From NCBI GenBank assembly GCA_963693365.1, contig CAVNZM010000015.1, positions 5,774,624 to 5,838,623 on the forward strand: DNA of 64,000 nucleotides, given 5' to 3'. The position numbers were made by a program, and so were the translations under genes. The notes under the pieces are model-generated. The model saw nothing but the letters and a program-made list of their open reading frames with translations, did not search any database and was not told the DNA's origin. Positions 1 through 64,000 of this stretch are shown here, one piece after another (within the stretch, counting starts at the first letter, position 1; each line of letters starts with the position of its first letter). This DNA is from Amoebidium appalachense (lineage: Eukaryota; Protista; Ichthyosporea).

Positions 1-427
1 AGCTAGAAAGGGATGTGATGCATAAACCATGCCATGAACGGGTAGTGGTTGTGGTGTACAGGAACCAAAAAGTAATGTCGATCAGGATTATGCTTTAAAG
101 GGGGTATTGATTAGCGGTGCATTGCATACCCAAAAGTATGTTCGGTGTGGTGCATTGTAGCCACCAAGGGGCACAGGGCGTGTGAGGGAACGGATAGACG
201 TGAATGGGAGAAGTAGCGGTGTATAGGTCAAATGGGTTGGTGGTGGTGTGCTGTGCGTGTATGCATGTGTGCCAAAACGCTGCCCCGATTATTCCCCTTG
301 CTCCTTTTCGGCCTCCACCTCATCCGCCCAACCAAAAAAAGCGATTTAAACAAAATTATGACACATTTGCAGGCAAAAACTGCACGCAACAAGCAAGCAA
401 GCAAACACATGTCAGGGGACCACAAAC

Positions 428-3400
428 CTTGACAAACCACAGCACGATCAGCAGCACCAGCTGGATGGCCGTGTACACGTGTACCCATCTGGAAGCTACC
501 AGACGGAGCACGTGGCTGGGGGGGTACTTCTCTGCCTGGGTTGGGGGGTGAGGGGGGTTAGGGGGTGGGCGGTGGGGGGCAGCCAAACTCACCAAGGTAA
601 GAGAGCCTCGTTGCACAGAGGGTCCTTTCCAACCCCCCCCCCCCCCCCCCCCCCCCCTCCCCCAAAACACACACACACACACACACCTCCCACCGTCAGC
701 TGTGTTGATATCATTGCACATGCGTCAAGGCGCACTAACGTGCAGAAAACTAAACCTCTCGTTGAAGGAATCTAGCGTGCAGGTGCATGCCTGTGTGTGG
801 GCTGAGATTGGGGGCGTGCCCATGTCTGTCCTTTACTCTTGCCTGTGTGTCTATCATGTGAATTGTGTGTGTGTCTGTCTGTGTCAATGTGTGCGTGCAT
901 GTGTATGTGTGCCTCTCTCTCTCACTCAGTGCCCCCCCCCCCCCCCCCCCCCCCCCCATTTTGTGTGTGTGTGTGCGCGTATCTGTGTGTCTGTGTGTGT
1001 GGTGAGGGGCATGTACCTGTGTGAAGACCAGTAGAAGTCTGTCCCACATGTGGTTGCCCTGCAGGGGGGCCATGCCTATATATAGAAAGAACCCCCAGAG
1101 CACCCCCAGGGGCACCACCCCCAGCACCTTTGCAATGGGCACCGTCAGCCCTATGAGGATGTGAGTTACAAGCCCAGTCCAGCGCGTCTCACGTGATCGA
1201 ACCACTCGGGTGTAGCTGGGGGGGGGATGAGTGTGAGTGTGGTGGCTAGGTGGGTTGCAAGCAGGGGGAGAGGGCAGGGAGGGCTTGTGGCCTCACCCTG
1301 TAACAGCGAGCAATAAACAGATGCTGGAGCAAACAGAATGGAGAAAATAAAGTTTCGGAGAGGGAGGGGGGGGGAGGGGGGGGGGGGGGGGGGGTGCGTG
1401 TGTGTGTACGTGTGTGCGTGTGTGGGGAGGGGGGGCAGGGAAGGGGGGGGGGGGGGGGGGGGTGCTGCTAATAGTTCAAAGTGCCTGTCGTTTGCATGTG
1501 TGCCAATGTGTGCATGTGTGCCATTGTACACGTGCATGCATGCTATGCGTAAGTGCACGTGCATGCATGCCATGTGTAAGTGCACGTGCATGCATGCTAT
1601 GCCTAAGTGCACGTGCATGCATGCTATGCGTAAGTGCACGTGCATGCATGCTATGCCTAAGTGCACGTATGCACCACCACCTAGGGACACCTACACCCTT
1701 CCATGCACGTGCACATCGACCCTGTCTGCCAGCTGCAACACATGCATTGGGCTCTGCGGCAGTGCACCGTGGGCAAAGGGCAGGCCCAGCAGGGAGCAGG
1801 GCAGAAGGAGAAGGGCTACCACAAAGAGGTCCAGATCATAGCCAGTGCCTAGGGGAAAAAACAATGGACCATATGGTCAGTCGCATAAAAGATTTTGCCA
1901 CATTCCATCCCCCCCCCCCCCCCCCCCCTGGACACACACACACACACAAACACAAATTTGCCTCTCCCTTCATCACCACTCCGTCGACAGATCACTACCG
2001 ACCCTCCCCCCTCCCCCTTGACAACATACACCCACCTACCCATCTACCGCTCCCTTTATGAAAACACCTTACAAAAAACCCCCTCCCCCCCCCCCCCTCC
2101 CCCCCCCCCCCCTTTCAAATGCACGGTTGCACACACCCTTTCTCAGACGGTTTGCTGGCTTAGCGACCAGCATTGAGCTGATGTTCTGATCCAGCACAAA
2201 CAGTGTGCTCAGTAGCAGGGCAGGAACACAGGCCAGCACCATGGCCCAGCTAGGCAGCGTGCTGAGGGGCACCAGCCAACTGCGCCCACTGGATGTAGTC
2301 AGCCCCACACTGCTGGGTACCTGGGGGGGGGGGGGAGTGAGGGGGAGGGGGGGGGGAGAGGGTTAGGAGCCATAGACACACGCGCAGTGGTGTGCAAAAG
2401 CACACACAGGGGCAGAAAAACAGAGGGATTTGGGACAAAAAAGAGGGATCGAAGGGAAGGGGGGGGAGGGGGGGGGGGGGGGTTCGGAGAGTGGGTGGTG
2501 GTGAGAGTGGTGGTGGCGGTGGCGGTGGCGGTGTGACGGGTGAAGGGTGTGTGTGGTGGTGGTGGTGGTGCCGGGGGGGGGGGGAGGGGGGGAGGATTTA
2601 GCATTGCAGGGTACAAAGGAGACGTCACGGATGGACAACTGAAGGCAAATCTTTGGGGGGGGGGGGGTGATGTATGCGTTAGAGGGTTGGAACTATAGGA
2701 GAGAAACCAAAGGACTACAACAAAACGTCCCAAAATGAGAAACCCGAAATCAAGCAATTTAAGGCGTGCAGGCAGAAGACACCTTGGGGGGGGGGGGGGG
2801 GGGGGGGGGGGATCGAGAACGGAAGAAGAGGAACACAAGAAAGAACCAGGACATGCTCTAGTTTCCAAGCGTGTGTGTCTGTATGTCTCTGCCTGCAAGA
2901 ATAACTGTAGGTAACAGACAGTATGTATGTATGCATGTATGTCTGTGCAGGCACGTGCATGTGTATCTGTGCAGGCACATCCATGTGTGTTTATGCAGGC
3001 ACACACATTCATGTCCGTGTGTACAGGCACACACATTCATGTCCGTGTGTACAGGCACACACATTCATGTCCGTGTGCACAGGCACATGCATGTGGTGTC
3101 TGTGTAGGCATATGCATGCAATTGTCGCCATTGTCTGTGCAGGCACGTGCATGCATGTGTGTATGTGTGGCAAGCACATGTATGCATGCATGTGTGTATG
3201 TGTTGCAAGCACATGTATGCATGCATGTGTGTATGTGTTGCAAGCACATGTATACATGCATGTGTGTATGTGTGGCAAGCACATGTATGCATGCATGTGT
3301 GTATGTGTTGCAAGCACATGTATGCATGCATGTGTGTATGTGTGGCAAGCACATGTATGCATGCATGCGTGTATGTGTTGCAAGCACATGTATGCATGCA

Positions 3401-4577
3401 TGCGTGTATGTGTGGCAAGCACATGTATGCATGCATGCGTGTATGTGTGGCAAGCACATGTATGCATGCATGCGTGTATGTGTGGCAAGCACATGTATGC
3501 ATGCATGCGTGTATGTGTGGCAAGCACATGTATGCATGCATTCGTGTATGTGTGGCAAGCACATGTATGCATGCATGCGTGTATGTGTGGCAAGCACATG
3601 TATGCATGCATGCGTGTATGTGTGGCAAGCACATGTATGCATGCATGCGTGTATGTGTGGCAAGCACATGTATGCATGCATGCGTGTATGTGTGGCAAGC
3701 ACATGTATGCATGCATTCGTGTATGTGTGGCAAGCACATGTATGCATGCATGCGTGTATGTGTGGCAAGCACATGTATGCATGCATGCGTGTATGTGTTG
3801 CAAGCACATGTATGCATGCATGCGTGTATGTGTGGCAAGCACATGTATGCATGCATGCGTGTATGTGTGGCAAGCACATGTATGCATGCATGTGTGTATG
3901 TGTGGCAAGCACATGTATGCATGCATGCGTGTATGTGTGGCAAGCACATGCATGCATACATGTGTGTATGTGTTGCAAGCACATGTATGCATGCATGTGT
4001 GTATGTGTTGCAAGCACATGTATGCATGCATGTGCTTGCACATACACGTGCACATGCACGCGGGCACCCACCTGTATGCTGGGCACAGTGACGCCTAGCA
4101 GTGCCCTGAGCCCCGTCATGACACAGATAGCAATGGGGGCACCAAAGTCACTCAGCAGTGTCCTGATCATGGGCCGTAGCAGCAGACTGCGCCTCCAGCC
4201 CACCAGCCACATGCACAGCAGGCACGTGCCTAGTGCAAGGAGTAGGTTGCACAGGAACACCTGCCCAGAAAGGTTAGAGGGCCAATCAAACATGGGCCAC
4301 ACCACAACCACTGACATGTTAACTATTCTATATGCTGTCCTACACATAAGGATAAAGCCCACTATATACCAGCCGACCCACTACTAAATATCATCCCCAA
4401 TACTTCCCCACACACTACCACATACACTATTGTTATTTCACCCCAGTCGATACCTATCAACCATCCTATAAATTATCCCACCCATTTGATATAAACTACT
4501 TGATATGCTACCACAGCCAATACGACGTACACCATACAATATATCACCCAAATCCTGTGTTGAGGACAATGCTCTGC

Positions 4578-4611
<34 letters not shown>

Positions 4612-5426
4612 TTTCCCCCTCCTCCTCCTCCCCCCCCCCTCCCCATCCCTCTTGGTTTGGCCCCTTTCCCCTCCCCCCACTCCCCCCCTTTCGTGATTTG
4701 TCCCCCCCCCCCCTCCCCCCCCCCCCCTCCCTCCCCTCCCCCCTCCCCCGGCGCTTGTTTTGCCCCCAAAACACACACCCGTATACAAACAGGGGCAAAG
4801 AAGCAGGCCCCTACCTCCATTGTGTCGTTCATCCTGCTCTCCACAAGCGGCTTCATAAACTCCCCAATGAAGATACAGCTGATCAGCAGCGCAAATATCT
4901 CCTCTGTGGCTCAGTGTAAGTACATGTACACCATGCAAATATATCATGTAAGTCCACACACATACACCATGCAAATATATCATGTAAGTCCACACACATA
5001 CACCATGCAAATATATCATGTAAGTCCACACACATACATCATGCAAATATATCACGTAAGCCCACATACACCATGCAAACACAAAAGAAAAAAATCCCTA
5101 GTAAGTCCACACACACACACCATGCCACATACCCTACAACGGCCCACAGGCACAAAACGAAAAGCGCCAATCATGCTAATCAGTTGTAAACGGAGAGGAG
5201 GAGGGAGGAGGGATTAGTGTCCACATTAAGGGTGCAACATTGGAGATTGTGGGTCTTGAGGGCACGGGCCCATCACCCGCTTAAGGTATTTGTCTCAGTT
5301 CATGCGTAAGAGCGTGGCCTCTCTTTTTCTCCTTTCCCTTCCCCCCCGCCTTGCCTTTCTCTATATGTGTGTGTGGGTGCGCATGTGGCGTATGTGTGTG
5401 TGCATGTGTGTATGTTTCTTCTCTCA

Positions 5427-5458
<32 letters not shown>

Positions 5459-7849
5459 CCCCCCCTCTCTCTCTCTTCTCTCTCTGTGTGTGTGTGTGTG
5501 TGTGTGTTTGTGTGTCTGCGCGCGCGCGCACGCGCACGTGTGCATGTTGTGCGCATGTGTGTATGTATATGTATATGTGTATATGTCTCTCTCTCCATTT
5601 CTGCGTGCGTGCATATCTATGTGTCTGTGTGTGTGCATGCGCAAACGCGCACACGCGCGCGCCTGTGTGTGTATGAGTGATGGAGTGAGTGAGTGAGTGA
5701 GTGAGCGAGTGAGTGAGTGGGTCAGTGAGTGAGTTATTGAGTAAGTGAGAGAGAGAGTGTGTGTTTGTATATGCATGTGCATAGGGGCAGGCAGAACATG
5801 CACATACCCGTGAATGTATCGACATACTGCACCACAGCATTGGCCTCCAACCCCACCATGGCCAGCAGAATCAGTGCCGTCCACAGACCCACCCACCCAT
5901 AAAAGGGCAAGAAAGGAATGCCCAGGGCCGCAGTCCACTGGTGCAGCACGGAATTGTAGACCGTCAGTGGGCCAGTCGTCATGATCACCGTAAGGGGCTG
6001 GCCGCTGCAAATTGCAAAGACCCCCCCACACAGGGCCTGGCCCAGCATGGTCTCCACAACACCAATTGACCCCCCCGTGCTGCCCTCATCCTGTAAATTC
6101 CTTGTTACCTTCTGCTACAATGTCAACCCCCCCCCCCCCCCCCCCCCCCCCCCCGCCCTCCCGCCCGCTCCGTCCCTCCACACCCCCACCCACCCAAGCC
6201 CTCGTGAAATGCATTTGTCATAGTGTCTATTTAGCATTCCTCCTGAACTCTTCTCTGCCAGCCCAGCCCAACCCCACACCCCACCCCGTGCATGCGGCAC
6301 ACAAGCAGCACCCACCCCAGCAACCTCCCCCTTCCCCCCTCTCTCCCCCCTCCCTCCCTCCCTCTCCCCTCCCTCTCCCCCCCCCCTCCCCTCAATTTAC
6401 CCCACACACCATTGCCACCCCACGCACCATTGTGTTCATGTTGTTGAGTGCGCCAAATGCCACACTGGGCAGCATGATGGCGCAGTAGAGCCATGCCACT
6501 GTGGCCACATACTTGGCCACACTGGTGGGGTCTAGGGGCACGATGCCCTCCAGCCAGTCACTGGCATACCACCTGGCCCGGTGTTTGATGTCTCTGACTA
6601 GCCCTCCAAAGAGCCTGCGGGGGAGATGGGGGGGGGGGGGGGGAAGGCGGATTAATAATGGCAGAGACACATTGGCCAAACAGACCAGCTACACCCCCCT
6701 GCCCTCCCCTCCCTCCCCTCCCCTCCTCCCCCTCCCACTTCCGTGCACAGCCAGTTGGGTCTGGCCACAGTCCTGTGCAGGCAACACACGTAGCCATATC
6801 ACAACCAACCATAATAGGACAATACCCCCCCTCCCTCCCCCCCCTCTCACTTCCCTGGGTCCTTGCCATATACATACACCCCCCCTCCTCACCCCCCCCC
6901 CCCCCCCCCCCCCCCCACCCTCTCTCTCTCTTGCCCACCTCCCCCCCTGCCCCTCCCCCCCTCTCTTTCCGTGCAGGCTGAACACCCACACTAATGCCAC
7001 CACGCCCTTCAGTCCACCAAACTGCCATACCACCAAGACCCCCTCCCCCTTTCCTTCTTCCCCCCCCCCTCCCCCCCCCCCCCCCCCCCCCCCCCCACAC
7101 ACACCCACCCTTGACCCACCCACCTTACCCTCCCTCCACCCCCCTCACCTGCCTGTGCGCTCGAATGGGCTGTGCCCCTGCACTGTAGGTTCACTGTGGG
7201 CCTCAGCCACGTGCCTGCACACAGTCACACTCACAGCCTCCCTCAGGCTGCATGGTGTGTGTGCGTGCAGGGCTGCAGACACAAACTGGGGGTCTGATAG
7301 GAGGGCTGCATAGCATCGTGCCACATACAGGGGGGTGTGCTGGGGGGATGTCTCCTTCCCTGGCCCCAGCACCACCGCCACAAACCTCGTGAGGTAGCCC
7401 TGTGCGCCCATGTTGCTGCTATGCGCTAGGCGGCACATGGCCACACAGCCACTCTGCAGGCCAGCCACAGTGCCAAAGGCCACAACATAGCCTGGGCCCT
7501 GGAGGGTCTGGCCCCAGTGTAGATGGCCGGGTGGGGGGTTTGGGGGTAGCTTGTCCCTGCGCCATACATTGTTAGAAGGTAAAATAGAGGGGGAGGGGGA
7601 GGAGGGGAGGGGGGAGGGGGGGGGGATTGAAGGAACCAGGACAGAGGGGAAAGTTCCAAGATGCGGGGAGGAATGGTTGGGTGGTGTGGGAGGGTACAGA
7701 GGGAGTGGGGAAGGGGGGAATCGCGGTATTGGGTGACTTAAATGAGGAATGCTCCCCAATGGGTGGGTGCATGTGTGGTAATGGTGTTGATGGTTTCTTT
7801 CTTTCTTTTCCTCTCTCTCCTTTTTTCTTTCCATCCTTTTTTTTTTAAA

Positions 7850-7895
<46 letters not shown>

Positions 7896-8487
7896 TGGGG
7901 GGTGTGTGGAAGGAGGGCGGGAGGGGGGTGATGGTACGGGAACGGCCTAGGTGGGTGGGTGGTTGGATGGGCGAGTGGGTGGATGGGTGGTGGTGGTTGG
8001 GGCGGGGAGGGGGGAGAGAGGGGAGGGGGAGCCTTGCACGCAGGCAGGAAAAGGGGCACGTGCCGCAGGTATGTTGTACTGAAGGCACTGGCGGTTGAAC
8101 CAAACAGAAAAAAAATCATGCTTGTTGTTGTGAATGTGGGGTAGGTGTGAGCTTGGTGTATTTTAGTGTATATGTATATAATATCCGAAGGTGTACAAGT
8201 TTATGTTGTGCTGTGTGGTGTCTGTGTGCGGAAGTGTGTGTGTGTGTAGTTAGTTAGTTAGTGTGTGTATGTGTGTGTCTGTGTATGTGTGTATCCGTGT
8301 GCCTGCGCGTGTGTGTGCGTGTGTACAAGTCTGTCCGCGCGCTCCACATGTGTGTGTGCTTGCAAGCCTGTTATTCTCTCCGCACCACTTGTGTGTGCGT
8401 GTGCGTGTGCGTGTGCATGTGCGTGTACGTGTGTGTGTGTGTGTTTGTGATTTGAGTGAGTGAGTGAGTGAGTGAGTGAGTGAGTGA

Positions 8488-8523
<36 letters not shown>

Positions 8524-8752
8524 CTTGAAGGTGTGTCTATGTGTGATGTTATGCTGACACGGGGCTCCAGCCAAGTGCTGTTGGGCAGCACGAAGGACGG
8601 CCGGGGGGTGAGCACTGGCTGGCTGTGCAGCAGAGCACTGGTAGCTGCAGCCAAAAGTCCCTCCGGAAGCTGCCCAGCCACCACCAAGCCACGGAGGAGC
8701 GCTGAAACCACCGTGGAAGGGGTGGAGTGGCATAGGTCCAGGAGCACCACAG

Positions 8753-8825
<73 letters not shown>

Positions 8826-8941
8826 ATGTATGTGTGTGTGCATGTGTGTGTTTGTGTGTATGTAAGTGTGTGTGTCTGTGAGGGTGTCTGTGTTCTGTGT
8901 GTACTGTACGCGTGTGTGTGTATGCACGCGCGGTGTGTGGG

Positions 8942-8983
<42 letters not shown>

Positions 8984-9613
8984 TGTGTGTGTGTGTGTGT
9001 TTGTGCATGTGTGCGTACCCAAGCCCACGTGGGGTGAGTGCCAGCTTGCAATATGTATGTGTATGTGCTGCGTGTGTCATGGTGTGTGTGTGTGTCCGTA
9101 TGTGGTTGAGTGCGTGTGTGCATGTGTGTCTCAGGCAGAGTGTGCGTGCGGTGGTGTTAGCCACTGTCCGCGTGTATAGTGCTTGTGTGGGAATGTGCAT
9201 GGGTGCTCTTGGCGAGAACGGTTAGTGCTTCAGCCCGGTTGGGCAAAGAAGGGGAGGTCTTAGCCATATGTTCAGTTTTTTAGGTCAATGGCAGGGCCCA
9301 AGAGAAGGAAAGCACAAGGTCACCTCGACAGGGTTTAAGAAAGTACCGTGGCCACAGTGCACACAGTTCGCACCACACCATGCTACTCCTACTCCCCCCT
9401 CCCCTACCTCCCCCCCCTCCCCACCTCCCTCCCCCCTCCCCCGCCCTGATAAACACACACAAGCATGCACACAATGCCCACACGCACACTCCACACCCTC
9501 GTGCCGTACCTGTCGCAGTCTGCAAATGCATCCAGGTGTCTGCGTGCGTGCAGGTCTGTGCCCACGTGCACGGCCGCCAGGCCATCGACCTCCACAAACA
9601 GCGGCCGGCCCAT
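428..9613 (-). CDS. SLC4-family (SLC4A11/BOR1-like) anion/borate transporter, multi-exon, 3' end outside the window
   Basis: Phase-consistent exons: 9613-9510, 8754-8524, 7556-7149, 6614-6428, 6090-5808, 4903-4815, 4260-4072, 2320-2137, 1848-1695, 1215-1017, 535-428. All are GT-AG except the 8754 acceptor. Motifs: RLFGGLVRDIKHRARWYASDW, SGQPLTVIMTTGP, TFTEEIFALLIS, SDFGAPIAI, DQNISS..NRLRKGTGYDLDL, GALPQSPMHV, RETRWTG, VLWGFFLYIG. The N-terminal LHARRHLDAF..SVVLLDL resembles the SLC4 cytoplasmic domain. Confidence 0.9.
1528..1668. repeat. 27-bp intronic minisatellite, about 5 copies
   Basis: Unit CACGTGCATGCATGCTATGC(G/C)TAAGTG; 9-aa periodicity in the ORF track. Confidence 0.9.
2995..3085. 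repeat. 28-bp intronic minisatellite, about 3 copies
   Basis: Unit GCACACACATTCATGTCCGTGTGTACAG. Confidence 0.8.
3150..4035. repeat. 35-bp intronic minisatellite, about 25 copies
   Basis: Unit GTATGTGT(G/T)GCAAGCACATGTATGCATGCATG(C/T)GT, head to tail with no spacers; 35-aa periodicity in the ORF track. Confidence 0.95.
4928..5078. repeat. 36-bp intronic minisatellite, about 4 copies
   Basis: Unit CACCATGCAAATATATCATGTAAGTCCACACACATA. Confidence 0.9.
8756..8824. repeat. (GT)n microsatellite
   Basis: Pure GT run abutting SLC4 exon 2. Confidence 0.95.
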
Positions 9614-12138
9614 TGCGACACGGACTCCAGGCTGGCGCAAACGTCAGAAAAGGGGTTGCGTGGTGTGTCTCGGGTGTTTCTGTGTGCTCAGTGCTATGGA
9701 GGGAGGCAAAGCTAGGCCATGGCTAGGCAACTAGACGCCAGGTCTAGAGTCCAGTGCTGGGCCGCATGTCGACAAAACGGCCCTCGCCACGGTGTTTGCA
9801 CTGAGTCAGCAGCCCAGTGAAATCACGTAATCGTCTGCACGTGCTGCTGAGCCACTCGAGACTCCGTAGACAACAGCAAGGGGTGCCCAAAGGCAATTTC
9901 GGTTATTTTTGAATAATTATGGGCCAAGACCAGCTTCTAGGGAATGCGGATACTCTAATAAATTTAGTTATATGATATAAATTATCTATATTTAGCGCAT
10001 ACGAAGCGAACAACCGTTTGTGGCAAGATTCTTTCAGACTCAGATGAGTCAGATTCGCAGCGAAATTACATGGACGGGACTGAAGTCCGGTGCGGGGGGG
10101 ATGACCTCCAGGCAGGTGCAGTTGTTTTCCTGCAGGCTGCAAGGAGCTGGTGAGCTACCTCTCTCCATCATGGTTCTGTCTTCGCGTCCTTTACCCGCCG
10201 GGGCGTGCGGATGGTACTCTGATGGCCGCGAGGCTTCTCGTTTAGGGGGTTGGCGGCCTTCTGGGTTATCGACGACACCCTTTTTCTATGATGGGGGGCA
10301 CAACTAAGTTTTCTCCAACTCTACGTTTTCTCCTTGGGGTGCACCTGCGGCTTGGTTGACGTCTCCTCCGCGGCGCTCTGCTATTAAATCATATACATTA
10401 TGTTCTACTAGGGAGAGACCAGTCCCTTGCCCGCCTTCCTCTTCTACACGTGCTTTCTTGAACTTGGCCCGATTAGCCTCAATCTCTGCCTGCGGGTTCC
10501 CTTCTTAAAATTGGGGTCGTACTTGGGGCAAATTGGCGACCCCCCAAAGTGCCCCTTCTGCATGCAGGAGTGGCATTCGAATTTGAGGGCCGGGCACGTC
10601 TTGCCTTCGGCGTGGCTGCCGTACTTGCACCCATGGTTGCAGGGGGTGGTGCCCATGTGCGAAAAAATAGACGGCTTCTCGGTGGCACCAGATCCACCAC
10701 CGGGTTGCGGTTTTGTGGGGGGTTTCTGACGTTAGAATGGTGGATGGGTTTCGTGTGTGCCTGTCTCTTTCTTTTTCTGAGAGATAGGCAACAACTCCAG
10801 ACAGGGTCAATTATTCTTCTTTTCGTGTTTGTCTGAGTTGACATTTGCGAAATTCTTGTTCGTCTTCCCCACCCAATCGGTGAGACAAATCCAAAATTTG
10901 GTGTGCCTCAGACTTAAGGGGGTACACACGTGCCCACAAACGCGCATGCCTGCTTGCAAATTCGGCCACCCTTTGCTTGCCTTGTTTGAGTGCATTTAAT
11001 TCGGCACTGAGTGCCTCTTGCACACGCTGGTCGTGAAATTTCGTAACTAGTGCATGTGCAAATGCATCAAACGTGAGTTCTCCCTGTGTCCTGGTAAAAT
11101 TCGTGTACCACCGTCACGGGCGGGGGAAGCAAGAGGAAAGCACTGCACCGCCCAGCGAACAGCAAGTGTGGGGGGGACCCCTGCAATGCAAAACATCTGC
11201 TGGGAAAATTCGTGCAGCCATTCAATCACCGTGCATTTATCCTGCAGGTCACCCTTGTATTCTGGTAGTTGCAATGCAGCCAAGATGGGGCCGTATTCGG
11301 ATGCATATGCAACTGGCGGAGAGGGTGCAACCACAGTTTTTCGTGCTCTGCAAAGTGCTTGTTCAATATAGACCCAGCCTTACCTCCTGAGCCTGTGCTG
11401 ACATCAGAGCCTCTCGGGCGACTTGGCGTGCCTGCCAGTCCACCTGCAGGCGCCAGAGGGGATCCTGCAAGGGGGATTTCGTTAAATACGGGTGCAAAGT
11501 TTAGGCTGGTCGAAGTGATCTTCTTCATGCACTTTCGCAGTCATGTGTTCGTTTTCGTTTGTGGGTGTGTCTTCGTAACTTTGTTCGTGTTCTTCTTCAT
11601 TTTCAGCATCAGAATCAGTGTAGCTGAGTGTGCGCGCAAGCACATCCTTATATGTAAATTTTGTGGGGGGTGCGGGAGGTGCAATTACCTTGGGATCGGT
11701 GCACCCAGGTGGGACCGGGGACAAAGGCTTCTTGCCTGTGGTGGGTGGGGGAGGACGGGGGGTGGTGGGCACCTTCGTATTTTTCACACGTGCCTCAACC
11801 ACCACTGTGCTTCCCGCTCCAACTCAGACCATTTCGCGGACGTGCACAACATTCTAGACAGTGTGGTGTCTTCCATCTGCGAAATCTCACTGTAATGTGA
11901 GATTCTGGAACTGCGCGGTCGCCAATGTAAACAGTTGAACTAGTTGGGATAAGGCAGAGAACAACTGAATCAGAATAAAGACAGAGAACGGGTAGTAAGG
12001 CACACGCGGCCAGGTTACTATTTAATGTGCTCATTCAGAGTGATCCCCGTACTGGGACGGCTTGTTTATATAGCCCCCAGGTTCCGGATCATCTGGATGG
12101 GTGGCATTGATGCCTTCGTGACTTCTGACCAGTCAGAA

Positions 12139-14384
12139 TGTCGTATCTACAAACAGAGTGTATACAAACTACTCTAACTATCTGCACGCTTAAAGGGGCT
12201 TGAAACCGTGTATACGTATAAACTTTTCTTTGAGTTGGGTGGGAAGCGAGTTTTTTTGTGTTCTCAGAAGAACTTCGAAAAGCCCGCGACCCCGCGAGAC
12301 ACTTCACAGACACCCGGCCCACTGGCCAGACAAATACCACAGTGACATTCAGCCAATCACAACACTCCCTCCCCACAGACTACACGCACTCCACACCATT
12401 GGCTACCGCCACAGACACCCCTACAGCACTACAACACGTACACACGTTTACTCACAATACATATAAGCATACACACACGCGAGCAGGCAACATGGGTCTC
12501 GCCAAGCACACAGCAAGAAGCAATACAACATTTAACATGGAGAGTACGCAGAGGCATGGTGCATGCACGCGCGCACCTTTAACAATCAGCCGCCGCCGCA
12601 TCAGGTTCTCCCCATACCACTGATTAATCTCCTCATACCCACTTAGACCCCGGCATCACTATGCAAGAAAACCCCCGAAATTCACTCACCAAAACACAAA
12701 ATATAGAAACAAACTAATACGAATCAGCTCAGCACATGACAACTCCCCCCTCGCACAGAAAATAACTGAGTTCCACCTCAGTAAAAACTACCTAAAAACA
12801 AAATAAAGTTATGTGCTGAGCGACTACAACTACCGCTACCCATGCAGGAAGCAACATTTAACATATAACATAAAACATATACATGCATCCACACACCACC
12901 TCACCATGGTTAATACCCAACCCAACCCCAAAACAAGGATAATTATGAACCGCCACTGACGTTGCCCTGTAGATGCACCTCTGCCCCCGTCCACAATCTG
13001 CACCCAAAACCCCATGCCCCTGGCACAATGTTATATCGAGTGGAACATAGCAACAGACATGATAACAGACAGTCACCATCCATACAACCACACTCGGCAT
13101 GCCCCATCCACAGAGAATTCCTAGCAAAACTAACATGCCACTGACGAACACCTCCAGACTCATGTGGCGTACACCTCCAGACTCTCTTGCTGGCCATTCC
13201 TCTACCCGACAAAGACTCCTACTACGTAGGTCCCGGTGGTTTGGGAATGCCTCTGCCCCAACCGTGCCCTACCCAGCGGTGTGTCTAAGGCCTACTGCTG
13301 CACTGGGCACCACAACACTACTCAACAACACTACGGGCAGCCACTCCAAAGGGCCTCAACACCAGGCCCAGGGCAGCCACTCCAAGGGGCCTCAGCACCA
13401 GGCCCTTTGACGACGGGGGTTCACAACAGTGGGGGCCTGCCACTGCCATGCCATGTAGTACACCTCGACCCCCCCCCAGCCCCCTCGTCAGAGGGCCGAG
13501 CTCCCAGACAGCAGCAGGACTTTCTATTCCACTGACCCTAACCACACACGTCGCCAACACAGGACTCATACACACGTCGAAAACGCCAGGCACCAGTAGA
13601 AAACTCAGCGAAAAAAAACACCACACAACTCCCATACAACAACAACTTGAACAACCCAAGAGACGGCCTACCCCCTAATAAAACCTTCATACCAGCAACA
13701 CGGTCACCGACGTCCCCCACGACGGGGCTGTTTACACCACGCGTATGTGTGCCCCCGCTCCTTGCAGTTGTCGCAGGTGCCTGGGAAAGAGTCCGGCGCC
13801 GGCTCTTGCTGAGTCCCGCCCGACGACGCCAGCCTGGCCCATCATCCCGTTGTGGCCGTGGCTGGTAGGGCTGGTAGCGCCGTGGGGAGGGTGACCACCG
13901 CCGGTCCCCTCTGAGGCCTCTGCCCTCCTCCCTCTCACGGTCCCGGTACCTGTCTCCTCTGTACCGGTCCCCCTCCTGGTCCTTCTCCTCCAGACGCTTG
14001 GTGAGCACAGCCACCTGCTTCAAGAGAGCAGTGAGTGTAGGCGTGTCCTGCCCAGCCCCATGCTTTACCTCCATGACCTCAGCAGCATGCTTATCCCTCA
14101 TGGCCAGCTTACTCTCAAACTGCGCTAAAAACCGCCTCTTCACCGCCCTCCACGCCAAGTCTACCTCATGCTGCTCTTCATGCTGAGCAAACAGCTCGCC
14201 AAACTGACTGCTATCTACAAACAGAGAGCGAGCAGCATGAAACTTTCCGCGAGCATCATTCTCCAACCCAGCAAGAAACACAAGAGCACGAAAAGTTTCT
14301 TCGAACAGCTCAAAGTGGGTTCTAGCTTCGGTCACAGACATGGTGAGGAGGGGGTAAGTAAACGAATCAGCTCAGCACATGACA
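12139..14384 (-). mobile_element. Internally deleted Gypsy element with 5-bp TSD
   Basis: TSD CAGAA at 12134-12138 and 14385-14389. The 3' LTR (12741-12139, TGTCATG...TACGACA) is preceded by PPT GAGGGGGGAG. The 5' LTR is reduced to its first 23 bp (14384-14362, identical to 12741-12719). A gag fragment lies inside. Confidence 0.8.
13538..14341 (-). pseudogene. Gypsy gag C-terminal fragment
   Basis: Aligns by eye with gag at 27191 (MSVTEARTHFE vs MSPVEARAFFE; LTALLKQVAVL vs LTMLVKQVAEL). A CCHC knuckle (CDNCKERGHTYAWC) lies in a shifted frame near 13740-13780. Confidence 0.8.
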
Positions 14385-14768
14385 CAGAAATTGCGGTCGT
14401 CTTTATGTGTGGCACACAGTGCACCAATAACATGAAGCCAACTAAAAGGATAACTTTGTGGCAAATGATTGGTCAACACTTAAGCCCGTTTAGGTTTATA
14501 CAACTGGGTCTGATTTCCCTATTGGTTCCGTTCGTTTAGCTACAGATGTTGCCTTCGCAGTGGATGAGACTTGCATTCCTATCCTAGCGGTTCTCGAATT
14601 CCTATTGGTTCGTACTGACTGCACGGCCACTGCATGTTGCCGGCGCCGCGGCTCAGTCGTGAGCCGCAGCCCGCGGCTGTCGCGTATGACTCGGATATTG
14701 ATCTGATCATACGTACACAATACCTACGTGATCACTATGATATGTACAGTATATTCGTAATAGTAACA

Positions 14769-17530
14769 TGGTGGCTGGGACAGACACTCGGGGGTCGGGG
14801 ATGGGAGCCTGGAAGCCACGGATGGGTGCCGTGTTGAGGGGGGAGTCGGATGACACGGGGCTGGACGGGGTGGAGTGGAACTCCGGAGACCCAGGACGAA
14901 CCGGGGTTAGATCATGACCAGGTACGTGGTCATTGACGGCAGGGGCCGGCAGCAGGGGTTGCTGGCCGGTGGGGGGGGGGGGGGGGGGGGGGGGGGTGGA
15001 GCCACGGGGGCAGGCACACGACGGGGGGAACGACGGAGAATCACCGACGGAATTTCATCGTCATCGGAGTGAGGATCCAGGGACTGCAATGATGGATCGA
15101 TTGGGGTCGGCTGATTGGTGGCCTGCACAGAAATCTGATTGGATGCCGTGGTGAATTGTGATTCGTCGAAGACGACATCGCGGTAGATGTTGACCATGTT
15201 GCCACGTAGATTCATGATCTTGTGAGGTTTGTTGGTGATATCCCAGCCCACGTAGGTGCCGAGTTTGACGGTAGAGGCCAACTTGTCTCGTTTTGATGCA
15301 GGGACGTGTACATAGGCTGGGCAGCCGAACACGTGCAGGTGGGAGATGTCAGGCTTGACACCGTAGAAAACTTCAAACGGTGTACGACCATTGGCAGCTC
15401 TGGCCGGGGTCACATTGATGATGTAGACAGCATGCTTGAGAGCAGCTCCCCACAGCTTGGGGGAAAGGGAGTCGTCCTTGTCCTGGTGAAGGAAGCACCG
15501 AGCGATCTCTTGCAGATCCCTCATCTTAAGTTCAACGAAGCCGTTGAGCTGGGGGCAGTCAACCGGGGCAAAATTCCTGAATGATGCCCTTGGACTGGCA
15601 GTACTGCTCCATGGCATGGGAGGTGAACTCCGAGTCGGACCCAGAGTCGGAACGGAAGTGGGTCACCACCTTGTCGGGTTGCTTGTCAATAGTCTCAACC
15701 AGGGCCTTGACGTATTCGAGAGTTTCTGATTGATCACGGAGGAGGTACACGATGGTGTAGCCGGAGGCATCACAGGTACACAAGAGGGCCACCTTGTAGC
15801 CACCATAGGAGGCACAGGGAGGCTCGAAGAAGTCCATGTGCCACTTGGCACCGGGGAAGGGGCACTGGGTTCTGGTGCCGGAGAATGGAGCCTTGGTGGT
15901 CTTGCCGGAGACACAGCCGAAGCAGTCAGTGGTGTCAGCCACTGAGAGGGATGAGGGGAGGCCTGTCACGAGGTCACCTCTCACCATCTTGGTGAGGGTG
16001 GACAGGGCACGGTGGCCGAGACGGTGGTGCCAGAGCTGGGGATCATTGTTGACCTTGACGTTGGCAACCAGGGCAGTAACAGACCGAGGGATGGAGGGAC
16101 AAATCTCATAGTCGGTGATGAAGCACAGTCCATCTTTGCCTGTGAGGGAACACACGATGTTGCCACCACGAGTGTAGAGGTAGGAGGGGAATTCATCCTC
16201 ATCATCGAGGTGGGCAAGGAGACCCCACTTGGAGGCCATTGAGGGGGAAATCAGGAAGGCTGGGGAGTCGAGCACATAGAGGGTGTTGAGGTAGTAAGTA
16301 CTAGTATGTTATTCCGTTGTAGGTGACGGCCAGGTTGATGACACCACGGTGATGTGCAGCGACGATGCCGAGGCCGTGGACGTCGGTCGGGGGGTACGGC
16401 TCAAGAGTAGAGAAGTATTCCTTGACTGGGCACACATGGACGTTTGAAGCCGAGTCCCAGCAGGGGTCCATGGGTAGGGAGGCCATGGTGGAGACGAGGG
16501 CAAAATGCACCTCTTCACCAGACTTGGTGCTGGCACGGTGACGACGGGCAATTGAGCAGCCAGGTTTGTCACACTGTGTGACATGATGGTCCTCATGACA
16601 GTAGGCACAGTCGCGGGAGGCAGTGGTCTTGGCTCGGGTTGGCTGATGATGACGGTTACCCCCTTTATGTGGGGGGTAGGGTGACCGGGAACGATGGCCG
16701 GGGGAACGGGACCGGGAGTAATCACGGTCAACTGAGGGGGATCGATCGGTGGGACGACCACGGGGGTGACGGGAGACGGGATACGGAGACCCGGACCCAG
16801 AGTCGATGAGACCTTCACGGATCTCTGCAGCTCGGATGTCACTGATTAGACGGTTGTAGGTCTCGTAGCTGATGTGACGACGGAAGTAGTCGGCAATCAT
16901 GGCCTGGATGTCGGAACAAACCAACTTACGGTTCTTCTTGAGCCTGAGGTGGATGAAGAAGTTATCAACCATGGTCTTGTGGGGGATGGGCTCATCCAGG
17001 ATGTGCAGGGTAGTGCACACTGGCAGACGGCGCGCCATGGTGAGGTAGGCCGTGACGGTCTTGAAGTCCTTGAGTTCAAGCTCATGGTACTAGTCGAGGA
17101 GGATTTGACGAGCACGGTCTTCACGTTCAGCCGCATAGGTCATACGGAGGTTGTGGAAAGCTTGGGCAGGTGACACATCATCGTGGATTTAACCAGAGTT
17201 ATACAGCTCATCATTGGAGACGAGTTGAGTAAACATCTGTTCAAGGAAGTTGGAAGCCTCGGTCACGGTGTAGTCTTCCTCAGTGTCATAGCCATCATGA
17301 TGCCACCCGTTCTCGTCGGAAGGATCGACCCACTCGGGGGCCTTGATGACGGGCAATAACTTGGCCGCGATGGTAGTACGTAGGTACCGGAAGACTACTC
17401 GTAATAGGTGAGACGTTTGCCGGACTTCTTGTCCGTGGTGTGTCCCCTGAAGTTCCAGGGGGTGAGGTTGAGGTACGCAGGTTTCTCCGACATGTTGATC
17501 GTACAGTCAGATGATGCGCGAGAGAGGAAT
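14769..17530 (-). mobile_element. Truncated Copia element (gag-PR-IN; RT/RH and LTRs missing)
   Basis: CAYCHEDHHVTQC knuckle, WDSASNVH protease, WHHRLGH..CFGC, HMDFF / RSDSGS / NGFVE integrase triad, TPFEVFYGVKPDISHL. Clearly related to the Copia at 43770. Contains stops and frameshifts. Confidence 0.9.
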
Positions 17531-17559
17531 CAGGTCGGTACATCAGCAAACCCCACCCC

Positions 17560-18410
17560 CCCGTTAAATTGTATCCTCGTACACATTTTGAACACTTGAA
17601 TGTCCAAAAATGTTCAAAAATTCGTACATTCAGTGAATCGTATATGGATACCTATTCGAATGCCACCTGACACCACATGGTATATGTGTGTACCTAGCCG
17701 AATACTACATGAATACATGCCCAAGTACCTTGTGAATGCACACTAGATACCGTATGAATGCACCATAGATACCGTATTCATACCACATGGACACCGTGTT
17801 CTGAGTATACACGTACATACGCGTACATGACCAGACATTCAGTTGGAATACATATTTGTGTATATTATTATAGGGTACATGTGGAGTGCTTTATAAATAC
17901 CCGTTCAGTGACACTGGAACGTCCACGAATACACTATGTGAATGTTTCGAAAATACTCCACAAACACGATCTGAGTACGACATATGTGTTCATGAATAGT
18001 AACTGCGAACGTTATTCGGTGCACACATATGTACTCAAATAGCATCTCACGAATGCCTAAGGGTACCATAAAATACCTTATTTGAACACAAACGGATGCC
18101 ATAAAGGCGTTCGTAGAACAGCATGTTTAGTGCAAATGAATACTTTTTTGGACACTAACAACATATTCAGGCAGTATTTTTCGACCATACTCGTAATACA
18201 TTTAAATACACGAGTTTGACATTCGTGTATGTTCACGGGGCATTGTAAGAACAGTATAGAGATGTTCATATTGTGTGTTTATTGGTATTCATAAATTGTT
18301 CGTGGGCGCCCACATTTATTCACACAATACATTCGAGAATACCCTACTATTACGACATGAGTAACTTTTGAATGTACATGCCCAGCATTCATTGAACACT
18401 AATATCACCG
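17560..18410. repeat. AT-rich array of short degenerate motifs (GAATA/TATTC, GAACAC/GTGTTC), resembling CMC/EnSpm subterminal repeats
   Basis: Dense motifs in both orientations and no credible ORF; similar islands at 20560-20790 and 52540-52800. Confidence 0.45.
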
Positions 18411-18533
18411 ACTCACTCTGTCGACGTCCCCCCCCCTCCCCTCCCCCTCCCCCTCCCTCCCTCCCCCCCCCCTTCCCCCCCATATCCCCCTTCCGTTCCC
18501 CCTACCCACCCCCTATTACTTATATACCCATGC

Positions 18534-18783
18534 ATTGTTCAGAATCTGAAGTCAGAAGATTTTCTTTATTGTGTTGGCTGACACCAAAACACCAAGAAAA
18601 ATCTAAGTCACCATGGTTTCGTACTTTCTATTTTCTAAAATAAAATAAAGACACACATACACAAAGACAAAGACACACACACACATGTATTGTTCAGAAT
18701 CTAAAGTAACAACATTTTCCTTATTATTTTGGCTGACACTAAAAGCACCAAGTAAAAATCACAATAAAAAATAGTTTCGTACT
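18534..18783. repeat. Diverged direct duplication of about 90 bp
   Basis: ATTGTTCAGAATCT..TTGGCTGACAC..CACCAAG..GTTTCGTACT occurs at about 18534 and 18689. Confidence 0.75.
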
Positions 18784-19203
18784 AATAATTTCTACTTGTG
18801 CCTATCACTAGAGTTCACACTTCCTCCTGCCCAGGCAGGGCGTCGGCGTGTGCAGGGTCATCCACTCTCTTGTCGCCGTTCTGGTCGCCGGCCTCCTGCG
18901 CCTTCTTCTCCTTGTCCTCAGCCGCGGCCCTTTTGGCATCAGCTATAGCTGCCGCCTTTGCTGCTTCTTGTTTGGCCTTGACGTACATCTTGAAATTCCT
19001 CTTGTACTGTGGGGAAACATATGGTGAGCAAATGGAACACAATAAAACAGCTATTACTATCTAATCTACATACTCAGTTACCTCGCAGTTGGCGCTGGAA
19101 AAAGAATAATGTGTTCGGGTTCGAATTTTGCTTCCGTTTGGGTGTGTGAATGCAGTTTTGGGGGGGGGGGGGGAGGGGAGGGGGGGGGAGAGGGGGGGGG
19201 GGG

Positions 19204-19205
<2 letters not shown>

Positions 19206-19295
<90 letters not shown>
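19206..19295. repeat. (GA)n microsatellite
   Basis: Pure GA run in an intron. Confidence 0.95.
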
Positions 19296-19298
<3 letters not shown>

Positions 19299-19551
19299 AG
19301 AGAGACTGTGTGTCTGTGTGTGTGTGTGTGTTTCTGTGTGTGGTGTGACCGTCGTGCATGTGTTTCTGTTTTTGTGGGTGCGTGTTTGCGTGTGTGTTTG
19401 TGTGTGCATTTTTTTGGGGTGTGTGTGTGTGTTCGTGGGTGTGTGTGTGTTCGTGTGTGTGTGACAGATAAACGGGGTGAGACAGAGAGAGATAGAGAGA
19501 TAGAGAGATAGAGAAGAAGAGAGAGAGAGAGGGAGAGAGAGAGAGAGAGAG

Positions 19552-19588
<37 letters not shown>

Positions 19589-20493
19589 CTGTGTGTGTGT
19601 GTGCATGATGTGTGTGTTCATTCGGTGGGAGCCAGGGGAAGAAAGAAAGAGAAAAGGAGAAGGGAGGGAGGGGGGCGGGGGGGGGGAAGGCTGTCACCTT
19701 CTTCAGGTCGTGAAGGGCAGCGTTGTAGCCTGTGGCGTTTAACTTGTCGCTGTTGTTGAGCCGGCCGAAGATGCCGGAATCACGGTAGGAGGGGCAGAAG
19801 AGCACCTCCTTCACGATGTACATGCAGTAGGCATGTGTGGTCGTGAAAGAGGAAACCTGGATGTGGGGAAAGGAGGATGAAAGTTAGTTAGGGTGTACAA
19901 GGAATCAACACGTTTTTGCTCTATCTCTTGAATGTTCCTAGTGGGAAGGGGGATGGGCGAGGAGGTGGGGGGGGGGGGGGGGGGGGGTGTAAATAAGGAA
20001 CCGAGAGTATTATGGTGCAGTATGCTTGCCTAGAGAGAGGGTGCAATGTACTGAACTGCTTAGACAACCAAGAGAAAAGCAAATACCTGGTCGGAAGCCG
20101 GGGCTATCTTCTTCACAATTTGTCGGAAGATGCTGTTCATGCCGGGGCGGCCTTGCTCGTCGACCCACCACTTCGGCCCAAGCACAAACTGCTCACCGTT
20201 GGCCTCGGCCACATACATGCTGGTTAGCCTGTTGAAGGCTTGCTTGCGCTCTTCAGTGCCGGCCCCAGGTTCCTGTGTTTAACGTGGGGGGGGGGGGGGG
20301 GGGGGGGGGTAAGCAATATATATCAAGTGATTGGAAGTGATTGTTTCTATCAGGACCCAATGGGAGAGTTAAAGGAGAGGGTTTGAAAAGAAGTTAGGAG
20401 GGAGAGACTGAGGGAGGAAGCAAGTTAAAAGAGAGTATTTAAGGGGAAAGTAGGAGGGAGAAACTGAGGTGGGAAGTTTTTTTTTTATGTTTT

Positions 20494-20524
<31 letters not shown>

Positions 20525-21432
20525 GGAGTGGTAAAAAAACAAGTAAAAAGGAATAGGACAGGGTTGAATGTTCATCATCGAAGTGCCTTTAGTGCAATTG
20601 AATACTCGTAAATACACAATGACGAACACATCTGAATAAACACTTTGTACATCAACGAATGCAATGCACTGGTTAATGGTACTAACACATGCAATATAAT
20701 GTTCAATGTACACTCGAACAACACCTGTGTAACATACGAACACTCATCAAGGACACCCAAGAACATACGAATAGTACATACATAGTGCTAAACAATGGAA
20801 TCGTTTCAAGTTAGATTAAAAACAAATACCAAAGAGATGGTGGTGAATGGGGTAGTTAAATATAAAAACATATACCAAAGAGATGGTGGTGGGTGGGATA
20901 GTGTGGGATAGTGTGGGGGGAGGGGGGGGGGGGGGGGGGGGATGGGGATGGGGATGCATACACTGATGTCGTACTTCTCCTCCAGTTGCGGGTAAGCCAC
21001 ATTGCGTAGCTTCCACGCAAACTGGCCACGCCCGTGGCGTACAGCGTCACGGATCGGTCCCCGGTGGTACTTCAGGGCGATGAAGGCCTTGATCCCCTCG
21101 TCCTCACGGTCGCCCTCCTCGATGAGGCCCTTCTCCTCGGCGAGCAGCCACACAGCCTCGTCGAGGTCAAGGTCCGTGGCACAGTAGGTCATGCAGAAGG
21201 CAATCCTGGTGACGTCTGATGTTGACGTCACCCTCCTGAGGTTGTGGTAGAGCTGGCATGTGTATGTGTGTATGAATCATGTGTTGTGCAGAGCCTCGGC
21301 CAGGGGGAAGGGGCAAAAGGGGGGGGGGGGGGTTAGTTATCCACAGTGATGGCACAAGATTACGTCAAGGTGGAGGATCTCAATACATGTATTTGTGTTT
21401 TGATTCTCTTCGGGGAAAGATGGGGGAGGGGG

Positions 21433-21700
21433 AACAGACAATGGGAGAAATTGTAAAGTTTACATTTTTGGTTGTGACGTCACAACAGGGGTGTTTTACC
21501 GGCATATGAATATTGATAAAGCAACTGTTTTTCATGAAATATCCCGAACGGGGGCTGCAGGTGCGTGTAGAAGGTTAAAAAGGCAGGACTCTCAGAGTCC
21601 AGGTGGACTCTCAGAGTCCAGGTGGACTCTCATAGTCCGCTGGGAGGACCATACGAACCGACCCAAAATGTAAACTTTACATTTTCTCCCATTATCTGTT
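21433..21700. mobile_element. MITE-like element of about 268 bp in an intron
   Basis: Near-perfect ~39-bp terminal inverted repeats AACAGA(C/T)AATGGGAGAAA(T/A)TGTAAAGTTTACATTTT(T/G)GG; no coding capacity; flanked by G runs. Confidence 0.75.
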
Positions 21701-21833
21701 GGGGGGGGGGGGGGGGAGGCGGGTGAAGGCGTGGGGTGGGGGGGTGGGGGGAAGATAAGCCATGCACGGCATGATAAGCAGTCCAACTCAAAGGGCAGGC
21801 ACTAATTTCAAAAATTATTTGTATGTTTTTTTC

Positions 21834-21877
<44 letters not shown>

Positions 21878-22196
21878 TGAGAATGAGGTGAACGACGTGA
21901 CATGGTACCAAATAGTACACTACGAATAGCACATACATGGTAACAAAGGATGCAGCACGTTAGCCTCTTTTAAGTAAACATGGGCCCCGGGGGGGGAAGA
22001 GGGAGGGGGAGGGGGTATAAGGAGAGCATGCAGGGGCAAAAAAGGGTGGGGGTGAGGGAGGGTCGGTGGGTGGGTGAGTGGGGCGGGGGGGGGGGGGGGG
22101 GGGGGGGAGAACATACCGTTGAGACCTTGGAGGACATCTGGGCAACCACGATCTGCGGGATGGCCATCTCACTTTTCGAAGGTCGCTTGCGGTCAA

Positions 22197-24248
22197 TCTA
22201 TGAAAACTACTCCGGGACGTGTGTTGCCTCTAGGGGGACATCCCCTTGGACGAAAGTGAACCTGCAATGGTTGTAAACCACGGCAAGCCCCCAGTCATCA
22301 ATTTATTGATCCGTGAGGTCCTTGTGCCCAAAAAACGGGGGAAGTCTTCGCCCCGTGAAAAAACAGCACGTATGTGGGGATCAATGGGGGTTGAGTGTAG
22401 GGTGTAGATGGGTGGGTGAAAAAGAAAATATAGCTGTAAAGCTGTAGGTGCTAAACACAGAGGATGTGTTGTTGCTTGCTGATCTGCTAAAAACTGTCGT
22501 GCTTATATACCTAAGGCTGCCGAACTGAGCCAATCAAAACCGATCTAGTGTTATGTGAAATCTTATCCTGAGCCAATCAAACTCGGTCTAGTGATCTGTG
22601 GAATCTGATGCTTTGATCGGCTAATAGGTGCCCGTATGCGGGCAGCCGAACGCGAACTGCTAAAACATGAAACGAAGCCTGTTGATATCGGACACCCATC
22701 CTACGTGTTTACCCAGAAAAATATTTATGTCAATAATTTCCAAAAATAAAACCTCTATGAAAACTACTCCGGGACGTGTGTTGCCTCTAGGGGGACATCC
22801 CCTTGGACGAAAGTGAACCTGCAATGGTTGTAAACCACGGCACGAGAGCAGTATGCTTGCTCCAAAGGTTTCACTTAAGAATAGAGGCGAATACACGTGT
22901 GGTAGTGGCAGCAATGGAGGCCGGACGAAGTCGGGTATAGATCAGGAAACAGTCGGAGGACCACCTGCCGAGTTGTTTGATCCGGGAGTCGTCGACCCCG
23001 GCCTCAGCCAGTGCTGTGGGCCCCCCGATGCGGAGGCTGTGTCCGGCAAACCGGGAGGGTGAGAGGCCTGCCCGGGAGAGGAGGGCACGGAAGTCGGCAG
23101 AGAAAGCACTCTTGGTGTAGGGGATGCCACCGAGACTGAAGAGGGGGTCGTTGGGTTGACCGGACGTTGTATCCAGGAACTGCCGGAGGAGATGGGCTGG
23201 GGAGAAGTGGGTGAGGGGCAGGGCAGCTAGAGTGACGTTGACACCTCGGGCCTGTACATCCGTCTTAGAGGTTGGCAGGTGGAGGGTGGCATGGGACAAA
23301 GTACCGGTGGGGGTGTAGGTGAAGGTCACGTCTTTCCGTTTAACGTGACGGGACGGGTCAAAGGAAGTCAGGGTTTTGGAGGTAAATTCCCCCGAACGGA
23401 GGAGACCACAGAAACCGACGATGAGGGCCGTCCATAGCCGTAGATTAGTCGAGGAGGCCTTGGTGGGGCACTGGCCATGGAGTAGGCTAAGGTGGGAGGG
23501 CAGGAGGGGCTCCCTGGTGGATGATCGGGGTCGGATGTTGTGAGAAAGCTGCCATCTGCCCACCCCTCGGAAGAACCAGGCCAGAGACTTGTCGTGGGGG
23601 TAGGGAGCAGGGAGGCCCATGTCGAGGTGGAGTCTGGTGATAGCCGAATTGTAGCCGGCCAAGGAAGAGGCCTGTACCCCTCGTTGGGCACACCAGGCGA
23701 GAAAAAGCTGCACGGTGTGGGGGGAGGCCGGGAGGGAGGACCCGGCGGAGGATTGCAGCCGAGATGCCACACAAAAATCGATGAACACTTTTTTTTTTGT
23801 ACCCTGGAGTAAAAGGCCCGAGAGTTGAGGTTGAGACTCAGGGCCTGGCATTCCTGCAGGGTAGTGGTGGCACGAAGCAGCTCGGCCGGAGCAAAGTGGG
23901 GGGCCAATCGGCCAGCGTTGCTCCGGGGGGGGGGGGGGGGGAAGGGGAGATAGGTGGGGGGGGGGGGGGGGGGGGGGGGTGAGCCCAGGGGAAGGGATAG
24001 GAACTTGTGGACCCAGAAGGGGGAGGGGCAGGGCTCCGGTTGCAGGTAAGGTCGGAGTCGTCGGGTCCGGGGAAGTTGGTTACGGAGGAGCTGCGCGGCG
24101 AATGATTGGGCTGGGTAGGGGGGCCAGCAGCTCCCAGAGGCGGGAGGTGTCAACGTGGTGCTGGGGCAGCGGGCGGGCCACCGGGGCTGAGCCTCGGGGG
24201 AAGGGGGTGGTTAGCAAGGGTGGGGCACCCTCGGGGAGATCCCGGCAT

Positions 24249-24293
<45 letters not shown>

Positions 24294-25603
24294 CAGGGCC
24301 CCGGGGGGTTAGAGTAGGGCAGCTGGGCCCGAGGGAGGGTTTGCAGGGAGGGCAGCGGGGCCCTGTGCAGGGGATGCCCGAGCACGCGCGGGTGTGGGCG
24401 TACACAGAGTTAGAAGAAGGGAGGGAGCGCTAGGTGAGTGTAAGGGGGGGAGGCTCGTGGGATGGGGGGGGAGTAAATTTATGTGCAGTGGCCAGAATAA
24501 CGTCTTTGTGTAGGGACATTTATTCTTGGCGCGCGCGGGCGCCGTAGTTGGCCTGCGAAAAATGTTACTCAGCCCTAGTGCCCCGTTTTTCCCGAGCTCC
24601 GTGTCCTTGGACCCGTGTAACCTAGCTCCTAGCCCCTATGTTCTATCTGTGGGTGTGGGTGTGCGCGTAGACTAGGCATTGTGCTTGCAGTCTTTGCGGG
24701 GGTGTGTGCCAGAGCAGAGCGGGCACACGTGGGAGAAGGGGCAGGGCTGCTTAGCGCAGGACCGACCGTTGTGGAAATTCCTGCAGTGTGTTGCGGGTAG
24801 ATCCACGGGTCGGGCCGGTGGTGCCGGGCCGGGTTGCGGGCCGGGTCGGTTGGGGGTTTGTCCCCCGCCGGGCTTGTGGGGGGGCTCGAAACCATCAAGA
24901 CCACAGCCGGGCTTGGGGTACATGGGGCAGGCCGCGCTGGGGTGGTCGGGGAAGCCGCAACGCTGACATGCGTCCGGGATGAGCAGAGTGGGTGGCAGGA
25001 GGAGATCCTGGTGGAGTTGGGCGAGCAGGTTGGGACACTCGATCGGACCCCGACCCTGTTGGTGGGCAACGGTTCGGGCGTATACGTCATAGTTGTGGAT
25101 CTGGGTCCACGGGTATCGGGTGCTGAGGCGAGTGATGCGTTGGTCAGCCTGTGGCGGAGGTCGCTGCGGGTTAGGCGCTTAGGTGCCGCGGTAGGGGCGG
25201 CGGCTGAGGCCTGGCGCTTTTTTCGGCGGCATGCTGACCGGCGTAGGGAAAGATAGGGAGAAGAAAAGAAAAAGAAAATATAGCTGTAAAGCTGTAGGTG
25301 CTAAACACAGAGGATGTGTTGTTGCTTGCTGATCTGCTAAAAACTGTCGTGCTTATATACCTAAGGCTGCCGAACTGAGCCAATCAAAACCGATCTAGTG
25401 TTATGTGAAATCTTATCCTGAGCCAATCAAACTCGGTCTAGTGATCTGTGGAATCTGATGCTTTGATCGGCTAATAGGTGCCCGTATGCGGGCAGCCGAA
25501 CGCGAACTGCTAAAACATGAAACGAAGCCTGTTGATATCGGACACCCATCCTACGTGTTTACCCAGAAAAATATTTATGTCAATAATTTCCACAAATAAA
25601 ACC
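22197..25603 (-). mobile_element. Ngaro-type YR retrotransposon copy A, non-autonomous (gag partly deleted, RT/RH deleted, YR retained)
   Basis: Both termini are present (GGTTTTATTTG... and ...TTTTCATAGA), with the A1, B1, A2, spacer, B2 layout. Confidence 0.92.
22871..23851 (-). CDS. Tyrosine recombinase of Ngaro copy A (N-terminus frameshifted in an A-run)
   Basis: LLRSGEF, TSKTD, GHSLRIG, GRWSS, LIYTR; near-identical to 62454-63485. Confidence 0.85.
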   Translation of the reverse strand: MPGPESQPQLSGLLLQGTKKKVFIDFCVASRLQSSAGSSLPASPHTVQLFLAWCAQRGVQASSLAGYNSAITRLHLDMGLPAPYPHDKSLAWFFRGVGRWQLSHNIRPRSSTREPLLPSHLSLLHGQCPTKASSTNLRLWTALIVGFCGLLRSGEFTSKTLTSFDPSRHVKRKDVTFTYTPTGTLSHATLHLPTSKTDVQARGVNVTLAALPLTHFSPAHLLRQFLDTTSGQPNDPLFSLGGIPYTKSAFSADFRALLSRAGLSPSRFAGHSLRIGGPTALAEAGVDDSRIKQLGRWSSDCFLIYTRLRPASIAATTTRVFASILK

Positions 25604-27190
25604 ATTCTTGAGCCGCCTTCTTGGGCTTAGATGCCGGGCTTTGCTGCCCGGCAAGCTCAGGGAAGGCGGCCTTCCACCTGCCCTCGGCGAGTGTCCACAA
25701 GTCCTCGATGGTAAGGCCGGGGTTGGCCTGTTGAATCCGGACAATCTCCTTGGTGATGAAGAGGTGCTTCTGCTGGCCTGGGGAAAAAAAAAAAGATTAG
25801 CAAGGGTGGTAATGAGAGAGGGACGGGGGGGTGTTGTGCTGTCAAGGGGGGAGGGGGGGGGGGGGGGGAAGAGCAGAAACCAAGTCACTTACCAGGGGCA
25901 ATAGCTGGCTTCTCGCCGCCCTGCTGAGGTGGAACCACCTCTTCCGCCTCACTCTCCGACTCCTCTGCCTCATCCGCCGAATAGTTCGAATCTCGATCGT
26001 CGTCTCCGTTTAGATCAGAACCAACACTGTCGTCTTCTTCCTGATCTTCGGATTCGGGCTCACTTTCGAAAAGATCATCGCCGTCGTCGCTGCTGCCCTC
26101 GATATCCTGACGTGCTTTCTTCTTACTTGCCCCAACACCACTACCCGCCTTGCGCTTATTACTACCTTCCGCAAACGTAGCGGCCAGATCGAGATCGTCG
26201 TCGGGTTGCACCGTTTTGGTGGCTTTGCCATTTTGTTTTACTGGAACTCTTGCTTTCGAGCCTTTGGAAGTGGCTTTAGTAGTAGCCTTATTCTTTGTGA
26301 CATATACTAATCCGTCTCAGCAGATTAGCCTAAGTCTACGATCGAGATCGGGGGGGGGGGGGGGGGGGGGGGTGGCCCGGGTCCACAGATCATCAAGATC
26401 AAGTCCGGGGCCTCAAGATAGCTGTACAGCTGCGTGCATCTTGCCTCTTGCCGGCGCAGGGCATTGGACCACGTCAGCCGGGACAGCCGTCCAATAGAAT
26501 TCTAATTAGTGTGTAGGATAGATCGTAGGAGGACTTAGGAATGTGATTGTTCGGGCAGAAGCCCTTTTGTAAGTATTGGCAAGGTTTGATAGTGTATGTT
26601 GCCAAACGTATTTATATATTTAGATGTAGAGGAAAGGGGGGGAGGGAGGGGGGGGGAGGATAGTATGAAATGTAGATTTAGACTCTGCGGTGCCACTAGG
26701 GGGAGGGTGAGGGGTGAGACATGGATAAATATATTAGTTGAGTAGATCGACTTAGCTCGTGCAGGCGCACGATACAAGTAGATCGGAATGTTTGGAATGT
26801 GGCATCGTAGGGGGCCAGGTGATGATGATCATCATGATCTTTGAGGGCACGGCCTTGATGGCCTCAGTTGTAACTTAGTCTCATTCCGTACGGATCTAAG
26901 TTTGCCCGTCGGAGCCTGGTCTGAATAAACTTTACCGTTTTTCCGTACACGTTCGTTCCTTTTCGTGTGTGTACACTTAGTAGAGTGCCGCGTCTCTAGT
27001 ACACATGCATTAGGATACGACAAGCTACACCTTTCTTTTAGTGCGGTTTTTCGCGCTAGGGTAACGCGGTGACAGTTCCTTCTGGGCTGTTGCTACACCT
27101 CAAACACACAGAAAAAAAAAACAAAAAAAAAAAAAACAAAAAAACAAAAAAACAAAAAACAAATAAACACAACCACCCGAACACCACACA

Positions 27191-28528
27191 ATGGCTAAGT
27201 TTAACGTAGACATGTTCTACGCATTGGCAGCGGAGGATAGCTCCCTGCACACACAGGTACCACAGGTTCATACACTAGACGTTAGACAGACCACAGCTTT
27301 CAGTTTTACACTCAAACACGACTCGGAAATACCTAGGTGGCTTAGGACACTCCTAGCTAACACACCCACACTAGTGTTAGACACAAAGAAGGCCCCCACT
27401 GTGGCGGCCTCGTGCTTAATGATCAAACAGTGCATCGACCACAAAACAATGGCCGACTTATGCACCCTGATGGAGGAGCACCCGTACCGGGCCGAGCAGG
27501 CCCCCCAGGTGACGGCTCGTATATACGAGCAGCAGTACGACGAGGGGAGGGACGAGATGGTGTCCCGGACACTCGGCCAGAAACGTCTGGCCGCACGGTT
27601 CATCCCCGACGACGAGGACGAGAACAGCACCGACGACGTGGACGGGGAGCTCGAGGCCTTCACACGGCCGGAAAACGAGCTCGAGTATACGGCCCGGCAC
27701 GTCGGCCGATACCTGACGGCCGACCGGCGCCGTACCTTCCGGGCCCAGCTCAGAGAATGGAAGTATACCTTTCCCACTTTAGATATGTCCCCCGTAGAAG
27801 CTCGTGCATTCTTTGAGAGGGAATATCGGGTCTTTGAAGACCTTTGTGAGTTAGCTGGTGACGTGAGTGATAGGGAAAAATTCGAGTTTGCTCGTAAGGC
27901 TCTCTCTGTAAACACAGACACTGCACGCATGTTTGGGGAGCATGATGATGTAGATGAGGTGGTGTTGCATGTTAAACGTCACTTGCTTGCCATGCACGAG
28001 GTGAAGTTCAATAAGAGGGATAAAAAGGAGGTGATGGAAGTAGACAAGAAAAAGAAGGAGAGTGGACAGAAGGGGGAAAAAGAGGAAAAAGAGGGTGAAC
28101 AGCCAGATGCACTCACCATGTTGGTCAAGCAGGTTGCCGAGCTCTCCCAGGCCGTCTTTTCTGGCCGAGGGGGCTTCGGCTTCCGGGGTGGCCGTGGCGG
28201 CGACCGGGGTGGACACGGCGGTCGTGGCCGAGGTGGACCGGTGGAGGACAACAGCAGCAGTTCACCGAGAGGTTTGCCCCTTATCTTGCTCGTGGTGGTG
28301 GGCAGGGTAGAGGGAGGGGGTGGAAATGGTGGTGAGAGAGGCCGAGGGGGGCAGGGGGGAAGGGGGGGCCGTGGTGCACACGGTGGGCCCCCCCAGCATG
28401 ACCGGGCTCCCGGTTATGCTTTGCGCCAAGGTTTTGAAGTCCCCCCTGGCCCCTTCTTTGGTGCATGTTACTTTTGTGGCCGGCAAGGGCACTCTGCTGC
28501 ATATTGCCGTAGTTACAAGAGCTATTGA
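27191..28528 (+). CDS. gag: Gypsy gag
   Basis: 445-aa ATG-initiated ORF with an RGG-rich region and a terminal CYFCGRQGHSAAYC knuckle. Confidence 0.85.
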   Translation: MAKFNVDMFYALAAEDSSLHTQVPQVHTLDVRQTTAFSFTLKHDSEIPRWLRTLLANTPTLVLDTKKAPTVAASCLMIKQCIDHKTMADLCTLMEEHPYRAEQAPQVTARIYEQQYDEGRDEMVSRTLGQKRLAARFIPDDEDENSTDDVDGELEAFTRPENELEYTARHVGRYLTADRRRTFRAQLREWKYTFPTLDMSPVEARAFFEREYRVFEDLCELAGDVSDREKFEFARKALSVNTDTARMFGEHDDVDEVVLHVKRHLLAMHEVKFNKRDKKEVMEVDKKKKESGQKGEKEEKEGEQPDALTMLVKQVAELSQAVFSGRGGFGFRGGRGGDRGGHGGRGRGGPVEDNSSSSPRGLPLILLVVVGRVEGGGGNGGERGRGGQGGRGGRGAHGGPPQHDRAPGYALRQGFEVPPGPFFGACYFCGRQGHSAAYCRSYKSY

Positions 28529-28663
28529 GTTCCGGGGGAGGGGGAAGCTGGGGTCACTGAGGGAGGGGGGGGGGACAGTATCGGTCCCCCCCAGGTTGCA
28601 GAGAACCTTCACCCTCCCCCACCCCAGGTTAAGCTTCCCTTTGCCCCCTCACCGCCCCGATAC

Positions 28664-31600
28664 GTGTGGGAGCCGGGCATCGTCGTGGGTCCTCAAGACA
28701 GCGTCGAGGTGGTATGGCATGAATGTTTGTGGGGTGACTCTACCAAAGGTATGAATGGTATGAACTTCGTTTTGTGGTTGGGGGAGGTTCCCCAGCCACA
28801 AGTGGATGGTCTCAGTGTTTCTTGTCCCAACCCGGTGTTTGTTCTAACCACACCGGAGGGGGTTTCTGTGCCATTGTTTCCGGGAGGGGGGGGGACACAC
28901 ACGAGTAAAGGGGAAAGGGGGGGGAAGGCACAGACACGTAGAAACACACCACCACAACAACATACGACGGTTGCAGACACACCTACACCCACACACACAC
29001 CCACACATACACCAAACACACACACACCACCCACCCACACATCACACCCACACACTCAACCACCACCCACACCACATACACACCCCACCCCACCCGTGCA
29101 GGCACCACAGGTAGGTATGTTGCACGTAGGTATCGAGGGTGTGAGTCTTCGTGGGCAGGGATTGGGTGTGAGTGATGATGTGTTGCTTGAATTGGAGGAA
29201 GATTTAGTTGGTTTTAGCCGGCATTATATAGACGTATGGTTAGCTGATGGTAAGTTGAAGGCTGTTGCTTTGCTCGATGGAGGGGCTCAGGTTAATTGTG
29301 TGCATGCTTCGTTTATTCGTCGTTTTAATCAGGCCGGGGGGGAAATTCCTATTTTAGATGCTTCTAGCACAGCCTTAGGTAGTGCTAATAACAGTAGTAT
29401 GTCTGTGGAAGGTGTTTGTGTGTTGCCGTGTGAGATAGGTGGCCAGGCTATGCATATTGCTTGTTATGTGGTTAAGGATTTAGCTCAAAGTGTTTTGTTG
29501 GGAGCCCCATTTTTCCGTAGACATGTGAATGCTTTGTTTGAACGTACAAATGTTTTAGAATTGCAGTCCGGCGTTAAAATTAAAACCCATGATGGGCTCG
29601 ACGGTTATCAGTCTGGTGCTAGAACGGTAGCTGAAGTAGTAATCGAGCCTTATCAGTGCCAAACGGTACGTGTCCGGGCCGGCAATCATGTTAGGATAGG
29701 GGATTTAGGGGTTTTTACTCCGAAAACCCCATTTCAGGAGGTGGCCCAATGGACCCTTAGTAGGGTATGGCCGGATAAGACAATAGAAATAGAATTAGTG
29801 AATCCGGGCATCGAGCCTATAGTGATTAGGTCAGGTGTTTCCGTCGGTAGTTTCACTAATGAGATTGGTAGTATAGAGGTCTCTCTTATTACCCAAAAGG
29901 AGGATGCCGGCTCGAAGGGTGACTCAGGAGGAGGGGGAACAACTTTATTTAACGTTAGCCACCAAAATGTCACCCGACACGATGGGGGGGGGGACCGGGA
30001 CAGCACCGGTCCCACTCCCCCGACCCCCAAGAGGAAGGAGGGTCACCCCGGGTGTGAGAATGTGCAGGCAGGGGGGGAGGGTGTTGGTCTAACCCGTGGA
30101 TCTGAAGGGTTAACCAACACACGGTGGGGGGCAGGGTGGCCACAGACCTGGCCCCCCACAAACATGCACTAACTCATCAGGAATTGCCCGGGGGCATGGG
30201 TGTGCCGGGGGGAGGGGGGGGGGTGCTAAGGGTGACCGCCTATATCCGGAGGTACCCCCACCTCACCCCGAGCAGCACCGATGTAATACAGGAGGTGAAA
30301 TGTTAAGTGGCACTCCGGTGAATAAGGATGCATCCACTTGTGATGGGGGTAACCCGGAGTTAGTATTGCCGTTTGGTATGAAGGAGGGGGATTGGACGGT
30401 AGAACAGAAAAAGTTGTTAGCTAAGTTATTTGATAGGACTCGGTTTGCATTTCTGGCCGATGATAACGAAGTAGGCTTCGTTAAAGGGTTTGAAATGCAG
30501 ATCGACACACTGGCAGGTGATAATAGGCCGGTAGTGATGCCTAGCTATAGAATGGAGCAGTATAAATTGTCGGATGCGCTAATAATAGTGAGTGATATGT
30601 TAAAAAAGGGTCATGTGGAGCATAGTTCGAGTCCGTGGAGAAGTCCGGTGCTATTGGTTAAGAAGCCCGACGGGTCTTGGCGTCTAGTGAACGATTACAG
30701 GGCTCTGAATCGGATCACTAAGGCAGACCAATGGCCTCTCCCTAACATAGACGAGCAGCTTTCACAGCTGCACGGCTATACTCACTTTGCTAAACTTGAT
30801 TTAAAAGCAGCTTTTTGGCAGATAAGGTTGGAGGAGAGCAGCAAGGAGAAGACTGCCTTTGCACTGGGTGACCAGCTGTTCCAGTACAAGGTGGTGCCGA
30901 TGGGTTTGCTCTCCTCTCCAGCTATGTTGTGCCGGGTAATGTATAAAATTCTCCACCCTCATTTGGATGTATGCCACCCTTATTTGGATGATGTTTTAAT
31001 TAAAGGTAGGTCATTTGAGGAGCTAGTTAATAATTGTGAAAAAGTATTTTTAGCTTTGGGTGAGTCTGGTCTTCGTATTAGCGGTAGCAAGACTGTGATT
31101 GGTGTGCCGGAGGTTAAGTTTTTAGGTCATATTGTGTCTAGTAATGGTCTTTCCCCTGATCCGGAGAAAATCCGGGCCATAGTTGAGTGGCCCCGTCCTC
31201 AGACTGTCACTCAACTAAGGCAATTTTTAGGTTTAACTAATTATCTTCGTCGTTATATTAAGGATTATAGTATGCTTGCTTTGCCGTTAACTAGTCAGAC
31301 GGGGGGGGAGAAGAAGAATCGAATAGATTGGAATGTTGATGCTGTTTCTGCTTTCGAAAAGCTTAAGTTAGCTTTGCAGTCTTCGAGTATGCTTGTTCAT
31401 CCTGATTTTTCGGCCGGGGGGGGGATGTTTAAAGTTCGGTGTGATGCAAGTAAGGTTGCTGAGGGGGCCGTGTTATATCAAGTGCAGGAGGGGCAGGATA
31501 GAGTGATTGCTTATGCTAGTCGTTCATTTAGTAAAAGTGAACGTAGATATAGCAATCCGGAGAGAGAGTCCCATGCTATCTTTTGGGCAGTCTCACAGGC

Positions 31601-33477
31601 ATGGAGGTATATACTCGCAGGCAGGACGTTTTGAGGTCTACACCGACCACAAGCCCTGCCTAGCCATGGCCGGCACCACTCGTCTGGTGAACGAGAGGAT
31701 GCAGAAGTGGGCCGCGGCTCTCGGTGAGTTCTCCTATAAATTGTTTTATGCCAAGGGTGAAACAATGGTTGACTGTGATGCTCTCTCTCGTGCTGCTTAT
31801 ATTTTGTTTGAAGAAGAGAAGGAGGGGGAGGGGGGGGCTAGTGAGACTCTGAGACGGGGGGGGAGGGGGGAAGGGGGGGGAGAGTGAGCAGAAAGGAATA
31901 GATGCTGTGTCTGTTGATGTGTCTTCTTGGGCTCCAGGGTTGCTTGCTTATAAGTGTAGGGGAGGGGGGGGGAGGTATTTGTCAGTGTCTGAGGTCGGGA
32001 CCGAGTCTCATGGTTCGGCCCCTGCCTTAGCACCTACGGCTTTGATCTTAGCTCAGGAGGAAGATGTGTTGATTGGTCTGGTTAAGAATTATTTAAAGGG
32101 GCCGGTTGATTCGATTAAATTTAAAAATAAAAGGCAGATGATTAAGGTAGCTAAGTTAGCAAAAATGTGTCAGGTAGAGCAGGATTTAGTTTATCATTGT
32201 TCTGGGCCAGACGGACACCGAGTTTGGGTCCCGACGGCACTTGTGCCTGAGGTTTTGCATATGGTGCATGAGCATCCCATGGCTGGTCATTTAGGTGTAA
32301 ATAGGACGTTGCTTCGTGTTAATCGTTCGTATTTTTGGCCGGGTATGAGTAGGGAGGTGAGGGATTATGTGTTGTCATGCATGCATTGTCAGGAAAGGAA
32401 TGAGAGTCCCCACTCTCGTTCCCGCCCGTCGTTTATTAGGGATTTTAATGTTCGTATGTTTGAAAGGGTAGCAGTGGATGTGGTCGGTCCTAAAAATTTT
32501 AATTCTACGGTTGAGGGTAACACTGTTCTTGTTACCGTCACCGATGTGGCCACTCGTTGGGTTGAAGTTTTTCCTCTCCCCACTGCTAATGCCGTTTTGT
32601 TTGCTCGTATTTTTGTGGATGAAATTTGTCTTAGGTTTGGTTGTCCTCGTGTTTTGTTAACGGATAGGAGTTGTGTGTTTTTAAATCAGTTGGTGTCGGA
32701 GGTGTGTAAAATTTTAAGGGTAGCTCACTAATCACTACGTCTGCATATCACCCTCAAGCAAATGCCATCTCTGAACGTGTGCATGCAGTGTTTCAGAAGT
32801 CCTTGGGCAAAATGGTGGATGTGGAGGCTAATGATTGGGATCATATGTCTAGGTTTATTGCTCATTCATATAATTCTACCCCTCATGCTGTGACTGGTTT
32901 TTCTCCGTTTTATTTGGTCTATGGGCAGGAGGCTATTAGTTTGTTAGATACGGCACTTTTGCCGATGGGGGGGCTGTTCGACTAACTTATCCCCACTGGA
33001 CTGAGTTCCGGGAACAGCTACTAACCCGGGCCCGGGCTGCACGTGATGCAGCTCTGGCCCGTACACAGCAGGCACAGACACGGGCAGACGTGTCCACACG
33101 TCCGTTACGTGAATTTGCCGAGGGTACTTTAGTTTTAATTAGGGATCATACTAGGAAAAAGAGATATAAGCAGGAGCAGGAAGGTAAGGGTGAAGGTGAA
33201 GGTCTTCGTAGGTATGGTAAGAAATGGTTGCCTCTTTTCATTGGCCCGTATAAAATAGTGGCTAGGTTAGGTCCGACGGAATATAAGGTGCAGAGGTTAG
33301 ATAATGAGAGTGATGTTAGATTTTATAATGTAGATGATATAAAGGAATATTATGATAGGGCCCTTAGGGTTAAAAGGCCGGAGGGCCGTGGAGTGTTAGA
33401 TGCATTCACCCCCGACTATGACGGGTCGGTGGATGTATCGGAGGCTGCAGTAGATAAAATTAGCACCGATGCAGAGC
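28664..33477 (+). pseudogene. pol: Gypsy pol (protease, RT, RNase H, integrase with GPY/F), frameshifted
   Basis: ALLDGGAQVN; SPWRSPVLLVKKPDGSWRLVNDYRALN, YLDD; CDAS, ERESHAI, TDHKP; HEHPMAGH..CMHC, AVDVVGP, LTDRS, GPYKI. Several frameshifts and a stop. Confidence 0.92.
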
Positions 33478-33886
33478 GGTTTTATTTGTGGAAATTATTG
33501 ACATAAATATTTTTCTGGGTAAACACGTAGGATGGGTGTCCGATATCAACATAACCATGTAGGCTTCGTTTCATGTTTTAGCAGTTCGCGTTCGGCTGCC
33601 CGCATACGGGCACCTATTAGCCGATCAAAACATCAGATTCCACAGATCACTAGACCGAGTTTGATTGGCTCAGGATAAGATTTCACATAACACTAGATCG
33701 GTTTTGATTGGCTCAGTTCGGTAGCCTTAGGTATATAAGCACGACAGTTTTTAGCAGATCAGCAAGCAACAAACACATCTTCTGTGTTTAGCACCTACAG
33801 CTTTACAGCTATATTTTCTTTAATTTCTTTTTGTTTCAGCTATATTTTCTTTTTCACTCTCCCTATCTTTCCGTACGCCGGTCAGC

Positions 33887-35058
33887 ATGCCGCCGAAAAA
33901 GCGCCAGGCCTCAGCCACCGCCCCTGCCGCGGCACCCAAGCGCCTGACCCGCAGCGACCTCCGCCACAGGCTGACCAACGCTCCCGCGGACACTGACGCG
34001 CCTCCAGCGGCCCATACCACCACGGACCCGGACCCGCCGGCTACTCTCCCCTCCCCTCCTGAAGTCCCCCCTCAGGCCCCGCCGTCCCCGCAGATGACTT
34101 CTCAAGACGCCGTCCTTGCCGCCCTCACCGCCATCAGCACCCAGATGGCTGGCGTCCTGGCTGCTCTCACCAACCGCGACCCTCCCGCGCCCCCCGCCGC
34201 GCCCTCCGCACCCGGGGAGGTTTCCCCGGGGCTGCATCTCGGCCCTGACCTAGACCTACCTGCCCTGCCCGCGCCCCCCATCACAGGTGAGAACACTGGC
34301 GACATTCAGCCGGGCACACTCCCGCTTCCCCCCCGCGGATGTGCTGGCAGATTTGCGCGCCAATCGTTTCGTCGACCTGTATAAGTTCACCCCCGCCGCC
34401 CTCCTGGCCCCATCCAAGAAAGGTCAGCATCTGCGCATGGCCGACGACGGCAGCATCGAGACTTTTCGCCAAGACAAACCCGTTCCCCTGCGTTCACTCG
34501 TCATTTGGATCCAAGCTTGGACCCATTACATGGCCGCCAAGCACCACCTCGGCCTCCCCACGGACAAAGACGTACTTTGGACTCAGCACATCACTCGCCT
34601 CAGCACCCGATACCCGTGGGCCCAGATCCACAACTATGACGTATACGCCCGAACCGTTGCCCACCAGCAGGGTCGGGCTCCGATCGAGTGTCCCAACCTG
34701 CTCGCCCAACTCCACCAGGATCTCCTCCTGCCACCCACTCTGCTCATCCCGGACGCATGTCAGCGCTGCTGGCTTCCCCGACCACCCCAGCGCGGCCTGC
34801 CCCATGTACCCCAAGCCCGGCTGTGGTCTTGACGGCTTTAAGCCGCCCCACAAGCCCGGCGGGGGTCAAACCCCTAACCGCCCTGGCCCGCAACCCGGCC
34901 CGGCAAAACCGGCCCGACCCGTGGATCTACCCGCGACGCACTGCAGGAATTTCCACATTAACGGTCGGTCCTGCGCTAAGCAGCCCTGCCCCTTCTCCCA
35001 CGTGTGCCCGCTCTGCTCTGGCACACACCCCCGCAAAGACTGCAAGCACAATGCCTAG
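33887..35058 (+). pseudogene. gag: Ngaro B gag (two small frameshifts)
   Basis: Near-identical to the intact gag at 59095-60264. Confidence 0.85.
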
Positions 35059-35337
35059 TCTACGCGCACACCCACACACACAGCTAGAACATAGGGGTTA
35101 GGAGCTAGGACACACGAGTACAGGGAAACGGAGCTCGGGAGAACGGGCCAATAGGGCTGAGTACAAAATTTCGCAGGCCAACTACGGCGCCCGCGCGCGT
35201 CAAGAATAAATGTCCCTACACAAAGACGTTTATTCTGGCCACTGCACATAATTTTACTCCCCCCCCCCCATCCCACGAGCCTCCCCCCCCCCCTTACACT
35301 CACCTAGCACTCCCTCCCCCCCCCTTCTTCTACCTCT

Positions 35338-35453
35338 GTGTCCGCCCACACCCCCGCGTGCTCGGGCACATTCCCCTGCACAGGGCCCCGCTGCCCTCCC
35401 TGCCAACCCTCACTCGGGCCCAGCTGCCCTACTCTAACCCCCCCGGGGCCCTG

Positions 35454-35496
<43 letters not shown>

Positions 35497-37179
35497 CTGC
35501 CGGGATCTCCCCGAGGGTGCCCCACCCTTGCTAACCACCCCTTCCCCCGAGGCTCAGACCCGGAGGCCCGCCCGCTGCCCCAGCACCACATTGACACCTC
35601 CCGCCTCCGGGAACTGCTGGCCTCCTACCCAGACCAATCATTCGCCGCACAACTCCTCCACGATGTCGAATTCGGTGTCGACATCGGCTATCCATCGCGG
35701 CCCCTCCACCTCTCGGGTGGGCCCCAACCTACCCACCACCCCGGAGGCAGCTTCCGCTATCACGGCGGATATTGCCAAAGAAGTCGCCCCGCCTCGGCCA
35801 CCTGCGCGGCCCCCTCTCCCCGGCCCAATTCTTTGACGAATTTCCGGTCCACCGTTCCTCCCCCATCGGCGCCGTTACCAAGAAAGGGAACCCCCCCAAG
35901 TACCGTCGAATCCACCACCTCTCCTGGCCCCGGGGTAGCAGTGTCAATGACAGCATCACCTACCCCGACGAACTTCAGTACATTCGCGCCCGGGACGTCA
36001 CCCAGCTCATTCTCGACGCAGGCCCCGGCTGCTACATGGCCGTGGCAGATGTGCAGGCTGCCTTCCGGCACATGCCCATCCGACCAGAAGACCATCACTT
36101 AATGGCATTCAAATGGCTGGGGCATTTTTACGTTGAAACCAGACTGCCCTTCGGCCTGAAATCTAGCCCAGCCATCTGGGAACGGATCGCGGCCACCCTA
36201 CAGTGGCTGGCACACCAGCACGGTATTACCCTCATCCGCCACTACGTAGACGACTGGATTATAGTCGCCCCCACACAAGAGCAGTGCCAACGTCACCTAT
36301 CCACCTTCCTGCAACTCTGCCGAGAGCTGCACATTGCCAATTTCCGAAGACAAGATGCAGGGCCCGGCTACCCGTGTCGTCTTCATCGGTATCGAATTCG
36401 ACTCCATCGCCATGGAGGCACGAATCCCGGCTTCCAAGCTCTCGGACCTACTCGACCTCACTTCCCACCCAAAGCCCACCATCACCATTCGGGACCTCCA
36501 GTCCCTCCTCGGCAAACTCACCTGGTGTGCCCAGCTGGTTCCCCCCGGGAGGGCCTTCTCCCAGCGCCTATGGGCCCTTCTCCGGACCCACCCACACCTT
36601 GCCGGCCACCACCACATACGACTGACTGCTGCCGCCCGGGCCGACATAGCCGAATGGCACCAGTTCCTCACATCATGGAATGGGGTGCACCTCATCACAC
36701 CCCCCACATACACCACCCTGGCCACCGATGCTGCCGGATCGGTGGGTCTAGGAGGCCACTGGCTCGACCAATGGTTCTTCATGCCCTGGTCCCCCTCCAC
36801 CCAAGCCCTCTATGCTCATGAGGGTAAACTCGGTTCTTCCGTCATCGAACTCCTGGCCATCGCAGCCGCCGTGGCCCTCTGGGCCCCCTCCTGGTCCACC
36901 CACCATGTCCGTATTTTATGCGACAACACGGGTGCTGTGTCTGACCTGCACTCCCGGTCTTCCCCCCACCCCGTGATGGCCAAACTTATTCGGTTCATCA
37001 CCCGCATGGAAATGCAATACCAATTTACGTTACAGGCATCCTACCTACCAGGACCCCTCAACCATCTGGCCGATGCCATTTCTCGTAACCAACTTCCCCG
37101 GGCCCGACGACTCCGACCTTCCCTGCAACCGGAGCCCTGCCCCTTCCCCTCCTGGGTCCACGAGTTCCTATCCCTTTAA
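35338..37179 (+). pseudogene. Ngaro B RT/RNase H (small frameshifts)
   Basis: YRRIHHLS, ADVQAAFR, LPFGLKSSP, YVDD, TDAAG, CDN, ADAISR. Confidence 0.88.
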
Positions 37180-37968
37180 ACCCCTCCCCTTGGGCTAACC
37201 CCCCCCCCCCCCCCCCCCCCAGATCTCCCGTTCCGGAGCAACGCTGGCAGATTGGCCCCCCACTTTGCTCCGGCCGAGCTGCTTCGAGCCACCACTACCC
37301 TGCAGGAATGCCAGGCCCTGAGTCTCAACCTCGACTCTCGGGCCTTTTACTCCCCGGGTGCAAAAAGTGTTCATCGATTTCTGTGTGGCATCTCGGCTGC
37401 AATCCCCCTCCGGGTCCTCCTTCCCGGCCTCCCCACACACCGTGCAACTTTTTCTCGCCTGGTGTGCCCAACGAGGGGTACAGGCCTCTTCCTTAACCGG
37501 CTACAATTCGGCCATCACCAGGCTCCACCTCGACATGGGCCTCCCTGCTCCCTACCCCCACGACAAGTCTCTGGCCTGGTTCCTACGGGGGGTGGGCAGA
37601 TGGCAGCTTTCTCACAACATCCGACCCCGCTCATCCACCAGGGAACCCCTCCTGCCCTCCCACCTCAGCCTACTCCATGGCCAGTGCCCCACCAAGGCCT
37701 CCTCGGCCAATCTCCGGCTATGGACGGCCCTCATCGTCGGTTTCTGTGGTCTCCTCCGTTCAGGGGAATTTACCTCCAAGACCCTGACTTCTTTCGACCC
37801 GTCCCGTCACGTTAAACGGAAGGACGTGACCTTCACCTACACCCCCACCGGTACTTTGTCCCATGCCACCCTCCTGTTGTAATACGTAGTATTTACATAT
37901 GGTAAGATCTTCTCAGTTTGTGTTATGTTTCAGTTCATATGCTTAGTGTAAAAGCACACTCCTATTAC

Positions 37969-40900
37969 GGTTTTATTTGTGGAATGACAAAATATCTGTA
38001 AACACGTAGGATGGGTGTTCGTTTACTCCATGTAGGCTTCGTTCGTGTTTTAGCAGTTCGCGATTGGCCGCTCGCACACGGGCACCTATTAGCTAATCAA
38101 AACATCAGATTCCACATATCGCTAGACCGATTTTGATTGGTTCGATTCAGATTCACATATCACTGGATCGATTTTCAATTGGCTCAGGTCGGTAGGCTTA
38201 GGTATATAAGCAAGACAGTTTTCAGCAGATCAGCAAGCTACAAACACATCTTCTGTGTTGAGCACCTACAGCCCTTACGGCTATACATTTTCTTTTCACA
38301 CTCCGTGACAACTCTTGACACGAGCTTCTGTCACACCTTGACAATCGTGCCATCCTTGCAAGTTCAGCTTGCCCTCGTGTCCTCCTCGCAAGTTAGGCTT
38401 GCACTCCTGCCAGTTCCGTCCCGGTTAGGGCTAGTCGCCCTACAAGTTCCTCGACACTTCAAGAAGATTTCCTGACATGGTCCCTCACGCGCCGCGCCGC
38501 TGTGATCTAAGTCCCTACCACTCGTCTAATTTCAAACCCCGTTTTCAATCCCGATGGCCTAGAATTTCACACCCCGCCTCGATCCGCATTGACTATCCTC
38601 GCTCATAGTCCTTGCCCGATTGCCCTTCTGAGTATTCAAATACGGTACTCCAATCGCGTCGCTTATGTTAAACCCAGTCAAAGCACCTTGTGCTTTCCTA
38701 CTGTTCAGGAGTCCTGACCCCAAGTCCCTGCCAGAACAGCTTACCATGTTCAACCCGCCTCCTTCCCTGTTTTCCCACCCTGTTTCCCGCCATGTCTCCC
38801 CCCACCATGACTTCACTGTCGATGGATACCTCACATTCCATTGGTCTGCCCCGCATTCCAGCAGCATTTTTTTCCTCAGATCACAAGGCCAGCCTCGTCG
38901 AGATCTCAGCTACCCCAAACCCTGCACGGCCCCAGTTCCCCTGCAGCTGTTCCCCCCCTGTTGCCACCCGACCCCGGCCAGCTACACATGCTGCCAGGTC
39001 CGGTCGTTCCCATCCACGTTTCTGCCCAGCCAGCCTACCGTGCTGCCTGCCCATCCACGTTTCTGCCCAGCCAGCCTACCGTGCTGCCCGCCCCCGTTTC
39101 CAAAGCCCCTGGCCCGACCCAGTTAACCTTCTCCGTCCGGACTTACCTGCCTTTGACCCTGCCTCCGTCGTGCCTGATCCCAAAACCAATCCCGTCAAAG
39201 CCCCTCCTCCCCCTCCCTGTTCCGGCTTTCCCAGTAACCCCCCGAGCAGCAAGAACCCTCAGGCTCGACGCCCCTCCAAACGAATTTCAAATTACGCGAC
39301 CTCCGCAACCAGCTGCCCAACGCTCCCGCGGGCACTGACGCGCCTCCGGCGGCCCCCACCACCACGGACCCTCCAAGCCACTCTCCCCTCTACCCCTGAA
39401 GCCCCCCCTCAGGCCTGTCCCATGTAGTACCCCAAGCCCGGCTGTGGTCTAAGACTTGATGGCTTCACACCGCCCCACAAGCCCGGCGGGGGACAAACCC
39501 CCAACCGCCCTGACCCGCACCCCGGCCTGGCAACACCGGCCCGATCGGTGGAGCTACCCGCCACGCACTACATGAATTTCCACATTTAAGGTCGGTCCTG
39601 CGCTAAGCAGCCCTGCCCCCCTCTCCCACGTGTGCCCGCTCTGCTCTGGCACACACCCCCGCAAAGACTGCAAGCCTAATGCCTAGTCTACGCGCACACC
39701 CACACACACAGATAGAACATAGGGGCTAGGAGCTAGGATACACGGGTACAGGGACACGGAGCTCGGGAGCTCGGGTCACTAGGGCTAAGTACAAATTTTC
39801 GCAAGCCACCTACGGCGCCCGCGCGCGCCACAGAATACATGTCCCTACACAAAGACGTTATTCTGGCCACTGCACATAATTTTACTCCCCACCCATCCCA
39901 CGACCCCCCCCCCCTTACACTCACCTAGCCCCCCCCCCCCCCCCCCCCCCCCCCCTTCTAACTCTGTGTCCACCCGCATCCCCGCGTGCTCGGGCATCCC
40001 CTGCACATGGCCCCGCTGTTCTGCCTGCAACCTCCCTCGGGCCCAGCTGCCCGCACACACAGATAGAACATAGGGGCTAGGTGCTAGGATACACGGGTAC
40101 AGGGACACGGAGCTCGGGAGCACGGGCCACTAGGGCTGAGTACAAATTTTTGCAGGCCACCTACGGCGCCCGCGCGCGCCACAGAATACATGTCCTTACA
40201 CAAAAGACGTTATTCTGGCCACTGCACATAATTTTACTCCCCACCCATCCCACGAGCCTCCCCCCCCCCCTTACACTCACCTAGCACTCCCCTCCCCCCC
40301 CCCCCCCCCCCTTCTAACTCTGTGTCCGCCCGCATCCCCGCGTGCTCGGGCATCCCCTGCACATGGCCCCGCTGTTCTGCCTGCAACCTCCCTCGGGCCC
40401 AGCTGCCCGCACACACAAGATAGAACATAGGGGCTAGGAGCTAGGATACACGGGTACAGGGACACGGAGCTCGGGAGCACGGGCCACTAGGGCTGAGTAC
40501 AAATTTTTTTGCAGGCCACCTACGGCGCCCGCGCGCGCCACAGAATACATGTCCTTACACAAAAGACGTTATTCTGGCCACTGCACATAATTTTACTCCC
40601 CACCCATCCCACGAGCCTCCCCCCCCCCCCCCCTTACACTCACCTAGCACTCCCTCCCCCCCCCCTTCTAACTCTGTGTCCGCCCGCATCCCTGCGTGCT
40701 CGGGCATCCCCTGCACATGGCCCCGCTGCCCTGCCTGCAACCTCTCTCGGGCCCAGCTGCCCTACTCTAAACCCCCCGGGGCCCTGCTGCCCCCCCCCCC
40801 CCCCCCCCCCCCCGGCTGCCGGGGTCTCCCCGAGGGTGCCCCACCCTTGCTAACCACACCTTCCCCCGAGGCTCAGACCCGGAGGCCCAGCCCCCCCTCG

Positions 40901-42877
40901 GCCACCAGCGCGGTCACCCTCTTCCCGGACCAATTCCTTGCTGAGTTTCCGGTCCTCCGTTCCTCCCCCATCGGCGCCGTTACTACAAAAAACAAGCCCG
41001 GGACCCCAGCTCATTCTCGACGCAGGCCCCGGCTGCTACATGGCAGTGGCAGACGTGCAGGCTGCCTTCCGGCACATGCCCTCTCCCTTCCCCTGGGCGC
41101 AACCCCCCCCTCCCCCTCCCCCCCCCCCCCCGATCTTCCCTTCCGGAGCAACGCTGGCAGATTGGCCCCCCACTTTGCTCCGGCCGTGCTGCTTCGAGCC
41201 ACCACTACCCTGCAGGAGTGCCAGGCCCTGAGTCTCAACCTCGACTCTTGGGCCTTCTACTCCCGGGTGCAGAAAGTGTTCATCGATTTTTGTGGCATCT
41301 CGGCTGCCATCCTCCTCCGGGTCCTACCTCCCGGCCTCCCCACACACCGTGCAGCTCTTTCTTGCCTGGTGTGCCCAACAAGGGGTACAGGCCTCTTCCT
41401 TGGCCGGCTACAATTCGGCTATCACCAGACTTCACCTCGACATGGGACTTCCGGCTCCCTACCCCCACGACAAGTCTCTCGCCTGGTTCCTACAAGGGGT
41501 GGGCAGATGGCAGCTTTTCTCACAACATCCGACCCCGATCATCTCCCAGAGAACCCCTCCTGCCCTCCCACCTCGGCCTACTCCATGGCCAGTGCCCCAC
41601 CCAGGCCTCCTCAGCCAATCGCCGGCTTTGGACGGCCCTCATCGTCGGTTTTTGTGGTCTCCTCCGTTCGTGGGAATTTACCTCCAACGCCCTGACTTCA
41701 TTCGACCCGTCCCGTCACGTGAAATGGAAGGACGTGACCTTCAGCTACACCCCCACCAGTACTTTGTCCCATACCACCCTCCACCGTCCTGCCAACCTCC
41801 AAGATGGATGTACAGCCCTACGTGTCAACGTCACTCTAGCTGCCCTGCCTCTCACCCACTTCTCCCCAGCCCATCTCCTCCGGCAGTTCCTGGATACGAC
41901 ATCCGGTCAACCTGACGACCCCCTGTTCAGTCTCGGTGGCATTCCCTACACCAAGGGTGTTTTCTCTGACGACTTCCGTGCCCTCCTCTCCCGGGCGGGC
42001 CTCTCACCCTCCCGGTTTGCCGGCCACAGCCTCCGAATTGGGGGGGCCACAGCCCTGGCCGAGGCCGGGGTCGACGACTCCAGGATCCAACAACTTGGCA
42101 GATGATCTTCCGACTGTTCCCTGATCTATACTCGACTTCGCCGGCCCCCATGGCTGCCACTAACAAACGTGTATTTGCCTCTATCCTTAAGTGAAACCTT
42201 TGGAGCAAGCATACTGCTCTCGTGCCGTGGTTTACAACCATTGCAGGTTCACTTTCGTCCAAGGGGATGTCCCCCTAGAGGCAACACACGTCCCGGAGTA
42301 GTTTTCATAGAGGTTTTATTTGTGGAATTTATTGACATAAATATTTTTCTGGGTAAACACGTAGGATGGGTGTTCGATATTGACATAACAATGTAGGCTT
42401 CGTTCGTGTTTTAGCAGTTCGCGATTGGCCGCTCGCACACGGGCACCTATTAGCTAATCAAAACATCAGATTCCACATATCGCTAGACCGATTTTGATTG
42501 GTTCGATTCAGATTCACATATCACTGGATCGATTTTCAATTGGCTCAGGTCGGTAGGCTTAGGTATATAAGCAAGACAGTTTTCAGCAGATCAGCAAGCT
42601 ACAAACACATCTTCTGTGTTGAGCACCTACAGCCCTTACGGCTATACATTTTCTTTTCACCCACCCACCTACACCCACACTCACCCCCATTGATCCACAC
42701 ATGCGTGCTGTTTTTTCACGGGGCGAAGGCTTCCCCCGTTTTTTGGGCACAAGGACCTCACGGATCAATAAATTGATGACTGGGGGCTTGCCGTGGTTTA
42801 CAACCATTGCAGGTTCACTTTCGTCCAAGGGGATGTCCCCCTAGAGGCAACACACGTCCCGGAGTAGTTGTCATAGA
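37969..42877 (+). mobile_element. Ngaro copy C, non-autonomous and divergent, inserted in the Copia 5' LTR
   Basis: Termini GGTTTT../..CATAGA with A1, B1, A2, B2. Only fragments of gag and RT remain, and the YR is frameshifted with a stop. Removing it restores the LTR junction (CTATTAC|GTAAAG). Confidence 0.92.
39703..40760 (+). repeat. Triplicated ~355-bp gag-RT linker inside Ngaro C
   Basis: GATAGAACATAGGGGCTAGG.. recurs at about 39711, 40062 and 40419. Confidence 0.9.
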
Positions 42878-43707
42878 GTAAAGTGTAGCATCGATCTCCG
42901 ATATGCTTGTATACTTGTAATCGTCTTGTATCGGCTTTAATCGTGTGTTGTAATATCGATTAGAATATTTATATGTGTGTACACGGATCCACCCACTCAG
43001 GGAGAGACGTGTACATGTTCGTGTGTACATAAATATCTCTGGTTATAGTTATGCTATTGCTATCTTGTTTGTTGATCTGTGCTCTCTTTTCCTTCCTCTT
43101 TCTCCTTCCTTATTTTCTTTTCTTTCTCTCTTTGTCTTCATGTGTATAATCGTATTTCTTTTCTACTAATATATGTTAGGTAGATTTGTGTTACTTAATA
43201 CGTGTTCATTGGACGGTAACACACTTAGGCTACACTTAGAATAGCATGTGTGTTTAGACTTCATTAATTTACTTTAGTTTTCATGTGTTGCCGGGCTTTA
43301 ACCAATCATCAAGGTTAAGTGTGATATGTCTGAGTCTTTGCAGTATGTCATAGGTTAGAACTTCCTTGATGATGACACAAGTTGACCTTAACTAGTGTCT
43401 GTGTCCTATCGTGTGCGTCTCCGCGTACCGGATCTCTCTGAAAGCAATTGGTTCTTAGTGATTGGTTTCTATTAGAGATAGATCTGATTTCCGACTGGTC
43501 GGAAATCATGTATGGATTGGACTTAGAGGAATTTCAGGTATTTATTCGAAGATCAGAATAAATTCAGTTCAGTCGTGTCTAAACATTGATGTCTGTTGTG
43601 TACACTGCTCCGATCGTTCCGTGTTTTGTTGTTGTGTGTGTCTGTGGTGTTTTCACACTGCACCACTGTGTCTCTGCTTACATCCCAAATACTTATACAA
43701 TTTAACA

Positions 43708-43720
43708 GGTTATGCAGCCC
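43708..43720 (+). other. Copia primer-binding site, half-tRNAi(Met) type
   Basis: GGTTATGCAGCCC follows the LTR directly; this is the Ty5/copia-type GGTTATG(A/G)GCCC with one extra C. Confidence 0.7.
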
Positions 43721-43769
43721 TTTTGCACGCTCCCTACACACATCTAGAACTAGCGCTCGTTTTTCAATC

Positions 43770-46700
43770 ATGGATCCAAACAAAACTGGCGTAAACAAAA
43801 TAACCATGTGGAAAGGTGAAGGGAAGACTGGTCCCGATAGCAAAACCACCTACTTTCAATGGGAAATCATTTTTCTCGGCATGATGACCGGCACTAAAGG
43901 TGTCCGACTCGTGGATGTTGTACTTGCTGACAACTACGTCCCCCCTACCACCGTCGCGGTTGACGGTGAACCCCCCTTCTATGGCTACGGCACTACCGCG
44001 GAACTCAAGGAGGCCCGCAATTGCCTCCTGCTCCATATGATACAGAACATCGACCCTTCCGTCCTCACCACCGTTGCCCAGTACCGTATTGGCATGGACC
44101 CTGAACGGGCCATGTGGAAATTCCGTCAACACTACCTCCAAGGCAAACCCGATCAGATCCGCATCCTTCACCGTCAGTGGGATGCCTGTGCCCTTCAGCC
44201 CGGTGAATCATTCACCACCTACCTGAGTCGTCTGCAGACCATCGTGAACCAGCTCCAGTCCCTCCAAGATGAGTCCATTCACTTCACTCGTCTAGCTGAG
44301 AAGTTCTTCAATGAACTCACCACCAGAGACGACCTCACCCCTGAGTTCAACCGTCTTATCGAAGACTATCACTTCGGTGATAAGCTATTCCCCGACTTCG
44401 AGTCCCTCCACAACCACGTCAAGGGCATCGAGTTACGTCAAGACCTCGAGATGCAACTCCGGAGCAACCGTGCCCATCGTGCCTCCAAGTCCAGCATGGC
44501 ATTAAATGCCAGTGCTCCCCCCCGTGATCTTCCTCGCCGTGACTTACGCAACCGACTTGACCGTACCCCTGGCACGGACCTCCGAACTCGTCTCTCCCGT
44601 CAGCACACCCGATCCCGTTCCCCCCACCGGCCTGCCTTCCGGTCCACGTCTCGTTCCCCCAGTCGTTCCCGTTTCTCGGGTTCCCGTCGTTCTGATTCCC
44701 CGGCTCGTTCTAACAACCCGTCCGTGAAAGCATGCTCCTACTGCCACGAGCCTGATCACACGATCATCGATTGCCCCGAGCCGAAATGCCGTATGTCCAG
44801 ACACAACCGATCCCGTCAGGGCAGTGAGAAATCTGTCTCCTTTGCTTTCTCGGCATACAATGCTAGCTCCGTCCCCGTGTCCTCCGACCCTGCCTGGGAT
44901 TCCGGGTGCAACATGACTGTCTGCCCCACCCGTGAGTTCTTCCATGACCTCACTCCCCTTCCGACACCGACTCCCGTTGCTGCCTTTAATGGCACCCCCG
45001 TCTTGGCCACCCACACCGGCCATATCGTCATCAACACCACCACCGAACATGGCACTGCCACCGTTACCATTGAAGCCTACTACACCCCGTCTGGCCAAGC
45101 CTTCCTCATTTCAACATCCCAAGCTGCTGCCGAATACATCAAGGGTGATTTGAATGATGCCTCCACTCCGTCATTCCTCTTCGACCGACTCACCGGCCGT
45201 CATCTCGTCAACCTCCGTCTACACAACGGTCTGTATTACTTCAAGGACTACACCATTCAACCACCCACTCGTCCTGTGGCTCTGGCTGCCACTACCAGTG
45301 TTAACCCATCCATCTGGCACCATCGTCTGGGGCACCGTGCTATGACCAGCATCAAGGACATGGTGAAACACGACCTTGTTATTGGTCTCCCCTCGTCTGT
45401 CCTCGACTGTGATGTTCCTGATTGTCATGGCTGCATTATGGGTAAAACCACCAAGGCTCCGTTCAAGGGTGACCGTCCTCACTCCAACATCCCCGGTCAT
45501 GAATGGCATTGGGATTTTTTTGAGCCTACCACAACATCGTACGGAGGTTCCAAGGTTGCTCTCGTCACTGTCTGCCGTGCCTCTGGACTCGTCAAGATCT
45601 ACCCGATGGCCGACCGTACAACCACCCTGGACACTCTCACAGCTCACACCAACCTCGTTGCTACCCATGCCCCCTCCAAAGTTGGTGTCTACCACTTTGA
45701 CTCCGGCTCTGAGTTCACCTCCAAGGCTACCCGTGCTTTTTGCCTCTCCCAGGGCATCAAGGCCAGCTATGCTCCGGTGGACTGCCCTCAACTGAACGGC
45801 TATGTTGAACGTCGTATGCGGTTCCTCCAAGAGATTGTTCGTTGCCTCCTCCATCAAGTCCAAGATCAGTCTCTGTCCCCCAAACTGTGGGCTGAGGCCC
45901 TCCAACATGCCGCCTACATCATCAACGTCACCCCGTCCACGACTGCCAATGGTCGTACACCATTCGAGGTTTTCTACGGTGTCAAGCCCGACATCTCCGA
46001 GCTCAAAGTGTTCGGTTGCCCTGCCTACACTCATGTACCAGCCTCTAAACGGAACAAGCTGGCCCCCACCGTCAAACTCGGCATGTACATCGGCTATGAT
46101 CTTCAATCACACTGCCACCGGATCTTCAACCCCACCACCCACCGTGTCGGCCTCTTCCGTGATGTGATTTTCGACGAATCAGCTTATCTCCCGTCCGACA
46201 TTCCATCAACACTTCCGACCCCCGACACCACTGCTACCTCGACCACCCCACCCCCCACAGTTGACACTGAAGATGATGTTTGTCTGGTGTACTCTGGCCC
46301 CCCTCCTGTCATCGTCGTTCCCCCGACACCCCCCCCCCCCACCGGCCCCCCTGCCCCCGTGCCCGTCCAGCCTGCCGACCCTCATCCTGCCCCTGGCAAC
46401 GTCACACCCATCCGACCCGGCTCCCCCGACAACTTCCACTCGGCCCCATCCAGCCCGGAGGTTGCCCCCCCCTGCAATTCCGAACTTCCAAGTTCCCCCC
46501 CCCCCGTCTCCACCTCCCCCGGTTCCTGCACCTCGTCGTTCTGCCCGTCTACAGGGCAAGGTTGGCCTTCAAGCCACCACCACCCTGCCAGTCCCCCCCG
46601 GTCCCCCCATCAACATCGACCAACTACCCAAACTTGTCCGTCAACTGTGTTCCGGCCCCAATGGTGACCAGGTCAAGTCAGCCCTCACTGCTGAGTATCA

Positions 46701-48188
46701 AGCCTTCGTCGACAAAGACATCTTTGAACTTGTTGACCCTCCCCCTGGTGCTAACATCGTCGGCTTCAAGTGGATTGTCTCCGAGAAAACTCTCAACTCG
46801 GCTGGTGACACCAAGATCAAGGCCCGTGGTGTTGCTCAAGGCTTCAGTCAGCAATACGGTGTTGGCTATGAGTTGATTGAGAGCCCTGTCATCCGTCCGG
46901 CTGCTCTCCGTGCTATCCTAGCTCTGGCCGTTGTTGAAGGTCATGACATCCATCAACTCGACGTGTCTACGGCCTTTCTCAACAGCCCACTCACCGAGAC
47001 CATCTACATGAAACAACCCCCGGGATTCATCACCATGGCTACACTTGGCAAGGTCTGGAGACTCAAGAAAGTCCTGTACGGCCTCAAGCAAGCCTCCAAG
47101 GCTTGGTACGACTTCCTCGACGGCATTCTTCTTGCCCATGGCCTGACCCGTACTAAGACCGACCCGTGCATCTACCTCCGGTTCTTCCCCAACAACGATG
47201 TGGTTCGGGCTGGTAACTACGTCGACGACTCCACCATCACCAACACCCGGGGTTCTACTGCTGCCAGTGACCTGGCTGCCCACATCAGCAAGATGGCCAG
47301 CTGTCGTATGAGTCCATTTGACCGTATGCTCGGTGTTGATTTTAATCACTCTGATCCCCATCACCTCCACATGCACCAGAGGTCTTACATCATGGATATC
47401 ATCCACGACTTCAACCTCACCGATGCCAAGTCCAAGTCTACCCCCATCCCTGCAGGCACCACCGTCTCCCTGGCTGACTGCCCCCCCCAACCGTTCACCG
47501 TGCCCTACCGTGAGTTACTCGGCCGTCTCCTCTGGGTGGCACGGTGCACACTGTGGCACGTCCCGACATTGCCTATGCCATCGGCTTCCTTGGTCGGTTC
47601 AGCACCAACCCCGGCAAGACTCACTGGGACCTTCTCCGTCGTGTGGCTCGGTACCTGCTCGGCACCATTGACCTTGGCATTGACTACAAGTACTCGGCCA
47701 CCCAGGCCCCCATACTCGAATGCTACACGGATGCTGACTTTGCTGGTTGTGCTGACAGCAAGAAGTCTACCACCGGCTACATCATCGAGTTTGCTGGTAT
47801 GCCCATCATCTGGTACTCCAAGCTTCAGCCCATCACGGCCACCAGCACCACTGAAGCTGAGCTGATTGCCCTCAATGCTGGTACCCAAGAAGTTGCTTGG
47901 GTCCGTGACCTCTTCAAGGAACTCGGCTGCCCCATGCTTGCTCCGACTCCGGTGTACTGTGACAACCAGTCGACCATTGCCATCGTCAACTCCACCGGCA
48001 TCAAGCACCGTACCAAACACATTGCCGTCCGGTATCACAACACCAAGGACTACATTGCAAGTGGGGATGTGGTTGTCCACTACGTTGAATCAGCCCACAA
48101 CTTAGCTGACATCCTCACCAAACCCCTCCCCGGCCCGAGTCATGTCAACCATCGTGCTAAACTTTGTTTGCCGGATATTGTGGATTGA
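43770..48188 (+). CDS. Copia gag-pol polyprotein (two apparent frameshifts, near 46500 and 47550)
   Basis: CSYCHEPDHTIIDC; WDSGC; WHHRLGH; HWDFF, HFDSGSEF, NGYVER; KARGVAQG, QLDVSTAFLN, LYGLKQA, YVDD; YTDADFAG, STTEAE, YCDNQS, TKHI, ADILTKPL. Confidence 0.92.
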
Positions 48189-48656
48189 CCCGTCCTACTT
48201 CAAGAGTGATTTTCTAATGTTTACTACTTCCTTTATCATAATCATTATTTCATATGTATATTGCCTTTGTGGGTATGCCCACTTAGGGTTTATATATAAG
48301 GTTTGACCTGTACCATGACTCTACTCTATCTTTCACTGGTTTAAAACCCAGTTAATCAAACCCCGACTATACACGTTATACATATTCGTTGTTTTTGCCC
48401 CGGTTCCTTTCCCCCCCCTCCCCCCCCTCCCCCCCCCCCCCCCCCCTTTCCCCCCCCCCCCCCCCCCCCCCCCTCCCCCCCCTTCCCCCCCCCCTCCTCC
48501 CCCCCCCCCTCCCCCCCCCCTTCTCCCCCCCCCCCCCCCCCCCCCCCGGAAAAGTACACACTTTAATTTTTTTTTTCCGTTTCTGTTCTCAAGTGGGGAG
48601 ATTTCACTAGTTCAGTGGGGATATGATAACACAAACTTCAAAGTCTTAAGTGGGGA

Positions 48657-49580
48657 TGTTGTAATACGTATATTTACATATGGTAAGATCTTCTCAGTTT
48701 GTGTTATGTTTCAGTTCATATGCTTAGTGTAAAAGCTACACTCCTATTACGTAAAGTGTAGCATCGATCTCCGATATGCTTGTATACTTGTAATCGTCTT
48801 GTATCGGCTTTAATCGTGTGTTGTAATATCGATTAGAATATTTATATGTGTGTACACGGATCCACCCACTCAGGGAGAGACGTGTACATGTTCGTGTGTA
48901 CATAAATATCTCTGGTTATAGTTATGCTATTGCTATCTTGTTTGTTGATCTGTGCTCTCTTTTCCTTCCTCTTTCTCCTTCCTTATTTTCTTTTCTTTCT
49001 CTCTTTGTCTTCATGTGTATAATCGTATTTCTTTTCTACTAATATATGTTAGGTAGATTTGTGTTACTTAATACGTGTTCATTGGACGGTAACACACTTA
49101 GGCTACACTTAGAATAGCATGTGTGTTTAGACTTCATTAATTTACTTTAGTTTTCATGTGTTGCCGGGCTTTAACCAATCATCAAGGTTAAGTGTGATAT
49201 GTCTGAGTCTTTGCAGTATGTCATAGGTTAGAACTTCCTTGATGATGACACAAGTTGACCTTAACTAGTGTCTGTGTCCTATCGTGTGCGTCTCCGCGTA
49301 CCGGATCTCTCTGAAAGCAATTGGTTCTTAGTGATTGGTTTCTATTAGAGATAGATCTGATTTCCGACTGGTCGGAAATCATGTATGGATTGGACTTAGA
49401 GGAATTTCAGGTATTTATTCGAAGATCAGAATAAATTCAGTTCAGTCGTGCCTAAACATTGATGTCTGTTGTGTACACTGCTCCGATCGTTCCGTGTTTT
49501 GTTGTTGTGTGTGTCTGTGGTGTTTTCACACTGCACCACTGTGTCTCTGCTTACATCCCAAATACTTATACAATTTAACA
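48657..49580 (+). repeat. Copia 3' LTR
   Basis: TGTTGTAA...TTTAACA; matches the split 5' LTR. Confidence 0.95.
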
Positions 49581-51210
49581 CCTCCACCTGCCAACCTCCA
49601 AGACGGATGTACAGGCCCGAGGTGTCAACGTCACTCTAGCTGCCCTGCCCCTCACCCACTTCTCCCCAGCCCATCTCCTCCGGCAGTTCCTGGATACAAC
49701 GTCCGGTCAACCCGACGACCCCCTCTTCAGTCTCGGTGGCATCCCCTACACCAAGAGTGCTTTCTCTGCCGACTTCCGTGCCCTCCTCTCCCGGGCAGGC
49801 CTCTCACCCTCCCGGTTTGCCGGACACAGCCTCCGCATCGGGGGGGCCACAGCACTGGCTGAGGCCGGGGTCGACGACTCCCGGATCAAACAACTCGGCC
49901 GGTGGTCCTCCGACTGTTTCCTGATCTATACCCGACTTCGTCCGGCCTCCATTGCTGCCACTACCACACGTGTATTCGCCTCTATTCTTAAGTGAAACCT
50001 TTGGAGCAAGCATACTGCTCTCGTGCCGTGGTTTACAACCATTGCAGGTTCACTTTCGTCCAAAGGGATGTCCCCCTAGATGCAACACACGTCCCGGAGT
50101 AGTTTTCATAGAGGTTTTATTTGTGGAAATTATTGACATAAATATTTTTCTGGGTAAACACGTAGGATGGGTGTCCGATATCAACAGGCTTCGTTTCATG
50201 TTTTAGCAGTTCGCGTTCGGCTGCCCGCATACGGGCACCTATTAGCCGATCAAAACATCAGATTCCACAGATCACTAGACCGAGTTTGATTGGCTCAGGA
50301 TAAGATTTCACATAACACTAGATCGGTTTTGATTGGCTCAGTTCGGCAGCCTTAGGTATATAAGCACGACAATTTTTAGCAGATCAGCAAGCAACAACAC
50401 ATCTTCTGTGTTTAGCACCTACAGCTTTACAGCTATATTTTCTTTTTCACCCACCCACCTACACCCTACACTCAACCCCCATTGATCCCCACATACGTGC
50501 TGTTTTTTCACGGGGCGAAGACTTCCCCCGTTTTTTGGGCACAAGGACCTCACGGATCAATAAATTGATGACTGGGGGCCTGCCGTGGTTTACAACCATT
50601 GCAGGTTCACTTTCGTCCAAGGGGATGTCCCCCTAGAGGCAACACACGTCCCGGAGTAGTTTTCATAGAGCAGCAAATTCTCAACGGGCCAGCGGCATAT
50701 AAGAGCGACACATAGCTTAAAAAAACGTTAACAAACTATAACAATAAAATTAGTCGAAAATTATACAGATATAATATTAAGTTGATTCTGAACCTGTATA
50801 TAATGTATTTTGCTGATCAGTATACTTCTCTCTTAGGCGCGATGCACACGACGCCAGGATCTCGGTCTGCCCCCCTCGAATTGTCCATCTTCTAATGCGC
50901 AAAACATGTGATAGCAAAATGTCGTAGTATTACACGAGCAATCGCACAGCAAAATAACAAAAAGATAAAAGCCTTTGGCAAAAGAAAATTAATATTTGAT
51001 AGCTAAGTTCATGATCTTTGTAAACATTGGACAGGAATTCTTTTCAGAGCGACTCCTCGATTTCCTTCGTTCATTCTGCCCCCCTCCTGAGCAATGAGCT
51101 CTCCACCAGTCATTTGTCTCCCGGGCAAGCTAGTCATGTAGAAACTAATTCACTACATTATTTAATAAGGATATATTTATATACATATGTAAAAATATAT
51201 ATACTTGATT

Positions 51211-51213
51211 TAT

Positions 51214-51256
<43 letters not shown>
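51211..51256. repeat. (TA)n microsatellite
   Basis: Near-pure TA run. Confidence 0.9.
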
Positions 51257-51258
<2 letters not shown>

Positions 51259-53989
51259 GATATAAACCTGTTGTATTCCCGTAAAGTTTCTTTCATGCCC
51301 ACTTGCATTTGCTTGGGCAGTCATGATACAGTAGAGTACCGTCGGATACGAGGTAAACGGTGTCATGTGCGTGCTAATACGCATTTTAATCGTTACCTAA
51401 CAGCTTGAATCTTTTTGCAATTGTTTTTTTTTGCGCTCTATAGCACTGTTTTTTAGGCTAACTAATTTTTACTGTTGATCCATTTAGTTGACTTCGCTCT
51501 ACTTCCAAGCCAATGAGCAATCACGCCTGAACAATGTTTTAGACCAATGAAATCTTTGCGTGATCAGCTACAGGCTACAGCACCGTGGCATTGCGAATGC
51601 CGAACAACTACATAGGCTATGTACAGTGCACTGTACATGCATGCGCCATGCGCCAGTATTATATTTACATTATAATTACCTGAATGTATTGCATTTTAAT
51701 TGGAAATGTTTTTTTATAAATGATTTTTTTGGTTAAGTTAGTTTAATAAGACTTAGCCCGGATGGCCGGCCGTGTACATGCTGCGATATCATGCATGATC
51801 GGTCATGATCATGATATATACTATCACGTCTACAATAGTATGAAGATATGTGCTTGTGTACGTAGACCATCAGATAAAATTATTATGCCGTATATTGTGG
51901 TTTATGTGGTAATGGTCAGGGGCACCATTAGGAGGGTGGAAGTGCGCGGGGGGGGGGGGGGGGGGGGGGGGTACAGTGTATGTGGGCCGCGTGGGGGGAG
52001 GGAGGGCCGGCTGCGAGGCCGTCATGATCACGGGGGCGGCCTGTGCCGTAGGTGTGCACACGTTGTATACACGTGTATACGTACATGCGAGTTTAACACG
52101 CCAACGTGTGCACATGTGTACCGGGTATCCAACAATACGATTCGGGTATTCGAGTTACCTATTGAATGCCCGTTAGCGCCAGCACTGAACGCGTCTGTTC
52201 AGTCATTGAACAATATGCATGTTTTTCGTTGTGGTTTGTCTGGTTTGTTTACATTGCCTTTTTTGGTAGAGACGCGGCCGTATGGTGCGTGTATAGCCAA
52301 TGAACAACCAGAGCTATGCCGCGTAGACGGTGGGGCGTTCTAAGTAACGGCACGGGCGATTCACAATGATCCTTAATTTTTAGAAGAATCACGAGGGAAA
52401 AGCGGTGTGTCCCGTTATAAATTTATACACAATGGCGTCCCCTTTTAATGATTATCAGTGCCCCGTTTGCCAGCGGTCATCGTTCACGAGGAAACTGAAC
52501 TTCTTGCAGCATGTACGTGCGTGCGAGCAGGCCCAGCAGACTTGAATGTTCATCATTAGGTATTCACATATATTCCGCATGTGTTCCATATGTGTTCGTC
52601 TGACATTCATAAGGCATTCATGAATACATGGTGCCCGTTAGTGTTCATTGGAATGCCATACACGTGTACGAGTGTATCATTTAATGTTCTGACTGAATAT
52701 TCATGGTCGCGTTTTGGACAGTATATTCCAATAATATTCAAGTACACCCCGGGGGGGTTTGCTGATGTATTTAAATTTGAATATTTTCGATTGCAGCGAG
52801 AATGTGTTGCGAGAGCGTGCGAAAATGGGCCTATAACCTGTTGTTTTGTACGGGTCTAAGGGAGCAGAGTGCACAGAGGTGTCATGTAAAACACGACCAA
52901 CACAATAAAGAGAGGGCAATCGGAGTTGTTCACGACACATTGAAAGATTTGAAACAACAACTGATCCTTTATTGTGCTCTCGGTTCTTTTTGTACTTGCG
53001 ACTTATCATCTTATCCCAACTAAAGGGGGAGAACCAATCGGTTCTATCAGATGATAGAAAAACACATTCCGACAGAGCATACGCATTCCAAATTCCGACC
53101 TAACTAAAGTTTAGAAACTCTTACTTAAATAATTTAAGTAATTATATATCTTGTCACTATTAATGCACATATATATTTATACTCGTCTCTATCTTATGTA
53201 AATACATAAATTTCCTAATAGTCGACACTCTCAACTTGAAAGTGAAGACACATTACAAAAAACCGAATTCCATACATCTCTATTGTGTCCAATCACAACA
53301 CGTATATTAATAGACAGGAATGCACAACACGATCTATAGATGTAGTACTCGCTCGAGACTATTGGCGAGCCATCCTATTGAGAACTAAAACTAAGCCACC
53401 TTGAAATAAAACAAAGACAACGAAATGTAGCTATCACGCTACCTCTCAGATAAACAGAGGACTCGGAGCAAACAGAAATAAAATACAATAAGTTCTATCA
53501 GGCAAGAGAGCCAGGTGTGCACAGATCTACAGATATCTGTGCACACAGAAACAAGGTACTAGAGAGAGAGATACGGGGGGGGGGGGGGGGGGGGGGGAGA
53601 GAGAGAGAGAGAGAGAGCGAGAGAGAAGTAGAGAAAGAAAGAAAGCAGACACGAATACAAACAAAAGCTAAGACACATACATACTTCAAGACTCTTGCTG
53701 TCATACGTAGTGACGTATTCCAACAGCTTGACACGCAGAGATCTTACCATTGCACCAACCCGCCCCCCCAGCCAGTATGGCTATGTGGTGTGGGTAAAGC
53801 CACCCGTGGACAACTTCCAGCTTGCTTTCCAGTTCAGGCATCAGCAATCTCCACCGGGGATCGTATACCCCTCGTAATGCCATCTCCGATGGCGTAAACC
53901 TGTCACCCATCGTAAAGCACACCGCGAGTTCATATGGAGTGGTTGCACGACCTCTTTACGATAGTGTAAAGAGTTCCATGGGGTTAACG

Positions 53990-54540
53990 GAGCGTCTTAT
54001 GTATATACATTGGATATACGCTTTACGACATCCATAAACCCTCTTTACGACATCCATAGGGTTTATGGATGTCGTAAAGCGTATGTCATATGTATATCCT
54101 ATGTATATCCGATGTATATACATTGCACTATACATAGGATATCCAATGTATATACATTAGCACTATGCATAGGATATCCAATGTATATACATTGCACTAT
54201 ACATAAGATATCCAATGTATATACATTGCACTATACATAGGATAACCTATGTATATCCAATGTATAACCTATGTATATACATACGACTATACATAGAACA
54301 TACATACGAGAGCGTTACGAGGGGTCGGAAACCCATCGTAATCTTCACCATCCGAGTATCCAAACCCATCCCGTTGGATATCTTAAGTATATGTTTAGGA
54401 GCGGCTTAATACCATCGTAACCCATGACATATGATATACATCGATGTATTTTACGAATTACCAACCATATACACCTCGCGTTTGGATACATAGGGGGATC
54501 TGGACATCGATGGACTTTAAAAATTTCGCATAAATGTGCA
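53990..54540. repeat. Subterminal-type repeat cluster: 27-bp perfect inverted repeat plus a 34-bp tandem of about 4.5 copies
   Basis: IR arms 54016-54042 and 54058-54084; unit GTATATACATTGCACTATACATAGGATATCCAAT at about 54112-54270. Confidence 0.8.
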
Positions 54541-56898
54541 TCTATGAAAACTACTTCGGGACGTGTGTTGCCTCTAGGGGGACATCCCCTTGGACGAAAG
54601 TGAACCTGCAATGGTTGTAAACCACGGCAAGCCCCCAGTCATCAATTTATTGATCCGTGAGGTCCTTGTGCCCAAAAAACGGGGGAAGTCTTCGCCCCGT
54701 GAAAAAACAGCACGTATGTGGGGATCAATGGGGGTTGAGTGTAGGGTGTAGGTGGGTGGGTGAAAAAGAAAATATAGCTGTAAAGCTGTAGGTGCTAAAC
54801 ACAGAAGATGTGTTTGTTGCTTGCTGATCTGCTAAAAACTGTCGTGCTTATATACCTAAGGCTACCGAACTGAGCCAATCAAAATCGATCTAGTGTTATG
54901 TGAAATCTGATCCTGAGCCAATCAAACTCGGTCTAGTGATCTGTGGAATCTGATGTTTTGATCGGCTAATAGGTGCCCGTATGCGGGCAGCCAAACGCGA
55001 ACTGCTAAAACATGAAACGAAGCCTGTTGATATCGGACACCCATCCTACGTGTTTACCCAGAAAAATATTTATGTCAATATTTCCACAAATAAAACCTCT
55101 ATGAAAACTACTCCGGGACGTGTGTTGCCTCTAGGGGGACATCCCCTTGGACGAAAGTGAACCTGCAATGGTTGTAAACCACGGCACGAGAGCAGTATGC
55201 TTGCTCCAAAGGTTTCACTTAAGAATAGAGGCGAATACACGTGTGGTAGTGGCAGCAATGGAGGCCGGACGAAGTCGGGTATAAATCAGGAAACAGTCGG
55301 AGGACCACCTGCCGAGTTGTTTGATCCGGGAGTCATCGACCCCGGCCTCAGCCAGTGCTGTGGCCCCCCCTATGCGGAGGCTGTGGCCGGCAAACCGGGA
55401 GGGTGAGAGGCCTGCCCGGGAGAGGAGGGCACGGAAGTCGGCAGAGAAAGCACACTTGGTGTAGGGAATGCCACCGAGACTGAACAGGGGGTCGTCGGGG
55501 TGACCGGACGTTGTATCCAGGAACTGCCGGAGGAGATGGGCTGGGGAGAAGTGGGTGAGGGGCAGGGCAGCTAAAGTGACGTTGACACCTCGGGCCTGTA
55601 CATCCGTCTTGGAGGTTGGCAGGTGGAGGGTGGCATGGGACAAAGTACCGGTGGGGGTGTAGCTGAAGGTCACATCATTCCGTTTAACGTGACGGGACGG
55701 GTCAAAGGAAGTCAGGGTTTTGGAGGTAAATTCCCCCGAACGGAGGAGACCACAGAAACCGACGATGAGGGCCGTCCATAGCCGTAGATTGGCCGAGGAG
55801 GCCTTGGTGGGGCACTGGCCATGGAGTAGGCTGAGGTGGGAGGGCAGGAGGGGCTCCCTGGTGGATGATCGGGGTCGGATGTTGTGAGAAAGCTGCCATC
55901 TGCCCACCCCTCGGCGGAACCAGGCCAGAGACTTGTCGTGGGGGTAGGGAGCAGGGAGGCCCATGTCGAGGTGGAGTCTGGTGATGGCCGAATTGTAGCC
56001 GGCCAAGGAAGAGGCCTGTACCCCTCGTTGGGCACACCAGGCGAGAAAAAAGCTGCACGGTGTGGGGGGAGGCCGGGAGGGAGGACCCGGCGGAGGATTG
56101 CAGACGAGATGCCACACAAAAATCGATGAACACTTTTTGCACCCGGGAGTAAAAGGCCCGAGAGTCGAGGTTGAGACTCAGGGCCTGGCATTCCTGCAGG
56201 GTAGTGGTGGCACGAAGCAGCTCGGCCGGAGCAAAGTGGGGGGCCAATCGGCCAGCGTTGCTCCGGAAGAGGAGATCTGGGGGGGGGGGGGGGGGGGTGA
56301 GCCCAGGGGAAGGGATAGGAACTTGTGGACCCAGAAGGGGAAGGGGCAGGGCTCCGGTTGCAGGTAAGGTCGGAGGCGTCGGGTCCGGGGAAGTTGGTTA
56401 CGGAGGAGCTGCGCGGCGATTGATTGGGCTGGGTAGGGGGGCCAGCAGCTCCCGGAGGCGGGAGGTGTCAACGTGGTGCTGGGGCAGCGGGCGGGCCTCC
56501 GGGGCTGAGCCTCGGGGGAAGGGGTGGTTAGCAAGGGTGGGGCACCCTCGGGGAGATCCCGGCATCGGGGGGGGGGGGGGGGGGGGGGGGGGGCAGCAGG
56601 GCCCCGGGGGGTTGGAGTAGGGCAGCTGGGCCCGAGGGAGGGTTTGCAGGGAGGGCAGCGGGGCCCTGTGCAGGGGATGCCCGAGCACGCGCGGGTGTGG
56701 GCGTACACAGAGTTAGAAGAAGGGGGGGGGGAGGGAGTGCTAGGTGAGTGTAAGGGGGGGGAGGCTCGTGGGATGGGGGGGGGAGTAAAATTATGTGCAG
56801 TGGCCAGAATAACGTCTTTGTGTAGGGACATTTATTCGTGGTGCGCGCGGGCGCCGTAGTTGGCCTGCGAAAATTTTTTACTCAGCCCTAGTGCCCCG
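54541..56898 (-). mobile_element. Ngaro copy D, 5'-truncated, RT/RH deleted, YR retained
   Basis: B2, spacer, A2, B1 and YR are present; same RT/RH deletion junction as copy A. Confidence 0.9.
55215..56277 (-). CDS. Tyrosine recombinase of Ngaro D (one frameshift in a T-run)
   Basis: R-K-HxxR-W-Y motifs are intact. Confidence 0.82.
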
Positions 56899-57196
56899 CT
56901 GGCAAGCACTGTGGCACACACACACGCACACGCGTGCAAACAACCTTCCCTACCCCCACAACACGCCCCCCCCCGGGCCCCCCTCCCCCCCAATCCCCCC
57001 CCTCCCCCCCCCCCCCCCCCCCCTCCCCCCCCCCCCCCCCCCCCCACCCCTCCCCCCCCCCTCAACGACCACCACCTGTAGACTACTAGTACTAGTAGGT
57101 AGTACATGCACAGCTGCTGAAAATATCATGAACCCACTAGGGAACCACAACAATTTTAAAATCCAAAGTTGAACCCACCGTGACCTCACTAATGGC

Positions 57197-57624
57197 ATGA
57201 CAATGACACACCACATACCTCCACCCGACATTTTACCCATACACATGCGCATGCAGCCTTTCAAGGTGTTTGTCGTGGACGTTGGGGTGGCTGGAGTACC
57301 TCCTGTTGATGTTTTGTATCGCGACGCAGCAGACATCTTACAGCGGCTCTTGCTAAATCCGGCGCTCAAGCAGCCAGGTGCAATCAACTACCAGGTGAAA
57401 TTCCCAACTGACAAAGATGGCCACCGTGTGTACTATGACAACATGGACAGCGACTGGGCCATGAGGCAGGCTCTTGATATCCCGTGTGAGGCAACCCTGG
57501 GTTCTGTTTTGGTTTACTCTGACCAAACCCAGCTCACGGCCATGTCAACCCTAAAAGGCTACCCTGTCTACGTGTCATGTGGAAACATTGACAAAACGGT
57601 TCGATCAAAGGACTGCTTCAAGTA

Positions 57625-57668
<44 letters not shown>

Positions 57669-58413
57669 CCCCCCCCCCCCCAAAAAAAAAAAAACAAGAA
57701 TAAAAAACTCCCTCCACCTCTTTCTCCATAATGTGACGGTTGCCAGCTGAAGGAACACAGAATCCAATGGACATAGATTCGATGGCCAATGGTGATCACG
57801 TGTGATATCTATATGAATATCCTTACATGTCCAACGTACATACACTACATAACCAACAGGGTATACAAAGGATATCAATCATCCTAATGTACAATTAGAG
57901 CCACAATGCATATGGTTTTGGGAACAATTACCCGTATAGGGTATGCTCAAATGGATATCCAGTGCCACGGTTGACACCAACCCCTTACCCCCCCCCCCCC
58001 CCCCCCTGGGGCTCCAACCCCCCCCCCCCCCCCTCCCCTCCCCCCCCCCCCCCCCCCCCCAACAAAGCAACACCTCCTCCCCCCTATCCCGTCCCCCTAA
58101 TTCTCTTGTGCTCCCCCCTCCCCCCCCCCACCCTAACCCCCCTTTTTCTTCTTTCCACTTTCCGTAGACTACCCGTAGCTTACATACCAGAGCTGGAATT
58201 CAAGGAGAACATATCAGAGCCTGGCAAAGCTGCTGCACGTAACAAGCTGTTCCATCGTGTTTTGGACAAGGTCATAGGTGAGCCCCTGAGGGCCATGAAC
58301 GAGAACGGACGTTGGTTTTTCTGTAGCAGCGATGATAAGTGGCGGTTGTTTTACCCGCGTGTATCATACTATATCACCGACTGGCCAGAAGGACGGAAGG
58401 TGACGTGCACCAG
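57197..58413 (+). CDS. Plavaka-family (CMC/EnSpm-like) transposase fragment, two exons
   Basis: Exon ~57197-57621: YRDAADILQRLLLNP..RVYYDNMDSDW..YSDQTQLT..KGYPVYVSCGNIDKTVR. GT-AG intron 57622-58167. Exon 58168-58413: VAYIP..LFHRVLDKVIGEPL..YITDWPEGRKVTC. These match the recalled Plavaka pattern SDKTxL..YPVYLTIGNI..LFH..DYPE. Confidence 0.8.
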
Positions 58414-58442
58414 GTATGTGTGTGTCGGACCCCCCCCCCCCC

Positions 58443-58566
<124 letters not shown>

Positions 58567-58879
58567 GGTGGGTGGGTGGGTGGGTTGGACTAGGGAGGTA
58601 TGGGCCAAGTAACAGGGCTACAGCAAAGATACCGAAAAAAACCCCCTACGTTTACACCCGCAAAAGTTCTTTTTTCCTACATGTGCAACATCAACTACTC
58701 AGGGCGGTTTTATTTGTGGAAATTATTGACATAAATATTTTTCTGGGTAAACACGTAGGATGGGTGTTCGATACCAACATAACCATGTAGGCTTCATTTC
58801 GTGTTTTAGCAGTTAGCGGTTGGCTGCCCGCACACGGGCACCTATTAGCCAGTCAAAACATCAGATACCACAGATCACT

Positions 58880-58970
58880 AGACCGAGTTATGATTGGCTC
58901 GGATCAGATTTCACATATCACTAGATCGATTTTTGATTGGTTCAGATCGGTAGGCTTAGGTATATAAGCA
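58880..58970 (+). promoter_or_regulatory. Pol II-like promoter in repeat A
   Basis: Two reverse CCAAT boxes (GATTGG) followed by TATATAA at 58961-58967; conserved in the A repeats of all copies. Confidence 0.65.
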
Positions 58971-59094
58971 CGACAGTTTTTAGCAGATCAGCAAGCTACA
59001 AACACATCTTCTGTGTTTAGCATCCACAGCCTTACAGCTATATATTCCTTTTCACTCCTTTTCATTCTCCCTATCTTTCCCTACGCCGGTCAGC

Positions 59095-60264
59095 ATGCCG
59101 CCGAAAAAGCGCCAGGCCTCAGCCGCCGCCCCTGCCGCGGCACCTAAGCGCCTGACCCGCAGCGACCTCCGCCACAGGCTGACCAACGCTCCCGCGGACA
59201 CTGACGCGCCTCCAGCGGCCCATACCACCACGGACCCGGACCCGCCGGCTACTCTCCCCTCCACCCCTGAAGTCCCCCCTCAGGCCCCGCCGTCCCCGCA
59301 GATGACTTCTCAAGACGCCGTCCTGGCCGCCCTCACCGCCATCAGCACCCAGATGGCTGGCGTCCTGGCTGCTCTCACCAACCGCGACCCTCCCGCGCCC
59401 CCCGCCGCGCCCTCCACACCCGGGGAGGTTTCCCCGGGGCTGCATCTCGGCCCTGACCTTGACCTGCCTGCCCTGCCCGCGCCCCCCATCACAGGTGAGA
59501 ACACTGGCGACATTCAGCCGGGCACACTCCCGCTTCCCCCCGCGGATGTGCTGGCAGATTTGCGCGCCAATCGTTTCGTCGACCTGTATAAGTTCACCCC
59601 CGCCGCCCTCCTGGCCCCATCCAAGAAAGGTCAGCATCTGCGCATGGCCGACGACGGCAGCATCGAGACTTTTCGCCAAGACAAACCCGTTCCCCTGCGT
59701 TCACTCGTCATTTGGATCCAAGCTTGGACCCATTACATGGCCGCCAAGCACCACCTCGGCCTTCCCACGGACAAAGACGTACTTTGGACTCAGCACATCA
59801 CTCGCCTCAGCACCCGATACCCGTGGGCCCAGATCCACAACTATGACGTATACGCCCGCACCGTGGCCCACCAGCAATGTCGGGCTCCGATCGAGTGCCC
59901 CAACCTGCTCGCCCAACTCCACCAGGATCTCCTCCTGCCACCCACCCTGCTCATCCAGGACGCATGTCAGCGCTGTGGCTTCCCCGACCACCCCAGCGCG
60001 GCCTGCCCCATGTACCCCAAGCCCGGCTGTGGTCTTGACGGCTTTAAGCCGCCCCACAAGCCCGGCGGGGGTCACACCCCTAACCGCCCTGGCCCGCAAC
60101 CCGGCCCGGCCAAACCGGCCCGACCCGTGGATCTACCCGCGACGCACTGCAGGAATTTCCACATTAACGGTCGGTCCTGCGCTAAGCAGCCCTGCCCCTT
60201 CTCCCACGTGTGCCCGCTCTGCTCTGGCACACACCCCCGCAAAGACTGCAAGCACAATGCCTAG
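59095..60264 (+). CDS. gag: Ngaro gag-like ORF1
   Basis: 389 aa; NLS-like MPPKKR; CQRCGFPDHPSAAC and C-terminal CRNFH..C..CPFSHVCPLCSGTHPRKDC zinc fingers typical of Ngaro/DIRS ORF1. Confidence 0.9.
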   Translation: MPPKKRQASAAAPAAAPKRLTRSDLRHRLTNAPADTDAPPAAHTTTDPDPPATLPSTPEVPPQAPPSPQMTSQDAVLAALTAISTQMAGVLAALTNRDPPAPPAAPSTPGEVSPGLHLGPDLDLPALPAPPITGENTGDIQPGTLPLPPADVLADLRANRFVDLYKFTPAALLAPSKKGQHLRMADDGSIETFRQDKPVPLRSLVIWIQAWTHYMAAKHHLGLPTDKDVLWTQHITRLSTRYPWAQIHNYDVYARTVAHQQCRAPIECPNLLAQLHQDLLLPPTLLIQDACQRCGFPDHPSAACPMYPKPGCGLDGFKPPHKPGGGHTPNRPGPQPGPAKPARPVDLPATHCRNFHINGRSCAKQPCPFSHVCPLCSGTHPRKDCKHNA

Positions 60265-60512
60265 TCTACGCGCACACCCACACACACAGCTAGAACATAG
60301 GGGTTCGGAGCTAGGACACACGAGTACAGGGAAACGGAGCTCGGGAGAACGGGCCAATAGGGCTGAGTACAAAATTTCGCAGGCCAACTACGGCGCCCGC
60401 GCGCGTCAAGAATAAATGTCCCTATACAAAGACGTTTATTCTGGCCACTGCACATAATTTTACTCCCCCCCCCCCCCATCCCACGAGCCTCCCCCCCCTT
60501 ACACTCACCTAG

Positions 60513-60656
60513 CACTCCCTCCCCCCCCTTCTTCTACCGCTGTGTCCGCCCACACCCCCGCGTGCTCGGGCACATTCCCCTGCACAGGGCCCCGCTGCCC
60601 TCCCTGCCAACCCTCACTTGGGCCAAGCTGCCCTACTCTAACCCCCCGGGGCCCTG

Positions 60657-60721
<65 letters not shown>

Positions 60722-62405
60722 CTGCCGGGATCTCCCCAAGGGTACACCACCCTTGCTAACCACCCCCTTCCCCCGAGGCTCAGACCCGGAGGCCCGCCCG
60801 CTGCCCCAGCACCACATTGACACCTCCCGCCTCCGGGAACTGCTGGCCTCCTACCCGGACCAACCATTCGCCGCACAACTCCTCCACGATGTCGAATTCG
60901 GCGTCGACATCGGCTATCGCGGCCCCTCCACCTCTCGGGTGGGCCCCAACCTACCCACCACCCCGGAGGCAGCTGCCGCTATCACGGTGGATATTGCCAA
61001 AGAAGTCGCCCTCGGCCACCTGCGCGGCCCCCTCTCCCCGGCCCAATTCTTTGACGAATTTCCCGTCCACCGTTCCTCCCCCATCGGCGCCGTTACCAAG
61101 AAAGGGAACCCCCCCAAGTACCGTCGAATCCACCACCTCTCCTGGCCCCGGGGTAGCAGTGTCAATGACAGCATCACCTACCCCGACGAACTTCAGTACA
61201 TTCGCGCCCGGGATGTCACCCAACTCATTCTCGACGCAGGCCCCGGCTGCTACATGGCCGTGGCAGATGTGCAGGCTGCCTTCCGGCACATGCCCATCCG
61301 ACCGGAAGACCACCACTTAATGGCATTCAAATGGCAAGGGCATTTTTACGTTGAAACCAGACTGCCCTTCGGCCTGAAATCTAGCCCAGCCATCTGGGAA
61401 CGGATCGCGGCCACCCTACAGTGGCTGGCACACCAGCACGGTATTACCCTCATCCGCCACTACGTAGACGACTGGATTATAGTCGCCCCCACACAACAGC
61501 AGTGCCAACGTCACCTATCCACCTTTCTGCAACTCTGCCGAGAGCTGCACATTGCCATCTCCGAAGACAAGATGCAGGGCCCGGCTACCCGTGTCGTCTT
61601 CATCGGTATCGAATTCGACTCCATCGCCATGGAGGCACGAATCCCGGCTTCCAAGCTCTCGGACCTACTCGACCTCACTTCCCACCCAAAGCCCACCATC
61701 ACCATTCGGGACCTCCAGTCCCTCCTCGGCAAACTCACCTGGTTTGCCCAGCTGGTTCCCCCCGGGAGGGCCTTCTCCCAGCGCCTATGGGCCCTTCTCC
61801 GGACCCACCCACACCTTGCCGGCCACCACCACATACGACTGACTGCTGCCGCCCGGGCCGACATAGCCGAATGGCACCAGTTCCTCACATCATGGAATGG
61901 GGTGCACCTCATCACACCCCCCACATACACCACCCTGGCCACTGATGCTGCCGGATCGGTGGGTCTAGGTGGCCACTGGCTCGACCAATGGTTCTTCATG
62001 CCCTGGTCCCCCTCCACCCAAGCCCTCTATGCTCATGAGGGTAAACTCGGTTCTTCCGTCATCGAACTCATGGCCATCGCAGCCGCCGTGGCCCTCTGGG
62101 CCCCCTCCTGGTCCACCCACCATGTCTGTATTTTATGCGACAACACGGGTGCTGTGTCTGACCTGCACTCCCGGTCTTCCCCCCACCCCGTGATGGCCAA
62201 ACTTATTCGGTTCATCACCCGCATGGAAATGCAATACCAATTTACGTTACAGGCATCCTACCTACCAGGACCCCTCAACCATCTGGCCGATGCCATTTCT
62301 CGTAACCAACTTCCCCGGGCCCGACGACTCCGACCTTCCCTGCAACCGGAGCCCTGCCCCTTCCCCTCCTGGGTCCACGAGTTCCTATCCCTTCCCTTGG
62401 GCTAA
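60513..62405 (+). CDS. Ngaro reverse transcriptase / RNase H
   Basis: 550-aa open frame from 60753 with DIRS-type RT (YRRIHHLS, LPFGLKSSP, YVDD) and RH (TDAAG, IELMA, CDN, ADAISR). The upstream extension is in frame in copy B; no ATG at the ORF start. Confidence 0.92.
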
Positions 62406-62430
62406 CCCCCCCCCCCCCCCCCCCCCCCAG

Positions 62431-63485
62431 ATCTCCCGTTCCGGAGCAACAGATTGGCCCCCCACTTTGCTCCGGCCGAGCTGCTTCGAGCCACCACTAC
62501 CCTGCAGGAATGCCAGGCCCTGAGTCTCAACCTCGACTCTCGGGCCTTTTACTCCCGGGTGCAAAAAGTGTTCATCGATTTCTGTGTGGCATCTCGGCTG
62601 CAATCCTCCTCCGGGTCCTCCCTCCCGGCCTCCCCACACACCGTGCAACTTTTTCTCGCCTGGTGTGCCCAACGAGGGGTACAGGCCTCTTCCTTAACCG
62701 GCTACAATTCGGCCATCACCAGGCTCCACCTCGACATGGGCCTCCCTGCTCCCTACCCCCACGACAAGTCTCTGGCCTGGTTCCTACGGGGGGTAGGCCG
62801 ATGGCAGCTTTCTCACAACATCCGACCCCGCTCATCCACCAGGGAACCCCTCCTCCCCTCCCACCTCCACCTACTCCACGGCCAGTGCCCCACCAAAGCC
62901 TCCTCGGCCAATCTCCGGCTATGGACGGCCCTCATCGTCGGTTTCTGTGGTCTCCTCCGTTCAGGGGAATTTACCTCCAAGACCCTGACTTCTTTCGACC
63001 CGTCCCGTCACGTTAAACGGAAGGACGTGACCTTCAGCTACACCCCCACCGGTACTTTGTCCCATGCCACCCTCCACCTGCCAACCTCTAAGACGGATGT
63101 ACAGGCCCGAGGTGTCAACGTCACCCTAGCTGCCCTGCCCCTCACCCACTTCTCCCCAGCCCATCTCCTCCGGCAGTTCCTGGATACAACGTCCGGTCAA
63201 CCCGACGACCCCCTCTTCAGTCTCGGTGGCATCCCCTACACCAAGAGTGCTTTCTCTGCCGATTTCCGTGCCCTCCTCTCCCGGGCAGGCCTCTCACCCT
63301 CCCGGTTTGCCGGACACAGCCTCCGCATCGGGGGGGCCACAGCACTGGCTGAGGCCGGGGTCGACGACTCCCGGATCAAACAACTCGGCCGGTGGTCCTC
63401 CGACTGCTTCCTGATCTATACCCGACTTCGTCCGGCCTCCATTGCTGCCACCACCACACGTGTATTCGCCTCTATTCTTAAGTGA
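62431..63485 (+). CDS. Ngaro tyrosine recombinase
   Basis: Open frame with catalytic R (LLRSGEF), K (TSKTD), HSLR, W (GRWSS) and Y (LIYTR); no ATG at the N-terminus. Confidence 0.93.
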
Positions 63486-64000
63486 AACCTTTGGAGCAAG
63501 CATACTGCTCTCGTGCCGTGGTTTACAACCATTGCAGGTTCACTGTCGTCCAAGGGGATGTCCCCCTAGAGGCAACACACGTCCCGGAGTAGTTTTTCAT
63601 AGAGGTTTTATTTGTGGAAATTATTGACATAAATATTTTTCTGGGTAAACACGTAGGATGGGTGTTCGATACCAACATAACCATGTAGGCTTCATTTCGT
63701 GTTTTAGCAGTTAGCGGTTGGCTGCCCGCACACGGGCACCTATTAGCCAGTCAAAACATCAGATACCACAGATCACTAGACCGAGTTATGATTGGCTCGG
63801 ATCAGATTTCACATATCACTAGATCGATTTTTGATTGGTTCAGATCGGTAGGCTTAGGTATATAAGCACGACAGTTTTTAGCAGATCAGCAAGCTACAAA
63901 CACATCTTCTGTGTTTAGCATCCACAGCCTTACAGCTATATATTCCTTTTCACCCACCCACCTACACCCACACACAACCCCCATTGATCCACACATACGT

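Follow-up and report, generated by a model that had tools for sequence, protein, structure and literature searches.

Copy E, an intact-looking Ngaro element of Amoebidium appalachense, is best explained as deriving three proteins from one alternatively spliced transcript, in which a single phase 1 donor in gag would be joined to phase 1 acceptors of pol and of the tyrosine recombinase (YR); the probability of this reading is put at about three in four. The sequence-level grounds are the sites, their phases, the open frames, the lack of usable ATGs and the conservation in relatives. Transcription would begin from A1. Without a splice at 59494 the transcript would serve as message for complete Gag and as full-length genomic RNA; the 59494 to 60778/60784 splice would yield a Gag-N/RT-RNase H protein of 673-675 aa, and the 59494 to 62431 splice a Gag-N/YR protein of 484 aa, both joins presumably being made by the spliceosome. 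The shared leader of 133 aa may, through its start codon, basic motif and heptad helix, provide translation start, nuclear import and co-assembly with Gag, and leader sharing would then take the role that frameshifting has for Gag-Pol. The first-pass annotation had proposed that a spliced mRNA supplies the recombinase. For YR this is the best explanation, with strong comparative support, but the proposal was incomplete in that pol probably uses the same donor at 59494.

Structure and classification of the element

The window is the whole stretch of DNA that was analysed, 64 kb in length. The features of copy E and the other copies are listed in Table 1.

Table 1. Positions in the window of the features of copy E and of four further copies
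Feature	Positions	Strand	Remarks
A1 split direct repeat	58706-59055	+	100% identical over 350 nt to 63604-63953
TATA-like TATATAA in A1	58961-58967	+	putative promoter
gag ORF, 389 aa	59095-60264	+	ATG at 59095; C-terminal Cys/His fingers
Predicted shared coding exon 1, 133 aa	59095-59494	+	
Splice donor CAG/GTGAGA	59492-59500	+	phase 1; after 59494, 400 nt from gag ATG
Cryptic acceptor	59905-59925	+	exon start 59926, out of frame for gag; ends the X3 deletion
AATAAA behind gag stop	60411-60416	+	only one within copy E in the window
pol acceptor	60755-60783	+	GCTAAC branch point, 15-nt pyrimidine tract, two AGs
pol exon, RT and RNase H	60778-62405	+	RVT_1, E=2.4e-18
YR acceptor	62401-62430	+	GCTAAC, 23-C run, AG; exon start 62431
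YR exon	62431-63485	+	Phage_integrase, E=4.4e-08
Cryptic GT..AG segment in YR, 108 nt	63052-63159	+	precisely deleted in a contig of DNA run X1
B1 repeat	63514-63603	+	
A2 repeat	63604-63953	+	identical to A1 over 350 nt
Copy A	22197-25603	-	internal deletions took donor and most of pol; YR AG lost
Copy B	33472-37874	+	96% identical; donor and both acceptors kept; 3' truncated; frameshifts in gag, pol and YR
Copy C	39296-42878	+	rearranged; without donor; YR AG lost
Copy D	54541-56898	-	without gag in the window; 1416-nt deletion shared with A; YR AG kept

Judged by its sequence, copy E is a Ngaro retrotransposon, a class set by layout, domains and motifs, while the tree holds loci without named Ngaro references. 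Its direct repeats are split as A1...B1A2B2, with B2 seen in copies A, C, D and F and that of copy E falling outside the window, and its ORFs stand in the order gag, RT/RNase H, YR. The R, K, HxxR, W and Y catalytic motifs of tyrosine recombinases are all found in YR. No methyltransferase domain follows RNase H, where Pfam gives RT domains only, and inverted terminal repeats with an ICR, the other mark of DIRS1-like and PAT-like elements, are absent, the repeats being direct only. Copy E thus shares both layout and absence of a methyltransferase with the definition of Ngaro, within the order DIRS, as A1-[gag, RT/RH, YR]-B1A2B2 in the relevant passages of PMC9210276, PMC8547959 and PMC3783388. 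The gag ORF has no Pfam match; related loci contain matches to it. The pol frame ends 39 aa past the start of the motif ADAISR. No relatives of the element were found in the viral contigs scanned.

Donor and leader exon

The donor was placed by the first-pass annotation after nt 400 of gag, and position and phase were both reproduced. It ranks best among all GT sites of gag (p=0.037 against synonymous redraws), and copy E is alone among the seven single-exon families compared in having a donor with p<0.05. The phase by itself argues little, since the top donor of redrawn gag genes is also mostly in phase 1 (36-92% of redraws in the seven single-exon families). The leader has a basic PPKKR start, is rich in Pro and Ala and contains a single heptad helix at aa 76-96, for which a trimer prediction gave a score of 0.20, without verdict. 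The conserved core motif of Gag begins 26 codons beyond the end of exon 1. The AATAAA behind the gag stop may act as an early poly(A) signal that ends a gag mRNA.

Acceptors of YR and pol

The YR acceptor is present with the branch point, poly-C tract, AG and exon start described earlier, and relative to the YR frame it is in phase 1. The related claim that YR has no initiator ATG holds in substance, the first in-frame ATG lying only at 62736. The 59494-62431 join gives the 484 aa and the junction peptide that had been reported, with zero internal stops, and the joins to pol are likewise open (675 and 673 aa). By sequence, the predicted introns have the U2-type features of GT donor, branch point, pyrimidine tract and AG, as in host introns. 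Similarity to the poly-C acceptors of the host SLC4 introns had also been claimed. Of ten SLC4 acceptors judged by eye, four have C-rich tracts and one a T/C tract; in the other five the pyrimidine tract is short, mixed or missing. The TAA that ends pol (62403-62405) had been overlooked; it sits within the GCTAAC branch point and is in frame with YR in copy E.

Also overlooked were the lack of a usable ATG in pol, where the first in-frame ATG lies only at 61254, and its phase 1 acceptors. The two AGs, at 60776-60777 and 60782-60783, give exon starts at 60778 and 60784, both in phase 1, and their joins to the donor at 59494 give the predicted fusion of 673-675 aa. On a generic matrix they score -1.5 and -2.7 bits, with GAG/ at the first AG; an out-of-phase AG lies upstream, at 60739-60740. 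The order GCTAAC, pyrimidine tract and AG is kept in all five copies that cover the site. Among the loci surveyed for pol acceptors, of which L034 is not one, L001, L005, L016 and L021 have phase 1 pol acceptors at 140-149 nt upstream of a common RT anchor, and a clear one is absent in L008, L014, L025, L042 and L078. In L025 and L042 pol lies in frame directly behind the gag stop, which suggests that it is made by readthrough.

Other copies in the window

Copy B shares the donor, at 34287, and copy D is the sister of copy A. The 6-nt indel behind the acceptor had been taken as frame-preserving, but it is a deletion specific to copy E, and A, B, C and D all have the 6 nt. A +1 frameshift lies 120 nt past the indel in copy B, which has five more in gag and pol. 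With B thus dead and the deletion confined to copy E, the indel gives no sign of selection. The observation that A and C lost both donor and AG while B and E keep both was correct, but the co-loss is not significant (p=0.4 with five copies, 0.33 with four) and D keeps the AG. The arguments from copies within the window are therefore weak and do not hold up.

Conservation among related elements

The YR frame was surveyed in 33 rows, copy E and 32 of 80 loci, hand-picked with one or two per family. The surveyed families are about 31% identical (median) and spread over at least seven deep branches. A strong acceptor, above 2 bits and no more than 150 nt into the YR frame, was found in 17 of the 33 rows, and all 17 are in phase 1. 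Further along these frames, 206 control windows contain 55 strong sites, of which 21 (38%) are in phase 1.

A fixed rule, taking +15 to +60 nt from the RNase H end motif, was applied to 22 families. The 2-bit level was reached in 14 and 13 of these are in phase 1; by this rule L040 has phase 0 and L047 no site. The combined p against synonymous redraws is 2.5e-7 for 16 families, which are non-independent and were chosen after the survey of the YR frame. The conserved protein motif ADALSRxQ in itself favours pyrimidines and CAG. In the five families that have Gln at the fixed position +24, its codon is CAG in five of five (about 0.016 by their own codon use). A product over 16 families for CAG against CAA was circular and was set aside. 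As an internal control, in the clade of L048, L051, L057 and L064 YR starts with an ATG of its own, and the site of the rule holds no acceptor.

Three relatives (L001, L006 and L016) have a separate leader exon, a short ATG frame right behind A1, with a phase 1 donor at aa 94, 67 and 91, respectively. This leader frame stops 4-20 codons past the donor and is followed by about 0.8-1 kb rich in stops. In all three, gag, pol and YR each start at a phase 1 acceptor, and nine of nine joins are open.

Alternative modes of expression

Splicing could supply YR only, as first proposed, with pol made by reinitiation, from a non-AUG start or from an internal promoter. The YR acceptor is indeed strong and widely conserved, and that of pol scores low in copy E on the generic matrix and is missing in several relatives; such a division is nevertheless unlikely in view of the acceptor signals with two phase 1 AGs ahead of pol in every copy covering the site and the four relatives with phase 1 pol acceptors. 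It is quite improbable that the signals are by-products of common poly-C, with YR expressed from an internal promoter, a non-AUG start or a downstream ATG. C-runs abound in the window, but this one is flanked by a branch point and an in-phase AG, phase 1 persists in AT-rich relatives without poly-C, and a downstream ATG would drop about 100 aa with conserved N-terminal blocks of YR.

Translation through the end of pol has also to be weighed. Past the single stop at 62403-62405 the YR of copy E runs on in the pol frame, so that readthrough could give a Pol-YR fusion. The length of the C-run, however, sets YR out of frame in A, B and D, leaving it in frame in one of four copies (homopolymer lengths may be assembly errors), all 22 relatives are outside frame 0, no stable structure lies behind the stop (z=-1.3) and a start for pol would still be needed; readthrough is accordingly given very little weight. 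In the published model, Ngaro elements probably reach YR by a -1 frameshift (Poulter and Butler 2015, as quoted in PMC13003380). In agreement with it, YR overlaps pol in the -1 frame in 21 of 22 relatives, a canonical slippery heptamer is present in L034 and a relaxed slippery pattern in nine of 16 acceptor families. In copy E, though, pol and YR are in the same frame with zero overlap, which excludes the frameshift there unless the C-run is misassembled. The strict heptamer is absent in 16 of 16 overlaps scanned, an acceptor CAG doubling as a pol Gln codon would also yield a -1 overlap, and the pyrimidine tract and CAG at the opening of the YR frame are left unexplained, so that programmed frameshifting appears hardly tenable.

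Deletions and joints in public contigs

Two of the 18 distinct deletions listed from public DNA contigs are of the type GT..AG, with 0.045 expected (P=0.0009), and each rests on one contig. One, from DNA run X3, extends from 59495, at the donor described here, to the cryptic acceptor; it breaks the frame, and its ends share 4 nt of microhomology. The other is the precise deletion in YR. Deletions of this kind are expected if spliced RNA is retro-copied, and they lend the donor indirect in-vivo support. No 59494-62431 or 59494-60778/60784 joint was found in the contigs of runs X20, X23 and X24, guessed to be RNA, and of five others, which show presence only, cover around both acceptors being missing or repeat-masked (62394-62438 and 60650-60730). 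The gag contigs of run X20 end at 60418, beside the AATAAA, in this single study.

Among the proteins, P0143 (446 aa) is a YR with an N-terminus of 85 aa in a heptad helix where relatives have acceptor-derived residues. As a lead only, it looks like a spliced Gag-N/YR product. Its similarity to the leader of copy E does not reach significance (E=2.6; shuffle p=0.36), and no Gag matching P0143 was found in a search for one.

Comparison with known systems and implications

Where the published Ngaro model has a -1 frameshift into YR, copy E has no overlap and phase 1 acceptors on both pol and YR. Foamy viruses make Pol from its own spliced mRNA and not by frameshifting, and this Pol starts at an ATG of its own, without any Gag portion. 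An enzyme from a spliced mRNA is common to these viruses and, as a prediction from sequence, to copy E, which would differ in the Gag N-terminus shared by its enzymes and in having two enzymes from two acceptors. In Ty1/Copia elements the spliced RNA gives Gag and the unspliced RNA the polyprotein; the reverse is predicted for copy E, with Gag from unspliced and the enzymes from spliced RNA. A spliced subgenomic gag mRNA is described for Ty1/Copia elements, and the likeness lies in a Gag-to-enzyme ratio set by splicing (PMC5580714). For the LAP2alpha and ZNF451 exons derived from DIRS1 gag, the authors infer that the segment carried a splice acceptor and a poly(A) signal; this is host co-option, and the passages cited are silent on the RT or YR expression of the element itself (PMC4495291). 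No description of a plan with one donor and several acceptors for Ngaro was found in the literature searched.

On balance we lean towards an ancestral and widespread Ngaro strategy, in which one Gag leader exon is alternatively spliced onto phase 1 acceptors, the YR acceptor lying within codons of the RNase H end motif ADALSRxQ. Real introns would be kept through reverse transcription, RT and YR would both bear the same oligomerising leader as a tag, and the -1 overlap, long interpreted as a place of frameshifting, would be the footprint of that acceptor. For the ATG-less RT and YR frames of DIRS-order elements, the published Ngaro proposal is a hypothetical frameshift. A conserved plan of one donor and several acceptors would replace it. 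If true, it would define the real N-termini of both enzymes, which biochemical work or the construction of a tagged active element requires, and would place Ngaro elements under host splicing control.

Coding layout and predicted splice sites of copy E

The Ngaro-type retrotransposon under study, copy E, shares the window with five further Ngaro copies or pieces (A, B, C, D and F). The donor after position 59494 in gag, the YR acceptor with exon start at 62431, their phases (1) and the 484 aa Gag N-terminus/YR join put forward in the first-pass annotation are all confirmed in the sequence of copy E. That annotation had a spliced mRNA supplying the recombinase, which probably holds for YR, whose first in-frame ATG comes only at 62736. 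It is incomplete: pol, with its first in-frame ATG at 61254, within RT, meets the same difficulty, and the same donor probably serves it too. The stretch ahead of pol carries two AGs, preceded by a GCTAAC branch point and 15 nt of pyrimidines. They set exon starts at 60778 and 60784, both in phase 1; joined to the gag donor these yield 675 or 673 aa. This site is retained in all five copies covering the region. It scores below the YR acceptor by the matrix used for all acceptor scoring, which is generic and approximate, and an out-of-phase AG lies upstream of it. The only AATAAA of copy E inside the window is 3' of the gag stop. The element ends (CATAGA on the 3' side, GGTTTT on the 5' side; 63597-63610 and copy ends) match the B1/A2 junction, which is what a circular intermediate would predict.

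Features of copy E and other annotated elements in the window
Feature	Position	Strand	Remarks
Copy E	58706-63953		Ngaro-type
A1 and A2 repeats of copy E			identical to each other over 350 nt
gag	59095-60264		frame open
pol	60642-62405		stop-to-stop; frame open; RVT_1 E=2.4e-18
YR	62406-63485		frame open; Phage_integrase E=4.4e-08
B1 repeat of copy E			between YR and A2
Host SLC4	about 428-9612	-	Band_3_cyto + HCO3_cotransp; at least 11 exons
Chromodomain-type Gypsy-like element	27167-33506	+	protease, RT, RNase H, integrase, SH3; adjoins Ngaro copy B on its upstream side
Copia-like element 1	43590-47865	+	about 76% alike to element 2 over one stretch
Copia-like element 2	about 14900-16300	-
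Plavaka transposase pieces	57173-58612	+	between Ngaro copies D and E

The host eukaryote is rich in introns. The poly-C acceptor style ascribed to its SLC4 gene is found in 4 of 10 acceptors, plus one T/C tract, and not in the rest, with exons read by eye; several lack a pyrimidine tract, yet have a CTAAC/CTGAC branch point. C-runs lie close to SLC4 acceptors and G-runs close to donors, which vary (GTACAC, GTGTGT, GTTTGT), and one intron holds a 35-nt tandem array (about 2970-4150). What separates the Plavaka pieces is probably an intron: it is C-rich and has CTAAC-tract-AG, with the exon start at 58168.

Two arguments drawn from the other copies fail. The 6-nt indel between B and E, taken as frame-preserving, is specific to E, and gag, pol and YR of B all carry frameshifts. 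The joint loss of donor and acceptor gives p=0.33-0.4, and copy D retains the AG without the donor.

Acceptor phase in related elements

A YR alignment scanned against metagenome contigs gave 364 matching stretches, of which 327 were confirmed and the best 80 kept. Copy E and 32 loci hand-picked from the best 80 of 327 (1-2 per family, having a long frame upstream) formed a set of 33. In 17 of the 33 an acceptor above 2 bits lies within 150 nt of the start of the YR frame, and all 17 are in phase 1, although the one in L064, late within the YR coding sequence, is probably due to chance. Control windows further along these frames, 206 in all, contain 55 strong sites, 21 of them (0.38) in phase 1. 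The excess has a probability of 8e-8 counting 17 loci and 5e-4 counting only 8 lineages.

With a fixed search at +15 to +60 nt from the RNase H end motif (ADALSRxQ), 14 of 22 families reach 2 bits, 13 of them in phase 1; other pol windows reach it in 57 of 460 cases, 10 of the 57 in that phase. Synonymous redraws of 16 families, related to one another and picked after the 33-locus survey, gave a combined p=2.5e-7. Acceptor-bearing families have a median YR identity of 31%, and an unrooted, long-branched tree places them on at least seven deep branches. Copy E has CAA for the Gln that follows the motif, and its YR acceptor lies 145 nt downstream, past the pol stop; given this shifted position, the constant feature is the YR phase. 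The clade of L048, L051, L057 and L064 has its own YR ATG and lacks an acceptor at the fixed site.

All 7 of 7 single-exon families have their best gag donor in phase 1, but the top donor of redraws is also in phase 1 in 36-92%, and only copy E is significant. L008 (4750-4757) and L014 (121-128) encode the conserved Gag motif G-E-F/Y as GGT GAG T, which makes a perfect donor; L001, L005, L016 and L038 do not. No pol acceptor is evident in L008, L014, L025, L042 and L078, and pol expression therefore probably differs across Ngaro. In L025 (1541-1550) and L042 (1542-1551) pol is in frame behind the gag stop as TGA CAA TTC, which we take to be a readthrough-like context; in L057 it likewise follows in frame, with Gln as first residue.

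The pattern shows most clearly in L001, L006 and L016, which are related and come from one assembly. Here 87-102 codons, with a phase-1 donor among them, run from the first ATG downstream of A1 to a stop, and the next 0.8-1.0 kb has stops in all frames. A phase-1 acceptor is present at the start of gag, pol and YR, all nine joins are open, and the predicted pol fusions are 666-671 aa. Without splicing, Gag cannot be produced from the ATG following A1 in this group.

Deletions in public DNA contigs

Among those listed, 18 distinct deletions of the copy E family were found in public DNA contigs (15 of 19 from one contig set and 4 from a second, one common to both). Two of the 18 are of GT..AG type, where 0.045 is expected by chance with matched microhomology (P(>=2)=0.0009). 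The first (59495-59925) begins precisely at the predicted donor, one among 155 GT sites; the second (63052-63159) ends at a branch-tract-AG site located independently. Each is one contig, of guessed run type. They are best read as mis-spliced RNAs that were reverse-transcribed, the alternative being microhomology repair. A contig covering 59371-60038, from a run guessed to be RNA, crosses the donor unspliced, as gag mRNA, genomic RNA or DNA would.

Contigs of high depth in DNA runs X1 and X5 also carry the 607-nt gag deletion (59189-59795) seen in copy A, which suggests that a non-autonomous subfamily has been amplified. A 1416-nt pol deletion is common to copies A and D, and copy C (39412-40893) has a gag-pol spacer segment of about 350 nt in three tandem units.

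Alternative modes of expression

YR is probably translated by ribosomal frameshift according to Poulter and Butler 2015, as quoted in PMC13003380. A -1 frameshift cannot apply to copy E, and none of 16 pol/YR overlaps scanned has a strict slippery site. L034 does have a strict site, and 9 of the 16 show relaxed patterns. Stop readthrough is compatible with the reading frame in copy E alone, one of four copies, and there is no downstream structure. Internal starts may be another route.

The comparative evidence for splicing is strong; the in vivo evidence is indirect and concerns the donor. Judged from sequence, splicing to both pol and YR is predicted with a probability of about 0.75; that YR is reached by splicing, whatever holds for pol, is very probable. 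A single transcript from A1 would likely give Gag and genomic RNA when left unspliced, and the enzymes when spliced to either the pol or the YR acceptor.

The leader of copy E has a basic motif and a heptad helix. Heptad stretches upstream of proposed donors are clear in L006, L025, L042 and L078, weak in L001 and L008 and absent in L016 and L038; a role of the leader in import and co-assembly with Gag is only inferred. P0143, an unnamed 446-aa protein on a 2004-nt contig, has a heptad helix at its N-terminus joined to a Ngaro YR and may come from a spliced mRNA.

The full-text literature searched holds no description of spliced expression of Ngaro or DIRS elements; the original Ngaro description, the 2015 review of these elements and Repbase fall outside it and may hold an earlier mention. 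In the available text, 'splic' is absent from PMC3783388, PMC9210276 and PMC8547959, nothing on spliced expression occurs in PMC6681497, PMC4157794, PMC7192593, PMC9341512 and PMC12477816, and PMC4495291 is about host co-option. Copy E is a known kind of element whose predicted, conserved expression strategy is likely undescribed.
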